Assembly: GCA_038124565.1 (NCBI GenBank)
Contig: JAYPCE010000004.1
Coordinates: 1-60,999, forward strand
Direction: 5' to 3'
DNA length: 60,999 nucleotides
Source: Poseidonia sp.
GTDB lineage: Archaea > Thermoplasmatota > Poseidoniia > Poseidoniales > Poseidoniaceae
Under the pieces are notes generated by a model that was not told the DNA's origin, did no database searches, and saw only the letters and a program-made list of their open reading frames with translations. Shown one piece after another: positions 1 to 60,999 of this stretch. Positions within the stretch are counted from its first letter, which is position 1. Each line of letters starts with the position of its first letter. Both the position numbers and the translations under genes were made by a program.

Positions 1-744
1 TGGTTTGACCGGACAACGGCCATGCGCCTGTTGGCTGAGGGCAGCATTGAAAATTTGCATGGATTTTTCTCTCAGTCTGGTGAGGGTTATGAGACATCCG
101 TAGAGCTCGGAAAGGACGGCAAAGTCACCGCAAAAGGCGCCTCCAACAACACTGCTACCGATGATGACAAAGTCCTGTGTTCCTGTCCGATATGCGACCA
201 CGGTGATATACGAATCACGTCAACATCCTATGTTTGTGACCATGATGGCTGTACATTCAGAGGCATGCAGAACATCATGTGTCAACGACCTATTACACCT
301 GATGAGGCCAAAGTAATATTCACCAATGGGAAATCGGCTTTGCTGGAAGATTTTACTTCAAAACGAAACAAACCCTTCAAGGCATACCTCATGATTGAGA
401 AAAACCGTATCACCTTTGATTTTCCTCCGCGAGAAGCAAGCGCTGACACCAAACGGTTTCCGGTTGAACCCGGTGTGGTGGGTATTTGTCCAACGCACAA
501 CGCCAACATCGTAGAAACCGAAACGCATTACGTCGTTGAGGATTCTACGTCCGGTTGTAAGATTCACATCGAACGGTGCATCTCAAAACGGGACATTACA
601 AGAAATGAGGCCAAAACGCTGATTGAGAGCAAAGGTTTGGGGCCGTTTGATGATTTCGTGTCAAAGAAAACTGGAAATCCCTTTGCGGCTTCCCTGTATT
701 TGAGGAAAAACGAAACCGTTGCATACAAATTCGCAAAACGTTGA
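1..744 (+). CDS. Type IA DNA topoisomerase, C-terminal fragment (5' end outside window)
   Basis: The frame is open from nt 1, so the ATG at 22 is internal. It contains repeated topoisomerase C-terminal repeat patterns (NLHGFFSQSGEGYETSVEL, GKSALLEDFTSKRNKPFKAYLMI, GLGPFDDFVSKKTGNPFAASLYL) and a Cys-rich Zn-ribbon (CSCPICDH...YVCDHDGC). Confidence 0.6.
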   Translation, partial: WFDRTTAMRLLAEGSIENLHGFFSQSGEGYETSVELGKDGKVTAKGASNNTATDDDKVLCSCPICDHGDIRITSTSYVCDHDGCTFRGMQNIMCQRPITPDEAKVIFTNGKSALLEDFTSKRNKPFKAYLMIEKNRITFDFPPREASADTKRFPVEPGVVGICPTHNANIVETETHYVVEDSTSGCKIHIERCISKRDITRNEAKTLIESKGLGPFDDFVSKKTGNPFAASLYLRKNETVAYKFAKR

Positions 745-790
745 ACGCTGTCAAAGGAAGGTTGAAACACAACCGACCGAAGCCTCCATC

Positions 791-2005
791 ATGGAGCGGT
801 ATGACTACGATGTCATCATTGTAGGCGCCGGACCTGTTGGTGGAAGAGCAGGAACATTGCTTGCTGAACGCGGCTTAAATGTCCTGATCCTCGAAGAGCA
901 TGCAGAGATTGGGCGCCCCTTCCAATGTGCTGGTTTGGTAACCCCCTCGGCCATGGAAGTCGTTGATGCCCACCACACGGTATTGGAAGAGGTAGATGGT
1001 GCACTCATTCATGGCCCGAGTGGAACGCTGGTGCCCGTTGGAACAGAAGGTGTGTTGCGAACCTATGTTGTCTGCCGAAAGCGATTTGACCAGTTTGTCG
1101 TCCAACAAGCAATGTTGGCGGGTTGTGAACTATGGTTAAATTCCCACCCTGTTGAGGCCGAGGTTCACAACGAAGGCGTGCTCCTGAGCGTGGAGATTGA
1201 TGGTGATACGAAATCACTCTCTTGCAAACTCTTGATTGGAGCAGATGGTGCACACAGTTGGGTGCGTCGTACGTTTAAGATGGGACGGCCCAAAGAATTG
1301 ATGATAGGATTTCAAACGGAAGTGGTTGGCTACGAAAGTCGTGACCGCTGGCTTGAGATGTACAGCGGAACAGACATTGCACCGGGTTTTTTCGCATGGG
1401 TCATTCCTTCTGGTTACGGAACACACCGAATAGGTCTGTGGTCAACCGCTGACCGCCTCAATGGCCGAAGCATTGAATCCTGCTACCAAGATTTGCTTGA
1501 CCATCCACTTTGGCGAGAACGCTTCCACAATGTCAGAGAGGTTGCCTCGTATTGTGGACCTGTTCCTTCTGGCATGGTCAAACGCCCAGTCAAAGATAGA
1601 GTGATGTTGTTGGGTGATGCAGCAGGAATGGCGAAACCAACAACGGGCGGTGGGATTGGCCCAGGCTTTCACCAAATACAATCCATCATCGACCCGTTGG
1701 TGTCAGCCGTTAATAATGACATGTTAACTGAGTCCCATCTGAAATCCATTGTGAAGAAACCCTGGGACAAAATGCGAAGAGAGCAAGACAAGGCTCGTGC
1801 CTTGCGCAACCTTCTGGTGAGCGATTGCAGCGATGCAACCTTGGACAAGCACTTCAACGCATTCGCCCATCCAGATACATTGGCGCTCATCAACGCAGTG
1901 GGTGACATTGAGCAACCTGTTCCGCTTGGAATGGCGTTGTTACGCCAAGTTCCTGCCTTCCGCCCATTGGCCGTGAAGGCGGGTGTTCGCCTGTTGTTGT
2001 CATGA
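791..2005 (+). CDS. Geranylgeranyl reductase family FAD-dependent oxidoreductase (digeranylgeranylglycerophospholipid reductase-like)
   Basis: From the ATG at 791 the protein begins MERYDYDVIIVGAGPVGG, a Rossmann FAD motif. GADGAHS and GDAAG motifs are also present. At about 405 aa it has the typical length for archaeal GGR. Confidence 0.85.
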   Translation: MERYDYDVIIVGAGPVGGRAGTLLAERGLNVLILEEHAEIGRPFQCAGLVTPSAMEVVDAHHTVLEEVDGALIHGPSGTLVPVGTEGVLRTYVVCRKRFDQFVVQQAMLAGCELWLNSHPVEAEVHNEGVLLSVEIDGDTKSLSCKLLIGADGAHSWVRRTFKMGRPKELMIGFQTEVVGYESRDRWLEMYSGTDIAPGFFAWVIPSGYGTHRIGLWSTADRLNGRSIESCYQDLLDHPLWRERFHNVREVASYCGPVPSGMVKRPVKDRVMLLGDAAGMAKPTTGGGIGPGFHQIQSIIDPLVSAVNNDMLTESHLKSIVKKPWDKMRREQDKARALRNLLVSDCSDATLDKHFNAFAHPDTLALINAVGDIEQPVPLGMALLRQVPAFRPLAVKAGVRLLLS

Positions 2006-2008
2006 GGG

Positions 2009-3157
2009 ATGGTTATGGGTCGATTGGAAGAAATCCATCGTGTGCGGTATCCCCCTTTTGAAGCAGCTCGCTGGATACCGATTTCCCTCCCTATCGCTGA
2101 ACAGATTCACGACTGTGGGGAGTTCGATAACGAAACGAAAGCGATTCAACATGCAATGGAGCGTGGACCTGGATTTCGGTTGGGTTCTGAACACAGTTGG
2201 CTCATGCAGCGAACATACATGTTTGATGGTCAAACAATGAATATCAATACTGAAACGCCAAAGTTGGAAGACGCTCCTTTCGTAGATCTCGTTAATCTCC
2301 AACGGCGAGGTTGGTATTTGATTCCCAATCCAATACACAACATCTTGAGGCGGTTTATCAACGGCGTAGTTATCGTTCTCTTGCTGAGTTTATTTTACTT
2401 GTTCATTTCACCAATCCTTATCTTCTTTGGTCTGCCTGTCTATGGATTGGAAACTGTTCGTTGGGGCTTGCTGGATTATCCGGCTCTTGCTGTCGTGGTC
2501 GTTCCCCTTATTTTTGCCCCGCTCGTGGTACGAGTTTTCGCGAATTTAATTGAACTGCGAAGACAAACATCGTTTCTGAATTCAAAACATGCTCAACCCA
2601 AGATTTCCTTCGTCACGCCTCCTGTTGCGAATGCTCCCCTGCAAGTGAACATTGTATTCCCTCAAAAGGATGATTCTTGGAATCAAATCGATGTGTTGTG
2701 GAGGGTTGGTGTGCTTCCACCGGCAAGAGAAATACTCCTGCACGAACTTGGACGAAACCCCCAACGGCAACCTCCTCCGGGTTTATCCACAGAATTACCA
2801 CATCACTGGGTGGTAGGCATGGACGACGGTACGGCTGGTGGAGAAGATGCACCCATGGAAGTCCAAGAAGTGCAAGGTGGACTCTATCTACGACCAATGC
2901 GCATTATGGCGAGCAGTGATGAAGTGCGGCTCAACGACGGCGGTACAACAGAATTGCTTCCTCCTGTTGGAGGCTGGCCGGGTTCGGTCAACACTGATTT
3001 GCTCAGGATTCACTGGGAGTGCATCGTCCGAATTGACCGTACGAAAGGTGGACCTCTCCTCTGGGTTGAACCGCTTCTTGTAGCGCACGCACCGGACACT
3101 GCCTTCGTTGAGGAACTCCCTCTGCACGATGGCCGCTCAGAGCTAGATACCATTTAA
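2009..3157 (+). CDS. Hypothetical membrane protein (2 predicted TM helices)
   Basis: A 382-aa ORF starts 4 nt after the GGR stop. Hydrophobic helices are GVVIVLLLSLFYLFISPILIFFGL and ALAVVVVPLIFAPLVVRVF. No recognisable family motif; start codon uncertain. Confidence 0.5.
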   Translation: MVMGRLEEIHRVRYPPFEAARWIPISLPIAEQIHDCGEFDNETKAIQHAMERGPGFRLGSEHSWLMQRTYMFDGQTMNINTETPKLEDAPFVDLVNLQRRGWYLIPNPIHNILRRFINGVVIVLLLSLFYLFISPILIFFGLPVYGLETVRWGLLDYPALAVVVVPLIFAPLVVRVFANLIELRRQTSFLNSKHAQPKISFVTPPVANAPLQVNIVFPQKDDSWNQIDVLWRVGVLPPAREILLHELGRNPQRQPPPGLSTELPHHWVVGMDDGTAGGEDAPMEVQEVQGGLYLRPMRIMASSDEVRLNDGGTTELLPPVGGWPGSVNTDLLRIHWECIVRIDRTKGGPLLWVEPLLVAHAPDTAFVEELPLHDGRSELDTI

Positions 3158-3194
3158 GCAACACATTGAAGGACAGACTCAACCACGAATCTCC

Positions 3195-6100
3195 ATGGAG
3201 AAACAACGTTGGACGGCGATGTTTTTCGTTTGCCTCATGAGTCTAGCAGGATGTTTGGGTGGTGCCGACACAATTGTTGAGGAAGAAGAGCCCGAGGTCA
3301 AAACCTACACCCTAAACACCACTTGGGTTCTCCAACCGAACGAAGTGCAACTCGGCGAGGAAGCGGTATTCATCTTTCAAGTGCAACAAACTGGTGAGGG
3401 CCAGTATACACCTTCCATCTCTGCGCTTGACCCTGATTTTGCACCGTTAGTCGTCCAGATGAACGAACAAAACACTGGCTACCAGTTTACATTTCTCCCC
3501 GTGAAAGTGGGCGAACACATCGTCTCCATCGATCTTTCAAATGCAGGACCAACCGAACTTGTTCCAGACTTTGAATCAATTGTGGTTGTTCTTGCTGTCC
3601 TACCACCGACCGAACCTGCACCCGTCCTTTCTACAGCCCCCCGACTGATTCTTGAAGAACCAAATGTTGTTTGGTTTGAAGGGTCTGTCTCGCACCGAAA
3701 TTTGGATTCCTGCTCCGTTCAATACAGCGTTTCGGACGGAGCAGAGGGGAACATTGCTCTCGACGAAGAAGGCACGTGGAAATTATTGCTCGATTTCACC
3801 GAAGCGACCTCATCCCACATCATCACCACAACCGCTACCTGCGGAGAATACAACGTGCTCAATGATGTCGTCACGACGCAGGTCCTCATTGAGGGGGCAG
3901 GCGACGACGAGGACGGAGATGGAGTCCAAAATGCAAACGACCGGTGTCCCTCAGGCGTGGGTGCGAACCAAGGGTGGCAGTCAACACCAGCCACAGACGG
4001 TGACGAAGATGGCTGTCGGGACAACGATGAGGACGACGACGATGATAATGATGGAATCGTCGACACTTATGATGGGTGCCCAACATCGTATGGATGGGTT
4101 AGCACGCCGAGTGCTGACTATGATTACGATGGATGTCATGATGCCGACGAAGACCTTGACGATGACAACGATGGTGTTGAAGACGAGGTTGACGATTGTG
4201 CCGTGGGGCGCAAAGGCTGGTACTCAAACCGATACAGTGACTGGGATAACGACGGTTGTTCCGACCTCGATGAAGACGATAACGATGACAACGATGACCA
4301 TCTTGATACCGATGACTTGTGCCCGAAGGGTGTTGCATCGTGGACATCAGATGAAACCTCTGATTGGGATGACGATGGATGTCAAGATGCGACAGAGGAT
4401 GAGGATGACGATAACGACAATGTCAACGATGTCAATGCCACGGGAGAAACACTGGACCGATGTCCACAAACACCACGCAACGCTTCTGATGTCGATGAAT
4501 TCGGGTGCGCTGCCGTTGAACGCGACACAGACAATGATGGAATCAATGACCTTGACGACCACTGTGAAGGAACGCCCTCAGGATTGCAGGTCAACAGTTT
4601 CGGGTGCGCTGACCTTGATGGTGATGGGGTGTATGCGAACGTAGACCAATGTGCAAACTCCCCGCAGCGGTGGAGCGTGAATGATGTAGGTTGCGCTGTG
4701 GTACAACTACCGGTACCTTGGACCGATAGCAGTTCATTGAACGGGCCGATGCAAACCGTGCCCCAATTTTCATTCCCCACGCTCAACGGTTCGTTCAATT
4801 TCAAGGACCGATGGACAGGACACGATGTGTACTTTTTCATGTTCAAATACACCGATTCTTCTGGAAACAACAACGGTGCAACATGGGGTCAAAACCCTGG
4901 GAAATTCATTCGAAATCTACCTGAGAATACCCAATTATTCTACGGTTCATTTGACAATTCCTATCACAACGACGTCATCCAACAACGCAATGCAGTTCTT
5001 GCTGGCCTTACTGCATCAGAAGAAGCCTACTGGGACGACCGAATTCACTACATTGATGTGGATGCCAGCAATCTCGGAGGTGGACTTGGCTCGATGATCT
5101 CCAACATCCGAAACCCCCTCTACATGGGCATTGACCGCTTCCAACTTGCACGAGAAACCGGTTCTCTCTATGCTTGGACATCGCAATCAAACGACCCGTT
5201 CCACCTTTCACATGAAACCAATCAATGGGTGGCCGAATTCCCAACAAAAATTCGAGCACAAGACCCTGCGGTTCATGCAGTGACCATCATGGATTTCCAG
5301 CGACACACGGGCGGTTGGGGCGGTGGTCATTCCTCCTTCAGCAACGCCACGTTCCAACTTCCTGAAAATTTGACTTCATATGATACGCTGGAAGTGTACC
5401 ACGAGCATGCATGCTACGAACGCGCAAATCGATACCAGAAGGCAGATGGAACATATGGGGGCTGCCACGAATGGGATTACTTGGCCTACCTCTATGTCTG
5501 CGATGCTTCAAACAACAGTGTTTGCGACACGGAGATGGTCCGATGGATCACCACATATGGCCGAGAAGGCATGTGGTTGACCGACATCTCACCGTATTTG
5601 TTCATGCTCAACGACGGAGAAGAGCGGCGATTCAAGTACGCTGGCGCCAATCGTGGAGACTTAACGGTCACGTTCTTATTCAGCGATTGGGGGAGCGGGA
5701 AGCGGTCTGTTAACGGCACATATGCGTTCAGTGGAGGTCAGTTTGACGGCACATACAACAATGAATCACGCTATTTACGACAACTCAATTTCACCATCCC
5801 TTCCTATGCCACGAGCGTAGAAATCGTTGCCACCATCACCGGTCATGGCTTCAACAAAGACACCGCAAATTGTGCTGAGTTCTGTGACCATCAACACTAC
5901 TACACCATGGGGACGCACCAAACCTATGAGTGGCATCCGATTGTCTACAGCAGCGAAGGTTGTGAACAAGAAGTCAACAACGGTGTCGTGGCCAACCAGT
6001 TTGGTTCATGGCCATTTGGTAGGGCAGGTTGGTGCGCTGGACAAGATGTCAAACAATGGACCTATGACATCACTGACTGGGTTGACAACAGCACAAGCAA

Positions 6101-6224
6101 TCACTTGGTCTATCGAGGATACTACAACGGTGCCGAGTATGTGCCGTCTGACGGAATCGGCAACGGTGGACGAAACATCAGGGCAGTGGTGTGGATTGTG
6201 TTCTACGGACCTACCACGGCTTAG
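3195..6224 (+). CDS. Secreted lipoprotein with thrombospondin type-3 (Asp-rich Ca-binding) repeats and a Cys-rich C-terminal globular domain (possibly PNGase F-like)
   Basis: The signal peptide carries a lipobox (MSLAGC). About 7 TSP3-like units are present (DEDGDGVQNANDRCP, DTDNDGINDLDDHCEG, DLDGDGVYANVDQC). The C-terminal region of about 500 aa contains CAEFCDHQHYY...FGRAGWCAGQD, which is reminiscent of the N-glycanase F C-terminal domain. Confidence 0.8.
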   Translation: MEKQRWTAMFFVCLMSLAGCLGGADTIVEEEEPEVKTYTLNTTWVLQPNEVQLGEEAVFIFQVQQTGEGQYTPSISALDPDFAPLVVQMNEQNTGYQFTFLPVKVGEHIVSIDLSNAGPTELVPDFESIVVVLAVLPPTEPAPVLSTAPRLILEEPNVVWFEGSVSHRNLDSCSVQYSVSDGAEGNIALDEEGTWKLLLDFTEATSSHIITTTATCGEYNVLNDVVTTQVLIEGAGDDEDGDGVQNANDRCPSGVGANQGWQSTPATDGDEDGCRDNDEDDDDDNDGIVDTYDGCPTSYGWVSTPSADYDYDGCHDADEDLDDDNDGVEDEVDDCAVGRKGWYSNRYSDWDNDGCSDLDEDDNDDNDDHLDTDDLCPKGVASWTSDETSDWDDDGCQDATEDEDDDNDNVNDVNATGETLDRCPQTPRNASDVDEFGCAAVERDTDNDGINDLDDHCEGTPSGLQVNSFGCADLDGDGVYANVDQCANSPQRWSVNDVGCAVVQLPVPWTDSSSLNGPMQTVPQFSFPTLNGSFNFKDRWTGHDVYFFMFKYTDSSGNNNGATWGQNPGKFIRNLPENTQLFYGSFDNSYHNDVIQQRNAVLAGLTASEEAYWDDRIHYIDVDASNLGGGLGSMISNIRNPLYMGIDRFQLARETGSLYAWTSQSNDPFHLSHETNQWVAEFPTKIRAQDPAVHAVTIMDFQRHTGGWGGGHSSFSNATFQLPENLTSYDTLEVYHEHACYERANRYQKADGTYGGCHEWDYLAYLYVCDASNNSVCDTEMVRWITTYGREGMWLTDISPYLFMLNDGEERRFKYAGANRGDLTVTFLFSDWGSGKRSVNGTYAFSGGQFDGTYNNESRYLRQLNFTIPSYATSVEIVATITGHGFNKDTANCAEFCDHQHYYTMGTHQTYEWHPIVYSSEGCEQEVNNGVVANQFGSWPFGRAGWCAGQDVKQWTYDITDWVDNSTSNHLVYRGYYNGAEYVPSDGIGNGGRNIRAVVWIVFYGPTTA

Positions 6225-7389
6225 GTGGCGGTGCAGTTATCGTTGCCTCAACCATCTCAGGGGTTTCAAGAAGGTCATAATCACTGTTGCGTCGTTGAGG
6301 TTGAAAACCAGCCCGTTGAATCGCCGATTGCAACTCAATCTCGGAGGCATCCATTTTTTTGGTTCCCGAGGCGGACACCACGTTTTCTTCCATCATGGTG
6401 GAGCCAGCATCATCGGCACCACCGAGAAGTGCCATTTGGGCAATGTGGAGTCCCATGGTGGGCCATGAGGCTTGGATGTGTTCGACATTATCCAAAAACA
6501 ATCGAGAAATCGCCACATGCCGCAGGTATTCTGTTGAACCTGCGCCGAGTTCATGCTTGTTTTGCCCACGATTGCGACGTCCAAATGAATTGACTTCAAG
6601 CTGAACGGGCCACGCAATGAATGAAGTGAAGCCGTGGCCGTGCTCAAGAAGAGAATGTTCCTGTAAGTCTCGAATTCTTCTCATGTGCTCAATTCTTTGA
6701 GCAGCACCTTCTCCAAAACCAATAACATTGGTCGCACTGGTCGTCAATCCGAGTGATTGGGCTTCACCCATTACCTTCAACCAGTTGTCAGGAGAACCCT
6801 TCTTCGGTGAGACATCCTTGCGGACTTGTTCCACCAACATCTCGGCACCACCCCCAGGTAAGCCATGCATTCCTGCTGCTTGCAGTTGCGTCAAGACCTC
6901 CAAGGTACTCATTTGGCATACTTCCGCCAGACCTTCAATCTCAATTGGACTAAAACAGTCCAAATCGATGGTGGGATGATGCTGGCGTAAATGGGTGATG
7001 CAGTCAAGGTACCATGAAAACGGCAAAGCTGGATTCACACCCCCCTGCATCAAAATTCTTGACCCCCCGATGGCCTCAAGTTCTCTCACACGTACTGAAA
7101 TTTCCTCATAGGATTGTGTGTAGGTTTCTTCGTGTCCTGGAGGCCGATAGAAGGAACAAAATTGGCAGTTGATGGTGCACACATTGGTGTAGTTGATGTT
7201 CCTATCAACCAAATAGGTCACGATTCCGTCAGGGTGCATCGCCATACGGCGGCGGTGAGCGGCTTGCATCAAGTCATGAAGAGGGGCATCCTCGTAGAGG
7301 ATTACTGCCTCTTCAAGTGACAATCGCAATGATTCAGAAGTCTCACGAGTCCATGCGGATTGGCGGTCAAGGATGGACGTCCAATGCAT
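6211..7389 (-). CDS. Radical SAM enzyme, MqnC/MqnE (futalosine pathway) / CofH-like family
   Basis: It has the radical SAM cluster motif NYTNVCTINCQFCSFYR, plus LPGGGAEML and MMEENVVSASG blocks typical of MqnC/MqnE-type enzymes. Length is 392 aa. Confidence 0.75.
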   Translation of the reverse strand: MHWTSILDRQSAWTRETSESLRLSLEEAVILYEDAPLHDLMQAAHRRRMAMHPDGIVTYLVDRNINYTNVCTINCQFCSFYRPPGHEETYTQSYEEISVRVRELEAIGGSRILMQGGVNPALPFSWYLDCITHLRQHHPTIDLDCFSPIEIEGLAEVCQMSTLEVLTQLQAAGMHGLPGGGAEMLVEQVRKDVSPKKGSPDNWLKVMGEAQSLGLTTSATNVIGFGEGAAQRIEHMRRIRDLQEHSLLEHGHGFTSFIAWPVQLEVNSFGRRNRGQNKHELGAGSTEYLRHVAISRLFLDNVEHIQASWPTMGLHIAQMALLGGADDAGSTMMEENVVSASGTKKMDASEIELQSAIQRAGFQPQRRNSDYDLLETPEMVEATITAPPPKPW

Positions 7390-7398
7390 GAGACCAAC

Positions 7399-8772
7399 TC
7401 AAGGGTGGGGCGTTCCAACGATCCGCTCAATATCATCCACCGTTTTTGGACAATCTTCAGTCAAGACCACTGGACCATCAGCTGTAACGAGCACATCGTC
7501 TTCAATACGAATACCGATGTTAGCGTAACGCTCAGGACACTCCACATCGGGTCGCCATGCCCCAAAGTATAGCCCGGGTTCTATCGTCAAGCACATGCCT
7601 GGCTCAAGGGTTCTTGGTGAGCCTCCGGGCTTGTAAATGCCTGCGTCGTGAACATCAAGGCCAATCCAATGGCTGGTATTGTGCATATACCACTTCCTTA
7701 GATCGCCCGTTTCCATATCAAGTGCCTCGTCGAGCGATTGTCCAATGACGCCGAGACGAATCAGTCCCTCGGCCAGAACTTTCCGGGCGGCTTCGTGGGG
7801 AGCGGTGTAAGGAAGCCCCACCTGACAGGCCTCAATAGCCGCGTATTGTGCTTCAAGAACGATTTCATAGATTTCTCGTTGTGCTTCAGAAAACTGACCT
7901 GAAATCGGCCATGAGCGCGTGATGTCGCTGGCATAGCCTCGGAATTCTGCGCCAGCGTCGATGAGGATGACATCCTCGTGATTGCATGTGTCTTGGTTGG
8001 TTGTATAATGCAAAATGGTAGCGTTTTCACCACACCCGACGATGGATGGGTACGACCAGCCCGAAGCCCCCGCATAGGAAAAGAACCCTTCAATGACCGA
8101 TTGGAGTTGGTATTCTGTGACGCCCTCACGACTGTGTCGCATGGCCAATTCATGGGCAATGCTGGCCACTTTGCTCGAATATATCATTTGCTCAATTTCG
8201 GATGCAGACTTGCGAAGTCGCAATTCAGCAATGAGACCAGAGGGGTCTTCAATTGAAACAGGGCCCGTACCAAAGTGTTGACGTGCACGGTCTCTTCGTC
8301 GGATAGCCTCTTCCACCACATCATCCACTACGGCATTGATGCCACCTCTCACGAAGACTCGATGTGTGGTGGTCAACCACTCTTGGAGGCATGCGACCAA
8401 TGCTTGGTTCTCGTAAGCCTCATCGACGGCAAACGCCTCCAGCGCCCCTTCTACACCCGGACGCCTTCCTTCCCATATTTCTTTGAGGGTGTCCTTGGGT
8501 TGAACGAAGAGCGCTGTCACCCATGCATCTCCATCGTTCCGCATGATAAACACACTTTCTGGTTCCGTCCACCCTGTGAGGTACAAAAGGTCGCTTGAAG
8601 TACGGTATCGGTAGTCTACATCGTTGGAACGAACGGCAAACGCAGGCGAGGAAAGGATAAACAAATCGTTCTTTCGAAACTGCGAGGTCAAGCGTTGCTG
8701 ACGCTGACGATACTCGTCTCTTCCGGTAGGTTCCGGCTGAGGCGGCAGACGAGCGAACGCTTCTGCGAACAT
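7399..8772 (-). CDS. pepP: Xaa-Pro aminopeptidase (M24B)
   Basis: M24 metal-ligand blocks are present (VILIDAGAEFRGYASDITRSWP, HNTSHWIGLDVHD, EPGLYF, IRIEDDVLVT), preceded by an N-terminal creatinase-like domain. Confidence 0.85.
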   Translation of the reverse strand: MFAEAFARLPPQPEPTGRDEYRQRQQRLTSQFRKNDLFILSSPAFAVRSNDVDYRYRTSSDLLYLTGWTEPESVFIMRNDGDAWVTALFVQPKDTLKEIWEGRRPGVEGALEAFAVDEAYENQALVACLQEWLTTTHRVFVRGGINAVVDDVVEEAIRRRDRARQHFGTGPVSIEDPSGLIAELRLRKSASEIEQMIYSSKVASIAHELAMRHSREGVTEYQLQSVIEGFFSYAGASGWSYPSIVGCGENATILHYTTNQDTCNHEDVILIDAGAEFRGYASDITRSWPISGQFSEAQREIYEIVLEAQYAAIEACQVGLPYTAPHEAARKVLAEGLIRLGVIGQSLDEALDMETGDLRKWYMHNTSHWIGLDVHDAGIYKPGGSPRTLEPGMCLTIEPGLYFGAWRPDVECPERYANIGIRIEDDVLVTADGPVVLTEDCPKTVDDIERIVGTPHP

Positions 8773-8775
8773 GGT

Positions 8776-10341
8776 TCACCCTCGCGGCTTATCTTCTTCA
8801 ACCGTTGCATCCAAGTCATGATCAAAATCTGAGTTTGCGCTTGCGTTTGAAAAGGTGCGTTGTACGTCCCATTTGGGCAAATCCGATTCGACCGGTGATT
8901 CAGACCTCCGATAGAGAAGAACACCTGTGGCCAAGAGCACCACTACGAAGGTTACACCCATCGCGTAAGACCTATTGGACGTGGTCAATGAATTTGATTC
9001 TTCTAAAATGAGGACATTCACCACAGTCGTGTCCGTTGCTCCATCATCATCAAAGACAATTAATTCAACCGAATGAGCCCCCGCAGAGGCAAAGTCGCTT
9101 CTTGTGAGAGATGATACACCCCGAATGGAAGATGTATCATCGATCACCCATAGATAATCGATGGGTTCATTGTCAATACTTTCGCTTCCGTTGATGGTCC
9201 AATTATTCTCGGGACCCAACTTGACTTGGCTTGTGGATGATACGAGTAATCCATCCACCGTGACTCGCGCAGTTGGCCTGATGTTGTCGATTCGCACGGT
9301 CTGGCTCACTTTTACCGAGTTGCCGGCCTTGTCCATGGCAGTTAAGACAATGGAGTATGTCCCTGACTCATTGAACTGAAGAACCAAATGACGCGTACTT
9401 TGCAATTCCCAAGGCATTGGCGCTCGTGTGCTACCATTTTCGTATCCAATGACCCATGTCAACGAAGCTTGGGCCCCTTCGTAGCCATCGTCCACGTCTG
9501 CATAAACTTGGAATGATTCACGTTCCATCACCGATTGATCGGATGAAAGATTCGCAACAGGTGGGGTATTGTCGTGAAGAATGTGCATCCGGACCAAACC
9601 TGTGCTGCGCAAGGCTGCGTCAACCGCCCAAATATCAACACGCCAAATGCCCTCTTGAAGGCCCATCAATGATGCATTCAATTTCAAGACCAAACTTTCT
9701 GTGCCCAATTCAAACGGCAAATTTACGCGACGAGGAGCCGTAAGGCAGACCTCGTAGGGTGCCTCACAAATATCCGAGAAGACTTGAAGGTCTGTGGTGT
9801 CGTTTCCTGCTAGTGCAAGGCCAAAATCAACGTCAATGGCATCTTTCAGGATAATCGGGGAAGTAACACCAACAGGGCCCTGAGAAAACATAACCAATTC
9901 ATCCAGGAGGACGGGGCGGTGATTGAATGACCCTACATACATCACTAACGATGCAGTTTGTACGACATGGTCGGCATCTTCAACGCGAAGTTCAACATAA
10001 CAGGTACATGATACACTGCCCAAATCAACAACCAACGCCCATCTGTAGTCGCCCTCTGCAACGGGTACGACCGATGTTAGAAATGGGCCACTTAAGACGG
10101 TGATGGGGGTTTGGCCACTGATGTTAACAATCGACCAAGTCGTGTTTCTCATCGGTATCGTTGATGACCCCGTGAGATTGACTTGGTGTTCAAACTTAAC
10201 GCCTTGATTTTGATGAAACACCACTTCAAAGGCAGCAGCTCCGTCAGGAATGTGTTCAGACTGAACCGTGGGCAAGCCACTAACAACCAAGACAAAAAGC
10301 ACAACCAACGTCGTGCGTTTCGCTCGCCGAATCGAAAGCAT
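8776..10341 (-). CDS. Secreted, C-terminally membrane-anchored PKD-domain surface protein
   Basis: The ATG at 10341 gives the signal peptide MLSIRRAKRTTLVVLFVLVVSGLPTVQS; the listed start at 10359 is TTG. PKD-like segments are YSIVLTAMDKAGNSVKVSQTVRIDN and HSVELIVFDDDGATDTTVVNV. The C-terminal TM helix is GVTFVVVLLATGVLLY. Confidence 0.7.
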   Translation of the reverse strand: MLSIRRAKRTTLVVLFVLVVSGLPTVQSEHIPDGAAAFEVVFHQNQGVKFEHQVNLTGSSTIPMRNTTWSIVNISGQTPITVLSGPFLTSVVPVAEGDYRWALVVDLGSVSCTCYVELRVEDADHVVQTASLVMYVGSFNHRPVLLDELVMFSQGPVGVTSPIILKDAIDVDFGLALAGNDTTDLQVFSDICEAPYEVCLTAPRRVNLPFELGTESLVLKLNASLMGLQEGIWRVDIWAVDAALRSTGLVRMHILHDNTPPVANLSSDQSVMERESFQVYADVDDGYEGAQASLTWVIGYENGSTRAPMPWELQSTRHLVLQFNESGTYSIVLTAMDKAGNSVKVSQTVRIDNIRPTARVTVDGLLVSSTSQVKLGPENNWTINGSESIDNEPIDYLWVIDDTSSIRGVSSLTRSDFASAGAHSVELIVFDDDGATDTTVVNVLILEESNSLTTSNRSYAMGVTFVVVLLATGVLLYRRSESPVESDLPKWDVQRTFSNASANSDFDHDLDATVEEDKPRG

Positions 10342-10355
10342 GGTCACCGTTTGCC

Positions 10356-13300
10356 TCAATCACTGAATGGGTCGCAAAGTTCGCCCTGTCCGGGGTATGA
10401 AACGGGATTACGTGGATTCGTATCCCATTTGTACTCACAGAAGTTGACGTGACCGTCGCCATCCGTGTCGACCATTCGGTCAGCGCCGTCATATGGGTCA
10501 AATTGGAAGTGGTACTCCCATCCAGTTGCCATGCCGTCGCCATCGTGATCTTGATAGTAGACTTCTGGGCCGTCATTCCAATCATCTCCATCGGTATCGT
10601 TGGAAATCGGATTGGTACGATTCTGCATCTCCTCATAATTCGTGTAATTCTCGAGGTTATCGTAGAATCGTTGACCATCTGGAGTATTCGGGTCAATGTT
10701 GCATTCAGAGTTGGTTGAGTCGTTGTATCCTGGACAGTAACGCTTGAGCAGCCCCGTACGGTTCAACCCGTCGTTGTCGGGGTCTTCAAAACCATCATCA
10801 ATACCGTCCAAATCGCTATCAGGCATGGACGGGTCCATGACACCACGGGCGCCGTACACACCAACGGTCTCGTTATCAGCCAGTCCATTCTCAAACGCAA
10901 GTTGCGAGTAGTAAACTTCCCAACCGTCAGGCAGCAAATCACCATCGGTATCGTCATCAACAGGATTGGTATTCCAGCGATCTGGAGCCTCCATACCGTT
11001 GGCCAATGTGTCGTTGTCAATGTCGAACGTATCGTCTTTCAAAGAACCAAGCGAAGGGTCCAGAGCCCAGCGACCATTGCAACCATCACAGAGGGTGTTT
11101 GTTGGCATTTGGAAACCTGTGAGATTCATTTCACTGACCAAGAACTTGGGTTCAAGGGCGAATCCACCAAGCCAATTCTGCCAGACATAACCGCCTGGTT
11201 GCATGGTACAACTGCTGGTTTGTGTTGTTTCACACCCCGGACGCGACCATGTAGAGGTCGCGACCCAAAGGCTGTGAGAATTGGTGTTGTCCTCTGCAGA
11301 TTTCACCTGCATTTCCCAGCCATCAAGCATTCCATCCGCATCGGTATCATTGAGGAGGGGGTTGGTTGGGTTTTGGAAAGGACGCGGCACAAACAAAACC
11401 TCTTGCCCGTCAATAAGGCCATCGTCATCCGTGTCAGATTTGTTGGCGTGGGTCAAGAAGTTGTCTTCACCGGCGATGACTTCTTCGCCATCTTCCAACC
11501 CATCGTTGTCGGTGTCAAACATGCAAGGGCTGGTGGAGTATGTCTCGCCTTCCCACATGAAATTGTCACCGGCTTCTTCGAGGTCCGTCAAGCCGTCAGA
11601 GTCCGTATCTGGGTTTGAGGCGTTGGAACCTCCCAAGTTGCACGTAGAAGAAAATTCTTGGAAATCCGAAAGTCCGTCTGCATCGGTGTCATACAGCCCT
11701 GGGTCGGACGTGACCCAAGTGGGTTGAACGCCACGGTTGACGACGAGAATTTCCCAACCCATGACTTCGATACCGTCAATTAAGCCGTCGTTGTCGGTGT
11801 CAGCATTGAGTGGATCGGTACTGCGTCCATCAAGGATCCCATCTCGGTCGCGGTCGTTTGCTTTGTATTCCATCACGTTGGTGAATCGCTCTTCTTCCTC
11901 AACGATGTTCATCCAACTGAACAGCCGGGAGTCAATGGTTTGTCCCACGGCGACATCAATAGAGTAAACATAACCGTCAACAGGGGCGCGCATTGGAACC
12001 ACTTGTTGATTCCCACCAGCGAGGGTGATGCGGGCCGAGGCGACCTGCTGGTTCGTTTCTACTTGCTGGCCGAGTGTGACTTCAATACTGTGTACATAGG
12101 CCGTATTTTCAAGCGTGCTGTACATCACATCACCGTCGCCATCCAAATCATATCCGTCATAGTCCGGGTCTTCATCTCGGTTGAGAGCGGAACGGGGGTG
12201 CAATCCGTTAGAGGCCTCCCACTGGTCTGGCATATCGTCTCGGTCGGTATCTTTCAACCAAGGTGAAGTGAAGTTCCCTACACCGAAGATTTGGGCAACT
12301 TGATACTCTTCAAGATTGTTCATTCCATCTTCATCCCAATCGCCGTAGCCATCGGAAGCATTCGCAGGATTGAGAACATAGGCTGCGTTGGGAGCCATGC
12401 CCGGAATCGAGTAACAGTACTCAAAACCGTCAGGCATGCCGTCTCCGTCCGTATCCCAGTCAGAAGGACCGTTGAGCAGACCGTCGTTGTCCATGTCCAT
12501 CATGAACCAACTACGGTCTACACCAAAAAACGGCCCTACGCGTGGGACTGGGTCAAGCAATTTTTCATTGCACTGCTCACCCATGCCCATGTACAGTGCA
12601 ATGGTTTCGTTGGCCACCTCAACGATGTCATCAATTAAGTCGTGGTCTGAATCGCGCTCAGTTGGGTTGGTGCCGAAGGTTTCTTCCTCAAAATTCGCTA
12701 AACCATCGTCGTCTGTGTCCAATACCATGTCGCAAGAATGGCGACCATTGGAAGCCAAGTCGTCCCAATCAGCCATCCCGTTTTCGCCATTAAATCGGCT
12801 TTCCAAGGCATCAACCATAGCCTGGTCAAGCAACAAACAATCCCAATTGCCATCCAAGGGATTGAATAAAATCACCTCGCCACCGGGAGTTTGAACGCCG
12901 CGTGTGTAGAGCGATTCCCATCGGTCGTTCAAACCGTCGTTGTCTGTATCGGCACGCTGAGGGTCGGTCCCGAGTTCAGCTTCGGCTTGATTGGTCAAAC
13001 CATCTCGGTCAGGGTCTCCATTGGGCCCTTGATTCGGGTCTGGCCAGGATTCACTTTCGTTTTCCAAACCTTCAGCCTCTGTTTCTTCACTTTGAGTGGG
13101 GTCGAGTGTCTGGTCTTCCGACTCCCCGTTATCCAGAGGGTTGAGTCCGTGGGCCACTTCCCATCCATCGCTTAAGCCATCATTATCAGTGTCGGGATCG
13201 TTCACATCGGTCCCGTATTGTGTCTCTTCCAACTTATCGGAGAGACCGTCTCCATCCGTATCGGTGGCTTCGGACATGAGTTCCGATTCCCCCCGGATAT

Positions 13301-13466
13301 CATCTTCAACAGCGCTGTCAAAACCTCCCACATTTTCGCTGGTTTGGAAAAATCCTGAAACGCCCACAAAAAGAGACCCGAAAATCAAGGTTGATACAAT
13401 CGCAACATACGCCATTTGGTTGTGGTTTAGGCTCATGAGACATACCCCGCACATCTGTGCAACCAC
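10356..13466 (-). CDS. Large secreted protein with many thrombospondin type-3-like DxDxDG repeats
   Basis: The N-terminal TM/signal segment is YVAIVSTLIFGSLFVGVSGFF. More than 15 units of the form DTDxDGLxDxxE follow (DTDGDGLSDKLE, DTDNDGLSDGWE, DTDSDGLTDLEE, DTDDDGLIDGQE). The listed start is GTG; the ATG at 13436 is an alternative. Confidence 0.8.
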   Translation of the reverse strand: MVAQMCGVCLMSLNHNQMAYVAIVSTLIFGSLFVGVSGFFQTSENVGGFDSAVEDDIRGESELMSEATDTDGDGLSDKLEETQYGTDVNDPDTDNDGLSDGWEVAHGLNPLDNGESEDQTLDPTQSEETEAEGLENESESWPDPNQGPNGDPDRDGLTNQAEAELGTDPQRADTDNDGLNDRWESLYTRGVQTPGGEVILFNPLDGNWDCLLLDQAMVDALESRFNGENGMADWDDLASNGRHSCDMVLDTDDDGLANFEEETFGTNPTERDSDHDLIDDIVEVANETIALYMGMGEQCNEKLLDPVPRVGPFFGVDRSWFMMDMDNDGLLNGPSDWDTDGDGMPDGFEYCYSIPGMAPNAAYVLNPANASDGYGDWDEDGMNNLEEYQVAQIFGVGNFTSPWLKDTDRDDMPDQWEASNGLHPRSALNRDEDPDYDGYDLDGDGDVMYSTLENTAYVHSIEVTLGQQVETNQQVASARITLAGGNQQVVPMRAPVDGYVYSIDVAVGQTIDSRLFSWMNIVEEEERFTNVMEYKANDRDRDGILDGRSTDPLNADTDNDGLIDGIEVMGWEILVVNRGVQPTWVTSDPGLYDTDADGLSDFQEFSSTCNLGGSNASNPDTDSDGLTDLEEAGDNFMWEGETYSTSPCMFDTDNDGLEDGEEVIAGEDNFLTHANKSDTDDDGLIDGQEVLFVPRPFQNPTNPLLNDTDADGMLDGWEMQVKSAEDNTNSHSLWVATSTWSRPGCETTQTSSCTMQPGGYVWQNWLGGFALEPKFLVSEMNLTGFQMPTNTLCDGCNGRWALDPSLGSLKDDTFDIDNDTLANGMEAPDRWNTNPVDDDTDGDLLPDGWEVYYSQLAFENGLADNETVGVYGARGVMDPSMPDSDLDGIDDGFEDPDNDGLNRTGLLKRYCPGYNDSTNSECNIDPNTPDGQRFYDNLENYTNYEEMQNRTNPISNDTDGDDWNDGPEVYYQDHDGDGMATGWEYHFQFDPYDGADRMVDTDGDGHVNFCEYKWDTNPRNPVSYPGQGELCDPFSD

Positions 13467-13546
13467 TGCGAGGCGTTGATTCGGTTATGAACCTTGACCA
13501 AAGATGGGCAGAATTACAGGTTCCGTCACCTCATCCGTCATCGTTT

Positions 13547-14584
13547 TCATTCATAATCTACCTTGGGCTGACTCACTCTAAAGTTGAGGCCCAAATCGGT
13601 CTTCTGTACGTGAAAGGTTGAACGAGACCCAAATGCGCGTTCCCACATACCCAGAAGGATGCCGCACACATATGCTGGAAGGGAACTATCCACGATAAAT
13701 ACGGTTTCGTCGTGCTCCTCAACCACGCATCTCTCGCAGATAACTCGCCCAAAGCCACGAAGGGTGAGGCGCTGTTCGAGCAAATCACTCCAGTCTGAGG
13801 CTGTTTGAACATACACGGGAAATTCATGTTTCAGGAAGGTCATTCGTGAGGCGAACATGACGGCACGAAAGAGTTCTGCATGGTCCAAACCTTCGAACAA
13901 ACCCTCAGAAGGCTGTATTGAATCCGATGTAAGGGGGCGCCCTATGAGGGAAGAAAAAAATGTTGTAAAGACCGAAATTGGGAGGAAAAAACACCGCTCT
14001 TCGTGATTGAAAAAACCAAAACCACGAAGGTCAAGATCAAGTGCGAATTGTTCTGATACGAACGAAGGTTCCTCTTCCCCACCCCAGAGTTGAATCTGCT
14101 TCTTTGGCGGGGTATTCACGGTGTGTTGATTGGGTTCAAAACTGATGTCAATTCGTTCGTGACTTGACTGATGCCAGTGAATATTCCAGCGTGTACTCGT
14201 GAGGTGTTCACGGTGGGCTAAAGCAAAGCCCACGCAAAGACCATCGTGGCATGGTGATACAATGGTATGTTCATCAAAGATGCCCCACCCCATCGCCAAC
14301 GAGCGGTGTTGGAGAGCTGCTACGGCCTTTTTCTTTCCAAACCACCTGCCAGGACGAAACTGTTCTTGTCCTCGAAGAACCAATTCTTCAGCATCTGTTG
14401 CAGCATAGATGAGCTTTCGTCCAAAAGGCGACTGAAAAGCACCATCCAACGCAGCAATGAACCGTTCAATTTCCACCACACCGAACATAGCAATTTGTTC
14501 ACCTGTGTCATCAAAAAAACAACCATTACGACCGAAATCAAAGCCTGAATAACGCTCGTTAAAGGCTTCATCCATCCCAGACAT
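13547..14584 (-). CDS. Hypothetical protein with internal two-fold duplication (tentative V4R-like small-molecule-binding domains)
   Basis: The ATG at 14584 lies 5 nt after the glyA stop. The two halves share a pattern: FDFGRNGCFF...AMGWGIF...CVGFALAH and LDLRGFGFFN...LRGFGRVI...VCGILLGMWERAFG. Family assignment is weak. Confidence 0.55.
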   Translation of the reverse strand: MSGMDEAFNERYSGFDFGRNGCFFDDTGEQIAMFGVVEIERFIAALDGAFQSPFGRKLIYAATDAEELVLRGQEQFRPGRWFGKKKAVAALQHRSLAMGWGIFDEHTIVSPCHDGLCVGFALAHREHLTSTRWNIHWHQSSHERIDISFEPNQHTVNTPPKKQIQLWGGEEEPSFVSEQFALDLDLRGFGFFNHEERCFFLPISVFTTFFSSLIGRPLTSDSIQPSEGLFEGLDHAELFRAVMFASRMTFLKHEFPVYVQTASDWSDLLEQRLTLRGFGRVICERCVVEEHDETVFIVDSSLPAYVCGILLGMWERAFGSRSTFHVQKTDLGLNFRVSQPKVDYE

Positions 14585-14589
14585 CTCCG

Positions 14590-15909
14590 TCAATCAGGGT
14601 AACCCGAACGGCCATCCTCATTGAAACAATAGCGAATGGTGAGGTGCTCAGATTTCAAGGCATGGACATCCCGCTTAACAACACTCGGGTCCTCCTCATG
14701 AAGTAAAACCCGAGCATAAAACGAAGCCACGTCTGCCATGTCGTCGCATGTGAATCCGACACGCGTCAACTCTTGAACCCCCAAGCGTAGCCCTGATGGA
14801 GACATGGCTTTGGTGTCGCCCGGTAGCATGTTCATGTTCGTAATGATACCCGCTTGTTCAAGCAACGCAGCGGCCTTAGCGCCGGCACCCGAATCAAGTT
14901 CTCCGTGCCTCGTCAACACTTGATGGGATGCCGTGTAGCCTCTGCTCTCTGCGAGAACATCAAACCCTTCGGCTGCGAGCGCTTGTGCGAACGCTTGTGC
15001 GTTGGCCACCGTGTCCTTCGCGTAGGCTTTACCATATTCACGGAATTCGGCCAAAGCCATCACCTTGCCGGCCACATGGTGCAAATGGTAAGATGAACAA
15101 ACGCCAGGAAACATGGCATTGTTCAACCGCCTTTGGAAGGTTTCATCCTCCGAAGAAGAGAGGAGAAAACCTCCTTGAGGTCCAGGGAAGGTCTTGTGAC
15201 TTGAACCTGTCATCACATCAGCACCTTCCCTAAGTGGGTCCTGAAATTGTCCTCCGGCAATCAGCCCCAAGACATGGGCACCATCGTACATGACTTTGGC
15301 ACCAACTTCTTTTGCAGCATCAGCCATCTCGTTCATCGGTGTGGGGAACAAAAAGACGGATTGCCCAAACAGGGCAACGGTTGGTTCAACTGAACGAATG
15401 GTTTCACACGCAGCATCAATATCAGGTTCCATGCGCTCCTCGTTCCAAGGGTAGGTTGTCAAATCCAAATCACGAAGACCAACCGCTCCCATGCGCGCAT
15501 GCGAGATGTGGCCACCATCTGCAGTAGAAACGGCTGTAATGCGATCTCCTGGTTTTGCCAATGCCTTGAGAGCCCCAATGTTTGATACCGTCCCCGAAGT
15601 TGATTGGATGTTTGCAAAAGGAGCAGAAAATACCTCCTTTGCGAGGTCAATCCCTAAGCGTTCAATCGTGTCGAAATCTTCGCAACCTTGGTAGTAGCGT
15701 TTGCCCGGCAATCCCTCTGCATAGCGTCCGTGGAGGTCACTTGCAACGATGTCTTGCACCAGGGGAGAAACGATGTTTTCTGAAGCGATCATGCCCAAAC
15801 CATCCCGATACAGATGGCCGCTCGCCTTGACCGCATTCAAAATGGTAGTCGCATGCTGCGTATTTTCGGCAGAAGGGGTCCAAGCACCCGGTGCGATTGT
15901 CACAAACAA
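14590..15909 (-). CDS. glyA: Serine hydroxymethyltransferase
   Basis: Motifs: IASENIVSP, HGRYAEGLPGKRYYQGCE, and the PLP-lysine block TGSSHKTFPGPQGG. The start is non-ATG (TTG at 15909 or GTG at 15903) and uncertain. Confidence 0.9.
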   Translation of the reverse strand: MFVTIAPGAWTPSAENTQHATTILNAVKASGHLYRDGLGMIASENIVSPLVQDIVASDLHGRYAEGLPGKRYYQGCEDFDTIERLGIDLAKEVFSAPFANIQSTSGTVSNIGALKALAKPGDRITAVSTADGGHISHARMGAVGLRDLDLTTYPWNEERMEPDIDAACETIRSVEPTVALFGQSVFLFPTPMNEMADAAKEVGAKVMYDGAHVLGLIAGGQFQDPLREGADVMTGSSHKTFPGPQGGFLLSSSEDETFQRRLNNAMFPGVCSSYHLHHVAGKVMALAEFREYGKAYAKDTVANAQAFAQALAAEGFDVLAESRGYTASHQVLTRHGELDSGAGAKAAALLEQAGIITNMNMLPGDTKAMSPSGLRLGVQELTRVGFTCDDMADVASFYARVLLHEEDPSVVKRDVHALKSEHLTIRYCFNEDGRSGYPD

Positions 15910-15957
15910 TTATGACCGCATACGGTCTTTGAACTCTCCCAATGGTGGCCGACGAAC

Positions 15958-18900
15958 TCAAACAGGTCTTCGTTCGCTTCGTATTGTGTTTCGGGGGATA
16001 AATCTCTCCTGAACGATGTTGTCCTCACCTTTCGCAGCTGCATTCAACGATTGAGGCTCCTTCTTCCGAATGTAATTGGTTCGGCCACGGTAGGCAACAG
16101 GACCCATGACACGCTCAAGCATCGGCCCTTCCTCTGTGTGTTCTTTTGGTCGCTTAAGCCACCATGCTTTACCCAATGGACTCACCCGAGGCGTTCGACC
16201 TTTTTCCATGGTCGTTGCACGGCGTCGCAATCGCGACCGTACTTTCTTTTCCGATTCCTTTGGAAGTCGTTCAAACAGCCAAGCGGGGAAACCGATGTCC
16301 AAGACAACACCGTTCACTGAAACGAGAATGCCACCAAGCAACAAGTGGTTACCGATTGGAATGTTTTCTGCGCTGGGTTTTACTTTGAACCGTCGCAAAC
16401 GACGTGCGTATTTCAGAAGTCCTCGCTGGTCTCGGTGTTTGATTTGATGTTCTTGCTGACGAGAGAAACGCACATAGGAAAAGTGCATGAAGACCAAACC
16501 ACCAAGCAGTGACAAGCCCTCGGTCGGACCTACTTCCTGATACGCCAGAATTCCTAAAACAAACCAAAGTGGAATCAAAACAAAGAATTGGAACACCCTT
16601 GCTAAGGCACTGGGTGAAAATCTCGGAGGCATGGCTTTGCGAATCGCTTCGTGGGCCACCACCATCACATTGGCGTTGAGTGCCTCGTCGAGACCACCCT
16701 TTTGCAAAAGAGGCGCATAGGAATTCACTGGGGCTGCATCCAACCACTTACGGGTGGTTTTCGCATCATCCAGCAAAAGTGAGACTTCCATATGTTCGAT
16801 TCCTTTGCTACCATAACCAAAGATGACGGCCAATGCCATCACGCGAGGGTCTTGGCTGTCGCTTTTAATGAGTTCATCGACGACTGTTTTGGCGTCGTGC
16901 CACTGACCAGTATCCAATAAACACAAGGCAACGGCAATACGTGGACGCACACCAGTAGGGTCGGCACGGACAAGGGTCATGGCGAGTTCAAGAGCCTCTT
17001 CGTACAAGCGTTGGGCCCTTAACAACGCCACCATTGAGAGTTGGCCCACAAGCGAAATACGGTCATTGTGCACCATCATATCTTTTGGTTGAGGGCTCCA
17101 ATATCGCATCATGTTCTGTAGCATTTGAAGGTGGTCTATCGTCGAATTGTTTTCCCAGTCCCACAAATCATCTTCGGTGACAGAACCATGCCAAGGGTCC
17201 AACCATTCACAAATGAACGACAAAATTTCAGGCTCGTCGTATCCATCACGCTGCTGCAAGCCATGGAGGGCTTCACGTGCCGCATCCAAACGACGTAACG
17301 CGATATATCCGGTAGCAATAATCATGCGTGCCTCGTCGTTGTCACCGCCGGATTGAGCCAAGAGTTTACGACTTTCCTCTATGGCTTCGGGCCAGAGTCC
17401 CCTGAGGGCTTTCTCCCACATGGATGCGCGTGATTGCTCTTGACGAATAAGCGCTTGATCACCAGGGAAGTCGTGATTTTGCACGCGAATTAACAGATCA
17501 ATGTCCTCGTTGTAGGCAGCAGTTTCAACCAGGTGTTGCAGACGATCGCCGCCAGCTAATTTAACGGCACCTTCGCGGCGTTCATCTGGATTGAGGTCAA
17601 AACGCAATTTCCGCAGTTTACCGAATCGGCTGATTGACAACAACCATGCGAGCATGAAAACCGCCTGGCCAACAGCGATGAAGAGCCAGACCGTCAACAA
17701 CCTCATGCCTTCATCAAAATCCCTTGCTTCAAGCCATGATGTCATCGGCATCAAGTCGCCAAATTCTTTGTAACAAACCAAAATCAACAACAGTACGGTG
17801 TAGCCTGAAAAACCTGCAAATGCGAACGTAAGTTGACGCGCTTGGGCTGCTTTTTCAGCACGTATCTCGCGTGGCGTATCAATCGTAACACCAAACATTC
17901 CACCAAAGGTCTGCCCTCCTAGAATCAGGTTTCTCGTAAGTTCAAAAATGAAGGCGAGACCGACAATGGCAATGTTGAGCGTCAAGTAGAGAGAGAGAAA
18001 TTCGGGCAGTGATTTGATGAATTCCAAATGGAATAAGATTTCAGATATCAAGTCGATTTTAAGGTAAATCGAATACCCTATGATGCCACCATAGTTGAGA
18101 ATCTCCGTGGCGTTGTCGGGCTGGTTGAGCATCACATGCAACACGGTGAGGATGCCGTTGAGAGCCGTAACGGGCATGGTGAGCAAAAACAAGACGAGAA
18201 TGAAAGCGAACACGCGTCCAACAACGCCGTTTTTTTCCGGGTCAATTGGATTGAGGCGGCCTCGGGTCGTTCTCCATTTGCTGATGAGAAGCATGTTCCA
18301 CGACGCCCCCATGATTCGACCGTAAGCAAAAATGGTCGGTGCCATAAATGAAAGCATACCGAAGGCAATCCATGTGGGCGTAAGTTTGCCTTCAACTTGG
18401 TACCCATAGACCAGTACCATCGCCGTGATGATGACCAACATGGCCAGCGTGGTGATGCTTCGGATGAATTCGGCACTCGCTGATTTCTTCGTTTCACGTT
18501 GTTTATTCGCCAATTGGCTGCTCAGAGATTGCCAAGGTGAGACGACCACAGGAACGAAAATCAAGAAGGCAATGATGTAGAGATTGATGCTTGAAAAAAC
18601 CTCAGCATTGAAGAGCAATTCAGCGATAAGTATCAACACGCCAGTGAGTCCCATCATATACAACAAGACTCCAAAACCGGCTCTGCCTTCCTTCAAGAGT
18701 TTGCGAGAGTCACGTAATGTTCTCGTAATCCGATGAACCTCATAGAGGCCATCATCGATCTCAAACGCAACTTGAAGGTTTTTGATTTGGGATGGTATGA
18801 ACCACTTTCTGATTACGACCGCCGCTGTCAATGCCAACAACAACGGAGCCAACAAATCCATGTTAATCCCACGGCTTGAAGAGACGGTGGAAGCGGAAAC

Positions 18901-19014
18901 AGAAGGAAAGGACAGCGAGAGCAAAATTAGCCCTCCGAGGAGACTGGCCACCCTTCGCATGAACACAGAGCGAGGAGGGCTCCTCATCAATTCTTTGCCT
19001 GAAAGGGCCGTCAT
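15958..19014 (-). CDS. Large polytopic membrane protein with central TPR-like helical-repeat region and basic C-terminal tail
   Basis: A 1018-aa ORF. The N-terminal half has at least 10 hydrophobic helices. The central part is helical-repeat-like (ARMIIATGYIALRRLDAAREAL, LYEEALELAMTLVRADP, LLDTGQWHDAKTVVDEL). Two or three further TM helices and an Arg/Lys-rich tail follow. Its start overlaps the upstream stop (ATGA at 19011-19014). Confidence 0.7.
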   Translation of the reverse strand: MTALSGKELMRSPPRSVFMRRVASLLGGLILLSLSFPSVSASTVSSSRGINMDLLAPLLLALTAAVVIRKWFIPSQIKNLQVAFEIDDGLYEVHRITRTLRDSRKLLKEGRAGFGVLLYMMGLTGVLILIAELLFNAEVFSSINLYIIAFLIFVPVVVSPWQSLSSQLANKQRETKKSASAEFIRSITTLAMLVIITAMVLVYGYQVEGKLTPTWIAFGMLSFMAPTIFAYGRIMGASWNMLLISKWRTTRGRLNPIDPEKNGVVGRVFAFILVLFLLTMPVTALNGILTVLHVMLNQPDNATEILNYGGIIGYSIYLKIDLISEILFHLEFIKSLPEFLSLYLTLNIAIVGLAFIFELTRNLILGGQTFGGMFGVTIDTPREIRAEKAAQARQLTFAFAGFSGYTVLLLILVCYKEFGDLMPMTSWLEARDFDEGMRLLTVWLFIAVGQAVFMLAWLLSISRFGKLRKLRFDLNPDERREGAVKLAGGDRLQHLVETAAYNEDIDLLIRVQNHDFPGDQALIRQEQSRASMWEKALRGLWPEAIEESRKLLAQSGGDNDEARMIIATGYIALRRLDAAREALHGLQQRDGYDEPEILSFICEWLDPWHGSVTEDDLWDWENNSTIDHLQMLQNMMRYWSPQPKDMMVHNDRISLVGQLSMVALLRAQRLYEEALELAMTLVRADPTGVRPRIAVALCLLDTGQWHDAKTVVDELIKSDSQDPRVMALAVIFGYGSKGIEHMEVSLLLDDAKTTRKWLDAAPVNSYAPLLQKGGLDEALNANVMVVAHEAIRKAMPPRFSPSALARVFQFFVLIPLWFVLGILAYQEVGPTEGLSLLGGLVFMHFSYVRFSRQQEHQIKHRDQRGLLKYARRLRRFKVKPSAENIPIGNHLLLGGILVSVNGVVLDIGFPAWLFERLPKESEKKVRSRLRRRATTMEKGRTPRVSPLGKAWWLKRPKEHTEEGPMLERVMGPVAYRGRTNYIRKKEPQSLNAAAKGEDNIVQERFIPRNTIRSERRPV

Positions 19015-20222
19015 GAGCGATACCGAGTAAGGAAACGCTCGATTCGGTTGAAGGCATCGTTGAGTACATCGCGGGTTGCAAGGTAGACCAACCGTACGTG
19101 TCCTTGCCCGAGTTCGGGCGAAAAACCGCTGCCGTGTACCAACAGAACATGCTCTTCGTGCAACAAACGTAACACGAATTCTTTATCATTTGAGGCCCAC
19201 ATTGGGTCTGTCAATCGGATGAACATGTAGAATGCGCCACCCGGAGATTCCACCTCCAATCCCTCAATCTCATTGATTCGCTGCAAGCAATAATCTCGTT
19301 GGTCCTGAACGCGTTTTCCATAACCCAACATCCAATCTCGGTCCCCAATCAGTCCAGCGAGGTAGCCCAGTTGGGCGGGCGTAGATGCACAGAGGCGGGA
19401 ACGCAACAAACGCTCAATGCCATCCCGCACCAATTCGAGACAGTGGCTCGGGTCGTGAATTGCCATGTATCCAATTCGCCACCCGGGAGCATAGTAGACT
19501 TTGGAGACGCCATTGAGGGCGATGACAGGTACATCGTTGCTACGGCTCGCAACCGATACATGACGACCTGTGAAATCCAGTCCGTCGTAGATTTCATCAG
19601 CAACGACAATGCAATTGGGATAGTTGCGAGCAATGGCCAACAATCGGTCAACCTCTTCGGCACCACAGACAGTACCGCACGGATTGTTTGGGTTGATGAG
19701 GACCAAGAGCCGGACCGATTCGTCCATTTTCTGCTCAATGTCGTCAAAATCCGGCAACCATTGGTTTTGACTGTGTAGACTGTACTCTACGGTTTGAGCA
19801 CCATACATCTGGGGGTAGGCCATGTATGGAGGATAGTGAGGGCCTGGCGCCAAAACCTTGCTACCCTCCTCCAATACAGCAGCGAAAAGAATCTGCAAGG
19901 CTTCAGTCACGCCATGACAGACATAGACATCTTCGGGCCTTGCATCCCAACCTTTTCGTTGTTCATCTTGTGAAATGGCCATCCTAAGTTCGGGCAGACC
20001 ATACGAGGGTGAGTACCCGTTGCGTCCGCTTGCGAGGGCTTCAGCATAAGCGTCCACCATGTGTTGTGGAGTTGGAAGACCGGGGTAAGCGATGGGGTCG
20101 CCAATGTTTAGTTTGATAATTTCGTGACCCTGCTGTTCCAAAAGCGTCGCAGGCACCACCACATCACGTATGGCGTACTCGATGGAAGCGGCCCGTGAGG
20201 AAACAGGAATCTGTGGACGCAT
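19011..20222 (-). CDS. Class I/II PLP-dependent aminotransferase (alanine/aspartate aminotransferase-like)
   Basis: Motifs: NIGDPIAYPGLPTP, GYSPSYGLPELR, the PLP-lysine block NGVSKVYYAPGWRIGY, and a C-terminal conserved R (VRLVYL). Confidence 0.85.
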   Translation of the reverse strand: MRPQIPVSSRAASIEYAIRDVVVPATLLEQQGHEIIKLNIGDPIAYPGLPTPQHMVDAYAEALASGRNGYSPSYGLPELRMAISQDEQRKGWDARPEDVYVCHGVTEALQILFAAVLEEGSKVLAPGPHYPPYMAYPQMYGAQTVEYSLHSQNQWLPDFDDIEQKMDESVRLLVLINPNNPCGTVCGAEEVDRLLAIARNYPNCIVVADEIYDGLDFTGRHVSVASRSNDVPVIALNGVSKVYYAPGWRIGYMAIHDPSHCLELVRDGIERLLRSRLCASTPAQLGYLAGLIGDRDWMLGYGKRVQDQRDYCLQRINEIEGLEVESPGGAFYMFIRLTDPMWASNDKEFVLRLLHEEHVLLVHGSGFSPELGQGHVRLVYLATRDVLNDAFNRIERFLTRYRS

Positions 20223-20234
20223 AGACTCACCGTT

Positions 20235-20708
20235 TTACTTCACATCCTTGAGCGACATCCCCGCCATTCTAAGCACTTCTTCAAAGTGGGCTTGAGAAAC
20301 AGATTGGACCGACAAGCGCTGCCCCTTTTGCAACAGGGCCATTCCTTCAAGAGCAGCATTGGCACGCATATCGTCCAACGAGACCATGGGAATTTCGCAG
20401 ACGGGTTCAATGTCCACCATGAACCAACGTGGTGTTTCGGGTGTTGATTTCTCATCAAAATACTTGCTTGATGCGTCCCAGGATGTAAAATCAGGATACC
20501 CTTTACGAACAATTCGGGCAACACCGCCAACATGCGGAGGCTTGGTGTTGGAATGGTAAAACAAAACCAAATCTCCTATGTTCATCAAATCTCGCATCGT
20601 GTTTCGGGCCTGATAATTCCGTACACCATCCCAGTGGGTTTGCCCGTCTTTCACCAGTTGTGCATAAGGATACACATCCAATTCTGACTTCATCAACCAA
20701 TGGTTCAT
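20235..20708 (-). CDS. EVE (PUA-like) domain protein
   Basis: The ATG at 20708 gives MNHWLMKSE..., with HWDGVRNYQARNTMRDLMNIGDLVLFYHSN and GVARIVRKGYPD, typical of EVE/THYN1-like domains. Confidence 0.8.
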   Translation of the reverse strand: MNHWLMKSELDVYPYAQLVKDGQTHWDGVRNYQARNTMRDLMNIGDLVLFYHSNTKPPHVGGVARIVRKGYPDFTSWDASSKYFDEKSTPETPRWFMVDIEPVCEIPMVSLDDMRANAALEGMALLQKGQRLSVQSVSQAHFEEVLRMAGMSLKDVK

Positions 20709-20746
20709 GGTCCATCGGAGAAGCAAGAGGTCTATGGATTACTCGC

Positions 20747-23700
20747 CTACCAAGCATCAACGACATTGTCAAGCAAGGCGGCATCCATGACATCGTCTGT
20801 CGCTTGATGGGTCCGAATGAGGCCCAATTTCTTGGCCATGTTGTTTGAACCACTCACCGCCCCAATACCCATTTTTTCTAAGGTCACAAAGATGGCGGGA
20901 AGCAAAATGAGAGCACTGGCAGCGGCCACCCAGAGGAGAATGAGAATCACGGTAATGAACGGTTGAATCTCTGGAATCGGGATGTTGTAGGCGGTGAACA
21001 TACCCAATGAAGTGACAACTGCTGCTTCAAACAACGACATACCTGTACCAACCGCAGCACTTCGGATCGCTTGAATCCCTCCGCCTAATTCACGGATACG
21101 GTTGGCAATGTGAATGGAAAAGTCAACCCCAACGCCAACCAAAATCGAACCAATCATCACCGTGACGAGGGACAATGGAACGTCCATGCGCCACATGACA
21201 AGCCATTGCAATGCCACCGTTGCAATCACAGGAGAAGTGGTCCAAATGGAATAACGTATGTCTTTGAACACCACGGCGAGGGTGATGAGTGTGAGGATGA
21301 TAGCGAAGCCGAGTGAGGTCCATTGGGAGCCCACAATCAACTCATTGACTTCAATAGCAGTTGCCGCAACCCCTGTCAAATCCTCTGCGGATTCGCCATA
21401 CGGTCCACTGAAGGAGGCGGCTTTCTCATTGACTGAGTCAACGCTCTTGGAAGTATCTGCAACCGGAATGAACGGCATGTCTACGTAGATAAGGGAGCGC
21501 CCGAAATCCTCACTGATGAAAATCTCACGGGTTTCCTTGGTGAGCGAAGCATAGAAGACATCGAGAAGGAAAATCTGGGTCTGCTGGGAACCAGGGAACC
21601 CGAATTCAGCCGGGTCGTTGAGCAAATCCCAGAAGGAAGCGTCGCCTGAACCGCTCTGATTAAACAAAATTTCAGCCGTTTCTTTGACATCCTCACAGGC
21701 TTCAGAACCAGCACACGGCACCAATTGCAACAATTCGTTGACTTGTTCGCCCGAGACTGTTACTTGAACACCTGAAGCTTTCATTAAGAAGACAACGGAC
21801 ACAGCCGTTGTATTTTCTACCATGTTCAAGGACGATTCAAGTTGGTCAATTTTCTTCAATAACGCAACTGGGTCATCGTTGGTTACATCGTTGTCGTTGA
21901 AATCCCCGCTCACATTGGCGTTGACCAAAATCATTCCCACTTGCCCTGCTTCAAATTCACGGCTGTATTGTTTCATCTTCACAACAGGCGATTCACCTTC
22001 AGGAGCCATACCCAAGAGGTCAATATTTTCCTCTACATTGGCTTGCCCAACGGTCGCAGAAAGTAAAATCAAGAGGGCAAACACGCCGATGACGCCTTTA
22101 TTGTATTTGACGGGAACATCAACCAAAACATCAAACGCTTTCAACGGAGGATGTTTGGGCTTCTTCAAGTCCAAAATGAGGGTAAGATTCGGCACCATAA
22201 ACATGGTGAGAATGTACACGATGACAATGCCCACTGAAAGGGCAATACCAACGGTTTGAATAGGCGCCATGGGCGTGAATACCAAGGAAATGAACCCAAT
22301 GACGGTTGTTACGGCAGAAAGAAACACTGCACGGCCTGTCGATGTAAGTGATGCGCGCATCTTTTCGCTTTTCGTACCATCTTCTTCTGCATAACGATTG
22401 GTGATGTGCAAGCCATACGATACGCCGAGTGCTAACAAAATTGGGCCGACGATAATCACTGTCATGGTGACTTCATAATTCGTGGCCCCAATGAGACCCA
22501 ATGTCCAAAACACAGCGCACAAAGTCGGCAGCCCAGCAATGACAACGACTTTGAATCCTTGAATCGGACGCATTCCTGTAATGCCTGCTTGCAGTAAATC
22601 CGAGTGAAAGACAAACAAGCCAATGGCCACCAAAACCACCGCAAGGGGGAAGATTTCCCAGAAGAGTCTAAACGAAAATTCAGTCACTGCATTGGTAATG
22701 GGCACCGGTCCTGTCAAAACCATACTCAATCCCAAGTCCTCCCAGTCGCACATCCCTTCCGATTCAATGGGGTCACCGTTTGCGTCAAACCGACAGGCGC
22801 GCTCCAATTTTGAGATAGCATCAAACACCTCTTGTGTATCTGCAATGATCTCCTTCGCAGGTCGATTTTCGGTTACTGCAATGGCCATGATGGCGCGGTC
22901 AAGCAAACCATCGGGTTGGCCGTCTTCACCTCCTTCGATATCTCTTGCGAGTTTGTTCAGCCCAGATGTGGGTTCTCCAGTTTCTTCATCGTACATTTCC
23001 CCAATCACAAGGTCAATCGTTGTTTGACTTGGGATTTCGTATGAACCACCAAAACGGTCGTCTGTTTGTTGGGCAAGCTCGTTGATGTTCTCTGCTAATT
23101 CGCGCGACGGACAATTGTCTTCAGGGTTGCTTGAGCATCCCAATTCACCGACCTCGGTGATGATTGCTTCGCGAATTCGGGGCGCACTTGAGTTCACTTC
23201 TTTCAAAACAGTTGAAAGTGAAAGAATGTAAATGACGTCGTCAGAATCGTCTGAGAGATATGGGTTGAGAATGTTTTCCACGTAGCTGATTTCTTGGAGA
23301 ATTCTCTGGTCAGTAATGTTGTATTTCGATGATTCAATGTAAACGACCATGACATTGGTTGACCAATCCTCCTCAACCTTTCCAATCAACTCGGCTACTT
23401 GGCTCCCCTCAGGCAGATAGACCTCGAGGTCACCGTTTACATTCAAGGCAGGATTCTCGGGGTCATCATCAAATTGTGTGTCATCGAGGAACCCAGATTG
23501 AGTAACAAAGTAGGCTGTCAACAGTAAAAACACCATGATGGTCGGAATCGGGAACTTTGTTATGGCCCCTGTTGCGCCGCTTTTCTGCCATTCACGCTTG
23601 AATCGTTTTGGTGCATCTAAGACAGCATCAAGTGTTTTCTTTGAATCAATCGTCTTCAATTGTCCCGACAATTGGTCACGAACCGCCTTGGTACGCCCCG

Positions 23701-23779
23701 TTAGCGCATCCAAACGACGATTTCCGACGGATTCAGCGTCCGTTTGCGGACCATATTCGTCGTCCTCGGGCATGACCAT
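20747..23779 (-). CDS. RND-superfamily (MMPL/COG1033-type) exporter
   Basis: A 1010-aa ORF with two blocks of about 6 TM helices, each preceded by a large soluble loop. It has the repeated sterol-sensing/MMPL-like motifs GVSYGLHITNRY and GVGVDFSIHIANRIRE. Confidence 0.8.
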   Translation of the reverse strand: MVMPEDDEYGPQTDAESVGNRRLDALTGRTKAVRDQLSGQLKTIDSKKTLDAVLDAPKRFKREWQKSGATGAITKFPIPTIMVFLLLTAYFVTQSGFLDDTQFDDDPENPALNVNGDLEVYLPEGSQVAELIGKVEEDWSTNVMVVYIESSKYNITDQRILQEISYVENILNPYLSDDSDDVIYILSLSTVLKEVNSSAPRIREAIITEVGELGCSSNPEDNCPSRELAENINELAQQTDDRFGGSYEIPSQTTIDLVIGEMYDEETGEPTSGLNKLARDIEGGEDGQPDGLLDRAIMAIAVTENRPAKEIIADTQEVFDAISKLERACRFDANGDPIESEGMCDWEDLGLSMVLTGPVPITNAVTEFSFRLFWEIFPLAVVLVAIGLFVFHSDLLQAGITGMRPIQGFKVVVIAGLPTLCAVFWTLGLIGATNYEVTMTVIIVGPILLALGVSYGLHITNRYAEEDGTKSEKMRASLTSTGRAVFLSAVTTVIGFISLVFTPMAPIQTVGIALSVGIVIVYILTMFMVPNLTLILDLKKPKHPPLKAFDVLVDVPVKYNKGVIGVFALLILLSATVGQANVEENIDLLGMAPEGESPVVKMKQYSREFEAGQVGMILVNANVSGDFNDNDVTNDDPVALLKKIDQLESSLNMVENTTAVSVVFLMKASGVQVTVSGEQVNELLQLVPCAGSEACEDVKETAEILFNQSGSGDASFWDLLNDPAEFGFPGSQQTQIFLLDVFYASLTKETREIFISEDFGRSLIYVDMPFIPVADTSKSVDSVNEKAASFSGPYGESAEDLTGVAATAIEVNELIVGSQWTSLGFAIILTLITLAVVFKDIRYSIWTTSPVIATVALQWLVMWRMDVPLSLVTVMIGSILVGVGVDFSIHIANRIRELGGGIQAIRSAAVGTGMSLFEAAVVTSLGMFTAYNIPIPEIQPFITVILILLWVAAASALILLPAIFVTLEKMGIGAVSGSNNMAKKLGLIRTHQATDDVMDAALLDNVVDAW

Positions 23780-23945
23780 GTGGGCACCTTACTTTGTGCG
23801 ACACAACGGCCCTTCAAAGCCTTACCTTTGAACAGCATGTCAAGCAGGCCGAATTGAACTGTCTTGGGCCGACGGGTTGAAATGATGACCCTCATCCCGT
23901 GGGTTGGACCCTCCTCATTTACCGAGGCGGGGCCAGGTGAGGCAC

Positions 23946-26438
23946 ATGCCAGCCCCGAAACTTCCCGAAAAACGATGGTCAATTGACCTTGAAAAGACCA
24001 TCCAAGAGGCTCATTATCAGGATGATGCGGCCTATTCCGGCCGGTATGCGTTTAATCCGAGCAGTGAGAAAGAATTCTTTGTCATTGACACACCACCCCC
24101 CTATCCTTCGGGCACTTGGCATATTGGTGCTGTCGCTCAATATTCAATGATTGACGTCCTCGCTCGAAGCCAGAGATTGCTCGGGAAAGAAGTGTTTTTT
24201 CCTTGGGGCGTGGACCGAAATGGCATCAACATTGAATTCACCGTTGAAAAGAACACAAAGCGCAAGATGAAGACCTACGACCGCGAAGAGTTTCTTTCCC
24301 TTTGCCGAACCACCATTGAAACCTACACACAAGCTATGCGAGAAACGGCCAAACGGGTAGGCCTTTCATGTGATTTCTCGAGGGAATACCTGACCGACGC
24401 ACCCGATTACAGGAGCGTGACGCAATCCATTTTCGTAGAGTTGTTCAAGAAAGGCGACATCATTGAAGATTTGCGCCCGAACATCTACGACCCTGTTGAA
24501 GGCACAACCATTGCCGATGCGGAGGTAGAACGGCTGCCAAGAAAAACAAAGTTGGTCGATATTCGCTGGACCTGTGAAGACGGAACTGAATTGGTTATTT
24601 CCACCACACGGCCCGAGTTGATCTGCGCTTGTGGCGTTGTGGTGGTTCATCCCGATGATGAACGCTACAAGCACCTTGTAGGAAAGGAGGTTTCACTTCC
24701 CTTGGAAACCTCAGGAAGGTCGACCACCGTTCGTGTTCAAGAGCACCCCTCTGTCAAATCTGATTTCGGCACCGGCGTCCTCATGGTGTGTTCCTTCGGT
24801 GACCAAAACGATGTTGCTGTGTTCCGTGAATTGGGACTTGCTCCCTTCCAAGCCATTGACTTAGACGGCAGAATGACCGAAGTCGCTGGACCGTTGCATG
24901 GCATGACCGTGTTGGAAGCCCGCAACGCGGCCATTGAATTGCTTGAGGCAAGCGGTCGGCTTCTCCAATCGGTTGAACGTGACCAAGACATTCCAGTTTC
25001 AGAACGAGGCAAGAACCCAGTTGAAATCATTCTGCTGAAGGAGTGGTATGTTCGCCAAACGCACATACAAGAGCGGATGAAAGAGCATATTGAATGCATT
25101 CAATTTCATCCCATTCGCAACCGACAATTTCTCTTGGATTGGATGGACAACATCAGCATTGATTGGCCAATCAGCAGACGTCGTTGGTACCATACAGAAA
25201 TCCCCATCTGGTACAGTGAAAACGAACAACATGTTGTTGTCCCACCTTCGGGGACCTATGTCCAACCTTGGAAAGATGATCCCCCCTCCGGAAGTCGAGT
25301 GCTTGACCGCGAAACACGTGAAGATTTGGGCTCCTATGAGGCGCTGAAAGCAGATCTCGGCAACCTCACCGGTGAAGAGAAGGTGTTTGATACATGGATG
25401 GATTCATCCAATTCGAACCTGTTCGTGAGCGGCTACCTCAACGCACCAGAAGTGTTTGAGAAGGCCTTTCCGACAGCCCTCCGGCCTCAAGGAAAGGAAA
25501 TCGTTCGTACATGGCTATACTACACGCTACTGAAATCCACCCTCGTTTTGGACCAACCCGGATTCCAACATGTATGGATTGACGGACTTGGCATGGACCC
25601 TTGGGGCCGAAAAATGAGCAAATCTCTCGGCAACGGTATCGATGCCGATTCCGTATTGGAATGCGGTGCCAGTGGGCGAACTGGTTCGTGGAATGTCAAA
25701 GGGCCCGACGGGTCGGTAAAACTTCAAGCCAACAAAATCGGCAGTGAGTGCTTCAGACTCTGGAAGGCATGTGATGCACAGGTTGGCGATGATTTCCAAA
25801 TTAACCCTGAGGAAATTGAAAAGAAGTATTTCGGTGTACTCACGAAATTGTTCAATGTCGCTCGATTTGCATCTCAATTTGAGGTCCCCGCTGACCTTGA
25901 CCAACCACCAGAACAACTGAACAGCGAAGACCGTTGGATACTCGCTGAATTTCAATCCACGATGGCGACTGTTGAGCATGCATGGAAAGCACTGGACATC
26001 TACACGGCAACGCAGGCTTTGAAGACATTCGGGACGGGCCTTCTACCCAGCCATTATCTCGAGATGGTCAAATCAAGACTCTACGACGGAGATGAAGCCG
26101 CAGCATGGACACTTCACCGAATTGTCCGAGATTTCATGGCGGCTTTCAGTCCAGTGTGTCCATTCTTCACCCATCACATCTCCAGCACGGTGTACGGCAC
26201 CTCTGCAGTAGATATCGACGCCTTTCCACCCCATCCTCTTGACGAAGTCGGACCAAGCACCGAGGAAGGAAAACGGCTCTGCACCCTCTCGCCAGCCTTG
26301 CAAGACTTCAATGGTCACGTGTGGGGTGCAAAAAAAGAGGCGGGGCTTTCCCTCAATCAACCCATCACAGGCATGGATGTTCCTGCTTCGCTCACTGAGT
26401 TCTCCGAAGTCTTGACGCGAATGCACCAACTCAGTTGA
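23946..26438 (+). CDS. valS: Valine--tRNA ligase (archaeal type)
   Basis: Class Ia features: PPPYPSGTWHIGA (HIGH-region), a CP1 editing block TTRPELICACGVVVVHPDDERY, GTGVLMVCSFGDQNDV, DWPISRRRWY, DTWMDSS, and KMSKSLGNGI. The ATG at 23946 is preferred over the listed TTG at 23904. Confidence 0.75.
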   Translation: MPAPKLPEKRWSIDLEKTIQEAHYQDDAAYSGRYAFNPSSEKEFFVIDTPPPYPSGTWHIGAVAQYSMIDVLARSQRLLGKEVFFPWGVDRNGINIEFTVEKNTKRKMKTYDREEFLSLCRTTIETYTQAMRETAKRVGLSCDFSREYLTDAPDYRSVTQSIFVELFKKGDIIEDLRPNIYDPVEGTTIADAEVERLPRKTKLVDIRWTCEDGTELVISTTRPELICACGVVVVHPDDERYKHLVGKEVSLPLETSGRSTTVRVQEHPSVKSDFGTGVLMVCSFGDQNDVAVFRELGLAPFQAIDLDGRMTEVAGPLHGMTVLEARNAAIELLEASGRLLQSVERDQDIPVSERGKNPVEIILLKEWYVRQTHIQERMKEHIECIQFHPIRNRQFLLDWMDNISIDWPISRRRWYHTEIPIWYSENEQHVVVPPSGTYVQPWKDDPPSGSRVLDRETREDLGSYEALKADLGNLTGEEKVFDTWMDSSNSNLFVSGYLNAPEVFEKAFPTALRPQGKEIVRTWLYYTLLKSTLVLDQPGFQHVWIDGLGMDPWGRKMSKSLGNGIDADSVLECGASGRTGSWNVKGPDGSVKLQANKIGSECFRLWKACDAQVGDDFQINPEEIEKKYFGVLTKLFNVARFASQFEVPADLDQPPEQLNSEDRWILAEFQSTMATVEHAWKALDIYTATQALKTFGTGLLPSHYLEMVKSRLYDGDEAAAWTLHRIVRDFMAAFSPVCPFFTHHISSTVYGTSAVDIDAFPPHPLDEVGPSTEEGKRLCTLSPALQDFNGHVWGAKKEAGLSLNQPITGMDVPASLTEFSEVLTRMHQLS

Positions 26439-26439
26439 A

Positions 26440-27573
26440 TCATTCCTCCTCAACATGGAGGGTTGTTTGGCGAGAGAGCGGGACCTCCAAATGACCCAAA
26501 CGAAAACCGATGAGACGGATGTTCCTGTCCGAGTCAACATTCGTGGCAAAGAGGTGTTGTGCAAGTCGTTTGAACACCGAAGGGTCGTCCATAGCCACGG
26601 GAATACTCCGGCCTGCTGAATGGGTTTCAAAACCGGTGTACCTGATTTTGACCTCACCTAACCGACCAGAAACCCCCAGACCTATCGCACGACCCATGAC
26701 GGCGTCCACCAGGTCGGTCAACCGGTCGAGCACCACCTCATGATCGCTCCTGTCCTGCTCAAAGGTATGCTCTTTGCCGATGGATTTGCGACTTTGAAGA
26801 GGACTAACATCGCTGCTGCTTTCACCCTCCACCACCGTCATGAACCATGAGGCAAAGCGCTCACCGGCAAGACGGGAAAGCGATAATTCACCTAGTTCGT
26901 GAAGTTCGTCTGCGGTCGTGAACCCCCATTCAGCCAGTTGCTGGGCGCGTTTTGGACCTATGCCGGGAATTTCTCTCAAAGATCGCCCCTCAAAGAACGA
27001 TTTTACCTCGTCGGGCATCACACGGAAAATACCGTTGGGTTTGTTCACTTCGCTGCTCATTTTCGCGAGAATCCGAGTGGGTCCAATACCGAACGATGCC
27101 GTGAGACTCAAGTTCGCAAAAATTTCCTGCTGCAGGGATGTTGCGAGTGCAAAAGCAGCGTCCCAATCACCCTTCACACGTTCCGTGACGTCAAGATATG
27201 CCTCGTCAATGCTGGCCTTTTCAAACAAATCGGCTTCCCTGCGCAAGGACTGCATCACCTTACGACTCGCTCTGCTGTAAAGCCCCCGCGTTCCTCGAAT
27301 GTAACATGCAGGACCAAACGGTGCTGCCGGACACCTGCGCCAAGCCTCTGAAATGGGCATGGCGGAATGGATGCCGTATGTTCTCGCCTCATAATTGCAC
27401 GTTGAAACGATGCCGCGACCTCGGCCTTGCTTTGGGTCCGAACCAATGATGAGTGGCACAGATGGGTCAAAGCCATGGTGCAGTGTTTCTACGGCCGCAA
27501 AAAAAGCGTCCAAGTCACAATGGATGATGATGCGACCCTCAGCCGCGGACGGGTTCTTTTCCAGTTCACCCAC
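26440..27573 (-). CDS. dinB: Y-family DNA polymerase IV (DinB/Dpo4-like)
   Basis: Catalytic blocks are intact: IIHCDLDAFFAAVE and SIDEAYLD. Also present are STCNYEARTYGIHSAMP, the HhH motif IPGIGPKRAQQL, and a little-finger domain. The start is GTG at 27573. Confidence 0.85.
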   Translation of the reverse strand: MGELEKNPSAAEGRIIIHCDLDAFFAAVETLHHGFDPSVPLIIGSDPKQGRGRGIVSTCNYEARTYGIHSAMPISEAWRRCPAAPFGPACYIRGTRGLYSRASRKVMQSLRREADLFEKASIDEAYLDVTERVKGDWDAAFALATSLQQEIFANLSLTASFGIGPTRILAKMSSEVNKPNGIFRVMPDEVKSFFEGRSLREIPGIGPKRAQQLAEWGFTTADELHELGELSLSRLAGERFASWFMTVVEGESSSDVSPLQSRKSIGKEHTFEQDRSDHEVVLDRLTDLVDAVMGRAIGLGVSGRLGEVKIRYTGFETHSAGRSIPVAMDDPSVFKRLAQHLFATNVDSDRNIRLIGFRLGHLEVPLSRQTTLHVEEE

Positions 27574-27600
27574 ACATCATTTCCTAAGCCAAAGGTGCTT

Positions 27601-27623
27601 GAACTTGATGCATCATTCAGTTC
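27601..27623. promoter_or_regulatory. Imperfect palindrome in the dinB / imuA-like divergent intergenic region (candidate operator)
   Basis: In GAACTTGATGCATCATTCAGTTC the core TGATGCATCA is a perfect 10-bp palindrome, flanked by GAACT...AGTTC arms. It lies in the 98-bp spacer between the two divergent start codons. Confidence 0.3.
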
Positions 27624-27671
27624 AACAAAGGGGTGTAGAGAACGATTGATGACCTCCGATGGTGACCGTCC

Positions 27672-28457
27672 ATGATTGACATGACTGACATACCAAGCGG
27701 CGCAGCACGGACACATATCATCAAGCCACCTCTCCAAGAAGTGGACCTCTCGCTGGTGTCACCCCAAGCTGGACAACTCTACCATTTGTCTGGCCCCGGA
27801 CACGCTGGACGCGGCATGCGCCCCGTAGCGGAGCATTGGGTGGTTGAAGCGTTGGTCCGAGGAGAAGTGGTGCATTGGGTAGATGGCGCGTGTCGTATTG
27901 ACCCTTCGCGTCTTCTTCCTGCACTGGCTGAACGAAACGCAGACACCGATGCGTGCCTTTCCCGCCTCTACTTGAGCCGAGGATTTACATTGCATCAACT
28001 CGACCGGCAACTTGAGCGTCTTCCTCAAGAATTGGCCATCACACGTTCGCCTTTGGTGGTGATCGACGGATTGCTGGCCATGCATGGGGACGATGCCATT
28101 CGACGAATTGAATCAAGAGTCTTGTTACGACGCCATCTTCAGGTGATGCAAGACATCGCTGAACGACAGCACAGAGCAGTGGTCGTCATCACGGAATCAA
28201 CCACCAATGACTCGCATCATCAACGTTTGATTCAATGTATTCATCGTCATGCACAAAACCATCTCGTTGGTCACTGGCAGGGTTCGCGACACAAACGAAT
28301 GCTCCATCTACACCATCCACGAACCGGTTTGCGAGGCCTCTGGCGCAGCACACCAAAAAGCGAGCAGACCAATCTTGTCCTCACGTATCACCCCGCACAT
28401 CTTCAGGTATTTTCGGCCTCGGTGGGCTGTTTGCCGTTGCTTCACGAAAAACGTTGA
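27672..28457 (+). CDS. Degenerate RecA-fold protein, ImuA/RadB-like (hypothetical)
   Basis: This 261-aa ORF is the only long ORF in the interval. It has a Walker-A-like LSGPGHAGRG (K to R, S/T to G), VHWVDGACRIDPSRL, LSRLYLSR, a Walker-B-like SPLVVIDGLLAMH, and RAVVVITE. The layout resembles ImuA/RecA-core proteins. Its 3' end overlaps the convergent PolB gene by 77 nt. Confidence 0.5.
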   Translation: MIDMTDIPSGAARTHIIKPPLQEVDLSLVSPQAGQLYHLSGPGHAGRGMRPVAEHWVVEALVRGEVVHWVDGACRIDPSRLLPALAERNADTDACLSRLYLSRGFTLHQLDRQLERLPQELAITRSPLVVIDGLLAMHGDDAIRRIESRVLLRRHLQVMQDIAERQHRAVVVITESTTNDSHHQRLIQCIHRHAQNHLVGHWQGSRHKRMLHLHHPRTGLRGLWRSTPKSEQTNLVLTYHPAHLQVFSASVGCLPLLHEKR

Positions 28458-30882
28458 AGTCGTACAGTGTTGGCTGGCGTCCAACGCCACGCAAGTCTTC
28501 CTCGGTCCATCCAAAGGGCGCAAGAATCGCCCACACAGCCCGTTCGGCGAGGGTGGTGTAGTGGGTGAGACAGGCCGTGGTCGTTACAGGAACCGAAGGA
28601 AGTTCTTCGGCAAGAACGACCCTATCCAACGGCTCAGACGCAGAAACATCCACGACAACATAGCGTATTTTTCCACCAGGTGGTACATGATGTCCTTGCA
28701 GATGAGCGCGCATGAGCGCTGCGTAGGTGAGGTTTTTCACGCGGTAATTGCCCAGCGTGGATGTCACGCGTCGCGTCACGACGAGAGCGTCGAGCGGAAC
28801 TTCACGGCGTCCAAGACGCTGGCATTCTGTGCGGTACAACCGCAACACCTGTTGTTGCCCTTTCATGTCGGGAATCCCGTTGACACGACCACTTGACGCA
28901 AGGACCTGAAGGGCTTGCTCTTGAAGTGTACCAATCCAAGAGGGCGTGGAGTGTTGGCGCATTTCAATGCCTCTGACCTTGAATTCACCACCACCGTATG
29001 CCCAATACTTGGTCAGCGAACCTGTTCCGTGAACTCGACTTGGAAGAAACGCAATGAAGTCGTAATGTTGCTCCAATTCCAGCGGTATACCGATGAGCGT
29101 TGTCATGCGTTCAGCAAATGCTGCGGCATCATGCTGCTGTTGCTCACGGGTACGCTGGGCTCGGTCAAGTAACCACACACAATCAACAATGGCGTGGAGA
29201 ACATCCCATCCCGCATGTTGCGCTTCCTCAATGGTCGTGAGCAAAATGTCGCGAGACCACGCACAAATTGCCTCGTGCGCTTCGATGCGCCCAAAACGAG
29301 CATTGCGATAACCTGTGTAGCCAAAGCAGGTAACAAGCAACCATTTGAGAGCGTTTTGCCGCAAGTCAAAGGCATCACCTTTCTTCTTACGTTGACGTTT
29401 GAGTACGCTGCGACGCTCGATGATGGGAGCGACCACGCGACCCAAGAATCCATGCCGACGCCCGCAGGTATGGCTGCTGAGACCTGGTACACGCAACGCT
29501 TTCTCATGCGCCATGGGGAACAACCCGTGGCCAAATTGTGAGCGTAACCGCCGATTTCGAAAATCGGCTTCTGCATCGGACGGATGCAAAGGAACGATGC
29601 CTGTGTTGTTCGCCTCTGAAGGTGGTTGACAGCACGCACAATTCAATGTCTCCGGGGAGATATTTCGTGTCGCAATGATGCTTGGAAACAGGCTGGCAAA
29701 ATCAAGTTCGATGACCGAGGCATACACGCCTGGACGGCTGTCAAGGTACAATCCCCCCCGGTCTGCCTGCAGAAGTTCCAAGGCAGACTTGGTGTCTTCA
29801 GGACGATTTTTCTTCCATGGAACAAGGACGCCATCGTCCATGGCCACACGCATTTGTATCGCACTGATGACCGAACCCGGAGAAAGACGCGAAATGACTT
29901 GAGCAGATTGACATGAATGTTGAGCCAATTCGAACAGACCGGCGGCTCCGCCTTCTTTGACGATGAAACTGTTGCGTAAATCAAGGTGCAAACGGCCTTC
30001 CAAAAAATAGGCACCGTGACGATGCAACGTGTGTCCATACGACTGTACGGTTCGGGCTTGTGTGGACGGTGAGAGGGGAGTTGATGTTCGTCCGAGACGT
30101 ACCTCGCACCCGAGCCGTTGACCTTGTTCTACCAGCCACGGAAACAAGCGTTGGTCACCACCGTATGTCAACACAACATCGGGATCAGAGCGGTCATACA
30201 GATGCTGAAACGCCTCCAACATGGACGCAAACGAATCGAAATCCTCCCGCAAAAGAACCGTTTCTTGCACGGGATGAAGGGCCCTGAGAAAGCCTGGTTC
30301 TCGGACCGGTTTGAGACGAAACGCGTGCACGGCATCGTGCAACGAGGGAAGACCATGCGATGGAGCAAAATCAATGGCCAACTGAACCACGCGAAAAGGA
30401 GGAAACATGTCCACCTTTACGGGGGTTGTCGCCGCCATTGTACGCAGTTCATGGCCGTCCCAACGCACACGTGAAAACGGCTCGCACTGATGTTCATTCA
30501 GGAAACGCTGGGCCAAGTGCGCATCAACAGAAAAGAGCGTGTAGCGATGAAAATCTCCTCGTGCTTCGATGTGCTCGGCAAGCGCTCGTAAATGACGGAA
30601 TGGCTCAATAAAAACTTCCAGCACCTTGACCCTGTCGTCACTTTCCAAATCCAGCCGCATGGACCGAGTAGAGACCCCCTTGATGCCGAAACGTGCGGCA
30701 ATTTCGGGTTGACGCAACCAATGTGTCAAATGTCCAAGTTCACGGGTTGAAGCATGGACATGGAGACTTGCTCGCCACGGTATCTCGCAACCGTGTGCCG
30801 AGCCTTCGTCGTCAACAATCCAAACCACCATGCCTGTTTGCGAACGGTTTTCATGAAGGTCCAACAACCACCCTTCAATCAT
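28381..30882 (-). CDS. Family B DNA polymerase, divergent (exonuclease motifs degenerate; PolB2/Dpo2-like in character)
   Basis: Pol motif A is VIELDFASLFPSII and the KxY motif is SLTKYWAYGG. Motif B is degenerate (RQNALKWLLVTCFGYTGY) and motif C is VLHAIVDCVW instead of YGDTDS. Exo I is LAIDFAP (DxE becomes DxA), Exo II is TYGGDQRLFPWL (FD lost), and Exo III is QHSCQSA (Y...D lost). The ATG at 30882 (MIEGWLLDLHE) is preferred over the listed TTG at 30900. Confidence 0.8.
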   Translation of the reverse strand: MIEGWLLDLHENRSQTGMVVWIVDDEGSAHGCEIPWRASLHVHASTRELGHLTHWLRQPEIAARFGIKGVSTRSMRLDLESDDRVKVLEVFIEPFRHLRALAEHIEARGDFHRYTLFSVDAHLAQRFLNEHQCEPFSRVRWDGHELRTMAATTPVKVDMFPPFRVVQLAIDFAPSHGLPSLHDAVHAFRLKPVREPGFLRALHPVQETVLLREDFDSFASMLEAFQHLYDRSDPDVVLTYGGDQRLFPWLVEQGQRLGCEVRLGRTSTPLSPSTQARTVQSYGHTLHRHGAYFLEGRLHLDLRNSFIVKEGGAAGLFELAQHSCQSAQVISRLSPGSVISAIQMRVAMDDGVLVPWKKNRPEDTKSALELLQADRGGLYLDSRPGVYASVIELDFASLFPSIIATRNISPETLNCACCQPPSEANNTGIVPLHPSDAEADFRNRRLRSQFGHGLFPMAHEKALRVPGLSSHTCGRRHGFLGRVVAPIIERRSVLKRQRKKKGDAFDLRQNALKWLLVTCFGYTGYRNARFGRIEAHEAICAWSRDILLTTIEEAQHAGWDVLHAIVDCVWLLDRAQRTREQQQHDAAAFAERMTTLIGIPLELEQHYDFIAFLPSRVHGTGSLTKYWAYGGGEFKVRGIEMRQHSTPSWIGTLQEQALQVLASSGRVNGIPDMKGQQQVLRLYRTECQRLGRREVPLDALVVTRRVTSTLGNYRVKNLTYAALMRAHLQGHHVPPGGKIRYVVVDVSASEPLDRVVLAEELPSVPVTTTACLTHYTTLAERAVWAILAPFGWTEEDLRGVGRQPTLYDFNVFREATANSPPRPKIPEDVRGDT

Positions 30883-31144
30883 CGCAACGACCTTCTTCAA
30901 GCGCCTGCAGTCGTTGGCTGAGTTGCTCGTTACGTACCGCCAACCCCACCAACATGTTGAGCAACATCATGTGCCAGGTATCGATGGCTGGAAGCATCCC
31001 CCCGGCTGCACGACGCTGGCGAACATCGTTGAGCAACGCGTCGAAGATGGCGTGTTCTGATATCGGCAAGGCTCGCCTGTATGGAACAAGTCGTTCCAAT
31101 TCCGCTTCCACTCGTGTTCGCCAAGGAGGTACACTTCGGCCCAT
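30875..31144 (-). CDS. Small helical hypothetical protein, translationally coupled to the PolB gene
   Basis: An 89-aa ORF with an ATG start at 31144. Its TGA stop (30875-30877) overlaps the PolB ATG (30880-30882) in ATGATTGA. The sequence is Arg/Leu-rich and looks helical. No family recognised. Confidence 0.45.
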   Translation of the reverse strand: MGRSVPPWRTRVEAELERLVPYRRALPISEHAIFDALLNDVRQRRAAGGMLPAIDTWHMMLLNMLVGLAVRNEQLSQRLQALEEGRCDD

Positions 31145-31208
31145 AGCGACGAGAGATGCGAGAACATCCTCTTCCTTTTCTCAGACCCAGAAGTTGAAAG
31201 TGAAAGTG

Positions 31209-32192
31209 CTAGAGGTGCGAACGATTGACCACGAAATCACACGGCTCTCCGGCCAAGACATCCATCACGTTGGTGGCAATGTCCAATCCAACACGTCCTT
31301 GTGCTTCAACGGTGGATGCACCAATATGTGGCGTGCCGTGGAAGTGTTCCATCTGAAGCAGCGGGTGGTGAGGGTCGACGGGCTCATGCTCAAAGACATC
31401 AAGGGCTGCAGAAGTTAACGACCCGGAAGTAAGTGCATCGAGAACCGCATCTTCATCCACGATACCCCCACGAGCACAATTCACAATGTGGTTGCCGCAA
31501 GGTGAGCCGTCTTTCCCCGTCTGTGGCATGGAGGCGATGCGTTTGGCGTTGATGAGATGGTGGGTCTCTTCCGTAAGATTGCAATGGACGGAAATGTGTG
31601 TGCAATTAGAAAAGAGCGTATCGACCGATTTGTGGAGCCGTGTGTTCTGTGCTTTGGCAATTTTTGGAGGAAGGTAAGGGTCGTAGGCATGAACTTCCAT
31701 GCCAAGGACTTGCGCCACTTGACCGACTGATTGAGCGATGCGCCCAAAACCGATGAGTCCCAAGGCCTTTCCGGAGAGTTCAGAGCCTTTCATCGAGGAC
31801 TTTTCCCAACGCCCTTCTCTTAGAGAACGGTCGGCTCGTGGGAGATGACGAATACAGGCAAGCAAATGGCCCAACGTCAATTCCACCACCGACTGTGTGC
31901 TCGCTCTTGGAGCGTTGACCACAGCAATGCCCCGGGAACCAGCAGCTGCCAAGTCAATGTTGTCCACACCAACACCGGCCCTTCCAATCACACGGAGACG
32001 GTCTCCCGTTGCTTCGATGACTTGGGCCGTAAGCTTGGTTGCGCTTCGGATGATGATGGCATCAAATTCGCTTAGGGCGCCGGCCTGCAAATCGTCGGGT
32101 GAAATGGTCTCAAGAACCACTTCATGACCTGCTTTTTCAAGAAGAGCCACCGCTTTTTTATCCATGCCGTCAGTCACTGCGATTCTGGCCAT
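31209..32192 (-). CDS. serA: D-3-phosphoglycerate dehydrogenase / 2-hydroxyacid dehydrogenase (short form, no ACT domain)
   Basis: The ATG at 32192 gives MARIAVTDGMDKK.... It has the NAD motif GLIGFGRIAQSVG and catalytic blocks NCARGGIVDE and HIGAST. The listed 56-aa N-terminal extension was rejected. Confidence 0.8.
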   Translation of the reverse strand: MARIAVTDGMDKKAVALLEKAGHEVVLETISPDDLQAGALSEFDAIIIRSATKLTAQVIEATGDRLRVIGRAGVGVDNIDLAAAGSRGIAVVNAPRASTQSVVELTLGHLLACIRHLPRADRSLREGRWEKSSMKGSELSGKALGLIGFGRIAQSVGQVAQVLGMEVHAYDPYLPPKIAKAQNTRLHKSVDTLFSNCTHISVHCNLTEETHHLINAKRIASMPQTGKDGSPCGNHIVNCARGGIVDEDAVLDALTSGSLTSAALDVFEHEPVDPHHPLLQMEHFHGTPHIGASTVEAQGRVGLDIATNVMDVLAGEPCDFVVNRSHL

Positions 32193-32293
32193 GAACCAAA
32201 CAATTGGTGGGGGTGTTAGAACATTGGGTTTTGAAGTCTCTTCAACCGTTGTCTTGAACAACCCCTGATGAGTGGAAGGGGTGAGGAAGTCAC

Positions 32294-33448
32294 ATGGCGA
32301 CAGAGGTGCAAGAGTTGTTGTGGGGGGCCGGCATCCTTGCCCTCCCCCTGCTTCTTGCACTCCCTATGCGACTTGCTTGGCAGTTTTGGGTCGGCATCGG
32401 GCACGAAGTCTCGGAATACCGCACGATTGTGCGGCAAATCGTTGATTCCGGCCACCAAGTCGCATCGTTTTCCCAAAATTTGGACGACATCGCCCGAAAC
32501 CTCAGAATTCCACCTGCAAAGCAACGGTTGATCGAAGCAGAACTTTTGCATCCGCTTCGTCTTTCACATTTCTTGTTGCTACCGGCCCTCCTCATTCTTC
32601 CACTTTCAGCCATCATGGCACTGCCGCTCGTTCTGTTGGGGTTCCCGTTCATGTTGTTCATGGAATACTTGCTCATTCGAAAGAACCTACTGATTTGGAT
32701 ATTGAAGGGCACCGAACGCGTCATGCACTGGCAGGTGATTCACATCCCAAAACCACACCGCGGCAACCGAGATAACAGGCGCTCATTGACTGAATTTTCT
32801 CAACACATTGAACATTTCAATTACGTCCCCCAAGCGGCATTTCTCGGCCTTTTTGCGTGGCTGATTGTTCACTGGGTACTCAATCTCGATTCATGGTCGA
32901 TTGAAATTCTTGTTTCGGCCCTCCTGTACATGGTGTTGCTTTCGGTCCTCTCTGTGCTGAACACGGCTTTTGAAGCGGATTTGGTCTTTGTAGACCCTGC
33001 AAAAGGACGGCTTGTTCCGGTGAATCAATGGCTCGAAGGGGTGCTCAATCCCATCGTAGGTATCGGATTGCTCTTCCTCCTTGGAAGGAATCTGCTTGAA
33101 GAATCGAGAGCGGTGGATGGAAACCCAATCCTCTTTGCCACCGTGGTGCTAACCCTGCTTTACGGTGCTGCAATCGTAGGTATTTCCTACCGTTGGGGCT
33201 ACTCAACGTGGCGAGGCGAACGTGTGCGGCAGCACTTTGAAACGCAAGTTGTCTCCCACCTGAATCCACTTTCTTATGACTTAACACGTTCAAAAGGCCG
33301 CATTGATTTCAATGTACGAATGGGCATGGAGGAGCGCTTGACAGCGATTGAGGCAACGAGTCCTCAACAACTCTCCTTTGAAGAATTACAAAACCTTCCT
33401 TCAGTTCCAGCAGGAACCAAGGCTCCAGCGAACCCACTGAAAAAATGA
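32294..33448 (+). CDS. Hypothetical polytopic membrane protein
   Basis: A 384-aa ORF with about 7 hydrophobic helices, divergent from serA. No recognisable motif; start uncertain. Confidence 0.55.
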   Translation: MATEVQELLWGAGILALPLLLALPMRLAWQFWVGIGHEVSEYRTIVRQIVDSGHQVASFSQNLDDIARNLRIPPAKQRLIEAELLHPLRLSHFLLLPALLILPLSAIMALPLVLLGFPFMLFMEYLLIRKNLLIWILKGTERVMHWQVIHIPKPHRGNRDNRRSLTEFSQHIEHFNYVPQAAFLGLFAWLIVHWVLNLDSWSIEILVSALLYMVLLSVLSVLNTAFEADLVFVDPAKGRLVPVNQWLEGVLNPIVGIGLLFLLGRNLLEESRAVDGNPILFATVVLTLLYGAAIVGISYRWGYSTWRGERVRQHFETQVVSHLNPLSYDLTRSKGRIDFNVRMGMEERLTAIEATSPQQLSFEELQNLPSVPAGTKAPANPLKK

Positions 33449-33449
33449 T

Positions 33450-34202
33450 TCATTCCAACCAAGGAATGTGCTCGGGAACCTCACCGAAAAGATTGGCTGG
33501 AATAGCTGTTTTAATTTTAGAAACTCCACCGAGTTGGGCTGATGTCGAGGCTTGCCAAGCTGCGTATTCCTCAAGGGAAGACATACGCAAAATTGGATTG
33601 TGTTCTCTGTTCCACGCCAGGGATTGCATCAGCGTTCCTGGCGGGTCATGGCCCGAACAAACAATCGTTTGTTCCTCAAAGCGTTCCAGTACGGCCAATG
33701 CATCCCAATGGACATCAACTCGCCCGCTGGGCAAATCATCACGACCCACACCGCCGTTTCCGTTGAAAAGGAAATCACCCGTCATCATGTAGCCTGGAAC
33801 ATGAACGATCATCGAATCGTTGGTGTGTCCAGGGGCTGCGTGGAATTGGATTGGGACTGACCCGAGCATGATTTTTTCTTCATCGTCAACAAGCATCGTC
33901 ACGCCGAGGCTTGCCGTGTTGTTGTACATCACATATTCACAGTCGTAGTGTTCCCGAAGCGAAAAACACGCCGTGATGTGGTCCGCATGTGTGTGCGTTG
34001 CAATGGCATAGACAAGGGTCAGTCCATCGCGCTCAAGGCGTTCGATGTACGATTCCAAATAGTCATAGACAGGGTCGACCAAAGCCGCCAATTTCGTGGA
34101 CTCATCGACAATAAGGTAGGTCATGGCCCACACGCCCTCGTTCAGTTGTTCAAATCGCATCAAGCGTGGGACTGCATTCACGGTCTTGAACTTTGACCGC
34201 AT
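33450..34202 (-). CDS. Metallo-beta-lactamase fold hydrolase (glyoxalase II-like)
   Basis: It has the HxHxDH motif ATHTHADHI and downstream His/Asp ligands (APGHTNDS, CSGHD). An alternative ATG lies at 34160. Confidence 0.8.
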   Translation of the reverse strand: MRSKFKTVNAVPRLMRFEQLNEGVWAMTYLIVDESTKLAALVDPVYDYLESYIERLERDGLTLVYAIATHTHADHITACFSLREHYDCEYVMYNNTASLGVTMLVDDEEKIMLGSVPIQFHAAPGHTNDSMIVHVPGYMMTGDFLFNGNGGVGRDDLPSGRVDVHWDALAVLERFEEQTIVCSGHDPPGTLMQSLAWNREHNPILRMSSLEEYAAWQASTSAQLGGVSKIKTAIPANLFGEVPEHIPWLE

Positions 34203-34240
34203 ACGATTTCATCATATACTGTCGGCACCATTGAAAATTC

Positions 34241-35449
34241 ATGGTAGGATTGGTTGAATATGGATTTTTGATGCTCGGCGGGGTATTTGGTGGAATCATT
34301 GGCTGGTTGGTCGCCAAGCAATCAAGCTCTGGTGAACTTATTCGTGCTCAGGAACGTCTGCGGGCAAGTGAGGAAGCCGCTGCCATCAACGAGCAGCGCA
34401 TACGGGCAGAAGTTGAGAACATCGGAAAAAAGGTCAGTGCCGAAAACACCGAGCAATTTCTCAAGTTTGCACAAGAACGTTGGGCAAGCAACCAACAAGA
34501 AGCCGAGCACGCCCTTGAAACTCGCAAAAAAGAGGTGGAGCACCTCCTAAAACCTCTTCAAGAAGAACTGCTGAAGTTGCAAGCTCACAACACCGAGATG
34601 GAAAAAGACCGAGTCGGTGCTTACGAGGGGTTGCGCCGCCACATCAAAGAACTCGGTGACAAAACCGATTCCCTATCAACCCAAACGACCGTACTCTCCA
34701 CAGCCTTGACAACTTCCGGACAGGCCCGAGGGAATTGGGGCGAGGTCAAACTGAGACGCTTGTTTGAGATGGCAGGGCTCTCGGAGCACGTTGATTTTCA
34801 CGAACAGGTCACGCTAGAAAATGGTACCCGGCCCGACTTTGTTGTTGTGTTACCAGAGCAAGCCGTCATCCCCATTGATTCGAAAGCCATTGGCGAAAAA
34901 TACCTCGAGGCAGTGAATATTGACCCCGGGCCAGAACAGGATGCATTGTTGCTCAAACATGCAAGAGCCATGAGGAACAGAATCAGTGACTTGAGTTCAA
35001 AGGGCTATCAAGAGTCTATCGAGGGAGAATTTGACCATGTCATTATGTTTGTACCGAGTGAAGCCATGGCGGCTGCAGCGTTTACCGTCGACCCTGAACT
35101 CATGGAATATGCGATGAGCAAAGCCGTTTTGATTGCAACACCCGTGACGATGCTTGGCCTACTACGCACGGTTGCATTGTACTGGCAGCAGCATGCTTTG
35201 GCTGAAGGAGCAAGAGAGATTTACGATGTCTCGCGCGAGTTTTACAAGCGTGTGATGACCATGGTGGAACATTTCAACAAAGTCGGCGGTCACCTTTCGA
35301 AGGCAGCAAAAGCCTACAACGACACCATCAATTCCTACGAGGGAAGGGTCTTGCCTCAAGGTCGTCGGCTGGACGATCTCAAGGTATCTGAAACCCTACC
35401 GGCCACTCTACCGGAAGGAAACGACATTTCCGACTTCCCAAAAGAATGA
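34241..35449 (+). CDS. rmuC: DNA recombination protein RmuC family
   Basis: An N-terminal TM helix is followed by a long coiled coil and then the RmuC nuclease-like core: GNWGEVKLRRLFEMAGL, RPDFVVVLPEQAVIPIDSK, VIMFVPSEA. Confidence 0.8.
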   Translation: MVGLVEYGFLMLGGVFGGIIGWLVAKQSSSGELIRAQERLRASEEAAAINEQRIRAEVENIGKKVSAENTEQFLKFAQERWASNQQEAEHALETRKKEVEHLLKPLQEELLKLQAHNTEMEKDRVGAYEGLRRHIKELGDKTDSLSTQTTVLSTALTTSGQARGNWGEVKLRRLFEMAGLSEHVDFHEQVTLENGTRPDFVVVLPEQAVIPIDSKAIGEKYLEAVNIDPGPEQDALLLKHARAMRNRISDLSSKGYQESIEGEFDHVIMFVPSEAMAAAAFTVDPELMEYAMSKAVLIATPVTMLGLLRTVALYWQQHALAEGAREIYDVSREFYKRVMTMVEHFNKVGGHLSKAAKAYNDTINSYEGRVLPQGRRLDDLKVSETLPATLPEGNDISDFPKE

Positions 35450-35497
35450 GGGACTGCAAATACGAGCATTCATGTTCAACGCTCCCATCGCGTGGAT

Positions 35498-36229
35498 ATG
35501 CACCCGGAACTCGTTGTTTATGTCGAGCACGATGGAAAGGTGTTACTTGTAGACGTGAATGGAAATGGACCAATCCAGCCAGATGCAGGACGGTTGGACG
35601 GTAGAGGTGAATATCGGTTTCCTACCCCCAGCGAACTTGTAGAATTGGACATTGCCTATGTTGAGAAAGGCCATCTCACGCTTCATTTTGGAGACCGTCC
35701 CTACCAGGTCGTCAAGGCATATCCGAAGATTCCTTGGCCTGAATCATGGTGCTGGAAAGATGATTGTATCGCTGACAACGCAGTTCATCCAGTAGCAAGA
35801 GAAGCCATCTATCGTTCATTGCACCGTCTTGTGTCAAAGGTCATGGTGCGAAATCCGGACGGTCATATCCTCATGGGCAAAGTAGAACGAGGTCATTTCA
35901 ATGGATTTTGGACCTTACCGGGCGGATACATGGACCACAACGAACATCCGGCAATCGGATGTGTTCGGGAAACATTGGAAGAACTTGGACTGACCATTGT
36001 TTTGGAGAATGTGGAACCGGTGATCACTCAGAAGGTCTTCAACAACGAAGGGATCTCCTTCGTTTCCTTCACCTACCAGTCTACGTGGGATGGAGATGTT
36101 GGTGAACTCGTACTCCAAACCGAAGAAATCTCAGAAGCAAAATGGTTCTCACCGGATGAAGCCTATGCAACCGCAGTATCTCATTTTGACCGCGAGGCAT
36201 TGCGGTCTTTGTTGGAAAAACATCCCTAA
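35498..36229 (+). CDS. NUDIX hydrolase with N-terminal extra domain
   Basis: The Nudix box is GGYMDHNEHPAIGCVRETLEELGL. The ATG at 35498 is preferred over the listed GTG at 35492. Confidence 0.8.
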   Translation: MHPELVVYVEHDGKVLLVDVNGNGPIQPDAGRLDGRGEYRFPTPSELVELDIAYVEKGHLTLHFGDRPYQVVKAYPKIPWPESWCWKDDCIADNAVHPVAREAIYRSLHRLVSKVMVRNPDGHILMGKVERGHFNGFWTLPGGYMDHNEHPAIGCVRETLEELGLTIVLENVEPVITQKVFNNEGISFVSFTYQSTWDGDVGELVLQTEEISEAKWFSPDEAYATAVSHFDREALRSLLEKHP

Positions 36230-39072
36230 ACACCCAACAATTCCTTGGCGGCTTGTAGGGCATCGCTGAGTCCTTCTGGATGCGAGCCACCGCCTTGAGC
36301 AAAGGTCGGACGACCTCCGCCCCCTCCTTTGATATGAGGTGAAATGGCGCGGAGAAGGTCAACTGCGTTGTACCGTTCACTTGCCGCTGTGTTTTCGGTC
36401 AAACCAATCATCAATTTTCCACCACCATCAACAGAACCGAGTACGGCAACGGTCGGTAGGGAAGCATCCAGCGTCAATTCCTTGAGCATGGTTGTCATGG
36501 ATTTGAGGTCACCATCGATTTCCATGACAATGATTCGGACGCCATCCACTTGGACCGCAGCATCTCCACCACCACTTGTCCGTAACCGAACGATTTCCGA
36601 TTCAAGATGCTCAATGACCTTACGTTGTTCCTTCCATTCCTTGAAAAATCGTGCCGCAGCCTTTGGGAGGTCTTCGGCAGCAACGCCGAAAACCTCGCTG
36701 GACGAACGGAGCAAGTCTTCCTGTGTTCGTGCGTAAGCAAGGGCGGCTTCCCCTGCAACGATGTGGAGGCGCTCTACGCCATCTTGGACCGCAGTGGACC
36801 GGACGACACGAATGGAACCGATTTGACCTGGGTCATCATGATGGGTTCCACCACACGCTTGCGTATCGTGGTCGGCTATTTTCAAAATTCGAATTGAGTC
36901 ACCCTTTGGCGCACCGCCTTGGTAGAGATCAAAGCCGTGTACAATGTCTGCGTCACGCCGATTCAATTCGGATTTTTCAGTAGCAACCACGGTGGAAAGA
37001 ATCTCGTTCGCCATGTCCTCCATCGCATTGAGTTCTTCGCGGGTGAGCCGGTGATAATGCGTGATATCAAGACGCCCACTCTCCACCGAAAGATGGGACC
37101 CTGCTTGAAAAATATGAGGGCCGAGCAAACGACGTGCGGCGCCGCCTACAATGTGGACAGCAGTATGATGGTCCATGAGTTGTTTTCGTCGCTTCCAATC
37201 AAGTTCTGCTTCAACGGATTGGTTGACATTGAGCGCCCCGTTTGTATAATGAAGGACAACAGAACCTATTTTTTGCGTATCCATGACCTGAACGACCGAA
37301 GTCCCTTGACGCATCAAACCTTGATCTCCTTCTTGACCACCACCTTCGGGGTAGAACAGGGTTGACTGCAACACCACAGCATGCGTTGCTCCGTCAGGAC
37401 CATGCCCTTCTGCCTCAAGGCAAGCGAGTACCGATGAAGAGAACGAGTGGGCGTAGACGTTGTCGTAGTAGAGGGGTTCTGTCGCCGCAAGGGCTCCAAC
37501 ATCAATGATGTTGGAAGATTGGTTATCTGTTTTTGCAGCTTCCTTGGCCATTCGTGCATGCCGTTCAGCCATTTCTGCCGAGAAACCAGTGCGCAACGCA
37601 ACTTGCTCCCATCCCGCTGTTCGAGCCAGGGCCACAGCAATGTCTGGGGCGAGACCATGGGAATCGTTGAGTGTGAACAAATCCTCGTCGTTGATGGCAT
37701 CAGCATCTTTGGGTACCTCTTTGAGTTGGGTTTGAATGACATGCACGCCCTTCCTTAACATCTCGCCGTATCGCTCCTCTTCCAACTGAAGGATGGTCAA
37801 CAATCCTTCTCTGTGTTGTTTGTTCAACTGACCACCGAGGTTCACGTCAAGGTGGTGTTCAGCCAGTTGACTCAAGGAAACTTTCAACGACAATTCATCC
37901 CTCATTCGCAGCACACGACGAGCAAGCATGCGGGCAAGATATCCCGCTTTTGCATTGGACGGGACCAAGCCATCACCCAACATGTTGCAAAGAGCATGAA
38001 GGTGGTCAGGGATAGCGTAAATGTTGGCCAGTGGCTCGGTGATACTGGTGAACTGTTCGGCTGTTATTGTGATGCCTCGCTCTTCCAACTTTGTTCGGAA
38101 GAGGCTGACCAATTTGTCACCGTCAACCCCTGCTTCAATGTTCATAATGCCGTTTAAACGGCTCATTTCTCCGAGCAATTTGTCAAGGTCGAGATCAGAC
38201 CATTGTTGTGCGATGCTGTCAAAACCTGAGAGGTCCTTCAGCCAAGCCACGGTTTCCGGGTAAATGGCTTCGTAGATGGTCGGCGTGCCAGCAGCGGCCC
38301 AACAAAAGCGCTCCAAACCATAGCCCGTGTCAATGATTTGTAACGGCATCTTTCGGTAGCGGTCACCCTTCAATTCAACATCGCCGGTTGGGTGCTCTTC
38401 CATGTCCATAAACACCAGGGTGGCCAACTCCAGTCCCCCAACGATGACTTCAACCGCTGCACCTGCATTTCCTCCTCCGCACCATGGATTTTCAACATAC
38501 GTGATTTCACTTGGAGCAACGCCGAAGGTATCGGTGAGCATGCGGTGGCAGTGCTCAACACATGTTTCCATCCAATAGATCTCTTTGCCTTCATCTGGAC
38601 GATTGAAGACATGGTGAGCCATCATTTCAAAGGTGGTCAAATGACGTCCCGAGCGACCCACTGCGTCCACGTCGGTAAGCCGAATGCACGGTTGGGACAC
38701 AGCCAACGGGTTGGCAGGCGGTTGAACGGCACCAGAGGTCACATGGGGTTGGAAGTCTGCAATTGAAGCGATGGTCAAGTGGATGTCATCGCGCCAGCGT
38801 GCCAGCACGGGATATGGGTCAATTCGTGTATGGCCACACTGTTCGAAGAACTCCAAAAATGCCTCACGCATGGCATCTTTGAGTGCTTTTCCACGCTGCT
38901 CAAACCCACCGATAAGGGGCGCGCCAATGAAGGTGTATTCATCTTCTTCCGTATCGCCGCAGGTGTCCCGAGAACCATCGCAGGTCCAAAACCAGAGATT
39001 CGTCACTCTGCACTGCTTCCGATGGTAACCATTGTCGTGAAACACGGCCAAGTCAATCGGGGGTAGCGCCAT
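36226..39072 (-). CDS. alaS: Alanine--tRNA ligase (archaeal type)
   Basis: A 948-aa ORF with class II motifs (SQPCIRLTDVD, FEMMAHHVF, WCGGGNAGAAVE), the editing-domain HxxxH/CxxxH motifs (HTAVHIV, CGGTHH), and a C-terminal DHHA1-like domain. Confidence 0.9.
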   Translation of the reverse strand: MALPPIDLAVFHDNGYHRKQCRVTNLWFWTCDGSRDTCGDTEEDEYTFIGAPLIGGFEQRGKALKDAMREAFLEFFEQCGHTRIDPYPVLARWRDDIHLTIASIADFQPHVTSGAVQPPANPLAVSQPCIRLTDVDAVGRSGRHLTTFEMMAHHVFNRPDEGKEIYWMETCVEHCHRMLTDTFGVAPSEITYVENPWCGGGNAGAAVEVIVGGLELATLVFMDMEEHPTGDVELKGDRYRKMPLQIIDTGYGLERFCWAAAGTPTIYEAIYPETVAWLKDLSGFDSIAQQWSDLDLDKLLGEMSRLNGIMNIEAGVDGDKLVSLFRTKLEERGITITAEQFTSITEPLANIYAIPDHLHALCNMLGDGLVPSNAKAGYLARMLARRVLRMRDELSLKVSLSQLAEHHLDVNLGGQLNKQHREGLLTILQLEEERYGEMLRKGVHVIQTQLKEVPKDADAINDEDLFTLNDSHGLAPDIAVALARTAGWEQVALRTGFSAEMAERHARMAKEAAKTDNQSSNIIDVGALAATEPLYYDNVYAHSFSSSVLACLEAEGHGPDGATHAVVLQSTLFYPEGGGQEGDQGLMRQGTSVVQVMDTQKIGSVVLHYTNGALNVNQSVEAELDWKRRKQLMDHHTAVHIVGGAARRLLGPHIFQAGSHLSVESGRLDITHYHRLTREELNAMEDMANEILSTVVATEKSELNRRDADIVHGFDLYQGGAPKGDSIRILKIADHDTQACGGTHHDDPGQIGSIRVVRSTAVQDGVERLHIVAGEAALAYARTQEDLLRSSSEVFGVAAEDLPKAAARFFKEWKEQRKVIEHLESEIVRLRTSGGGDAAVQVDGVRIIVMEIDGDLKSMTTMLKELTLDASLPTVAVLGSVDGGGKLMIGLTENTAASERYNAVDLLRAISPHIKGGGGGRPTFAQGGGSHPEGLSDALQAAKELLGV

Positions 39073-39199
39073 AGGTACAACTCCTTCACGAGGTGAATGA
39101 ACCTTCCAAAACGAACCCCCCCTTCAAGCCTATGCAGGAGTCGTGGCCCATGGCTTGATTTGTGAAAAGACTCAAAGCCATGCGACGAAAGGGTTTGAC

Positions 39200-40675
39200 A
39201 TGGATGCAACATGGCGTCAGCACCTCGTCAATGAGGGCAACGGGACCATGCGCATCAAGGCACACGGTGACATGTTGGTTGATGCTCGCATCGTCACTGA
39301 CCAAGCCCACATGGACCTTCACGCCGATGACCGAGGCCCCGAGCAACTCGTCAACGCCGCTGGCTTGCCTGGTATCGTAGGTGAGGCTTGGGCCATGGCG
39401 GACTGGCATTATGGATATGGGTTCCCCATAGGCGGCGTTGTTGCGACGGACACCGAGGCTGGAGAACTCGGCGGTGCTGTCTCGCCGGGCGGTGTTGGAT
39501 TTGACATCAATTGTGGGGTTCGTTTCCTCGCATTGGATGCAACATTGGAAGACATTCCAAATTTGAAGAAACTTGCTGGCCGTCTTGCTGGGCGCATCCC
39601 TGCGGGAGGGTCAGGTAAGGGGGGTATTGAACTGACTTCATCCCAACTTCAAGACATCCTCCAAGGCGGAGCGACTGCTGCGCATGAACTTGGTTACGGC
39701 CAAGCTGAAGATTTACCTGCATTGGAATCAAGCGGACGTCTAGAGACAGAAGAGGCAAGCCTCTCACAACGAGCGAAAGAGCGGGGACTGAAATCCCTCG
39801 GGACCTTAGGAAGTGGAAACCACTTCTTGGAACTCCAAACTGTTGAGCGTGTGGTGGACTCGAAGATAGCAAACTCATGGGGCTTATACGAAGGCCAAAT
39901 CGTTGCCATGATTCACTCGGGAAGTCGGGGTCTTGGCCATCAAGTCTGCACAGACCATGTTCGGGCGCTTGAATCAACGTACAAGCATGAGGACGGACGT
40001 TGGGTGAATGACAATTGGGGGTTTTCAATTTCTGACCGCCAACTCGCTTCAGCCCCCATTCATTCTCATGAGGGACAAGCCTACTTGGATGCTATGAACG
40101 CCGCAGCAAATTTCGCCTTCGCCAATCGTGCCGTGCTTGCTGAGCGCTTGCGTACGGTATTGCGTCTTGAATTGGGCGTGGATGGAGAAGCTCGAACCTT
40201 GTACGATGTGGCCCACAACATCGCAAAAATTGAACACCACATCGTTGATGGAAAAGGTTGCACATGCTGTGTTCATCGCAAAGGAGCCACCCGTTCCTTT
40301 GGTGGCGATCATCCTGATATGGTTCCAGCCTTCCACACAACTGGCCAACCGGTCATCGTTCCTGGTGACATGGGAACGGGTTCGTGGGTGATGGCTGGGC
40401 CTACAACAGGCCAGAACATGGCCTTTGGCTCCTCGTGCCACGGTGCAGGTCGGGCACTCTCCAGAGCGCAGGCGAAGAAAACACTCGATGGAAAGGCGCT
40501 AAAACAACGATTGGAAGCCAAAGGAATTCGGGTTCATGCTTCAACTCCCAATGTCCTTTCGGAGGAAGCACCTGATGCATACAAAGATGTTGACGACGTC
40601 ATACGTTTGACCCACGACGCAGGGCTCGCTCGCCCCGTCGCCAGAATGAATCCAATTGCGGTCATCAAAGGATGA
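39200..40675 (+). CDS. rtcB: RNA-splicing ligase RtcB
   Basis: Motifs: PGGVGFDINCGVR, GSGNHFLE, HSGSRGLGHQV, the GMP-His region HRKGATR, and SSCHGAGR. The ATG at 39200 gives a 491-aa protein. No intein. Confidence 0.9.
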   Translation: MDATWRQHLVNEGNGTMRIKAHGDMLVDARIVTDQAHMDLHADDRGPEQLVNAAGLPGIVGEAWAMADWHYGYGFPIGGVVATDTEAGELGGAVSPGGVGFDINCGVRFLALDATLEDIPNLKKLAGRLAGRIPAGGSGKGGIELTSSQLQDILQGGATAAHELGYGQAEDLPALESSGRLETEEASLSQRAKERGLKSLGTLGSGNHFLELQTVERVVDSKIANSWGLYEGQIVAMIHSGSRGLGHQVCTDHVRALESTYKHEDGRWVNDNWGFSISDRQLASAPIHSHEGQAYLDAMNAAANFAFANRAVLAERLRTVLRLELGVDGEARTLYDVAHNIAKIEHHIVDGKGCTCCVHRKGATRSFGGDHPDMVPAFHTTGQPVIVPGDMGTGSWVMAGPTTGQNMAFGSSCHGAGRALSRAQAKKTLDGKALKQRLEAKGIRVHASTPNVLSEEAPDAYKDVDDVIRLTHDAGLARPVARMNPIAVIKG

Positions 40676-40867
40676 TCACATACAGACTTGCATCATGCTC
40701 TGACCAGGAATGGTCGGAGCTGCACCGCTGTGAACACCGTCTGGCTCCTCAACGATAACGCTGAGGAGTGTGTTAACCAACTCTTTGAGTTCGTCAACTT
40801 GGTGTTGAAGGTCTTTGACTCGCTGTTGAATTTCTACGCTGTTTTCTTGCTTTCGCTCCATGTGCAT
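40676..40867 (-). CDS. Small hypothetical coiled-coil protein
   Basis: A 63-aa ORF with an ATG start, filling the gap between rtcB and tRNA-Thr. The N-terminal 35 aa is heptad-like (VEIQQRVKDLQHQVDELKELVNTLL). No family recognised; it could be spurious. Confidence 0.3.
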   Translation of the reverse strand: MHMERKQENSVEIQQRVKDLQHQVDELKELVNTLLSVIVEEPDGVHSGAAPTIPGQSMMQVCM

Positions 40868-40978
40868 CCCATCTGAGAAGTTTCCTTCTCAACCTCTCAT
40901 CGGAAAAATCACCTCTTATACATTGAGGTGAAGGTGAGGCTTCATCCATGGATTTCCAGCCTCTACGACACAGGCGTA

Positions 40979-41053
40979 TGGAGCCACCGGCGAGATTTGA
41001 ACTCGCGACCTCCTCATTACCAATGAGGTGCTATACCCCTAAGCCACGGTGGC
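40979..41053 (-). tRNA. tRNA-Thr (anticodon GGU), CCA encoded
   Basis: Hand-folded cloverleaf: acceptor GCCACCG/CGGTGGC; anticodon arm CCTCA-TTGGTAA-TGAGG; T arm GCGAG-TTCAAAT-CTCGC. 75 nt including the 3' CCA. Confidence 0.9.
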
Positions 41054-41104
41054 AGTGGTTCGGCCACCCGCCAAATGAATATAATCGCTTCGCGGTGTAC
41101 AACT

Positions 41105-42643
41105 TCATTCTGAAGGCCGGTAGATCTTCCAAGATGAATCAGGCACGCCGTCGCTTAGCGTGAAGGGCGCCTTTTCTGCAGCCACGAGGACCCATTGTTC
41201 ATCACCAAACGGCAAATCAACATTTGGCGCGAGAATCAGAACATCAATGCGCACACTCTGGTCCTCTGCTAGCGATTCAAAATCATGAGGAGTGCGCCAA
41301 TACGCATTGATTCCATTTGTTCCATCAAGGTCAACATTGGTCTTCAAAACATACAGGTGATGCATGGCCAACGCCTCCGGGGCAATGAGCACCAGCGTAT
41401 CGTCATCTTCAGCCAAGAGGGACTCCAAATGTTCCCCCGCATCCTGCGACCAATGGTGTTGACCCATGAGAGAGGTGAAAAGAATAGCAGGGAGAAGCAG
41501 GAGAAGGGCGGCGCATAGGTGCTTCTTTGACACGGTTGATTCACCTTCCTCGACCTGCTCCCAACGAAGGACGAGTAAGGTCGGCAAGAGCAAGCATGTT
41601 GCATAACGACCATTGTTGCCCAGCAAGAACATGGTCTCATGAAGTGACTGGTTCCAAAGACTTGCTTCTAGCGTCCACAGTGCGGCTATGTAGGCAATCA
41701 AGGCAGCCAAGAGACCTGAAAGATACATGACCAACAACGTAAGGCCTTGACCACGAGCCTCCCGAAGCGTCCTCATAGACGGTAAAAGAAAAGGCCAAAG
41801 TGCAAAACCAATCAGTAAAAACAGCAAAACTGCATCCAATACCGCAACCAAACTTGCGTAGAGAAACGTCAACGGTTGCGTCGCTATGATAGAAAAGGTG
41901 CCGATGTCGCTTGTACTGCCCAGAGAAAAGATGACACCGTAAGAAACGAGCGCAACACCAGGCCCCATCACCCATGGGTTTTGGAGCCACAACATCGCAC
42001 CCCGTTGAAATGAACGATGTTGGAGTTCAATCCAAACCATGCCGAGAATGTTGGTCAAGAGCCAACACATGAACGCCGTGAGCATGCTAAACCCTTTCCA
42101 ACCCATCACCAAGAGCAAACTGGTTGCGAGTGTGAGAAGATGGAATCGCACCTGTGGGAGGGTCTCACCTTTGTTGTGGAGGAATCCACCAACGCCCAAG
42201 CCAATCAACAAAGCGATGACTGGTTCATCGTACCCACGCCCAGTAGCGAAGAGGAAGACTGGACTGAGAAGAATCAAGGCTGGCCACATTGGGTTAAAAC
42301 GACGGCCTGATGGCTTCCAAAATGGTACGATACCGCTCAGAGCAGCAACACCAAACAACGCCGTAAGGGAGGTCAATTTCATAGCACTCTCAGATGTTGA
42401 CCAAGGAGGTATGTAGCCATCATACTGGGCAGTGTTGTTTGGAAATTGGTCTGTGTCGGGTGCAATACGAACCGGGCCCCAAGTCAACGCTTGACCATCG
42501 CCACCCTCTGTACTCAAGGCATTTAATCGGACGTGGGCGTCCAAGCCAAGGTCGCTGTTGACAACGGCCAAAACCTGAGCCAAAATGCCGATGAGGACCA
42601 ACACCAACCAACGGTTCCGTTGCTCAACATCAGCCTCTTCCAC
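41105..42643 (-). CDS. Polytopic membrane protein (about 11-12 TM; possibly GT-C-fold glycosyltransferase, weak)
   Basis: A 512-aa ORF. The N-terminal roughly 400 aa is almost entirely hydrophobic helices and the C-terminus is a soluble domain. The start is GTG at 42643. No diagnostic motif. Confidence 0.6.
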   Translation of the reverse strand: MEEADVEQRNRWLVLVLIGILAQVLAVVNSDLGLDAHVRLNALSTEGGDGQALTWGPVRIAPDTDQFPNNTAQYDGYIPPWSTSESAMKLTSLTALFGVAALSGIVPFWKPSGRRFNPMWPALILLSPVFLFATGRGYDEPVIALLIGLGVGGFLHNKGETLPQVRFHLLTLATSLLLVMGWKGFSMLTAFMCWLLTNILGMVWIELQHRSFQRGAMLWLQNPWVMGPGVALVSYGVIFSLGSTSDIGTFSIIATQPLTFLYASLVAVLDAVLLFLLIGFALWPFLLPSMRTLREARGQGLTLLVMYLSGLLAALIAYIAALWTLEASLWNQSLHETMFLLGNNGRYATCLLLPTLLVLRWEQVEEGESTVSKKHLCAALLLLLPAILFTSLMGQHHWSQDAGEHLESLLAEDDDTLVLIAPEALAMHHLYVLKTNVDLDGTNGINAYWRTPHDFESLAEDQSVRIDVLILAPNVDLPFGDEQWVLVAAEKAPFTLSDGVPDSSWKIYRPSE

Positions 42644-42704
42644 AGAAGTTCCTCTCGGGAATTGGTCAAGGACATTGCGGTCTCCAACAGCCGAACTTGT
42701 GGAT

Positions 42705-42734
42705 TGGCGCCGAGAGAGAGATTTGAACTCCCGA
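42705..42734 (-). repeat. 30-nt exact direct repeat of the tRNA-Ser 3' end (T arm + acceptor 3' strand + CCA); partial tRNA copy
   Basis: TGGCGCCGAGAGAGAGATTTGAACTCCCGA occurs at 42705-42734 and again at 42789-42818. Upstream of the first copy there is no matching 5' acceptor, D arm or anticodon arm. Confidence 0.7.
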
Positions 42735-42788
42735 ACAGTGCACCAGTTCGTTGTTCAAACTCTTCTGGTCTTGACATGAACTGCTGTT

Positions 42789-42875
42789 TGGCGCCGAGAG
42801 AGAGATTTGAACTCCCGAGGGAACGGGCCCACGCGATTTCCAGTCGCGCGCACTACCAGGCTATGCGATCTCGGC
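42789..42875 (-). tRNA. tRNA-Ser (anticodon GGA), long variable arm, CCA encoded
   Basis: Hand-folded: acceptor GCCGAGA/TCTCGGC; D arm GCAT/GTGC; anticodon arm CGCGA-CTGGAAA-TCGCG; 15-nt variable arm; T arm GGGAG-TTCAAAT-CTCTC. 87 nt. Confidence 0.9.
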
Positions 42876-42981
42876 TCTTGTTCGGGCCAACCCCAATCCT
42901 CGTTTAACCATCACGCTTTGAATCATAGAATTTCAGCGCTGGAAGCGAAAGGACTCAAAGGGGCAACCGCAAGGGCGTACC

Positions 42982-44118
42982 ATGTCCGAGGAGGCAGTGA
43001 CAGAGCAGGGTGTCGCCCTCGCTCACAAAGACCTCCCATTTCGGATGGCCGATATCGAACTGGTCAATCCATTTCCCGCAACCATGCCGATGGCCGAACC
43101 ACTCAACAACATACGCAGAGAATGGCGATTCCAATTTCAACTTTTGAGGGCAGAGTGGAAGAAACCGCATTATATGGCGATGCTCTTTGGCATGCTTGCG
43201 CTGGCCTTGGGCTCTGTATCCACCGAATTGTGGGACGGTGGTGATGCCAAAGTCAGTGGGATTGAAGGGATTCTCGCCATCAATGGTTTCCAATTCTTCC
43301 AAATCTTGGTGTCACTCCTCTGCTGGGCCTGGTTTGCCTATCAAGCATGGATGCTGTTTCCGGTGATGAGAGTTCACGCCATGTCGTTGTTGGTGATGTG
43401 GAATGCCATGATGGGTGCGCAGATTTTCTTTCACCGTAACAACGGTACATTTCCCATGGGTTTCAAACTCTCGGAAATGATGGAAGGGACATTGATTATG
43501 CTCATCGTTTTCTTTTTCCTCTTTTTCTTCTGGAAAGCGGTCGTTGAAACACGAGATTTGCATGTTGAGGTACACCATCTGCATGAAGATGTGCGAGTCA
43601 TGCAAGCCGAATTGGCTGAGCATTCTCTCAAAGGCTGGTCAGCAATGTTTGCAACATGGGTGTTCCTCATCACGCTTTCATCGTGGTCAGGATTACACCA
43701 TATCGCAGAATATGGAGAAGGTAACTACGGGTTCCTTGTCCTGCATCTGCTGACGGGTCTTCCCGCAATCCCGCTTTTTTTGGTCGTCTTGTGGTACCCA
43801 CAGCGCATGCTCGGGAACGAAGCACGTATCAGAACGAAAGCAGCAGTTGATGCAGCCTTGGAAATGGAAGGAGGTTCTGTGCAAGGTCACAATAAAGCAG
43901 CATGCCCGGATTGTGGCGCGGCTTCCAATGTCGCAAGAAACTCGGACGGAGCCTTAACCCACCCTTGTCTCTCCAGCGGATGTTCAGCCACGGTGGTCAT
44001 CGGAACAACCTGTTCATCCTGCAAATCAGAATCACTGGTGTCAAATCGATTGGATTGCGGAGCATGTGGCGTTAACGCTCCTGCTTTGGACTTCTTACCC
44101 GACCAGGAGGCATGGTGA
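42982..44118 (+). CDS. Membrane protein with C-terminal Cys-rich zinc-ribbon region (hypothetical)
   Basis: A 378-aa ORF with about 6 TM helices. The C-terminal part is CPDCGAAS...HPCLSSGC...CSSCKSES...CGACG. Its stop overlaps the next gene's start (ATGGTGA at 44112-44118). Confidence 0.6.
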   Translation: MSEEAVTEQGVALAHKDLPFRMADIELVNPFPATMPMAEPLNNIRREWRFQFQLLRAEWKKPHYMAMLFGMLALALGSVSTELWDGGDAKVSGIEGILAINGFQFFQILVSLLCWAWFAYQAWMLFPVMRVHAMSLLVMWNAMMGAQIFFHRNNGTFPMGFKLSEMMEGTLIMLIVFFFLFFFWKAVVETRDLHVEVHHLHEDVRVMQAELAEHSLKGWSAMFATWVFLITLSSWSGLHHIAEYGEGNYGFLVLHLLTGLPAIPLFLVVLWYPQRMLGNEARIRTKAAVDAALEMEGGSVQGHNKAACPDCGAASNVARNSDGALTHPCLSSGCSATVVIGTTCSSCKSESLVSNRLDCGACGVNAPALDFLPDQEAW

Positions 44119-45338
44119 ACATGTTGGAGCGATGTCGTCTCGATTTCCCCACACTTCAAGGTGATCATGCCCCTGCCTACCTTGACAATGCTTGCGTGAC
44201 GCTAAAGCCACAATCGGTGATTGATAGCATCAACCAATATTACACCCAGACCCCTGGATGCGGTGGCCGCTCAGTTCATCGCTATGGCACGGCTGTTTCC
44301 AAAGGTGTAGCCGATGCACGCCAAAAGGTCGCGTCCTTCCTCAACGCCAACACGAGTAAAGAAATCGTGTTCACAAGAAATGCTACGCATTCCATTAACC
44401 AAATCGCGCATGGACTCACCTGGGAAAAAGGAGATGTGATTCTCACGACCGACCGTGAACACAATTCCAATCTTGTACCTTGGATTCAACTCAAACAAGA
44501 GCAAGGCGTCGACCACCAGGTGGTGCTAAGTAACGAAGACAACACTTTCGACATGGAACGTTTTGAGCGAGCATGTGACGATTCAAACGGAAAGTTACGC
44601 ATGGTAGCAATGAGCCATGTTGGAAACCTTGACGGCGTTAGCATCCCCATTGCAGAGATCACAAAAATTGCCCACGACCATGGTGCGTTAGTGGCGGTTG
44701 ACGGAGCTCAATCCACTCCCCACATGAGCGTGGATGTGCAATCTTTGGGCATTGATTTTCTTTCATTCTCCATACACAAAATGTGCGGACCCTCGGGCAT
44801 GGGTGGCTTGTGGGGGCGATATGACTTACTCGAGGGTTTACGGTCCATTCAATCTGGTGGGCAAACTGTCAGCAGTTCAACCTACACGGACGCCCATTGG
44901 GCCCAACCTCCTGCTCGGTTTGAAGGGGGACTTGGAAATTTTTCCGGAATGGTGGCGACCGGTGCAGCCATCGACTACCTCTCAACATTGGACATGGATG
45001 CAGTGCACGACCATGAAGTCAAACTCAATCGAATCATGACCCAAGGCGTGAAAGATTTACCCGGTCTTGAAATCATTGGACCCGAGGACCCCAGCCAACG
45101 CGGCGGCATTTGCTCCTTGCTGATGAAGAACCTTCCAGCACACGAAGTTGCATTGTTGCTTGATGAAGCGGCAGGCGTGATGGTGAGAAGTGGGCAACAT
45201 TGTGTCCATTCTTGGTTCAACGCCCGAGGACACCCCGAAGGGTCACTTCGTGCATCGGCCTACCTCTACAACTCTGAAGAGGATGTGCGCCGGTTTGTTG
45301 ACACGATGGACGAAATTGTGCACACCCTTGGAGGTTAA
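44112..45338 (+). CDS. Cysteine desulfurase (class V aminotransferase, SufS/CsdA-like)
   Basis: Motifs: YLDNACVTLKP, the PLP-lysine block SFSIHKMCGPSGMGGLWG, and the active-site region RSGQHCVH. Confidence 0.85.
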   Translation: MVNMLERCRLDFPTLQGDHAPAYLDNACVTLKPQSVIDSINQYYTQTPGCGGRSVHRYGTAVSKGVADARQKVASFLNANTSKEIVFTRNATHSINQIAHGLTWEKGDVILTTDREHNSNLVPWIQLKQEQGVDHQVVLSNEDNTFDMERFERACDDSNGKLRMVAMSHVGNLDGVSIPIAEITKIAHDHGALVAVDGAQSTPHMSVDVQSLGIDFLSFSIHKMCGPSGMGGLWGRYDLLEGLRSIQSGGQTVSSSTYTDAHWAQPPARFEGGLGNFSGMVATGAAIDYLSTLDMDAVHDHEVKLNRIMTQGVKDLPGLEIIGPEDPSQRGGICSLLMKNLPAHEVALLLDEAAGVMVRSGQHCVHSWFNARGHPEGSLRASAYLYNSEEDVRRFVDTMDEIVHTLGG

Positions 45339-45342
45339 ACCC

Positions 45343-46524
45343 ATGGAAATGGATAGCACCGTTCCGACGGATGTTGAGATTCATGTGCCGCCATGGACCA
45401 ACATTGAGTCCCAACACACGACGGAAAAAAGAGTTGAACCTGACGACATGCGAATCACGAAAATCATCGTCACCATGACACTCGGCATCACCCTCGTTTT
45501 AGCAGCGGGATACCTGGCTGCTGTTGTTTTGAGTGATGGAGCAATCCTTCTCAGGCCAAGTGAAGAGGCGCTGGAACGACATGCCATCTACAACAGCATG
45601 GTCAATCACCCTGGCGAGGATGCCACTGGTGCAGGTGTTACGGCCTGTATCGTAGATTCCGGCATTCAATTGGACCACAGTGATTTGGCTGATGTTGAGC
45701 TCAAGGGATGGAAGGATTTCATCAATCAGCGAACGGTGCCCTATGATGACCATGGCCACGGCACAGCCATGGCGGGATTACTGGTTGCCAATGGTTGGCT
45801 CAAAGGTGTCGCAAAGGATGTGAACCTCTTGGTCGCAAAGGCACTCTCAAGTGATGGAAGTGGCGATGATGCTCTGGTTGCTGAAGCCGTGGATTGGTGT
45901 GTATCCAATGGCGCACATGTCATCTCCTTGTCACTGGGGGGGGCTCCGGGTGTCCTTCCATTCTCAATCGGATCCGGGAGAAGTTCTGGTGATGCCGCGA
46001 ATGACGCCATCGATTCAGGGGTGTATGTGGTTGCTGCGGCTGGCAACGATGGCGGAGACGAAGACGATGGAGATGTCGCCCATCCATCAAGTGAAGCCGG
46101 TGTCATTTCAGTTGGGGGCGTGACCACGCAAGGGACGCATTGGTCTGGTTCGTCAAGAGGCGACAATAACGGTCGTGTGTTTCCGCTTCCTATTCTTCTT
46201 CCACGCGGTGACCCAGACAAGAAACCAGAATTGGTCGCGCCAGCACAAGGAGTTCCTGTTCTGCTGAAAGATGGAACATGGGGGCTTGCAGACGGTACAA
46301 GCGCAGCAACGGTCTATGTGACAGGAGCAATTTGTCTGCTGCTCGAGAGTAAACCCGAACTGAAAGCCGATGAATCGAATGGAGGGGCGGACAATGTGGA
46401 TGCTGTCAAACGCTGGTTGATGCAAAGCGTCGTTCCAGAGGAGGGACAAACTGGCCATGATGACCTCTATGGATACGGTTTATTGGATATCAAAGGCCTG
46501 CTTGATGCGCCTCAATCCTCGTGA
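45343..46524 (+). CDS. Subtilisin-like serine protease (S8), N-terminal membrane anchor
   Basis: The catalytic triad blocks are CIVDSGIQLDHSDL (D), HGHGTAMAGL (H) and GTSAATVYVTGA (S). The TM helix is IIVTMTLGITLVLAAGYLAAVVL. The ATG at 45343 lies 4 nt after the upstream stop. Confidence 0.85.
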   Translation: MEMDSTVPTDVEIHVPPWTNIESQHTTEKRVEPDDMRITKIIVTMTLGITLVLAAGYLAAVVLSDGAILLRPSEEALERHAIYNSMVNHPGEDATGAGVTACIVDSGIQLDHSDLADVELKGWKDFINQRTVPYDDHGHGTAMAGLLVANGWLKGVAKDVNLLVAKALSSDGSGDDALVAEAVDWCVSNGAHVISLSLGGAPGVLPFSIGSGRSSGDAANDAIDSGVYVVAAAGNDGGDEDDGDVAHPSSEAGVISVGGVTTQGTHWSGSSRGDNNGRVFPLPILLPRGDPDKKPELVAPAQGVPVLLKDGTWGLADGTSAATVYVTGAICLLLESKPELKADESNGGADNVDAVKRWLMQSVVPEEGQTGHDDLYGYGLLDIKGLLDAPQSS

Positions 46525-47252
46525 GGAAGCCAAGCAACCAATGTACCTCCGAACAATGGCATGAAGGCCACGTGATGGGAATGCTGTGTTTCACGAACCA
46601 ACTCAATCCATGCATTGAACCCGTCAACCAGCGCCAGCCCTTCAGCATCGTCTTCTGCAACCTCTCCAGTTGGCATATCAGGCTCTACCGTGTAGAGGAC
46701 GCCGTTTGACGAGAGAAATGGAAGGTAGGTTCGAACCAAGGCCGCCCGTTGACTTGATGGCCCATCGATAACGACTGCATCGTACATCTGTTCGAAAGGA
46801 GTTTGTGAGTGGTCTTGATTCGTTGTTGCCGTGAGTGACCATGCTTGGTGTTCAGCAGCCAACTGGAGGGGGTCACCGACCAACACCTTCGACCAAGAAA
46901 GCGCATTGTAACGGTTCAAGAGACGCTGCAAGATGACGCCAAATTTGCCTCCCTGTTCTACCAATGTGAATTGGCGATAGGGCCGATTCTGTCGCTCAGC
47001 GATGTCTAATATCCATGCTGAGCGATGGCCAATGCCAGCCCCAACCTCAAGTAATGACGATGGTTGTTGCCTTGCAATGGCATCTCGGAGTCTCCTCAGT
47101 ACAGAGAGTGACCATGTGGAAAGTCCCATGTGTTGCAATTGTTCGTGAATGTTGGCCGCAATCAGGGGTTCATCCCTTGGTTGCTCATGGTCTTTGGAGA
47201 GAAGAGTAGCCAGAACAGCACCCCGTTCTGCCGTTGCAGCCTCTTCCGTCAT
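46512..47252 (-). CDS. SAM-dependent methyltransferase (O-methyltransferase family 3-like)
   Basis: SAM motif I is LLEVGAGIGHRS, with an acidic post-I residue (LVEQ) and DAVVIDGP. The ATG at 47252 is preferred. The 3' end overlaps the convergent protease gene by 13 nt. Confidence 0.7.
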   Translation of the reverse strand: MTEEAATAERGAVLATLLSKDHEQPRDEPLIAANIHEQLQHMGLSTWSLSVLRRLRDAIARQQPSSLLEVGAGIGHRSAWILDIAERQNRPYRQFTLVEQGGKFGVILQRLLNRYNALSWSKVLVGDPLQLAAEHQAWSLTATTNQDHSQTPFEQMYDAVVIDGPSSQRAALVRTYLPFLSSNGVLYTVEPDMPTGEVAEDDAEGLALVDGFNAWIELVRETQHSHHVAFMPLFGGTLVAWLPHED

Positions 47253-47350
47253 GACCCTGCCTTCATCGCCCCAAACATGAAGCCTTGCACCAGGTCTTGC
47301 ATAGGAGGATTGAAACACAAGCGGTCCAGCGGTGGAGGTGAGGGTGTCCC

Positions 47351-48124
47351 ATGACTGACGACGATATGTGGGAAGAGGATGAAGAAATCCTCGACAATGC
47401 AACGCATTGTCCCTCATGCGACGACCTTACAGGCCACAGCATCCTCCGTGAGAAAAAAGTTGGAAGTGGAGCGGATTTCAAAGTCAAATGCGACGACTGC
47501 CAGCACATTCACACGGTGCAGTTTCGGCCACCACCCCCGGCCCAAATCCCCTTTATCTTGACCGATGGCCCTCATTCAGAGCGCGTCGTGTTGGTCGTTG
47601 ATGCTGACGAAGAGTTCGTGGTTGGCGATGTCTTTGAAGAAGACGATAAACTATGGAAGATTCATCAAATTGAAACTGAACAAGACCAACACCCGCAAGC
47701 AGCCTTCGCCACAGACATCAGCAGAATCACGGCGCTCAGGACAGATATGGTTCGGGTAAAATTGACACTCACCCGAGGCGAAGCATCATCCTCGGAAGTG
47801 TTGGTCGTTCCGCAAGAAACTACCTTTACCGCTTCTCATCTTATGGAATATGAAGGTGAAACCTGGCGAATTCGGGCCATACATACTGGGACGGGGCGAA
47901 CACTGCGAGGGACGGTCCGCGCACCAGATATCAAACGCATGTACCTCCACGAGCCACCTAAACCAGAACATTTTGCACCTCGTACACCGAGGGAACGTCG
48001 GCAAGCATGGAAAGAAGGGCGCTTGGGCTTCAATCCAAATCCTGAGCGCCCGAAGGAGCAGGTCAAAAAAGGCGTACATCCAAATGCCACAAAGAAACGG
48101 TCACAAAAGAAAAAGCGCAAGTGA
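47351..48124 (+). CDS. Archaeal zinc-finger protein (COG1326/HVO_0476-like) with basic C-terminal tail
   Basis: The N-terminal part is CPSCDD...KVKCDDCQH, a 4-Cys ribbon. Two beta-rich repeats follow (VVGDVFEEDDKLWKIHQIE, MEYEGETWRIRAIH), then a Lys/Arg-rich tail. Confidence 0.65.
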   Translation: MTDDDMWEEDEEILDNATHCPSCDDLTGHSILREKKVGSGADFKVKCDDCQHIHTVQFRPPPPAQIPFILTDGPHSERVVLVVDADEEFVVGDVFEEDDKLWKIHQIETEQDQHPQAAFATDISRITALRTDMVRVKLTLTRGEASSSEVLVVPQETTFTASHLMEYEGETWRIRAIHTGTGRTLRGTVRAPDIKRMYLHEPPKPEHFAPRTPRERRQAWKEGRLGFNPNPERPKEQVKKGVHPNATKKRSQKKKRK

Positions 48125-49108
48125 TTAGGGTCGGTTTGTCCAGGGCATCAAAAAAGCCTTGGCGACATGAGAGCCGATGGTTGGATTTTCTTTGAGCCTC
48201 CGAATGCTGTACTCGTACCACTTTTCTCCATAGGGGATGTATACCCTTGTTCTGTGACCTTGCTGCAACAGTTTCCGGCGCAATGGTCCTCGGACACCAA
48301 GCAGCATCTGAAACTCATAACCTGGACCTTTGTTACTTCGTTGGGGACCAGCATTTTTGCGAGGGTCTTCGCTATCTGGACCCATGCCATATGAGGCAAT
48401 GGCTGAGAGGGCGTGGTTAATGATAGGTTGGTCATGGCTGGCGACTCCGACATAGGCTCCTGCAGCGAGCATACGATCGATTGCTGCGTTGGTCGCATCC
48501 ACGATGTCTCGATAGGACTCGTGTGCAATGTTGCCCGGCTCGAGGTAGATGCCCTTGCAAATTCGGTAATCTGCATCTGGTCCAAGAGATGTTTCCAAAT
48601 CACCAATGTCCTGCAACGTGCGAAACAAACGCCCTTGAAGAACCGTCCCTACATTGGTCAAACCTTCCTTGTGAAGCGCCTTGACAACCTCTATTGTATC
48701 CGTGGTTACACGATGATCTTCCATGTCCAAACGAACAAACATGTCGTGCTGACCCGCAGATTGAACCAATTGTCGAATGTTTGCAAGGCCTTGGTCTGGG
48801 TCGATTAACAAGCCAAAAGCCGTTGGTTTAATGCTCAGATTGGCATCCAAACCGAGTTCCTGAATCCGATTCATGACACGAATGTATTCTTCAAGGAAAA
48901 AACTGGCCTCTTCAAGGGTTGAGATCTCTTCTCCCAACACATCGATGGTGAAACAAGCACCTTCTGAAGAAAGGCGTTGCATGATACGAACAGCATCGTC
49001 CAAGGTTGGACCAGCAACATACCGCCGACTGACCCACCTTACAAACCACTTCGGCATTCGCACTGTGGTGGCCACCACAAGTCGCGAAAACCAACCCACC
49101 ATGGACAT
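48125..49108 (-). CDS. Proline dehydrogenase
   Basis: PRODH TIM-barrel blocks: LSIKPTAFGL, VRLDMEDH, FQMLLGV, YIPYGEKWYEYSIRRLKENP. Confidence 0.8.
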   Translation of the reverse strand: MSMVGWFSRLVVATTVRMPKWFVRWVSRRYVAGPTLDDAVRIMQRLSSEGACFTIDVLGEEISTLEEASFFLEEYIRVMNRIQELGLDANLSIKPTAFGLLIDPDQGLANIRQLVQSAGQHDMFVRLDMEDHRVTTDTIEVVKALHKEGLTNVGTVLQGRLFRTLQDIGDLETSLGPDADYRICKGIYLEPGNIAHESYRDIVDATNAAIDRMLAAGAYVGVASHDQPIINHALSAIASYGMGPDSEDPRKNAGPQRSNKGPGYEFQMLLGVRGPLRRKLLQQGHRTRVYIPYGEKWYEYSIRRLKENPTIGSHVAKAFLMPWTNRP

Positions 49109-49152
49109 TCCACCGAAAAGACGCTCTTTGACCCTTGCGTTTCAAAACGTGC

Positions 49153-50100
49153 TCATGCGCCACGGAGCAAAATTTCCTTGCTCGTGAGCAACGGAATGCC
49201 TTCCTCCTCAAGGAAATCCCTGATGGCTTGTCTCTGCCACCCTTTGAAGGCCTTTTTGTCCATGGAACACACCAAAAAGCCCTCAGGGAAGGCCATTCGT
49301 GTTGTGGCGATGGCTGCTTGGATGGCTTGCTTCCAATGACCTGAGACTCCGTTTTCTTCTTTTTCAAAAGGCAAGGCATAGGTTGCCAACATATGACCTA
49401 ACCAAATGCCATCGTGTTCACCAAGGAGGTTTGCACGTGGAGCATAGTGACCGCCTCCTAGGGTGATCACAACTGTCTGACCGCGGTGTTTCAAAGCATT
49501 CCATACGGTTTCCTCAGGTTGCAAAAGAAGACCTTCACGCATGATGGTTGCAAGCACCTGTGCCGCACCTTCATGGCCCCATGTTGCTTCAGTTGACCCA
49601 ACTTCAATGAACAAACAGGGCGTTTCCAGAAACGGCCCATGATGAGTGACTTCCAACGAAAGGTCAAAATCCGCTACCTTTGGGTCAGTACGACCAAGTT
49701 TGAGCAGTAATTTCCACCATGGGGCAAGCCGTGTAGACGGAGGGGGGGCATGTCCACCCCATCCACCGTATGGTCCCACTTCACCCAATGGCAGATGTGG
49801 GACTCCAATCGGGTGCAAGGTCAACGAGGCTTGTCCACTGGCTGCTACATGGCGGGATGGGAAAATCACTTCTCGCACCGTCTCTCCAGCGTGCGCAAAC
49901 CAGCGTCGGTCCAGATGATCCTCAAAGAGTAAGCCATTTGGTAGAACCACCATTCGTACATCCCTCAACCCATAAGTTGGACATCCCTCGAAGGATTCCA
50001 ATTCGTCCCATGAATCCATGGTGAGCAAAGCGTCAGCCTGATTGGTGCTCGCTATGTCTTTGCTGTTGACCGCTATCAACACCACGGTCGGCTCGCCCAT
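49153..50100 (-). CDS. dtdA: D-aminoacyl-tRNA deacylase, archaeal type (DtdA)
   Basis: Motifs: FPSRHVAASGQASLTLHPIG, LEVTHHGP, FIEVGSTE, LGGGHYAP. The ATG at 50100 gives MGEPTVVLIAVNSKD. Confidence 0.8.
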   Translation of the reverse strand: MGEPTVVLIAVNSKDIASTNQADALLTMDSWDELESFEGCPTYGLRDVRMVVLPNGLLFEDHLDRRWFAHAGETVREVIFPSRHVAASGQASLTLHPIGVPHLPLGEVGPYGGWGGHAPPPSTRLAPWWKLLLKLGRTDPKVADFDLSLEVTHHGPFLETPCLFIEVGSTEATWGHEGAAQVLATIMREGLLLQPEETVWNALKHRGQTVVITLGGGHYAPRANLLGEHDGIWLGHMLATYALPFEKEENGVSGHWKQAIQAAIATTRMAFPEGFLVCSMDKKAFKGWQRQAIRDFLEEEGIPLLTSKEILLRGA

Positions 50101-50174
50101 GTACAGCGGATTGCATTGGTCTTTTTGACCTGACCCAGACGAGGCTTCACATACTTCCAATCCACCACACGCTC

Positions 50175-51128
50175 ATGGACGAAGGACTTCCACCACGGAT
50201 TCCTTTCCATCCTGACCTTGTCCTTCACCATGACGAAGGTTGTGTTGTTACGGGAATGGAAGGTGAAGTGTTGTGGCTTGACCAAGCCCTGCTTCCCAAA
50301 AGCGAAGTATCCATTCCCTACCCGATGCGAATACATCGGGCCGCCATTTCACAACAACACCTCCACGCCATGTGGCTTGATAGGGAATTGTTGTTGGCGC
50401 ACATGGGCTCGTTGCCAATCGGAAGTTGTGAAAACGGTGTAGGCAGAGATGTGCTTCGTACCTCACTCCATACCTCCACCACCTACCGCCCAGCTGGCCA
50501 TTCGTGGTCGCATGCCCTTGATGCCGAGCCGATGGCATTGGCCGCCCAAGGGGATGCTCTCGTCTTTGCCTTGTACAACCGAGGGCTCTATTGCACGAGT
50601 GCCGAGGCTTCAGAGAAATGGCGCAGACCTCCTCCAAGTTGGTCATACCCCAAGAAACGTCCTCGAAATGATGATATCGTGTCCATCCATCTCTCGCAGG
50701 AGCGTATATTCATCGCTTCTCGGGGTGGTCGAATTCAATGCAGGTACCTCAGTACTGGAAACATAACAGAAGAGTACCTCCTGCCGGGAGTTGAGGGGCC
50801 GATTGAACATTACTTCCGCCACGAAACCGACGAATTGATTTGCAATACCAACGGAGAAGTCCTTTGGTTTCGTGAACAACACCTGCTCCAAAAAGCCCTG
50901 CTGAGTGGTCCTGTGCAACATGCAACATGGGACAATCGTTTGCTTGGTTGGCGGATTGCAGGATGGCGAGAAGAGGCGGTGATGAGTGCCCTCCACACGG
51001 CGCGCCGACCGACAAACGAAATCCCTGTGCACATCCACCCCGTAGAATCGGGTGCGCTCATCCTGTTTAACGATGGTTCGTGGCAGAACAGTTCGTTTGA
51101 ATCATCCATTCCTCGAGAGGAAGAATGA
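50175..51128 (+). CDS. Hypothetical protein (beta-rich, possibly propeller-like)
   Basis: A 317-aa ORF, divergent from dtdA across a 74-bp spacer. No recognisable motif. Confidence 0.5.
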   Translation: MDEGLPPRIPFHPDLVLHHDEGCVVTGMEGEVLWLDQALLPKSEVSIPYPMRIHRAAISQQHLHAMWLDRELLLAHMGSLPIGSCENGVGRDVLRTSLHTSTTYRPAGHSWSHALDAEPMALAAQGDALVFALYNRGLYCTSAEASEKWRRPPPSWSYPKKRPRNDDIVSIHLSQERIFIASRGGRIQCRYLSTGNITEEYLLPGVEGPIEHYFRHETDELICNTNGEVLWFREQHLLQKALLSGPVQHATWDNRLLGWRIAGWREEAVMSALHTARRPTNEIPVHIHPVESGALILFNDGSWQNSSFESSIPREEE

Positions 51129-51296
51129 TCATTCGTTCATGCTGGTAAAGCCGCAACGACCGCACGATTTTCGGTTTGCATGATTGGCAAGGAACACGCC
51201 TGGTCCACAATTTGGACAGTTTTCAGCGCGAACGAGTTTACCGTCCTCTACCTTGTACTTTGACCACTTTGCTTTTGCATTTGGACCGTCACCCAT
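51129..51296 (-). CDS. rps27ae: 30S ribosomal protein S27ae (eS31)
   Basis: Not in the ORF track because it is 55 aa. Hand translation gives [55 protein letters not shown], with the characteristic CxxC...CxxC ribbon. Its start overlaps the S24e stop (ATGA). Confidence 0.85.
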
Positions 51297-51649
51297 CACT
51301 CATCCCCTCCTTCGGTTTCTTCAGCGGTTTCTTCTTCCACAGGTGCTGCTTGTTCAGGAGCGGCAGATGCACTTCGAAACGATTCATGACGCTTGTGAAT
51401 GTAGCCCGGTTCAACCGCCATGGCCTCTTCAGAGCCGTAGATGTAGGCCAATCCAGTGGTGAGGGGTTGGCCAAAGCGGGTCACACAATCTTTCACAACG
51501 ATCCAATCTGGATTGGAACCTGGCTCAAGCGTTCGAACCAAGTCCATGACTTGTTGGCGAGAAGGGGTTGCTTTTTTGTCGTGTCTCCAACTGAATGAAA
51601 TTTCTACCCTGTTCAAGACCTTATTTTCTTTACGTTCTTTGATTTCCAT
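51296..51649 (-). CDS. rps24e: 30S ribosomal protein S24e (eS24)
   Basis: The sequence [34 protein letters not shown]...[17 protein letters not shown] shows the typical S24e pattern. Confidence 0.9.
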
Positions 51650-51658
51650 GACATCACC

Positions 51659-51853
51659 TCATCGAATATTGACTTTGAGAGCGTAGCGGCCTGGTTGTTC
51701 AACCTGAAGGCGCTTTGCAATTTCTGATCGCTCTGGCTGCATGATAATCACATAACCAGTCCAATCAGTAGAAACTTGTGCGGATGGGTGGCGAGGGCAT
51801 TGGTCAATACCATCGTTGAGCACAAGGTGACACTCCCCACATGCGAATGGCAT
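51659..51853 (-). CDS. spt4: Transcription elongation factor Spt4 / RNAP subunit E''
   Basis: MPFACGECHLVLNDGIDQCPRH is the Zn ribbon, followed by DWTGYVIIMQPERSEIAKRL. The ATG at 51853 lies 10 nt after the rpoE' stop. Confidence 0.85.
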   Translation of the reverse strand: MPFACGECHLVLNDGIDQCPRHPSAQVSTDWTGYVIIMQPERSEIAKRLQVEQPGRYALKVNIR

Positions 51854-51863
51854 CTTGACCACT

Positions 51864-52424
51864 TCACTCACCACCGTCTTGGTTCTTCTTTTCCCAGTTG
51901 GGCGAACCGAGTCCGTCTTGCTTACTTGTTAGACCAATCTTTGAACGTCGTGGGTCTGAGGTATCGGGGGAAAGGGAAACGATGCGAGCTCTCACAAAGG
52001 AACCGATGCCCAATTCTCGCCCAGACTGACGCCCAGTAATTTTGTTGGCACCGATATTGATGTCAACAGGTTCGTCCATGATTTGGGACTTGTGAAGCAG
52101 CGCTTCCATGGGCCCAATTCGGACGAATGCCCCGAATTCATTGACTTCGGAGACCGCACCCTCGACAACCTCTTGGTCGTCCATGCAAAATAATACGGCA
52201 TCAAATTGAACTTTCTGGTAAATGGCTCCATCTCCATGGATAATACGGCCACGGCCAATGGTTTTGTGGTTGTTTGTCACCAAAACAAAACGGTTTTCGG
52301 AGTCAAATTTCCCTTCAAAAGCATCCATGGAGAGACGGTCAATGTGCTGGTCTAGCGATTGCCCTTTCCGCATGTATTCCGCAGGAATGCGAATCGTGTC
52401 TTCCTTGGTTACGACCTTGTACAT
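51864..52424 (-). CDS. rpoE: DNA-directed RNA polymerase subunit E' (Rpo7)
   Basis: The N-terminal Rpb7-like fold begins MYKVVTKEDTIRIPAEYM, and the S1 domain is VVEGAVSEVNEFGAFVRIGPMEALLH. Length is 186 aa. Confidence 0.9.
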   Translation of the reverse strand: MYKVVTKEDTIRIPAEYMRKGQSLDQHIDRLSMDAFEGKFDSENRFVLVTNNHKTIGRGRIIHGDGAIYQKVQFDAVLFCMDDQEVVEGAVSEVNEFGAFVRIGPMEALLHKSQIMDEPVDINIGANKITGRQSGRELGIGSFVRARIVSLSPDTSDPRRSKIGLTSKQDGLGSPNWEKKNQDGGE

Positions 52425-52686
52425 TTTTTCACCTCTTTGCCTCTTCCAAAGGCAAGGTGAAACACGGATGCTGTGAAGCGGTTCCGTCCTTCACCGGGGT
52501 TACCTCAGGAGAGAATGCGACCGAAGTCGTTCCTTCCACCGACGACCCCTATTTAATTGAAACGGCGAAACGAGGCTCAACACTGGAGGCGTCTTCGTGT
52601 TTGGCGATGAGTGATGCACCGAGGAAAAGGGGTTTAATGGATTGGAATCGCCATAATCCATAACAACCCCCCGAAGGCGGTGCTCC

Positions 52687-55600
52687 ATGATGTCGGTGAA
52701 GCCGTGCTGTCCCCGAGGCAACAGCCTCCTTGCAGTTGGCCTTTCTCTGCTGATGGTGTTGGTGCTCTTCGTACCGCTTTCACACCCCTCACCCCTTACC
52801 AATGAACAGATGCCTCAGCCTACATCAGGCCAGGACACATGGAACGCCTATGAACAACCATGGGCGCAGTATGCACGCACACCTACCCATAACCAAAGCG
52901 TTCCAGACCATGGCCCCGACGGGGGACCCGGGAATGGCAATATCAGCGACGTCACGGAATTGGCCACACTTGAACACCCCACCATCAACTGGCAGGTCTT
53001 TGACACAGGCGACGGAAGTGATGCCTATGGTTCGGTCATCGGAGATTTCTCTCAAAGCATTTCAGCTACCGAGGCTGCTGTTGAGCGTTGCGGTGCAGGC
53101 ACACTCTTTCCGGTCATGATTTCAAGCAGTACAGCGGATGGGACGTGGGAAAGTTTCCTCAACATCGTGAGCGGAAACGATGCAAAGGTTGCCTGGCGTG
53201 TCTCGCTTGGCGTAACCGAGCCCATTCGATCAACGCCGATCATCCACGATATGGACGACGACGGGCATCAAGAGATCATCGTCGTGTACGACACACAAGG
53301 TGCGCTCAACATTGACGTCTGGTCGCCTCGCCTCACCTGTACGGAATCCAACTGGCAGACATCTGGGCACAGCAACGAACTCGTTTGGTCATACGCTGAT
53401 GCTGATGTGCGAATTGCGTCGCCTTCACCGCATTTCCAAACCGAGAATTCGGGACATAAAGCCGTCACTCAACCATTGCTTGCAGACCTTGAACTCGATG
53501 GGACTCCCGAACTTGTGCTCGCCGTGGTCGACGATCCAGAGAACAATCCGTCGGTGTACCTCAATGCCTACACCTTGACCAATGCACAACCATCAGCAGA
53601 AGATTGGAGCGTTAATTTGGACCGTGGCACCCACCCTTCTGACCCCGTCTGGGCACAACTTGACAGCAGCACCTCATCGGTGCTGCTGACCACCATCGAT
53701 TCCAATTCTGGGAACATGTGGATTTGGAAAATTGATGGTTCAACCGGCTCTCTGGATTGGGAACGGGTTGCTGTTCAAGGCACTGATTCTGATGCGGATG
53801 CACCACGGCTTCGCTTACCCGGCCCCGTCATCACACAACTGGATAATGATGCAGCACCGGAAATGATTCTCACCGTTCCCACCGATGCTAACGGACGAAC
53901 TTCCGGGTCAGGTGCTCGATTCATCGGCATGGAGATCACATCAACAACCGAGGTGTTTAACTTCCGTGCACAAAATGGCTACGCCGACGCTCAACCGCTG
54001 CCGTTGGATACCGATGATGATGGCATTTCAGACCGCCTTTGTTGGGTCACTTGGTACTCAGAGTCCACAGTGAGTTTCAATCGGAAGGGCATGCTCGGCT
54101 GCACTGATATCAGCGGGTCTTCCCCCGTCAATGAGTGGATACGAGATTTGCAACGTGGAAGCGGTAACGACAACGACGAAATCGCTGCATCACCACCGTT
54201 CTGGTTGGACATCGACGGTGAAGGTACCCCCGAGATTTTGGTTGGATTTGGCCGCCGGCTTTGGGCGTTTGACGGTGACACGGGAGCTTCTGCGGACATC
54301 AACAACGAGTGGTCCACGCCGCTAAGCATGCCCCATCGTGTTTGGACTGCTCCTGCGTTAGCTGATGTTGACGGTGACGGCCACATCGATGTGCTCTATG
54401 GTGACACCTTGGTCTCAACAAGAGGCGTTGACCTCGCACCGTCCTTCGATAACCGCGGTTTGTCTTTCAATCCTGCACAAGCAGATCCTGGCGATACGGT
54501 GACGGTGACAGCACAATTTTCCAATATCGGCACGAGCGAGGCTGATGACGATGTGGATGCTGCTATTCTGATGAACGGTGTTGAAATTGGCCGTGAACGC
54601 TTCACATCAAGCGAACCGGTCGCCCCCACGGCCGAAGGTGGGCCTCTGACCTTTACCGCAGAATTTACAGCACAACTCGGCGTCCATATGTTTGAACTCG
54701 TTCTCGATGTGAACAACAACATCACTGAGCAACGCGAAGATAACAATCGGGCGCAAGCATCCTTTTCCGTTGTAGAGCCCTATGTCGCTGAATTGGATGG
54801 TCCTCTTCAGACACCAAGAGTGCTTCCCGGTGGTTCTGAACAGGTTGACATCACCGTCACATCAACAGGCTCCCGTACAGCGGAGTGGTCGTTAAGTGTA
54901 GAAACAAATGACCTCCCGAATGATTGGACCTTTGCTCCATTGGTAGGTCAATCCATGTCGTTTGAATTGGTACCTCAAACACCACTCAATCTCGCGTTTG
55001 AAGCCTTTGTTCCATCCAGTGCCCTTGGAGACGAAGCGGGTGTTGTTTCATTCCTCTTGTACCTCACGAGCGACCCAACCATCAATACAACGCTTGAACT
55101 CCCCATTGAAGTCTTCCGCACTCGCGGATTGGACCTTTCTGGCCCCACAGGACTGAACGCTTCGAACGGACAGGGCCGGCCCGGAGAAGTTGCTGCTGCT
55201 TGGTTCATGGTTGAAAACCTCGGAAACGCTCAAGAAACCACGACATCCATCACATGGACTGCGCCATCTTGGGGCGGTTCGCCATCCATTCACGATGCTC
55301 AGGGGGCACAACTGTTCAGCATTACACTCAATCCTGGAGAAACCAAAGAACTGTTCGCACATCTGCCCACACCCGCCTCAGCAGCCTACGGAACTACGAC
55401 ACAATCGACGCTCACCTTGTGCATGGGCAGCGGTGAAGACCAACTCTGTGAATCAATGCCGTTCACATTCACTTCGCAGAAATTCGTGCTGGAACCGACC
55501 CATCACCGATCTCTGCCTGCTGCCAATCTTTCGTGGACGCTCACAGGCACACTGCCCACAAACGGCATGGTTCAGTGGAGTATGGTTGAGATGGGGATGA

Positions 55601-58461
55601 TGCAAACCAACTGGCAGTGGAGTGTGACAGGTGACTGGAACATCAACGGAAGTTATCTTGAGAGCCAGGGAACTGGAGGTGATGTGGTGACGGGCGAAGT
55701 ACGCCTTCAGTTGCCACCCAATGCTGTTCCCAAACGCCATGCGTTTGTTGGTATTGACGCCATGGATGGAGATGCTCAATTCAATGCAACGCTCCAAGTC
55801 CTCCAGATTTTCCGGGCAAATGTTTCCATCCTCGACCCACTCCCTCCAACGGGTGAATCCATTCTTTCTCTCAACGTCAGCGAACCTCAACGTTTCCTTT
55901 TGTTCTTAAGCAACCCCGGAAACGGCGTTGACACATTCCAGTTACAAGCAACGGTGTCTTCGGACCAACCCGAGTTCAATCCCGATGTTTCATTCACGTA
56001 CTACGACCCCGTGAAAACACTAGGTGCATTGGCCACAGGCATTGGAACGGTGGACATCACACTCTCCGAAGAAACCCCTGCTTTGACACCATTTACGCTG
56101 ACCTTCACGTGGTCCTCAGAGGGTGCTGAACATGCTGTTGACAGTATGAGTGTTGAGATTCAAGCGGCACCAAGTCATGAATGGCAGGTGACTCCTCTCA
56201 ATGGAACGACACTTGAAGGACGACCTGGTGAAATCGCACATGTCCAGTTGAATCTCACGAACTTCGGGAATGCTGTAGACTCCCTCTTGCTTGTTCCTAC
56301 GCTTGACGCGCAGCTTGCAGGCAACGACGCTTCAATATGGAGTGCTGATTCAGTGGGAGTTTCTAACCTCGCCATTAACGAGAGCACCATGATTGATTTC
56401 AGCATTGAAATCCCCGCTCAATCGTGGGCGGGTAGCAGTGTGACCATTACGCTTGCACACATGACAAGCGGCTACACCATCGGTGAAACGGCACTGACGC
56501 TTGATGTCGTGGCCGTTTCAGGGTGGAGGTTGAACCTGACCGGTGCTGACCTTGAAATTGCACCAGGCGGGGAAAATCTCACGCTCCAGCTCGTTCATAC
56601 CGGAAACGCATACGAGACGGCATATTTCACCAAAGCCGGTGCGGGTTGGAACATCACCCTGCCCGATGCAAGTCTTGACATTGCTCCATTTACGACGACA
56701 AGCTTCATCGTTTTTGTTCAACCACCAGAAAACGCGATTGCTGGAGAAATTGGCGTCTTGCAGATTCGCATCACAGGCAACGATACGAGTGGCATGATAG
56801 AAGAAGAGATTCCGGTTAAAGTAGGAGCACAACCTCAACTGCATATTGACCACCGAAGTGCGTGGAAGGTCAACAACCTCGGTGGCTTTCCGACAGCATG
56901 GGTTGAAAATCAGGGCAACGATATCGCAATTCTATCCCTCGATGTCGCCGACCTTCCCGAAGGCTGGTCCACACAACAAGGAAGGCAACTCGTACTGGCC
57001 CCCGGTGAAATCGCAGGACTGCCTTTGGAATTGATTCCGGCTTCGGATTGGAATCAGCAGCGATTCTTGGTGACCATCAACATCCATCATCCGATTTTAG
57101 GAACCCTCCCTCATAGCATTGAAGTCGAGTATTCTGCGGTCACCTTCGCAGATACCCCCGTTCGCGATGCCTATGTTGGCGCACAACAATCCGTAGCCTA
57201 CCACGACACCTCGGGTCAACAAGTGACGTTCTCCAGCAACATCGATCTCTCGGTTTTAGACGGTGAATTGAAGTTTATTCAACCCTCTACAACGGGTCAA
57301 CAGGTCATCACATTCGCTTCAGAAAGTGGACAAGGCAACATTTCAATCTACACGGTTTCACGAACATATCCGGATGCTGAAATTGACTGTGACTTCCTCC
57401 CTTCGGTGTATGATAGACTCGGAATGGAGGCACTCCAAGGTGTCGTAGCCACATGCACCCTGACTGCAGGAAGCAGTGATGATTTGAGAGCCGTGCTCAC
57501 ATTGACAACTTCAACCGGCGAGCGTGTCAGTCTTGCCGACGACCGATGGACCGTGTCAGCCGGCATGACCGAGAGCGTCAACATCAGCATCGAAAATTGG
57601 GACCCGGACGCTGGCATCTTCTCTTTACAATTACGAGGCTATGACCAATTCGGGCGAGCCTTGGAATCCATGCAACAAGAAGTCATCGCACGTGAGAGCG
57701 GTTGGAACATTGGAATCAATTCGCTCTCAACCGACGGCGACATCCGAGTTGGGATTAAGCGAACAGGGTATGAACTCTTGACAGAGGCCGTCTGTGAACT
57801 CACGGTTGTCGCCTCTGGCGGATGGGAAACTACCTACATTGTTGATGTGGCCTATGCAGATTTTGCACCGGTTATTTCCATCGACAATCCGAGGCAAATT
57901 GAGAAGGATGAGCGAATTACAGTCAGCATCGCCTGTAGCCTACCGTTCGATATTGACGACAATCCCGATGATGATTCAATGAGTGCGTATTACAAGCCAG
58001 AAAGCATCTTGACCGTGTCATCCAACGAGGTTGGCTGGATTATCGGTATCGCCGCCGTTCTCTTTGCAGCGGCTTGGTTTGGAGGATTTATTCGTCCTGC
58101 GCAAGTTTCCAGTGCTTTACCAAGGAATGCATCCAAGCCAACGACCAGACGCCAACCATATGAGGGAAATGGCGAAAGCGAGCCTCAAGCGGAGACGCAA
58201 CAACAAGAAATTGAAGATGTCTCTATTGAACAAAGCCAGGATGGCAAAGAACAACCTCCAGAAGAAGCCTTTGATGAGGAAAGTCAACAGGCGCAAATGG
58301 ACCTCATCGAGGTCATTGAAGCCCCACCCACCGCAGACGAGACACCTGCAGACGCCAGTGGCCGATTGGCGTCACTTCGCCAAGAAATGGGGACAGAATC
58401 TCCGACTGAGCGAGAGGGTAAACTCGAAGACCGCATGAAACGATTCTTCGGAGATGATTGA
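52687..58461 (+). CDS. Giant (1924 aa) secreted surface protein: FG-GAP/VCBS-like beta-propeller, CARDB domain, multiple Ig-like/CARDB-like repeats, C-terminal TM anchor and acidic tail
   Basis: The signal peptide is LLAVGLSLLMVLVLFVPLS. Propeller blades are DMDDDGHQEIIVVYD, LELDGTPELVLAVVDD, LDIDGEGTPEILVGFG and ADVDGDGHIDVLYGD. CARDB is PGDTVTVTAQFSNIGTSEA...NNNITEQREDNN. The C-terminal TM helix is VGWIIGIAAVLFAAAWFGGF, followed by a Glu/Gln-rich tail. Confidence 0.85.
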   Translation: MMSVKPCCPRGNSLLAVGLSLLMVLVLFVPLSHPSPLTNEQMPQPTSGQDTWNAYEQPWAQYARTPTHNQSVPDHGPDGGPGNGNISDVTELATLEHPTINWQVFDTGDGSDAYGSVIGDFSQSISATEAAVERCGAGTLFPVMISSSTADGTWESFLNIVSGNDAKVAWRVSLGVTEPIRSTPIIHDMDDDGHQEIIVVYDTQGALNIDVWSPRLTCTESNWQTSGHSNELVWSYADADVRIASPSPHFQTENSGHKAVTQPLLADLELDGTPELVLAVVDDPENNPSVYLNAYTLTNAQPSAEDWSVNLDRGTHPSDPVWAQLDSSTSSVLLTTIDSNSGNMWIWKIDGSTGSLDWERVAVQGTDSDADAPRLRLPGPVITQLDNDAAPEMILTVPTDANGRTSGSGARFIGMEITSTTEVFNFRAQNGYADAQPLPLDTDDDGISDRLCWVTWYSESTVSFNRKGMLGCTDISGSSPVNEWIRDLQRGSGNDNDEIAASPPFWLDIDGEGTPEILVGFGRRLWAFDGDTGASADINNEWSTPLSMPHRVWTAPALADVDGDGHIDVLYGDTLVSTRGVDLAPSFDNRGLSFNPAQADPGDTVTVTAQFSNIGTSEADDDVDAAILMNGVEIGRERFTSSEPVAPTAEGGPLTFTAEFTAQLGVHMFELVLDVNNNITEQREDNNRAQASFSVVEPYVAELDGPLQTPRVLPGGSEQVDITVTSTGSRTAEWSLSVETNDLPNDWTFAPLVGQSMSFELVPQTPLNLAFEAFVPSSALGDEAGVVSFLLYLTSDPTINTTLELPIEVFRTRGLDLSGPTGLNASNGQGRPGEVAAAWFMVENLGNAQETTTSITWTAPSWGGSPSIHDAQGAQLFSITLNPGETKELFAHLPTPASAAYGTTTQSTLTLCMGSGEDQLCESMPFTFTSQKFVLEPTHHRSLPAANLSWTLTGTLPTNGMVQWSMVEMGMMQTNWQWSVTGDWNINGSYLESQGTGGDVVTGEVRLQLPPNAVPKRHAFVGIDAMDGDAQFNATLQVLQIFRANVSILDPLPPTGESILSLNVSEPQRFLLFLSNPGNGVDTFQLQATVSSDQPEFNPDVSFTYYDPVKTLGALATGIGTVDITLSEETPALTPFTLTFTWSSEGAEHAVDSMSVEIQAAPSHEWQVTPLNGTTLEGRPGEIAHVQLNLTNFGNAVDSLLLVPTLDAQLAGNDASIWSADSVGVSNLAINESTMIDFSIEIPAQSWAGSSVTITLAHMTSGYTIGETALTLDVVAVSGWRLNLTGADLEIAPGGENLTLQLVHTGNAYETAYFTKAGAGWNITLPDASLDIAPFTTTSFIVFVQPPENAIAGEIGVLQIRITGNDTSGMIEEEIPVKVGAQPQLHIDHRSAWKVNNLGGFPTAWVENQGNDIAILSLDVADLPEGWSTQQGRQLVLAPGEIAGLPLELIPASDWNQQRFLVTINIHHPILGTLPHSIEVEYSAVTFADTPVRDAYVGAQQSVAYHDTSGQQVTFSSNIDLSVLDGELKFIQPSTTGQQVITFASESGQGNISIYTVSRTYPDAEIDCDFLPSVYDRLGMEALQGVVATCTLTAGSSDDLRAVLTLTTSTGERVSLADDRWTVSAGMTESVNISIENWDPDAGIFSLQLRGYDQFGRALESMQQEVIARESGWNIGINSLSTDGDIRVGIKRTGYELLTEAVCELTVVASGGWETTYIVDVAYADFAPVISIDNPRQIEKDERITVSIACSLPFDIDDNPDDDSMSAYYKPESILTVSSNEVGWIIGIAAVLFAAAWFGGFIRPAQVSSALPRNASKPTTRRQPYEGNGESEPQAETQQQEIEDVSIEQSQDGKEQPPEEAFDEESQQAQMDLIEVIEAPPTADETPADASGRLASLRQEMGTESPTEREGKLEDRMKRFFGDD

Positions 58462-58509
58462 TGCTAGGGCAATGCAAGGGCTTAACCCAAAAGGCGTTCC
58501 GCCCCGTTC

Positions 58510-59196
58510 ATGGACGAAAAAACTGTGTCGTCAACGACGCCGTTTTACACCTTGGATGCGTTCAACGGTGGCCTTGCAGGCGAACTGATGACGGCGATTG
58601 AGCAGGCACATCAAGGTGACACCAACACATGGGAGCAATTGATTGAGCGAGAGGAGTCGCTCGCACAACGGCTTGAGGAGCAAGGAATTCCTCAGCCAAA
58701 CCAATTTTTCTCAATTACCTGGGACAGCGCGACCCTGTTGTTCACTTCATGTGTGGAATTGAACTCAGATGGACGTCCTACCCCGATCGGGGAACACCTG
58801 ACTCGGGAACGATTCGGAAGATTTCCTCACGGAAATGGTTCTGCTTTGGAGTATTTGTTGGAATATATCCGTCCCAACAGAAGCATCACAGAACACGACG
58901 GTGAGAGCATCTACACAGAATTGCTGGATGGTCTGAACCAATTATCACAAGGTTGCCGAGAATCCTATCGGGGTCATGGGATGTTCGAGGATGGTTTTGG
59001 GGGCATGAAGATTCGTGGATTTTTATCAGCTACAGAAGTTCAAAGGCTTCGTAAGAACCTTTCAAGCCGCGCATGGACAGCATCCTATGACGAGCCTCTT
59101 GATGGTGGCGTGGCTGATGTGACAAAGCACCTCGTAGCGTTACTCAAAGCGGCAGAGAGGCGCCGGGTAGGTTTGGCTTTTCGAACCCACCAGTGA
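58510..59196 (+). CDS. Hypothetical protein
   Basis: A 228-aa ORF with an ATG start, 48 nt after the giant gene. No recognisable motif. Confidence 0.5.
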   Translation: MDEKTVSSTTPFYTLDAFNGGLAGELMTAIEQAHQGDTNTWEQLIEREESLAQRLEEQGIPQPNQFFSITWDSATLLFTSCVELNSDGRPTPIGEHLTRERFGRFPHGNGSALEYLLEYIRPNRSITEHDGESIYTELLDGLNQLSQGCRESYRGHGMFEDGFGGMKIRGFLSATEVQRLRKNLSSRAWTASYDEPLDGGVADVTKHLVALLKAAERRRVGLAFRTHQ

Positions 59197-59198
59197 AT

Positions 59199-60104
59199 CT
59201 AGAAGGTTTGCGATGTCAGGCGCTCATACATCGATGCATAGAGCGCTGCTGTCTCATCAATCACCGATTGGGGTAAAGCAGGGATGGGCGGCTCTTCCGT
59301 TCCAGCATCCCGAGCTGCCTTGAGATTGGCTTGATGACCGGTCTCAATATAGTGGGCTCGGACAAATTCTTTGGAGAGTTCAATGCATTCGCCGTTTGCA
59401 TATGCTTCAGCATCCCACCAGCGGTCTTCGTCCAAGGTGCCGAATGTGTCCACCAAAACCACCTCACGATTCGTACCAAGTGCAAACTCTTTCTTTCCAT
59501 CTACATGGATGAGTCCATTCTTCGCCGCCTCCCGCTCAATGATTTCATCAACCGCAAGAGCAGCAGCCACAATGGCTTCGTATTCTTCATCAGTGATGTT
59601 CGAAATTTCAAGCGCTTCTTCCCGTCCAATATTTCGGTCAAAGGTCTCGAACTTCGTCGTTACCTCAACGAAGGGTTGGGAGAGTTTTACGCCGTATTCA
59701 CAATCAGCGGCAACGCCAAGTGCCTCGGCCGATAACTCTCCACGTTGAAAGCGACGCCAAGCAGAACCAGAAAGATAGTGCCGAACAATCACTTCAAGGG
59801 GCACGAACACCCATTCCATGTCTCGTGGAATGGCACCAGGTTCTTTGATGACCTTGACCTTGCGTACAAGGCACCGATCGGCGTGGTTGACCTCAATCAA
59901 GTGAGTTTTGCAAATTCCTGCCTCTTCAACGAGGTTAAACCAATGGGCTGTCGTCCGGTTTAACGATTCACCCTTACGAGGAATCAGTGATGGGATAATT
60001 TGGTCGAACACAGAAATTTGATTGGTAAACCGGAATTCCAACACTTCAGGGTCATCGGTTGACCACACTTGCTTCACTTTGCCTTGATAGAGCATTTCGC
60101 CCAT
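59199..60104 (-). CDS. purC: Phosphoribosylaminoimidazole-succinocarboxamide synthase (SAICAR synthetase)
   Basis: From the ATG at 60104 the protein begins MGEMLYQGKVKQVW.... Other blocks are ISVFDQIIPSLIPRKGESLN, PLEVIVRHYLSGS and LVDTFGTLDEDRWWD. Confidence 0.9.
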   Translation of the reverse strand: MGEMLYQGKVKQVWSTDDPEVLEFRFTNQISVFDQIIPSLIPRKGESLNRTTAHWFNLVEEAGICKTHLIEVNHADRCLVRKVKVIKEPGAIPRDMEWVFVPLEVIVRHYLSGSAWRRFQRGELSAEALGVAADCEYGVKLSQPFVEVTTKFETFDRNIGREEALEISNITDEEYEAIVAAALAVDEIIEREAAKNGLIHVDGKKEFALGTNREVVLVDTFGTLDEDRWWDAEAYANGECIELSKEFVRAHYIETGHQANLKAARDAGTEEPPIPALPQSVIDETAALYASMYERLTSQTF

Positions 60105-60160
60105 GGTAGGTCTCCGCTGAAAACGGCCTTTGAACCTTTCATTGCGTCTTGATGAGGTGT

Positions 60161-60823
60161 TCAAAGGAAGCCCAATGCGTCTTCAATACGGTTCAACTCA
60201 GGTCCTGTCGTTTGCGTACCGCTAAGCGCTCCAGTATTGGATGCACAAACTCCTGCACCAACATAGGGTGAACCAAACGACACAGTCCCGACCATAGGCT
60301 TCACCCCCAACACTTCCTCAATCAACATGGCTTCGTCAGGGGTGACATCGGGATGAAGCAAAACACCGTGATCATTTGCTGCTGCAAGACTTCCAACGAC
60401 ATCCTGGCCCGCAACGGTGGTGGAGGCAACATCAACTGCAAGCACCTCCGCTAGAATTTCAAGGCCTTCGTGAGGAATGCTTGGTGAGGCAACAGCACCT
60501 TGTTCGTTGATGACGAGGAGGTTTCCTGCCGTGTTAACACCTCCCTCCATGACAACCACATCTCCATAGGAGGTGAGGCGGTCGATGTCTCCATCCGTTG
60601 CGATATCCGCTACAGCAATGCCGCGACTGTTGCCACACACCAGCGCACCCACCAAGTTTGAACCTCCGATAGAGAGTGGTTGCATTTCAAGCGACAACGT
60701 GGCTTCAATGGTTTCGAGGACGGGTGTTGGCAATTCAGGGGGATGGAACACAACTCCACCGACAGCAGCGAGGTGAATGCCTACTTGGTCACTGCCGAAG
60801 ATGTCAACTGTATCTATCGGCAT
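60161..60823 (-). CDS. eif6: Translation initiation factor 6 (aIF6)
   Basis: A 220-aa ORF with the five-fold pseudo-repeat pattern (GSDQVGIHL, GGSNLVGALVCGNSRG, GVNTAGNLLVINEQG, GQDVVGSLAAANDHG, GSPYVGAGVCASNTG). Confidence 0.9.
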   Translation of the reverse strand: MPIDTVDIFGSDQVGIHLAAVGGVVFHPPELPTPVLETIEATLSLEMQPLSIGGSNLVGALVCGNSRGIAVADIATDGDIDRLTSYGDVVVMEGGVNTAGNLLVINEQGAVASPSIPHEGLEILAEVLAVDVASTTVAGQDVVGSLAAANDHGVLLHPDVTPDEAMLIEEVLGVKPMVGTVSFGSPYVGAGVCASNTGALSGTQTTGPELNRIEDALGFL

Positions 60824-60886
60824 GTTCTCGTCTCCAGCGGGTGTTGCGAGTCCTAAAAGGTGATGCTCAGTAGGTCCGTGGAACGC

Positions 60887-60918
60887 AAAAAAGGCCGGCC
60901 TCCATCGGAGGTCCGGCC
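60887..60918 (-). terminator. GC-rich hairpin followed by T6 on the minus strand (terminator of a gene lying beyond the window end)
   Basis: Minus strand: GGCCGGaCCTCC-GAT-GGAGGCCGGCC then TTTTTT. It lies immediately after an in-frame TAA (60919-60921) that closes a frame open to the window edge, and about 65 nt upstream of the aIF6 start. Confidence 0.45.
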
Positions 60919-60999
60919 TTAAGCGCCCTTACGGGGTCGAGGAAACCCGAGGTGAAAAGAGAGGGGCACAGTGACTTCCTTTCCCGTGGACTCTCGTAC

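Follow-up and report, generated by a model that had tools for sequence, protein, structure and literature searches.

The question raised by this locus is whether four adjacent genes of a Poseidonia (Marine Group II) archaeon make up a DNA-damage-tolerance module and, if so, whether the module is a new one. The genes lie at 26440-31144 of the window, by which we mean the whole stretch of 60,999 nucleotides that was analysed. An ORF check found all four where a preliminary description had placed them: a Y-family polymerase, DinB (26440..27573, minus strand, 377 aa); a 261-aa ORF (27672..28457, plus strand); a family-B polymerase (28381..30882, minus strand), which is 833 aa long from its ATG and 839 aa if reading begins at the TTG at 30900; and an 89-aa ORF (30875..31144, minus strand). 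The layout reported there was equally borne out, with DinB and the 261-aa ORF diverging from a 98-bp spacer (27574-27671), the 261-aa ORF converging on the polymerase, and the stop of the 89-aa ORF lying over the polymerase ATG in an 8-nt overlap, ATGATTGA. Since homologues of all four are conserved in at least 50 species-level genomes, the ORFs are more than chance. The convergent pair also shares a 77-nt 3' coding overlap (28381..28457), which is kept in 52 of 52 Poseidoniales sequences at lengths of 9-167 nt (mode 62), and inside which the C-terminal L-x-L-H-H motif of the 261-aa protein is conserved.

The polymerase was best matched by the PolB2-type NCBIfam models, NF004418 (1e-111) and NF004416 (5e-107), while the PolB1 and Pol II models gave 3e-25 or weaker. 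It is 65% identical to the published MGII PolB2 MBN29951 and 31% identical (E 3e-31) to S. islandicus Dpo2, and its ADRGG and HAIVD align with ADKGG and HSIID of Dpo2. When aligned to Pyrococcus PolB, its Exo II motif reads YGGDQRLFPWL, with Leu in place of the catalytic Asp. The PDB chain used in this alignment is the exo-minus D215A mutant; the wild-type Pyrococcus motif we take to be YNGDNFDFPYL. Motif C is I565-V566-D567 versus DTD. Thus, the polymerase is not an ordinary replicative PolB with intact motifs, and the degenerate exonuclease motifs and the single Asp left in motif C, both recognized earlier by hand alignment, are real. Motif A, DFASLFPS, is intact and begins at D394, and the D374-R375 motif of the PolB2 family is retained. 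Near the C-terminus, residues 803-809 form a PIP-like box, QPTLYDF (28456..28476, minus strand); Q-x-x-L-x-x-F is conserved in 50 of 52 Poseidoniales PolB2 C-termini, and K replaces the Q in two divergent Poseidoniales loci, L047 and L049.

The 261-aa protein, iRadA, is a Rad51/RadA core without the N-terminal domain. It matches Pfam Rad51 (24.6 bits, gathering score 22; E 1.7e-5) and RadB (E 1.2e-5), and shares 53% identity across its entire length with MBN29950, the published iRadA of MGII. The best Foldseek matches of its AF2 model (pLDDT 82.5) are RAD51, RadA, DMC1 and RAD51 paralogues, with E about 1e-11. Together with the P-loop, GPGHAGRG (G41-PGHAGR-G48), these matches agree with the RecA-superfamily fold and degenerate Walker A first noted for this ORF, but they place it in the Rad51/RadA lineage and not with ImuA or RecA, so that the ImuA-like identity proposed for it has to be given up. 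The window's iRadA is without the catalytic set for ATP hydrolysis. However, the canonical GxxxxGK[ST] P-loop is retained by half of the Poseidoniales iRadA proteins, and 'inactive' may therefore not fit the clade's iRadA uniformly. The ORF does have homologues, which fall into 68 clusters, those with names being Poseidonia or Thermoplasmatota. A Poseidoniales iRadA profile gave no match to the S. islandicus iRadA sequence, and the unity of the iRadA family rests on fold, context and published analysis.

The 89-aa ORF encodes the small helical protein PPB2 (arCOG07300), which partners PolB2 and is 61% identical (E 1e-33) to a published Poseidoniales PPB2; its homologues carry a precomputed PF26485 annotation. 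Its N-terminal arm is MGRSVPPWR, with Arg3 and Arg9, and this N-terminus is almost invariant across 22 homologues. The AF2 model (pLDDT 72.8) consists of a free N-terminal arm and helices at 7-25, 28-46 and 57-88.

Considering the 65%, 53% and 61% identities to published MGII/Poseidonia PolB2, iRadA and PPB2, and the diagnostic features (IVD, the dead Exo II, the DR motif, the MGRS arm and the Rad51/RadA fold), it is highly probable that 27672-31144 encodes the PolB2 mutasome already known from archaea in its Poseidoniales form, made up of PolB2, PPB2 and iRadA. The feature is real and already known, and the trio is not new at the system level. Makarova et al. 2014 (PMC4104785) predicted that PolB2, inactivated RadA and arCOG07300 form an operon, and Timinskas, Timinskas and Venclovas 2025 (PMC11791011) modelled a PolB2:iRadA:PPB2x3 'mutasome'. 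Among the sequences of the latter study are Poseidoniales orthologues that share 53-65% identity with the proteins encoded here, and its model of the Poseidonia complex received a ranking score of 0.83. The idea of a translesion mutasome had therefore been right for the trio, and the belief that no RecA-fold partner of PolB2 had been described was mistaken, as iRadA appears in both papers. As in group 3b of this system (PPB2-PolB2-iRadA), all three components have the diagnostic motifs, PPB2 is directly upstream of PolB2 and overlaps it, and iRadA comes after PolB2. The flanking families are also the same (IMS, 2-Hacid_dh_C, tRNA-synt_1 and Lactamase_B), the first three being listed in Table S1 of PMC11791011 for 46, 45 and 42, respectively, of the 95 group-3b operons. 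The lineage differs in detail: iRadA is convergent, with the conserved 3' overlap with PolB2, so the three genes, with iRadA on the opposite strand, are not one operon here; PolB2 carries the PIP-like box; the Walker A consensus persists in about half of the iRadA proteins of the clade, although not in that of the window; and the ANTTTC core of the promoter element is in tandem.

This element, upstream of PPB2-PolB2 at 31183..31208 (minus strand), consists of CACTTTCACTTTCA (31208-31195), with two tandem ANTTTC cores, followed by 6 nt and a GGGTCT block (31188-31183). The tandem ANTTTC is the sole one in the 61-kb window. The columns of the element are 80-99% conserved versus 30-50% in the flanks, ANTTTC is found upstream of PPB2 in 44 of 47 Poseidoniales loci (tandem in 35), and L047 and L049 retain the element despite their different genomic context. 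Its ACTTTC core equals the core of the Sulfolobus Orc1-2 DDRE, 5'-ANTTTC-3' (PMC6061795), and in both lineages the distance from the core to the first gene downstream is about 50-65 nt. The DDRE, to which Orc1-2 binds, is laid out as ANTTTC-N6-CTC, whereas in Poseidoniales there are two tandem cores and the GGGTCT block. The core also equals the motif found de novo in other archaeal phyla ahead of their PolB2 operons, and a fuller DDRE-like version recurs there in several phyla. A 22-nt motif model built from these phyla left the window's sites unscored, its best matches in the window lying elsewhere at 13.7 bits or less, and only the 5' core is common to the two. The tandem ACTTTC element upstream of PPB2-PolB2 appears to be unreported, and the presence of two DDRE-like cores makes damage-inducible expression of PPB2-PolB2 likely.

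The spacer between DinB and iRadA also contains conserved non-coding blocks (27594..27636, plus strand), namely GGTGCTTGAACTTGAT (27594-27609), TTCAGTTCAA (27616-27625) and GGGGTGT (27630-27636), which are 80-99% conserved versus 30-50% in the flanking columns of 49 distinct Poseidoniales sequences and within which lies an inverted repeat, TTGAACT-N13-AGTTCAA. A TTCAsTT(T)CA-N-GGGT layout is common to this spacer and the PPB2 promoter, and both transcription units bear related conserved upstream elements. Strict ANTTTC was not enriched in the spacer in either orientation. In this genome, boxes resembling TTGAA/TTCAA seem to be general promoter elements, and part of the conserved spacer may thus be ordinary core promoter.

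DinB itself is an ordinary and apparently active Pol IV, with Pfam matches to IMS (2.4e-35), IMS_C and HhH, a match to the NCBIfam Pol IV equivalog NF002677 (265 bits, cutoff 256), the acidic DLD and DE blocks intact, as had been recognized, in HCDLDAFFAAVE and SIDEAYLD, and the conserved C-terminus RQTTLFEEE, which is RQTTLHVEEE in the window. A four-component module in Poseidoniaceae could be envisioned, where DinB is the 'inserter', PolB2 the 'extender', and DinB and iRadA are co-regulated from the 98-bp bidirectional promoter. The divergent DinB(-)/iRadA(+) pair is found in 49 of 51 species-level Poseidoniales loci, the conserved spacer blocks with their inverted repeat could be a shared operator, conserved Q-x-x-L motifs are present at the ends of both DinB and PolB2, and IMS ranks 15th among the neighbours in Timinskas Table S1. 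Nevertheless, we consider such a module unlikely, since the entire seven-gene block, with its unrelated aaRS, 2-hydroxyacid dehydrogenase and membrane protein flanks, is kept to the same degree as DinB, and the adjacency is thus best read as clade synteny. The trio, present in all 51 loci, occurs in L047 and L049 with other flanking genes and without DinB, as it does in nearly all other lineages (in Table S1, IMS neighbours number 4/1375 for group 1a, and groups 1b, 2 and 3a have none). Moreover, strict ANTTTC in the DinB orientation of the spacer is at background (3/49 loci), the GGGTCT block is absent from the DinB side, and Dpo4, the Y-family polymerase of Sulfolobus, is neither damage-induced nor co-induced with Dpo2 (PMC6061795). 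Of the four-gene module originally proposed, the trio stands, while the membership of DinB, a lineage-specific syntenic neighbour whose adjacency is inseparable from the block, is unsupported.

The trio itself could be read differently. According to the older 'inactivated polymerase' view, PolB2 is a catalytically dead scaffold that, with iRadA and PPB2, regulates replication initiation or fork processing; the first motif C Asp and the exonuclease residues are indeed lost, and arORC2 neighbours led Makarova et al. 2014 to raise a replication-regulation or origin-related role (PMC4104785). That seems improbable to us, since the motif A Asp, the motif B Lys and the second motif C Asp are all present, and the same xxD motif, as IID, is found in S. 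islandicus Dpo2, which PMC11791011 and PMC8764526 describe as active, needed for targeted mutagenesis, and the main TLS/extender polymerase. Even less credible, to the point of being refuted, is a counterpart by homology of bacterial ImuA-ImuB-DnaE2, with the 261-aa protein as an ImuA/RecA-type protein and DinB in the role of ImuB. The resemblance on which the preliminary description had drawn, of a RecA-superfamily protein, a Y-family polymerase and a non-proofreading replicase paralogue, is architectural only: the RecA-fold protein matches Rad51, RadA, DMC1 and RadB, the polymerase is of family B, the Y-family protein is a catalytically intact Pol IV equivalog, and the module is conserved without need of DinB. 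As an analogy the parallel holds for the trio only, in that both systems have a dedicated RecA-superfamily accessory and a replicative-polymerase paralogue without proofreading for damage-induced mutagenesis, whereas the C-family polymerase, the RecA-lineage ImuA, the dead Y-family ImuB adaptor and LexA control do not hold here.

The analogy drawn in publication for the PolB2 mutasome is E. coli Pol V (UmuD'2C-RecA), where, in a similar overall architecture, a catalytic TLS polymerase engages a RecA/Rad51-family protein through a motif that resembles an oligomerisation motif, and a small oligomeric subunit inserts an N-terminal arm (PMC11791011). However, Pol V is a family Y and PolB2 a family B polymerase, the small subunits are unrelated, and Pol V borrows the cell's active RecA while PolB2 has a dedicated degenerate paralogue. 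Eukaryotic Pol zeta (Rev3-Rev7x2-Pol31-Pol32) likewise consists of several subunits and acts as a B-family TLS 'extender' whose exonuclease domain is inactivated, but its accessory subunits are unrelated and include no Rad51-family member. The Sulfolobus/Saccharolobus system shares the xxD motif C (IID in Dpo2, IVD here), the D(K/R) motif and the PPB2 arm (MGRT/MGRS), although PolB2 identity is 31% and iRadA is not alignable at the sequence-profile level; there, dpo2 is damage-induced in an Orc1-2-dependent manner and is a proposed translesion polymerase (PMC6061795).

A likely mechanism for the Poseidoniales mutasome can be proposed from Sulfolobus genetics and biochemistry and from the published AlphaFold modelling, in which Poseidonia orthologues were included. 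PPB2 is translationally coupled to PolB2, and PolB2, iRadA and PPB2 would assemble as PolB2:iRadA:PPB2x3. A PolB2 loop would bind iRadA through mimicry of the RadA oligomerisation motif, and one PPB2 arm (MGRS...R9) would fit between PolB2 and iRadA, near D374-R375 and DNA, while the complex would be recruited to PCNA, probably via the conserved C-terminal QxxLxxF box of PolB2. DinB could serve upstream as the lesion 'inserter', and the mutasome would carry on synthesis from primer termini that are mispaired or contain a lesion.

The four ORFs of the cluster all lie where the preliminary description had placed them: DinB at 26440-27573 (-), with 377 aa; the 261-aa ORF at 27672-28457 (+), referred to here as iRadA; the family-B polymerase PolB2 at 28381-30882 (-), with 833 aa counted from the ATG; and the 89-aa ORF, PPB2, at 30875-31144 (-). 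The spacer between DinB and iRadA is indeed 98 bp, iRadA converges on the polymerase with a 77-nt overlap, and the last 8 nt of the PPB2 ORF are shared with the start of the polymerase gene (ATGATTGA). An operon of PolB2, an inactivated RadA-family ATPase and a helical protein of ~90 aa (arCOG07300) was predicted by Makarova et al. in 2014 (PMC4104785), and Timinskas et al. in 2025 renamed the partners iRadA and PPB2 and modelled a PolB2:iRadA:PPB2x3 complex, the 'PolB2 mutasome' (PMC11791011). The diagnostic features of that complex are an MGRT arm on PPB2 with Arg3 and Arg9, a D(K/R) loop motif on PolB2 that contacts this arm (253-DK-254 in S. islandicus), a PolB2-iRadA contact resembling RadA oligomerisation, and clamp-binding motifs located on iRadA or else on PolB2 (PMC11791011). 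Complexes from Marine Group II and Poseidonia appear in the supplementary data, classed as operon group 3b, where a ranking score of 0.83 is given for the AlphaFold-Multimer model of the Poseidonia sp. orthologues (PMC11791011 supplementary file 2). Sequence comparison identifies the trio in the window as the components of this known system, already published for this clade, so that the RecA-fold partner that had been taken for undescribed is a reported one (PMC4104785, PMC11791011).

The assignment of the polymerase is carried by both similarity and motif content. Two NCBIfam models named 'type B DNA polymerase' recognise it (1e-111 and 5e-107), compared to 3e-25 or weaker for PolB1/Pol II models, and BLASTP gives 65% identity to the published MGII PolB2 (E 7e-180) and 31% to S. 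islandicus Dpo2 (E 3e-31). In the alignment with Pyrococcus abyssi PolB it retains an intact motif A (DFASLFPS), the catalytic Asp of Exo II is replaced by Leu, and motif C reads I565-V566-D567 at the position of DTD; the corresponding HAIVD aligns with HSIID of S. islandicus Dpo2. With the first Asp of DxD replaced and the exonuclease active site lost, the enzyme fits the PolB2/Dpo2 clade, which bears out the original reading of an exonuclease-dead family-B polymerase with one Asp left in motif C, as opposed to an ordinary replicative PolB with intact motifs. D374-R375 (LQADRGGLYL) aligns with MMADKGGLIL of S. islandicus Dpo2 and represents the D(K/R) motif of the family, DRGG being the consensus among 34 diverse PolB2 representatives. 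A C-terminal Q-x-x-L-x-x-F box (QPTLYDF in the window) is found in 50 of the 52 Poseidoniales sequences, K replacing Q in the two divergent loci L047 and L049. The homologue search with PolB2 returned only Poseidoniales-like sequences among the matches listed, and the wider diversity was taken from a separate search of protein representatives. At one Poseidoniales locus (L005:5489-7989) the PolB2 alignment is split in two by a 12-nt gap near residue 518, which may be a small indel, a frameshift or a MAG assembly error.

The 261-aa protein scores 24.6 bits against Pfam Rad51 (gathering score 22) and also matches RadB. Its AlphaFold2 model, for which 25 homologues were used, has a pLDDT of 82.5, a confident core at residues 20-227 and no N-terminal domain, and the best PDB matches in Foldseek are RAD51, RadA, DMC1 and RAD51 paralogues (E about 1e-11, probability 1.0). 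Because RAD51, RadA and DMC1 top this list, the protein is assigned to the Rad51/RadA lineage, as a member that lacks the N-terminal domain, and not to ImuA/RecA; hence the RecA-superfamily core and degenerate Walker A seen at the outset stand, while the ImuA-like label falls. The P-loop reads GPGHAGRG (residues 41-48, window 27792-27815), and VDGA occupies what we take to be the position of the RadA catalytic Glu. Judging from sequence and model, iRadA thus fits its family as a predicted Rad51/RadA ATPase core with substituted ATPase residues, and BLASTP aligns it over its full length with the published MGII sequence at 53% identity (E 6e-85). No signal was obtained by hhalign between the Poseidoniales iRadA alignment and the single S. 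islandicus iRadA sequence. The GPGHAGRG P-loop is shared with several other Poseidoniales and further variants exist; a canonical GxxxxGK[ST] (e.g. GPGRSGKS) is present in 26 of the 52 sequences, so nucleotide binding may persist in part of the clade. The C-terminus of iRadA carries a conserved L-x-L-H-H, encoded inside the PolB2 overlap opposite a poorly conserved PolB2 tail.

The N-terminus of the 89-aa PPB2, MGRSVPPWR, is nearly invariant in 22 homologues, and the protein is 61% identical to a published Poseidoniales PPB2 (BLASTP, E 1e-33). In the AF2 model it is all-helical, a free N-terminal arm being followed by three helical segments, and it fits the family of ~90-aa helical proteins whose N-terminus is an MGRT-type arm with Arg3 and Arg9. 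Foldseek with the monomer model, suggested as a route to structural relatives, yielded none of significance (no match with E below 3). Pfam and NCBIfam scans of PPB2 were also without a match; the homologues carry a precomputed PF26485, which was missing from our library because of its date, and so the empty Pfam scan is not evidence of an orphan protein.

The cluster had also been likened to the bacterial ImuA-ImuB-DnaE2 cassette, a parallel that finds no support. That cassette needs a C-family DnaE2, a RecA-lineage ImuA and an inactive Y-family ImuB, whereas the window has a polymerase of family B, a RecA-fold protein of Rad51/RadA type, and a Y-family protein that is a Pol IV equivalog with intact catalytic blocks. 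The last point agrees with the earlier reading of DinB as a catalytically intact Y-family polymerase: it contains IMS (2.4e-35), IMS_C (9.4e-17) and HhH domains, scores 265 bits against the Pol IV equivalog NF002677 (curated cutoff 256), has the HCDLDAFF block that is conserved in all loci with a recovered DinB N-terminus, and has SIDEAYLD in the window, as would be expected of an IMS catalytic core with its acidic residues and a little-finger domain. The best family match of DinB is the bacterial-type Pol IV model and not the archaeal Dpo4-type model. Its C-terminus (window 26440-26470) is a conserved RQTTLFEEE in the clade and RQTTLHVEEE in the window; the terminal Q-x-x-L-F looks nearer to the bacterial beta-clamp motif than to the archaeal PIP box.

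Does DinB belong to the mutasome? The proposed four-gene translesion complex holds for PolB2, iRadA and PPB2, the published system, but for DinB the adjacency is that of clade synteny. Of the 51 species-level Poseidoniales loci, 49 show the order aaRS(+)-DinB(-)-iRadA(+)-PolB2(-)-PPB2(-)-dehydrogenase(-)-membrane protein(+), as far as the contigs reach, which means that adjacency to DinB is conserved no better than adjacency to unrelated genes. The divergent L047 and L049 have the trio too, with iRadA and PolB2 again convergent, and in L047 it lies between an enolase/beta-propeller pair and an aminotransferase, without DinB. In the published neighbour table, IMS hardly occurs outside operon group 3b (Table S1, PMC11791011). 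Among the 95 group-3b operons of that table, IMS is counted 46 times, 2-Hacid_dh_C 45, tRNA-synt_1 42 and Lactamase_B 32, which is the exact neighbourhood of the window; the four-gene arrangement, of which no description had been known at the outset, is thus already in published tables, although the paper's text does not take up DinB. The Y-family Dpo4 of Sulfolobus is not induced together with Dpo2 (PMC6061795). We conclude that DinB is a lineage-specific neighbour of the trio; an inserter/extender partnership of DinB with PolB2 is possible.

The trio itself is together, in the order iRadA(+)/PolB2(-)/PPB2(-), in 51/51 Poseidoniales loci, including L047 and L049 with their other flanks, so that the concern that the genes might lie apart in relatives does not apply; the arrangement matches the published group 3b. 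The 3' overlap of iRadA and PolB2 (window 28381-28457) is present in every Poseidoniales locus, ranging from 9 to 167 nt with a mode of 62. The DNA belongs to a Poseidonia species; the named homologues and the 51 loci retrieved are all Poseidoniales. The window flanks are housekeeping genes, with a class-I aminoacyl-tRNA synthetase, an MMPL transporter, an EVE-domain protein, an aminotransferase and SHMT upstream, and a D-2-hydroxyacid dehydrogenase, a membrane protein and a metallo-beta-lactamase-fold protein downstream. An origin from a casposon/pPolB or other mobile element was rejected, given the stable chromosomal synteny, these flanks and no integrase. Rfam and tRNA scans had no match in the cluster region, and RNA genes detected in the window as a whole are limited to tRNA-Thr(GGT) at 40979-41053 (-) and tRNA-Ser(GGA) at 42789-42875 (-). 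The EVE-domain (PUA-like) protein is a stand-alone one of 163 aa (20235-20726 (-)), between the MMPL transporter and the aminotransferase. One contig labelled 'Verrucomicrobiales bacterium' (L022, NZEQ01000045.1) has the complete Poseidoniales aaRS-DinB-iRadA-PolB2 synteny, with 78-87% protein identity for aaRS and DinB and 58-69% for iRadA and PolB2, and is probably a mis-binned archaeal contig.

The part of the locus that looks unreported is a conserved element, resembling the Sulfolobus damage-response element (DDRE), upstream of PPB2-PolB2. The gap between the dehydrogenase stop and the PPB2 start is 64 bp, nearly constant in length across loci, and contains CACTTTCACTTTCA, ~6 nt and then GGGTCT; these blocks are conserved at 80-99% versus 30-50% in neighbouring columns (44 distinct sequences). 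In the element 5'-ANTTTC-3' occurs twice in tandem; this hexamer is the core of the Sulfolobales DDRE, which is bound by Orc1-2 and required for induction; induction of dpo2 in Sulfolobus is Orc1-2-dependent (PMC6061795). Of 47 Poseidoniales loci, 44 have strict ANTTTC upstream of PPB2 and 35 have it in tandem, the background rate being 1.3e-3 per nt; since the loci are related, these counts are not independent events. The element is also present in L047 and L049, behind another upstream gene, which argues that it travels with the module. By comparison with the Sulfolobus DDRE, the conserved tandem ANTTTC upstream of PPB2 may point, indirectly, to damage-inducible expression of the module. The core stands in tandem at PPB2, the extended ANTTTC-N6-CTC layout does not occur in the window, and an Orc1-2 homologue would be a candidate binder.

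In its pattern form the Poseidoniales element at PPB2 is CACTTTCA(C/A)-N-GGGTCT. A composite pattern finds the sites at PPB2 and in the DinB/iRadA spacer and little else in the loci; two further matches in the window fall inside coding regions and were judged to be chance. The spacer has three conserved blocks, GGTGYTTGAACTTGAT, TTCAGTTCAA and GGGGTCT, the last two repeating the order and approximate spacing of the PPB2 element, with strict ANTTTC at background level there in both orientations. A (C/T)TTTGAA(A/C) box lies 28-68 nt upstream of many start codons in the window (e.g. 23870-23900, 47300-47350, 49109-49150) and is possibly a TATA-like core promoter element of the organism. Boxes of the TTTGAA type seem to be general promoter elements in this genome, so the conservation of the spacer may in part be that of an ordinary core promoter, which makes its TTGAA/TTCAA blocks harder to interpret.

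Beyond Poseidoniales, 80 further PolB2 loci were compared (36 Thermoplasmatota, 27 Bathyarchaeia, 3 Halobacteriota, 2 Hadarchaeota, 3 other TACK and 9 Bacteria). De novo motif search in the 180-nt windows upstream of the operons gave CACTTTCACnnnnCTCTCTCC, of 20-22 nt, usually 25-35 nt upstream of a TATA-like box and with the same ANTTTC-N6-CTC layout as the Sulfolobus consensus AATAGTTTCRGWDTACTCWS. It occurs in Thermoplasmatota, Methanomassiliicoccales, Methanoperedens, Bathyarchaeia (with a variant, ACTTTAAC), Hadarchaeota and one crenarchaeote, and is absent upstream of PolB2 in the nine bacterial loci. At a threshold of >=16 bits the motif model matched the upstream window in 28 of 51 loci, versus 0.06 expected, with only seven matches elsewhere in 1.02 Mb; at >=14 bits, most matches outside the operon windows were just upstream of iRadA, PPB2 or PolB2, whose starts had been misassigned. 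When whole upstream regions of 1400 nt were used for cross-clade training, the motif that emerged was coding sequence (the MGRTVPT codons), and it was set aside. The literature-derived pattern ANTTTC-N6-CTC, specified beforehand, was counted in the 1400 nt upstream of PolB2: it occurs 16 times in 71 archaeal loci versus 2.1 expected (Poisson p about 1e-9), with 12 of 36 Thermoplasmatota loci (p 4e-11) and 0 of 9 bacterial loci. The Sulfolobales positive control was one crenarchaeal locus (L132), not S. islandicus itself, in which the top match of the motif model (L132:2228-2249) is about 30 nt upstream of PPB2. The 22-nt model from other phyla does not score the window sites, Poseidoniales sharing only the 5' core and having their 3' block, GGGTCT, displaced by about 3 nt. 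In a Methanoperedens locus the element (L068:1010-1031 (-), 20.8 bits) precedes a divergent SF2 helicase with GAGKT and DEVHH, which looks XPB-like from these motifs, and this site hints that the element marks a wider repair regulon. Promoters were not analysed by Timinskas et al. (PMC11791011), and our literature search found the ANTTTC element reported from Sulfolobales only.

Considering these findings, we put forward, tentatively and at somewhat less than even likelihood, that archaea at large share a damage regulon of the Orc1-2/DDRE type and that the PolB2 module is its conserved core target. The element CACTTTCAC-N4-CTCTC has the ANTTTC-N6-CTC layout of the experimentally defined Sulfolobus DDRE and lies upstream of iRadA-PPB2-PolB2 operons in the archaeal groups named above. 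In Poseidoniales, PPB2-PolB2 would be under a variant with a tandem core; iRadA, transcribed separately, would be driven by a degenerate copy that has the GGGTCT block in common. A weaker suggestion is that DinB may have been drawn into damage control in Poseidoniaceae through the shared bidirectional spacer.

The analysis of the trio amounts to a rediscovery, from raw sequence, of a system known to specialists since 2013-2014, with a model published in 2025, and not to a new machine. Its value is confirmatory, in that the abundant, uncultured Poseidoniales of the sunlit ocean carry a complete PolB2 mutasome beside a predicted-active Pol IV. If the upstream element is a true damage-response site, the range of the Orc1-2-type regulon, so far described from Sulfolobales only, would widen to other archaeal phyla, and the CACTTTCAC-containing element would provide a sequence handle for UV-response regulons in the genomes and metatranscriptomes of uncultured archaea.

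Follow-up and report, generated by a model that had tools for sequence, protein, structure and literature searches.

The open reading frame at positions 27672-28457 of the 60,999-nucleotide stretch of Poseidonia sp. DNA analysed here (the window) very probably encodes iRadA, which serves the PolB2 translesion mutasome as a structural subunit and not as a recombinase. To our knowledge, this mutasome is the main damage-induced mutagenesis machine of archaea. The finding is correct in substance and not new, since the iRadA family and its gene cluster are already in print. The three-gene cluster of PolB2, PPB2 and an 'inactivated RadA' (arCOG07763/arCOG04294/arCOG08101) was described by Makarova, Krupovic and Koonin 2014 (PMC4104785); Timinskas, Timinskas and Venclovas 2025 (PMC11791011) modelled the PolB2 mutasome and assigned the Poseidoniales operons to group 3b (PPB2-PolB2-iRadA).

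The iRadA gene and its decayed ATPase core

The frame begins with ATG on the forward strand and codes for 261 amino acids; an upstream extension is blocked by an in-frame TGA at 27663-27665. The gene and its recognizable parts are:

27672-28457, forward strand: iRadA gene, a RadA/Rad51-type ATPase core alone, without N-terminal HhH or polymerisation domain
27792-27815, forward strand: degenerate Walker A GPGHAGRG (aa 41-48), with Lys replaced by Arg47 and Ser/Thr by Gly48; aligns with GPYASGKT of RadB 2cvf
27870-27896, forward strand: beta-2 strand VHWVDGACR (aa 67-75), counterpart of (V/I)DTE in RadA/RadB
27975-27998, forward strand: signature SRGFTLHQ (aa 102-109), by alignment the equivalent of RadA ARAFNSNHQ
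28053-28070, forward strand: Walker-B-like strand LVVIDG (aa 128-133) with Asp132, aligned with RadB LVVVDS
28353-28454, forward strand: disordered C-terminal tail (aa 228-261), pLDDT < 50, consensus QTxF...GxLxLxH
28365-28388, forward strand: relic PIP-like box QTNLVLTY (aa 232-239) in the tail, a sequence motif

The frame proposed in the earlier note is real, and all peptides quoted there are found in it, namely GQLYHLSGPGHAGRG (aa 34-48), VVHWVDGACRIDPSRL (aa 66-81), LSRLYLSRGFT, SPLVVIDG (Asp132) and RAVVVITE. BLASTP matches it to the published group-3b iRadAs MBL6742772 (51% identity, 2e-78), EHR76800 (42%, 3e-52) and MBA87393 (37%, 5e-49), and 68 homologs with E ≤ 0.001 and 41-78% identity are found in Poseidoniales (Marine Group II archaea). 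The median NG86 dN/dS is 0.09 for the core (84 pairs) and about 0.19 for the C-terminal tail, so that the suggested comparison across homologs points to purifying selection on both. It is extremely improbable that the frame is a chance product or a mis-annotation, with the 3' end of PolB as the sole real feature. A 77-nt overlap with a long gene would suit such an origin, as would the database names (for ten distant relatives the only name on record was 'hypothetical protein', and many members are nameless), but the GC content is just 0.54 in the iRadA region (window 0.48-0.54), the homologs extend down to 41% identity under the low dN/dS given above, the AF2 model is confident and RAD51-like, and the Pfam Rad51 match (24.6 bits) exceeds the gathering score of 22. 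A GC-rich chance open frame, the alternative that the earlier note had named, is refuted by these observations.

On the other strand within 27672-28380, said to be free of competing frames, there are two mechanically called ones, at 27721-27924 (67 aa) and 27759-28085 (108 aa). In the iRadA homologs, too, the antisense strand typically stays open over about 118 codons. Consensus scans around the frame gave no excess over shuffles, using patterns of bacterial type that are of limited value for an archaeon. Metatranscriptome contigs 95-99% like the related locus L012 span iRadA, the overlap, PolB2 and PPB2; they are unstranded and may reflect DNA carry-over.

Profile comparison and structure prediction agree on a RecA-superfamily core. 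The AF2 model (pLDDT 83.7, pTM 0.77) has a folded core at aa 20-227, with aa 1-19 and 228-261 predicted to be disordered. Its best Foldseek matches are the ATPase cores of RAD51, DMC1 and RadA (E about 4e-11), with TM values up to 0.70 for isolated RadA ATPase domains. The profile alignment begins at RadB residue 19 and covers RadB and RadA through the quoted motifs. What is present is a RadA/Rad51 core without the N-terminal oligomerisation and DNA-binding domain, preceded by 19 disordered residues. The motif order claimed for RecA, RadB and ImuA cores (P-loop, beta-2, Walker-B strand, beta-5) and the decay of the ATPase residues both stand, as does the P-loop-like segment with K changed to R and S/T to G, confirmed as GPGHAGRG; the label ImuA does not.

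The residues replaced are those of Walker A and of the catalytic Glu position, whereas Asp132 of Walker B is retained. The beta-2 strand aligns with 'VAYVDTEGGFSPERL' of RadB and 'WIDTENTFRPER' of RadA; among its invariant columns in the iRadA family (H68, W69, D71, G72, A73 and R75), Gly72-Ala73 occupies the position of the catalytic Glu. The pattern [WFY][VI]DG[GA] is common to the window iRadA and the published iRadAs of Halorubrum, Methanomassiliicoccus and Lokiarchaeota. In the signature, S102, R103, G104, F105, L107, H108 and Q109 are invariant, and SR[GA]FT.[HY]Q is found in the published iRadAs as well as in most of 109 distant representatives. D132 is conserved at 90% or more within the iRadA family; 14 of the 109 more distant relatives keep the Asp. 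The tail ends with a conserved GxLxLxH motif (aa 252-258), and C-terminal PCNA motifs of iRadA have been described (PMC11791011).

The P-loop varies within the order. GPGHAGRG occurs in the window copy and in loci L006-L008 and L011, and 26 of the 50 Poseidoniales species keep a canonical GxxxxGK[ST]. Because about half of the orthologs keep this motif together with the Walker-B Asp, the term 'inactive' may fail family-wide with respect to nucleotide binding. Judged by these residues, iRadA may still bind nucleotide in about half of the Poseidoniaceae species, the catalytic Glu being absent. The mutasome could then be regulated by nucleotide as Pol V Mut is by RecA-ATP, a property that the species of the window would have lost. 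The retention of the P-loop in about half of the Poseidoniales species is a new detail.

RadB (TIGR02237) is the best NCBIfam match (1.2e-5), RadB 2cvf is the best match of the iRadA profile among PDB sequences, RadB likewise has no N-terminal domain, and GKS and the Walker-B Asp are present in many orthologs. It is nevertheless quite unlikely that the gene encodes a functional RadA paralog, similar to RadB or aRadC, that takes part in homologous recombination and lies next to PolB2 by accident. The RadB model scores 25.3 bits, far short of its cut-off of 172.4, an invariant Gly-Ala takes the place of the catalytic Glu, and Walker A of the window copy has neither Lys nor Ser. The gene is moreover found beside PolB2 and PPB2, tail-to-tail with the PPB2-PolB2 unit, in 51 of 51 loci, even where other neighbours are lost, and its product shows direct similarity to iRadAs that PolB2 operons encode in other phyla. 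Among published iRadAs it matches Methanomassiliicoccus NLT37499 (BLASTP 1e-9; 63 bits with the family profile) and Halorubrum WP_173230217 (5e-9; 48.8 bits).

Membership in the ImuA family, whose RecA-like proteins assist ImuB and DnaE2 in a mutasome of bacterial type, is very improbable. A degenerate RecA-superfamily core does adjoin the gene of an error-prone polymerase, and the functional analogy is real, in that a TLS polymerase is served by a recombinase paralog that has decayed. However, no ImuA family was found in Pfam-A and NCBIfam at E ≤ 1, the best sequence and fold matches are Rad51, RadA and RadB and not RecA or ImuA, and the host belongs to the Archaea. The gene has PolB2 and PPB2 as partners, with no imuB/dnaE2 cassette, and in contrast to ImuB the adjoining Y-family polymerase retains its catalytic motifs. 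ImuA was rejected on the missing model match and the wrong partners. The idea of a partnership with a translesion polymerase is right in spirit. The family to which the protein belongs is iRadA, with 51% identity (E 2e-78) to MBL6742772.

PolB2, PPB2 and the convergent overlap

The features on the opposite side of the junction are:

28381-28457, shared by both strands: 3'-3' overlap of iRadA and PolB2, 77 nt, comprising the last 25 iRadA codons and the stop
28381-30900, reverse strand: PolB2, 839 aa from TTG 30900 (Pfam DNA_pol_B 7.5e-18; NCBIfam NF004418 1.3e-111)
28456-28476, reverse strand: PolB2 PIP-like box QPTLYDF (aa 809-815), ending where the iRadA overlap begins and followed by a poorly conserved 24-aa tail
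29173-29196, reverse strand: PolB2 motif C HAIVDCVW, with IVD for canonical DxD, invariant in 40 loci
29680-29703, reverse strand: PolB2 motif A DFASLFPS, a sequence motif
29752-29838, reverse strand: PolB2 loop (about aa 355-383) with VPW...DRGG (aa 360-383), matching by sequence the beta-alpha iRadA-binding motif, then the D(K/R) motif
30875-31144, reverse strand: PPB2 (arCOG07300), 89 aa, assigned by sequence similarity, with N-terminal arm MGRSVPPWR (Arg3, Arg9)

PolB2 has 57% identity to MBL6742771 and significant matches to the PolB2 proteins of Methanomassiliicoccus, Acidianus and A. fulgidus. It carries the features of this family: IVD in motif C (the counterpart in S. islandicus PolB2 is 401-IID-403), DRGG at aa 380-383, and 'AIDFA', with the Glu missing, in the Exo I region; the Pfam exonuclease model reaches 18.9 bits and stays under its cut-off. 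The pattern ...VPW/F.K...D(K/R)GG of the loop also occurs in the PolB2 sequences of the supplement of PMC11791011, whose section 3.3.2 describes the role of the iRadA-binding motif. All 40 PolB2 sequences have the box Q/R..[LIVM]..F, after which 2-26 aa remain. The real start of PolB2 is probably ATG 30882 (MIEGWLLD, as in published PolB2), which would overlap the PPB2 stop by 8 nt. PPB2, with the expected size of about 90 aa and an arm of the MGRT type described in PMC11791011, has 61% identity (E 3.5e-37) to MBL6742770 and matches PPB2 of Methanomassiliicoccus, Lokiarchaeota, Halorubrum and Acidianus. The arm reads MGRSVPxWR in all 47 PPB2 loci.

The overlap with the convergent PolB gene, which the earlier note had taken as a possible sign of a wrong C-terminus or annotation, is confirmed at 77 nt. 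An annotation error was rejected, because the convergent overlap is conserved in all 38 loci in which both gene ends can be placed (20-167 nt, mode 62) and the iRadA tail is under selection (omega about 0.19). The overlap length modulo 3 is 2 in 30 of these loci, conservation is 0.55 in the last 20 aa of iRadA versus 0.40 in the last 20 aa of PolB2, and within the overlap the third codon positions of the iRadA frame vary most.

That the overlap is regulatory, the antisense 3' ends coupling or limiting the expression of iRadA and PolB2 beyond the effect of a drifting PolB2 stop, is unlikely. Its presence at every measurable locus and its preferred phase would be consistent with such a role, and a metatranscriptome contig crosses the junction in a relative, but these contigs are unstranded, and the variable length and poorly conserved PolB2 tail are what neutral run-on predicts. 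The overlap itself showed no terminator-like or structured element. The likelier reading is that iRadA keeps a constrained tail and that the PolB2 frame simply continues beyond its PIP-like box, as a variable stretch, to the next stop codon.

The Y-family neighbour and candidate promoter boxes

Upstream of iRadA and of PPB2-PolB2 the window contains:

26440-27573, reverse strand: Y-family DNA polymerase (Pol IV/Dpo4 type; Pfam IMS 2.4e-35 and IMS_C), divergent from iRadA
27594-27634, no strand assigned: conserved non-coding block in the divergent promoter region of PolY and iRadA, from an alignment of 46 intergenic regions
31184-31207, reverse strand: conserved non-coding block upstream of PPB2-PolB2, ACTTTCACTTTC (31196-31207) followed by GGGTC (31184-31188), from a 47-locus alignment

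The Y-family polymerase scores 265 bits with NF002677 (cut-off 256), and its catalytic motifs DLDAFFA and SIDEA are intact. It adjoins iRadA in about 45 of 51 loci, and IMS adjoins 46 of 95 group-3b operons (Table S1, PMC11791011).

The block between PolY and iRadA consists of GGTGCTTGAACTTGATG, an inverted repeat (TTGAACT-N13-AGTTCAA, 27599-27625) and then GGGGT (27630-27634). The repeat occurs once in the window, where 0.02 copies are expected. The box upstream of PPB2-PolB2 is exact in 32 and relaxed in 40 of the 47 loci, begins at -63 from the ATG in 24, and has a single exact copy in the window. A near-match at 23214-23225 lies inside a long coding frame and was taken as chance. The box may be read as a tandem, that is, as two copies of ANTTTC, to which the damage regulator Orc1-2 binds in Sulfolobus. 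ANTTTC as such is absent from the PolY/iRadA intergenic region, where only related AGTTCAA boxes are found. From the alignments, the PolY, iRadA and PPB2-PolB2 units may share a promoter module TTCAsTT(T)CA-N5-8-GGGKY. Such a module would amount to a regulon for DNA damage in the marine Group II archaea, which are uncultured. The conserved non-coding boxes apparently common to the three promoters are a new detail. The combined reading, in which the Poseidoniaceae iRadA represents an intermediate stage of RadA ATPase decay and the TLS promoter module marks a damage regulon, is tentative, and we consider it possible though doubtful.

The putative mutasome and known systems

iRadA would be a RadA/Rad51-derived protein, cut down to its ATPase core and serving as a structural subunit of the PolB2 mutasome. 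According to published AlphaFold-Multimer models, PolB2 would bind iRadA because its loop mimics the RadA polymerisation motif: one iRadA is predicted to bind one PolB2, the loop (...GVLVPWKK...ADRGG) docking on the iRadA core. One member of a PPB2 trimer would reach with its N-terminal arm (MGRS...) into the PolB2/iRadA cleft near the DNA, with a predicted PolB2:iRadA:PPB2 stoichiometry of 1:1:3, and the C-terminal PIP-like box would tether the complex to PCNA, QPTLYDF of PolB2 in this case, with iRadA retaining only the relic QTNLVLTY. The steps of assembly derive from these models, which include two Poseidoniales complexes with scores of 0.83-0.87 (heteropentamers EHR76801/EHR76800/EHR76802, ranking score 0.866, and MBL6742771/2/0, 0.833; PMC11791011). 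The complex is an AlphaFold prediction, for which a 2026 review still calls for verification. By analogy with Sulfolobus experiments, PolB2 would extend mispaired or lesion-opposed primer ends once an inserter has acted, in agreement with its description as an extender polymerase (PMC8764526); the obvious inserter would be the adjoining Y-family polymerase. iRadA is transcribed separately from PPB2-PolB2 and in the opposite direction; co-expression of the two units is presumed.

Poseidoniales carry a compact translesion-synthesis island, in which a Y-family polymerase, the presumed inserter, is combined with a B-family extender and its two accessory subunits. For these abundant ocean archaea, iRadA is the correct annotation of a gene whose database copies, as far as examined, were either unnamed or labelled 'hypothetical protein'. 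Neither the partly intact P-loop nor the shared promoter boxes alter the picture published in 2014 and 2025, to which they are small additions.

The window iRadA and the group-3b iRadAs of PMC11791011 are alike in family, in the RadA core without N-terminal domain, in the MGR(S/T) arm of PPB2, in I-x-D for DxD in PolB2, and in the neighbours IMS, 2-Hacid_dh_C and tRNA-synt_1 (Table S1). The window copy differs in species and in its P-loop, GPGHAGRG. The three genes are mostly co-oriented in the published operons, whereas iRadA of the window is convergent with PolB2 and overlaps it. PMC11791011 generally describes the ATPase residues as missing; the Poseidoniales branch is less decayed, because about half of its members keep GxxxxGK[ST] and the Walker-B Asp.

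Archaeal RadB (TIGR02237; PDB 2cvf/2cvh) and the RadA core (PDB 4a6p, 1pzn) share fold and motif order with iRadA, and the N-terminal HhH domain is absent in RadB and iRadA alike. iRadA differs in scoring far below the family cut-offs, in Gly-Ala for the catalytic Glu, in the degenerate Walker A of the window copy, and in a different and tightly conserved gene context. E. coli Pol V Mut (UmuD'2C-RecA-ATP) and ImuA-ImuB-DnaE2 resemble the PolB2 system in that a damage-tolerance polymerase is assisted by one subunit with a recombinase fold and by a third subunit that is small and oligomeric, and the parallel between PolB2 and Pol V is drawn explicitly in PMC11791011. In contrast to both, the system is archaeal, PolB2 belongs to family B and not to Y or C, and iRadA belongs to the Rad51/RadA branch and not to RecA; compared with Pol V Mut, iRadA is a dedicated and degenerate subunit and not the active recombinase of the cell.

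Identity of the gene at 27672-28457

The reading frame at 27672-28457 is identified by its neighbours, which are listed together with further features of the window.

20747-23779 (-): 1010-aa multi-pass membrane protein, upstream of the tRNA synthetase
26440-27573 (-): Y-family DNA polymerase (PolY), divergent from iRadA
27672-28457 (+): iRadA, 261 codons, ATG start
28381-30900 (-): B-family polymerase PolB2, 839 codons, downstream of iRadA and convergent
30875-31144 (-): PPB2, 89 codons, directly upstream of PolB2 on the same strand, beginning MGRSVPPWR
32294-33448 (+): 384-aa membrane protein, downstream of the dehydrogenase, no Pfam match
40979-41053: tRNA-Thr
42789-42875: tRNA-Ser

The two membrane proteins appear unrelated to iRadA. 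A conserved archaeal three-gene cluster of PolB2, the helical protein arCOG07300 (~90 aa) and an inactivated RadA was described by Makarova, Krupovic and Koonin in 2014, when PolB2 was itself considered an 'inactivated' B-family polymerase (PMC4104785). The accessory proteins were named PPB2 and iRadA by Timinskas, Timinskas and Venclovas in 2025, and Poseidoniales operons form their group '3b (PPB2-PolB2-iRadA)', with sequences printed in the supplement (PMC11791011). The product of 27672-28457 matches iRadA MBL6742772 from Poseidonia sp. (51% identity, E 2e-78), EHR76800 (42%) and MBA87393 (37%), as well as the iRadAs of Methanomassiliicoccus (E 1e-9; family profile 63 bits) and Halorubrum (E 5e-9; family profile 48.8 bits). 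The 89-aa product of 30875-31144 is 61% identical to PPB2 MBL6742770, and the polymerase is 57% identical to PolB2 MBL6742771. The gene is therefore iRadA of the PolB2 mutasome, in a group 3b operon. An ImuA-like label, proposed in the earlier note, names the wrong family because the partners are PolB2 and PPB2, the similarity is to published iRadAs, and no ImuA model in Pfam or NCBIfam matches.

The window order is tRNA synthetase (+), Y-family polymerase (-), iRadA (+), PolB2 (-), PPB2 (-) and 2-hydroxyacid dehydrogenase (-). It is retained in about 45 of 51 related loci, in agreement with published neighbours: IMS, 2-Hacid_dh_C and tRNA-synt_1 adjoin about half of 95 group-3b operons (Table S1, PMC11791011). 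The linkage to PolB2 and PPB2 is conserved, with partner motifs present in both.

An in-frame TGA (27663-27665) bounds the ORF on its 5' side, and all peptides quoted in the earlier note occur in the translation. Among 5.8 billion proteins searched, 68 relatives were found (41-78% identity), the few named ones coming from Candidatus Poseidonia or Thermoplasmatota, and a scan of species-representative genomes gave 51 iRadA loci, nearly all labelled Poseidoniales or with a related archaeal name (two carry bacterial labels). Across 84 ortholog pairs with unsaturated dS, the median NG86 dN/dS is 0.09 in the core (residues 20-227) and 0.19 in the tail (residues 228-261). Pfam Rad51 matches residues 67-181 with 24.6 bits, against a gathering score of 22. 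The suggestion of a GC-rich chance open frame is refuted by the homologs, the purifying dN/dS, the RecA-type fold predicted by AlphaFold2 and the Pfam match above the gathering score; nor is the ORF region GC-rich, its GC content being ~0.54 versus 0.48-0.54 across the window. Nor is the opposite strand free of ORFs, as had been claimed: mechanical antisense ORFs of 67 and 108 codons lie inside the interval, and antisense open stretches of ~118 codons are typical among the homologs.

The N-terminus M-I-x-M (ATGATxxxxATG, 27672-27683) is nearly invariant in the family, despite residues 1-19 being predicted as disordered; its conservation may reflect a translation-start signal instead of protein function. 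The iRadA family and group 3b are already known, including models of two Poseidoniales complexes. The remaining interest lies in side observations and in the database copies, all of which, among those seen, are either unnamed or annotated as hypothetical.

Fold and nucleotide-binding motifs

iRadA belongs to the RecA superfamily, in the Rad51/RadA/RadB branch, and the RecA-like core read from the sequence in the earlier note is borne out by Pfam Rad51, structure prediction and profile alignments. The AlphaFold2 model (input of 58 sequences; mean pLDDT 83.7, pTM 0.77) has a confident alpha/beta core at residues 20-227 and disordered N- and C-terminal ends. Its top Foldseek PDB matches are the ATPase cores of RAD51, DMC1 and RadA (E ~4e-11); for isolated RadA ATPase domains, TM reaches 0.70. 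The family profile matches the PDB sequences of RadB (2cvf, 2.3e-4) and RadA (4a6p, 2.8e-4), and in these alignments GPGRAGKS corresponds to GPYASGKT, VHWVDGACRIDPSRL to VAYVDTEGGFSPERL, and LVVVDG to LVVVDS. The catalytic Glu is lost.

The P-loop of the window copy is degenerate, reading GPGHAGRG (27792-27815) as in four relatives. A canonical GxxxxGK[ST] (GPGRAGKS or GPGRSGKS) occurs in 26 of 50 Poseidoniales species, others having GRS, GSS, GAS or further variants; in the divergent loci L043-L051 GxxxxG is absent altogether. The Walker-B Asp is nearly invariant among Poseidoniales iRadAs. In contrast, among 109 more distant representatives retrieved by profile from 1.84 billion proteins, GK[ST] is found in only one and the Asp in 14, and so the Poseidoniales branch, judged by these motifs, comprises the least decayed iRadAs. 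The motifs [WFY][VI]DG[GA] and SR[GA]FT.[HY]Q are common to published iRadAs and nearly all 109 distant relatives. Some Poseidoniales species may possibly bind nucleotide without hydrolysis. This non-uniform decay is slightly new relative to the published description.

PolB2 and the convergent overlap

The hallmark motifs of PolB2 are invariant in 40 related loci. In the window, HAIVDCVW places IVD at the expected DxD site (IID in S. islandicus PolB2, PMC11791011), the GVLVPWKK...ADRGG loop is present, and the Exo I region lacks Glu. The listed ORF starts at TTG 30900; published PolB2 proteins begin MxIEGWLLD, and therefore the real start is probably ATG 30882 (MIEGWLLD). From this start the gene would overlap PPB2, stop codon included, by 8 nt, as is typical of coupled genes in an operon.

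iRadA and PolB2, whose ORF ends at 28381, share 77 nt, which the earlier note took as a possible sign of a wrong C-terminus or annotation. An overlap of 20-167 nt (commonest 62 nt) exists in all 38 loci in which both stop codons could be placed, with the same relative phase in 30, and the iRadA tail is the more conserved. Within the 62-nt class, mean identity is 0.55 for the iRadA end versus 0.40 for the PolB2 tail, and the most variable sites are third codon positions of the iRadA frame. A GxLxLxH motif is conserved in the last iRadA residues. Every PolB2 ortholog carries a Q-x-x-L-x-x-F box (QPTLYDF in the window, aa 809-815), followed by 2-26 residues with little conservation; the window overlap starts exactly where this box ends. 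We infer that the iRadA C-terminus is functional and that the PolB2 frame merely continues beyond its PCNA-type box until it meets a stop codon. Save for the PolB2 start, re-annotation is unnecessary.

The iRadA C-termini of L043-L051 carry PIP-like boxes (ELTLKHF, PLTLNDF) that are close to canonical, with only the Gln missing. PolB2 of these lineages also retains QxxLxxF, so that both subunits may carry a clamp motif, an arrangement reported as rare (PMC11791011).

Upstream elements and proposed function

The divergent PolY/iRadA region comprises 98 nt (27574-27671). Its strongly conserved non-coding span (27594-27634) consists of GGTGYTTSAACTTGATG, an inverted repeat and GGGGT, and these blocks are common to species whose iRadA proteins are only ~50-60% identical. 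The repeat TTGAACT-N13-AGTTCAA (27599-27625) occurs only once in the window (expected count 0.02). In 28 loci its right arm ends 46-47 nt 5' of the iRadA ATG, and the distance between the left block and the PolY start is 20 nt, likewise in 28 loci; the geometry therefore places an AGTTCAA box upstream of each divergent gene. The span probably serves both genes as an operator or promoter element.

Upstream of PPB2-PolB2, ACTTTCACTTTC is followed by GGGTC (31184-31207, -). Of 47 loci, 32 have the box exactly and 40 in relaxed form. It usually starts at -63 from the PPB2 ATG and is retained in one related locus (L047) despite a different upstream neighbour. It resembles the iRadA-proximal box (shared pattern TTCAsTT(T)CA, N5-8, GGGKY), which hints at a common regulon of the translesion genes. 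The PPB2 box amounts to the hexamer ANTTTC in two tandem copies; in Sulfolobus, Orc1-2 binds this hexamer as a damage-response element (PMC6061795). A match to a hexamer carries little weight, and we regard the resemblance as a lead only. These promoter blocks are among the slightly new details of the locus.

In the published models, PolB2, iRadA and three PPB2 copies form a heteropentamer (PolB2:iRadA:PPB2x3): a PolB2 loop before the conserved D(K/R) motif binds iRadA like a RadA-RadA subunit contact, the 'MGRT' N-terminal arm of PPB2 (Arg3, Arg9) is inserted between PolB2 and iRadA, and a PCNA-binding box lies at the C-terminus of iRadA or of PolB2 (PMC11791011). By analogy, iRadA would be a non-catalytic scaffold held by the PolB2 VPW loop, the PPB2 arm would lock the interface near the primer-template, and PCNA would be contacted through the PolB2 C-terminal box, QTNLVLTY in iRadA (QTxF in the family consensus) being apparently no more than a relic. 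In the literature, iRadA and PPB2 are so far without published experiments. Sulfolobus PolB2 is damage-inducible and extends mispaired or lesion-opposed termini (PMC8764526; PMC6061795), and the window PolB2 may likewise be a damage-inducible extender. The adjacent Y-family polymerase, with intact catalytic motifs (DLDAFFA, SIDEA), would be the natural inserter. At their C-termini its orthologs share SRQTTLFEEE, in which a motif of QxxLF type, resembling a clamp-binding site, precedes an acidic tail. In the window copy this end is RQTTLHVEEE (26440-26470, -), with the Phe replaced. A related locus is matched at 95-99% identity by metatranscriptome contigs that span iRadA, the overlap, PolB2 and PPB2; these contigs are unstranded and may include DNA carry-over.

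The comparison with ImuA is a good functional analogy, and the earlier note had the fold and type of role right. The ImuA cassette is analogous in function and differs in its partners, which are ImuB and DnaE2 there, PolB2 and PPB2 here.

Follow-up and report, generated by a model that had tools for sequence, protein, structure and literature searches.

Family-B DNA polymerases of the PolB2 type were originally predicted to be catalytically dead (Rogozin 2008; Makarova 2014). It has since been established that Dpo2 of S. islandicus is a robust polymerase devoid of 3′-5′ exonuclease activity that works as a translesion 'extender', and that the S. islandicus and S. solfataricus Dpo2 enzymes are both active, damage-inducible and efficient at extending mismatches and lesions (PMC8764526). 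On undamaged DNA Dpo2 displays high fidelity, its specialty being the extension of mismatched or lesion-paired termini. The published PolB2 form of motif C is HGIVDS or HGIIDS (401-IID-403 in S. islandicus), and an I-I/V-D motif C together with a retained motif A Asp is typical of most PolB2, not of all. A further feature of the family is a D(K/R) dipeptide located in a flexible loop, with an iRadA-binding β-α motif just before it (PMC11791011). In their survey of PolB2, Timinskas, Timinskas and Venclovas (2025; PMC11791011) placed the operons of Poseidoniales in group '3b (PPB2-PolB2-iRadA)', and an AlphaFold-Multimer model of the assembly EHR76801-EHR76800-3xEHR76802 reached a pLDDT of 87, an ipTM of 0.86 and a ranking score of 0.866 (PMC11791011). 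Among the 95 operons of this group, the neighbours listed in Table S1 include IMS (46), 2-Hacid_dh_C (45), tRNA-synt_1 (42) and Lactamase_B (32).

The window, i.e., the whole stretch of 60,999 nucleotides of Poseidonia sp. DNA analysed here, contains a locus that reproduces the gene order, orientation and neighbours of the group 3b operon on the MG-II chromosome CM001443.1 (EHR76802/EHR76801/EHR76800), whose three products are orthologues from another species. At its centre lies polB2 (28381..30882, minus strand), which starts with an ATG at 30882 and encodes 833 aa; counted from an alternative TTG at 30900, the ORF spans 28381..30900. With EHR76801, the published PolB2 of the MG-II reference chromosome (our locus L058), the product shares 52% identity and identical motif strings (DFASLFPS, KWLLVTCFGY, HAIVD, TKYW and ADRGG); its nearest database relative is 83% identical. 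Very probably, the protein acts in damage tolerance as the catalytic subunit of a PolB2 'mutasome' of archaeal type, and the locus is chromosomal in a member of the Poseidoniales (marine group II).

The polymerase motifs, all encoded on the minus strand, were compared with the PolB enzymes of Pyrococcus and Thermococcus by aligning them with HMMER. In motif A (DFASLFPS, 29680..29703), where LDFRSLYPSII pairs with LDFASLFPSII, the catalytic Asp394 is kept and the steric-gate Tyr is replaced by Phe. Motif B (KWLLVTCFG, 29320..29346), in which KILANSYYGY pairs with KWLLVTCFGY, has the PolB2-type signature, retaining the Lys and lacking the canonical Asn, Ser and Tyr. In motif C (HAIVDC, 29179..29196), which pairs with YIDTDG, IVD replaces DTD, the first Asp having become Ile and the second, metal-binding Asp being kept. 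These three assignments had been proposed in an initial annotation made from the sequence alone and are borne out by the alignments; its statement that KxY is kept was loose, as L-T-K-Y pairs with K-K-K-Y, so that Thr stands in for the Lys at Y-2, the one at Y-1 remains, and the Lys of KxY has in effect moved by one position. Its description of the polymerase motifs as degenerate does not fit either, since they form an alternative signature that is conserved and strongly constrained: motifs A, B and C and TKY are invariant among 116 homologues, the lowest identity being 48%, and KWLLVTCFGY and HAIVD fit the published PolB2 motifs KW[IV]LV[AV]CFGY and HGI[IV]D. As aligned, this motif pattern is far beyond chance.

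The same residues bear on the main alternative, namely a catalytically dead pseudo-polymerase with a purely scaffolding or regulatory role. In its favour, substitutions have removed the first Asp of DTD, three canonical residues of motif B (Asn, Ser and Tyr) and all exonuclease carboxylates, and it was from identical substitutions that Makarova et al. (2014) deduced inactivation. However, the metal- and dNTP-binding residues D394, D567 and K513 and the core of palm and fingers are invariant in the 116 sequences, I565, V566 and D567 of motif C being essentially so, whereas the exonuclease site drifts; the mean column identity is 0.90-0.92 in the polymerase core versus 0.59 in the exonuclease domain. 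Moreover, the Dpo2 enzymes of S. islandicus and S. solfataricus are robust polymerases with an IID motif C. We consider a dead enzyme unlikely, and the invariant catalytic residues suggest that the polymerase of the window is active. Its kinetics may differ from those of Dpo2. The AF2 monomer (pLDDT 77, pTM 0.76) is poorly confident near motif A (400-420), motif B (520-539) and the KY loop (616-623).

The exonuclease domain, on the other side of this comparison, has no active site, the carboxylates of Exo I, II and III being absent. The Exo II remnant YGGDQRLFPWL (30133..30165, minus strand) is paired by HMMER with YNGDNF(D)FxYL, the Asn having become Gly and the catalytic Asp Leu, as first read. 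The Exo I position is LAIDFAP (30361..30381, minus strand), where the catalytic Glu is lost; this reading lies outside every local alignment and fits by its spacing to Exo II and by a predicted β-strand at 165-172. Its columns are variable, and those of the Asp and Glu drift freely within PolB2 homologues. The call of HSCQS as Exo III, by comparison, has to be given up, as HMMER pairs HSCQS with LIGQS (chain residues 336-340), a site downstream of YxxxD; the latter lies at about 311-315 in KOD numbering. In the stretch that bears Exo III, profile alignment makes the PolB2 homologues ~45 positions shorter than Thermococcales PolB (~56 when counted against the KOD sequence). In addition, a published haloarchaeal PolB2 aligns without gaps over the short Exo III-less stretch, and no YxxxD was found in residues 270-320. 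On the alignments, therefore, the Exo III helix is deleted and not substituted. The earlier conclusion that no exonuclease site remains still holds. In fact, none of the intact PolB3 motifs sought by alignment (DxE of Exo I, NxxxFD of Exo II, YxxxD of Exo III and DTD) is present. Altogether, the ORF, most of the motif calls and the absence of an intein stand as initially annotated (the polymerase is collinear with PolB3, and no Hint/intein domain was found in it), and the Exo III and KxY calls do not.

Three other features of the protein are conserved. A nearly invariant loop, VLVPWKKNRPEDTKSALELLQADRGG (29752..29829, minus strand), ends in the dipeptide D374-R375, which is itself invariant and closes the stretch VLVPWKKNRPEDTK..LL.ADRGG; ADRGG is common to haloarchaeal PolB2 (DADRGG) and to this protein in the alignment. 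From the role described for such elements in PMC11791011, the loop is a candidate for the β-α iRadA-binding motif together with the D(K/R) motif in contact with the arm of PPB2, and D374-R375 would be equivalent, by position and not by alignment, to 253-DK-254 of S. islandicus. The monomer pLDDT is low in this region (358-378). In addition, an invariant Cys cluster (29464..29640, minus strand), formed by CxCC (29629-29640) and HxC (29464-29472), brackets a ~41-aa insertion specific to Poseidoniales and is possibly a metal site. Finally, the C-terminal tail, otherwise variable and with a pLDDT <50, carries QPTLYDFN (Qxx-L-xx-F; 28453..28476, minus strand), a PIP-like motif and candidate PCNA-binding box, with an invariant Leu at 806, Phe at 809 in 110/116 sequences and, at position 803, Q in 64, K in 31 and R in 13.

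Both partners of the polymerase are encoded beside it, and the initial annotation was silent on them. PPB2 (arCOG07300, 'partner of PolB2'; 30875..31144, minus strand) has 89 aa, and its stop overlaps the polB2 ATG by 8 nt (ATGATTGA). It is 54% identical to the published PPB2 EHR76802 (E 4e-32), begins with MGRSVPPWR and is predicted to form three helices (7-25, 28-47 and 56-86); PPB2 loci keep MGR[TS] with Arg3 and Arg9. The protein thus has the form expected of the mutasome component, i.e., ~90 aa, three helices and an MGRT-type arm with both arginines, and its gene lies upstream of polB2 in 75/75 species-representative loci. The second partner, iRadA (27672..28457, plus strand; 261 aa), is an inactivated RadA/Rad51-like protein whose gene converges on polB2, the two 3′ ends overlapping by 77 nt; it is adjacent and convergent to polB2 in 75/76 loci. 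It matches Pfam Rad51 (1.7e-5, from profile position 63 only) and RadB (1.2e-5), and is 42% identical to the published iRadA EHR76800 (E 3e-53). Its Walker A is GPGHAGRG, with the Lys lost, unlike most Poseidoniales iRadA, which retain GxxxxGK[ST]; across the family, Ala occupies the place of the catalytic Glu in 77/78 sequences, and only 49/78 have the Walker A Lys. As expected of this subunit of the mutasome, it is a RadA homologue without the N-terminal domain and with a disabled ATPase site.

The family-B fold and domain order of the polymerase are evident from Pfam (DNA_pol_B, 7.5e-18; the exonuclease domain, at 0.0011, fails the cut-off), from phmmer against the PDB and from the AF2 monomer searched with Foldseek. 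In both of the latter analyses the best solved-structure matches are Thermococcales PolB3 (phmmer 7e-36; TM 0.6-0.7), which, together with a PolB3-like length and the C-terminal PIP-like box, would suit a replicative or lagging-strand enzyme of the ordinary PolB3 type whose proofreading has been lost in this lineage. However, since the PDB holds no PolB2 structure, PolB3 is merely the nearest solved relative, and the sequence profiles point elsewhere. The top NCBIfam models are the PolB2 models NF004418 (1.3e-111) and NF004416 (5.6e-107), the other PolB models (PolB1, PolB3, Pol II) reaching 3e-25 at best, a difference of >80 orders of magnitude; as a control, the published haloarchaeal PolB2 fragment scores 812 bits with NF004418. 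This haloarchaeal PolB2 matches residues 278-491 with 106 bits (E 6e-29), whereas Pyrococcus abyssi PolB scores only 41 bits where it overlaps them (324-427). In addition, PPB2 and iRadA accompany the gene in all genomes examined, and its orthologue is included in the published PolB2 tree and operon set. The replicase alternative is therefore improbable, even more so than a dead enzyme. By profiles and pairwise identity the protein is nearer to recognised PolB2 than to PolB1, PolB3 or Pol II, and its motif signature, its best profiles and its flanking PPB2 and iRadA identify it as an ordinary PolB2 (Dpo2-type) member of a family, and of a Poseidoniales operon, that have already been described. 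That the gene belongs to an integrated mobile element or virus (casposon, magrovirus, provirus) is barely credible: the viruses of Poseidoniales (magroviruses) encode family-B polymerases according to the literature, but the locus is surrounded by housekeeping genes (class I aaRS, AlaRS, SHMT, RtcB and 2-hydroxyacid dehydrogenase), its flanking order (MBL - membrane protein - dehydrogenase - PPB2 - polB2 - iRadA - dinB - aaRS) is shared in dozens of species, GC content is even across the region, and no integrase, terminal protein or capsid genes were found nearby.

The gene next to iRadA, and divergent from it, is dinB (26440..27573, minus strand), which encodes a 377-aa Y-family DNA polymerase of the DinB/Pol IV/Dpo4 type. 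Its product matches Pfam IMS (2.4e-35) and IMS_C (9.4e-17) and the NCBIfam Pol IV model NF002677 (265 bits; cut-off 256), and, with the catalytic motifs DLDAFFAAVE and SIDEAYLD, looks catalytically intact. We regard it as a neighbour and candidate 'inserter' that stands outside the published mutasome. It adjoins the locus in 50/69 species and is absent from that position in 19/69, so that the pairing of inserter and extender is not obligatory at the level of gene order.

Conserved DNA elements precede these genes. The element of the PPB2-polB2 operon (31183..31208, minus strand) consists of CACTTTCACTTTCA (31195-31208), 6 nt and GGGTCT (31183-31188); it begins 64 nt ahead of the PPB2 ATG, is conserved over 72 distinct upstream sequences, and is the one place in the 61-kb window where ACTTTCACTTTCA is matched exactly. 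In an alignment of 36 distinct dinB-iRadA intergenic regions, two blocks stand out on the plus strand, GGTGCTTGAACTTGATG (27594-27610) and ATTCAGTTCAAC-aaa-GGGGTGT (27615-27636), the latter being related to the PPB2 element, and at the DinB-less loci of a sister clade a canonical PPB2-type element lies upstream of iRadA in 25/25. In Sulfolobales, the damage-response promoter element 5′-ANTTTC-3′ is bound by Orc1-2 (PMC6061795). The PPB2 element contains two such hexamers in tandem (ACTTTC ACTTTC) <100 nt upstream of the start codon, and the gene behind it has a damage-induced Sulfolobus counterpart; it differs in being a tandem 14-mer at -64, the Sulfolobus motif being a single copy at -23 to -55. 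The resemblance could be due to chance, the hexamer being short, and orc1/cdc6 genes neighbour 0/95 group 3b operons (PMC11791011). It is conceivable, if on balance doubtful, that PPB2-polB2, the opposite iRadA and, in the majority of species, dinB share a lineage-wide tandem A-N-TTTC + GGGTCT element and form a dedicated damage-tolerance regulon, perhaps under a factor related to that of Sulfolobales ANTTTC/Orc1-2. Were this true, inserter and extender polymerases would be paired side by side in a euryarchaeal plankton lineage; the published PolB2 survey (PMC11791011) discusses neither the IMS neighbour nor any DNA motif.

In the mutasome model that we favour, PolB2 has lost its proofreading site and keeps a polymerase centre composed of the Asp of motif A, the Lys of motif B, IVD and the Lys-Tyr pair. 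By homology, it would join one iRadA and a PPB2 trimer (1:1:3), the MGRS N-terminal arm of PPB2 slotting between PolB2 and iRadA and the invariant VLVPW...ADRGG loop of PolB2 providing the docking surface, and its C-terminal Qxx-L-xx-F box would probably tether the complex to PCNA. The Y-family polymerase from the next-door gene would put a nucleotide opposite the lesion, PolB2 would extend the distorted terminus without excision, and the replicase would then resume. What the sequence data establish directly are the identities of the genes, the state of the motifs, their conservation, the synteny and the common upstream DNA element; for this organism, catalysis, assembly of the complex, binding to PCNA, the hand-off from inserter to extender and co-regulation are inferred. 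The initial prediction of a proofreading-deficient, non-replicative family-B enzyme gains support from the PolB2 signature, the profiles, the PPB2/iRadA flanks and the Dpo2 experiments; 'low-fidelity' and 'regulatory' are not the best labels for it, given the fidelity of Dpo2 on undamaged DNA and its extension of mismatched or lesion termini.

The comparison with Sulfolobus Dpo2 suggested at the outset proved apt, the protein of the window being of that very type. Like S. islandicus Dpo2 (PMC8764526, PMC7390963), it carries I-[IV]-D where other enzymes have DTD and lacks an exonuclease active site; the operon of each also includes genes for PPB2 (arCOG07300) and an inactivated RadA, and translesion extension is the role expected of both. 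Differences are nevertheless apparent: the exonuclease domain of Sulfolobus PolB2 is far more decayed (PMC11791011), whereas the Poseidoniales proteins, at ~830 aa, are much longer and have a structurally fuller one; iRadA is co-directional in Sulfolobus (group 3a) and convergent in Poseidoniales; and the latter carry the ~41-aa insertion with invariant Cys/His flanks and a Phe for the Tyr of motif A. With Thermococcales PolB3 (KOD, Pfu, 9°N, P. abyssi) the polymerase has in common the fold, domain order, motif A, fingers helix, thumb and a C-terminal clamp-binding-type tail, but those enzymes possess intact Exo I-III, DTD and KxxxNSxYG and act alone with PCNA, whereas this one has two partner genes. 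More broadly, E. coli Pol V (UmuD'2C-RecA), eukaryotic Pol zeta and the bacterial ImuA-ImuB-DnaE2 cassette are functional analogues: each is a damage-tolerance polymerase of several subunits to which a protein of the RecA/Rad51 family, or a relative that has been inactivated, is recruited. Pol V belongs to the Y family and DnaE2 to the C family, and their accessory proteins are unrelated to those of PolB2, so the resemblance is one of architecture and not of membership. A bacterial ImuA-ImuB-DnaE2 mutasome was ruled out for this locus, where the polymerase is of the B family and the Y-family neighbour looks intact and passes the Pol IV cut-off, leaving an analogy only. Pol zeta comes closer in kind, as it and PolB2 are both exonuclease-dead extenders of the B family (PMC11791011).

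The gene polB2 is carried by an uninterrupted ORF on the reverse strand (28381..30900), in which the ATG at 30882, the start also taken by the public gene call P0001, gives a protein of 833 aa. Pfam recognises its family-B polymerase domain at 7.5e-18 and its exonuclease domain at 0.0011, under the cut-off, and the closest solved structures are Pyrococcus and Thermococcus PolB (7e-36). Source databases list the gene as 'DNA polymerase I', 'elongation subunit' or 'hypothetical protein'. The top NCBIfam models for the protein are NF004418 (1.3e-111) and NF004416 (5.6e-107), with the PolB1, PolB3 and Pol II models at 3e-25 or worse. Since published PolB2 sequences score best on the same two models (812 bits for the haloarchaeal PolB2 fragment with NF004418, and likewise the best matches of the published Thermoplasmata PolB2), both are PolB2 models. 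Membership in PolB2 is decided by direct comparison with published sequences, which supports it. The motifs of the window protein, KWLLVTCFGYTGY...HAIVDCVWL, have the same form as those published for PolB2 of Halobacteria (KWILVACFGYQGF...HGIVDSIWV) and Thermoplasmata (KWVLVVCFGYTGY...HGIIDSLWV) (data files of PMC11791011). Scanning one genome for each GTDB species returned 186 relatives, the best 80 of which are all Poseidoniales loci. The locus on the MG-II chromosome CM001443.1 (L058) corresponds to the published PolB2 EHR76801, and its motif strings are identical to those of the window; EHR76801 has been modelled together with EHR76800 and three copies of EHR76802, with a ranking score of 0.866 (PMC11791011).

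The initial annotation had described a proofreading-deficient family-B polymerase, other than the replicase, with degenerate exonuclease motifs, an interpretation supported by the PolB2 profiles, the partner genes, orthology and synteny. The motif register was set by aligning the protein with P. abyssi and Thermococcus PolB in HMMER, and all motif coordinates were checked by translation. These alignments confirm Exo II as YGGDQRLFPWL (versus YNGDNF(D)FxYL), motif A as DFASLFPS, motif B as KWLLVTCFG and motif C as HAIVDC (versus YIDTDG), in which Ile stands in place of the first Asp and the second is retained; the absence of an intein also holds. The proposed Exo I, LAIDFAP with a lost Glu, falls outside every local alignment, its support being a fitting distance from Exo II and its position on a predicted beta-strand; both the Asp and the Glu positions change freely among the homologues. 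Exo III YxxxD, which lies at about residues 311-315 (KOD numbering), had been equated with HSCQS, a segment that HMMER pairs with chain residues 336-340 (LIGQS), downstream of Exo III. Between the GRxHxDL strand and the HSCQS-aligned helix the family is some 45 positions shorter than Thermococcales PolB, and the published haloarchaeal PolB2 aligns with the window protein without gaps across the same short stretch, from which it follows that the Exo III helix has been deleted rather than mutated. Consistent with this deletion, the AF2 model has a lone 18-residue helix (306-323) in the exonuclease region where PolB3 has several. Similarly, the 'KxY' said to be kept requires correction, as L-T-K-Y pairs with K-K-K-Y and the Lys is retained but one position nearer the Tyr. 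The first observation was therefore largely correct, with two motif assignments, HSCQS and KxY, in error.

PolB2 was initially read as an inactivated polymerase owing to exactly these substitutions (Makarova et al. 2014, PMC4104785). Most PolB2 have another residue in place of the first Asp of DxD (401-IID-403 in S. islandicus; PMC11791011). S. islandicus Dpo2 was later demonstrated to polymerise robustly and to have no exonuclease activity, being accurate on undamaged DNA and excelling at the extension of mismatched and lesion-paired termini (PMC8764526). Among 116 full-length homologues of 48-83% identity, motifs A, B and C and T-K-Y are invariant, as is the stretch VLVPWKKNRPEDTK..LL.ADRGG ahead of motif A. 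Column identity averages 0.90-0.92 over the palm, motif A and fingers segments, versus 0.59 for the exonuclease domain and 0.60 for the thumb, an invariant core and a variable exonuclease being the pattern expected of a working polymerase centre and a non-working exonuclease centre. Judged by these columns, the polB2 motifs have not decayed but form a conserved signature. The AF2 monomer model (pLDDT 77, pTM 0.76) displays a complete family-B architecture with a TM of 0.6-0.7 to Thermococcales PolB; its confidence is low in the 358-378 loop, in a Poseidoniales-specific insertion and in parts of the active site. That insertion, of ~41 aa, is flanked by the invariant residues C415-x-C417-C418 and H471-x-C473 (29464-29640 with the insertion, reverse strand), which look like a putative four-ligand metal site. 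Haloarchaeal PolB2 is without the insertion and has C-D-C-H...C at the same place; in the text of PMC11791011 the words 'zinc' and 'cysteine' are absent and no such Cys/His site is mentioned.

The surroundings of polB2 are of housekeeping character (class I and class II aminoacyl-tRNA synthetases, SHMT, RtcB, a 2-hydroxyacid dehydrogenase, RmuC and a NUDIX protein), the region has an even GC content, and the close homologues all belong to Poseidoniales (marine group II archaea) or to MAGs labelled Thermoplasmatota or Euryarchaeota, on which grounds polB2 is a chromosomal gene of a Poseidoniales archaeon. A mobile-element or viral origin found no support, given the even GC, the housekeeping genes and the conserved flanking order, and was dropped. 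A few kb away, at 33450-36229, are a metallo-beta-lactamase-fold gene, the DNA recombination protein RmuC and a NUDIX hydrolase, syntenic in another Poseidoniales locus (L003); genes for DNA maintenance may be loosely clustered here. The final third of the window (42982-60823) contains a 1924-aa ORF at 52687..58461.

The conserved operon in which PolB2 has been described also encodes an inactivated RadA and arCOG07300, a helical protein of ~90 aa (PMC4104785); more recently arCOG07300 was renamed PPB2 and a PolB2-iRadA-(PPB2)3 heteropentamer was modelled (Timinskas et al. 2025, PMC11791011). Both partners are present in the window. PPB2 (30875..31144, reverse strand; 89 aa) overlaps the polB2 ATG with its stop by 8 nt, shares 54% identity with the published PPB2 EHR76802 (E 4e-32) and starts with MGRSVPPWR, an MGRT-type arm with Arg3 and Arg9; its predicted fold comprises three helices and a free N-terminal arm. 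It has no Pfam or NCBIfam match, and none even at E=10 in the Pfam copy searched, which is without PF26485. Precomputed annotation labels PPB2 homologues DUF8156 (PF26485) in two other loci (5740-6000 in L001 and 5733-6020 in L002), and DUF8156 is probably the Pfam name of PPB2/arCOG07300. On the opposite strand, iRadA (27672..28457, forward; 261 aa) shows weak Rad51 and RadB matches and 42% identity to the published iRadA EHR76800 (E 3e-53). It is without the RadA N-terminal domain, its Walker A reads GPGHAGRG, and the catalytic Glu position is Ala in 77 of 78 family members, that of the window included. The Walker A Lys is canonical in 49 of the 78 Poseidoniales iRadA (e.g., GPGRAGKS) and the Walker B Asp is invariant. 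Some members of the family might conceivably bind nucleotide without hydrolysing it. A comparison of four iRadA tails for a PIP box found no conserved motif.

The arrangement of these genes is strongly conserved: PPB2 lies directly upstream of polB2 in 75/75 loci, and iRadA adjoins polB2 convergently in 75/76. In the window the 3′ ends of polB2 and iRadA overlap by 77 nt (28381-28457), starting just past the part of polB2 that encodes the PIP-like box; the overlap is ~55-60 nt in other loci (L001, L003) and is not found in all (L002). A contig labelled 'Verrucomicrobiales bacterium isolate ARS100' (L036, NZEQ01000045.1) carries a Poseidoniales polB2-iRadA-dinB-aaRS locus with 69% identity to the window protein, and is most likely an archaeal contig mis-binned into a bacterial MAG. 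Beyond iRadA, and divergent from it, lies a Y-family polymerase of the Pol IV/Dpo4 type (26440-27573, reverse strand; 265 bits versus a cut-off of 256 in NCBIfam Pol IV). Of 69 species-representative Poseidoniales genomes, 50 have such a polymerase next to iRadA; it is missing from this position in a clade whose PolB2 is 48-51% identical to that of the window. The published survey tabulates, without discussion, an IMS neighbour in 46/95 group 3b operons (PMC11791011), and the regular pairing of a Y-family polymerase with the PolB2 locus is a modest new lead.

Within 120 nt upstream of PPB2, essentially all Poseidoniales loci contain a strongly conserved element of tandem hexamers, CACTTTCACTTTCA followed after ~6 nt by GGGTCT, which in most loci starts 64 nt ahead of the ATG. 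In the window it lies at 31183-31208 (reverse strand), the only exact copy in the 61 kb. A PWM made from the PPB2-upstream sites was scanned over 924 kb of Poseidoniales loci. Of the hits that score at least 14 bits, 77 precede PPB2 (as follows from how the PWM was made), 33 precede iRadA and only 12 fall elsewhere. In the DinB-less clade the canonical element precedes iRadA in 25/25 loci, while among the DinB-containing loci, to which the window belongs, just 27% have an iRadA-upstream score above the 99th percentile of the background. The claim of the same element upstream of iRadA in the window comes from alignment, not from the PWM, and concerns a variant with one T fewer per half-site, ATTCAGTTCAAC-n3-GGGGTGT (27615-27636, forward strand). 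A second conserved block on the dinB side of the dinB-iRadA intergenic region, GGTGCTTGAACTTGATG (27594-27610, forward strand), looks like a related copy when read on the dinB strand. It can safely be stated that the oppositely oriented mutasome units share a specific upstream element, demonstrably in the DinB-less sister clade and by alignment in the clade of the window, which argues for their co-regulation. The PPB2-upstream 14-mer consists of two tandem copies of ANTTTC, the hexamer by which Orc1-2 activates Sulfolobales damage-response promoters (PMC6061795), and group 3b operons have no orc1/cdc6 neighbour in the published survey (PMC11791011); with so short a motif, the likeness is only a lead. 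The element, the sole item here not found in the searchable literature, is itself a modest new lead, and offers a concrete handle towards the damage-response regulator of an uncultured group.

The PolB2 of the window has lost its exonuclease site and keeps both the motif A Asp that binds metal and the second Asp in motif C; relatives that share its substitutions are active as extenders (PMC8764526). In the mechanism proposed for this organism, PolB2 would dock iRadA via an invariant beta-alpha loop, and a single PPB2 arm, from a trimer, would enter the interface beside the D374-R375 dipeptide of PolB2; the loop equivalent to 358-378 is placed against iRadA and the PPB2 arm in the published model (PMC11791011). 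PCNA would be bound by a candidate C-terminal Q-x-x-L-x-x-F box of PolB2, with an invariant L806 and with Phe at position 809 in 110/116 homologues, in an otherwise variable, disordered tail. The complex would then extend termini left by an inserter polymerase. The value of this reading lies mainly in annotation, with the polB2 product named PolB2, translesion extender subunit, and its two short neighbours PPB2 and iRadA. The PolB2 mutasome is universally retained, usually beside a Y-family polymerase, in one of the most abundant archaeal lineages of the sunlit ocean, a retention that fits UV-exposed surface plankton.

An archaeal analogue of the bacterial ImuA-ImuB-DnaE2 system (a RecA-like protein, a Y-family protein and an error-prone polymerase) was dropped given the PolB2-PPB2-iRadA literature; unlike bacterial ImuB, the Y-family neighbour is apparently intact. 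The gene arrangement of the window, with PPB2 upstream and iRadA convergent, is that of operon group 3b of PMC11791011, whose neighbours in Table S1 of that work (IMS, 2-Hacid_dh_C, tRNA-synt_1 and Lactamase_B) are those of the window. The feature is an already described system, whose Poseidoniales orthologues have already been catalogued and modelled.
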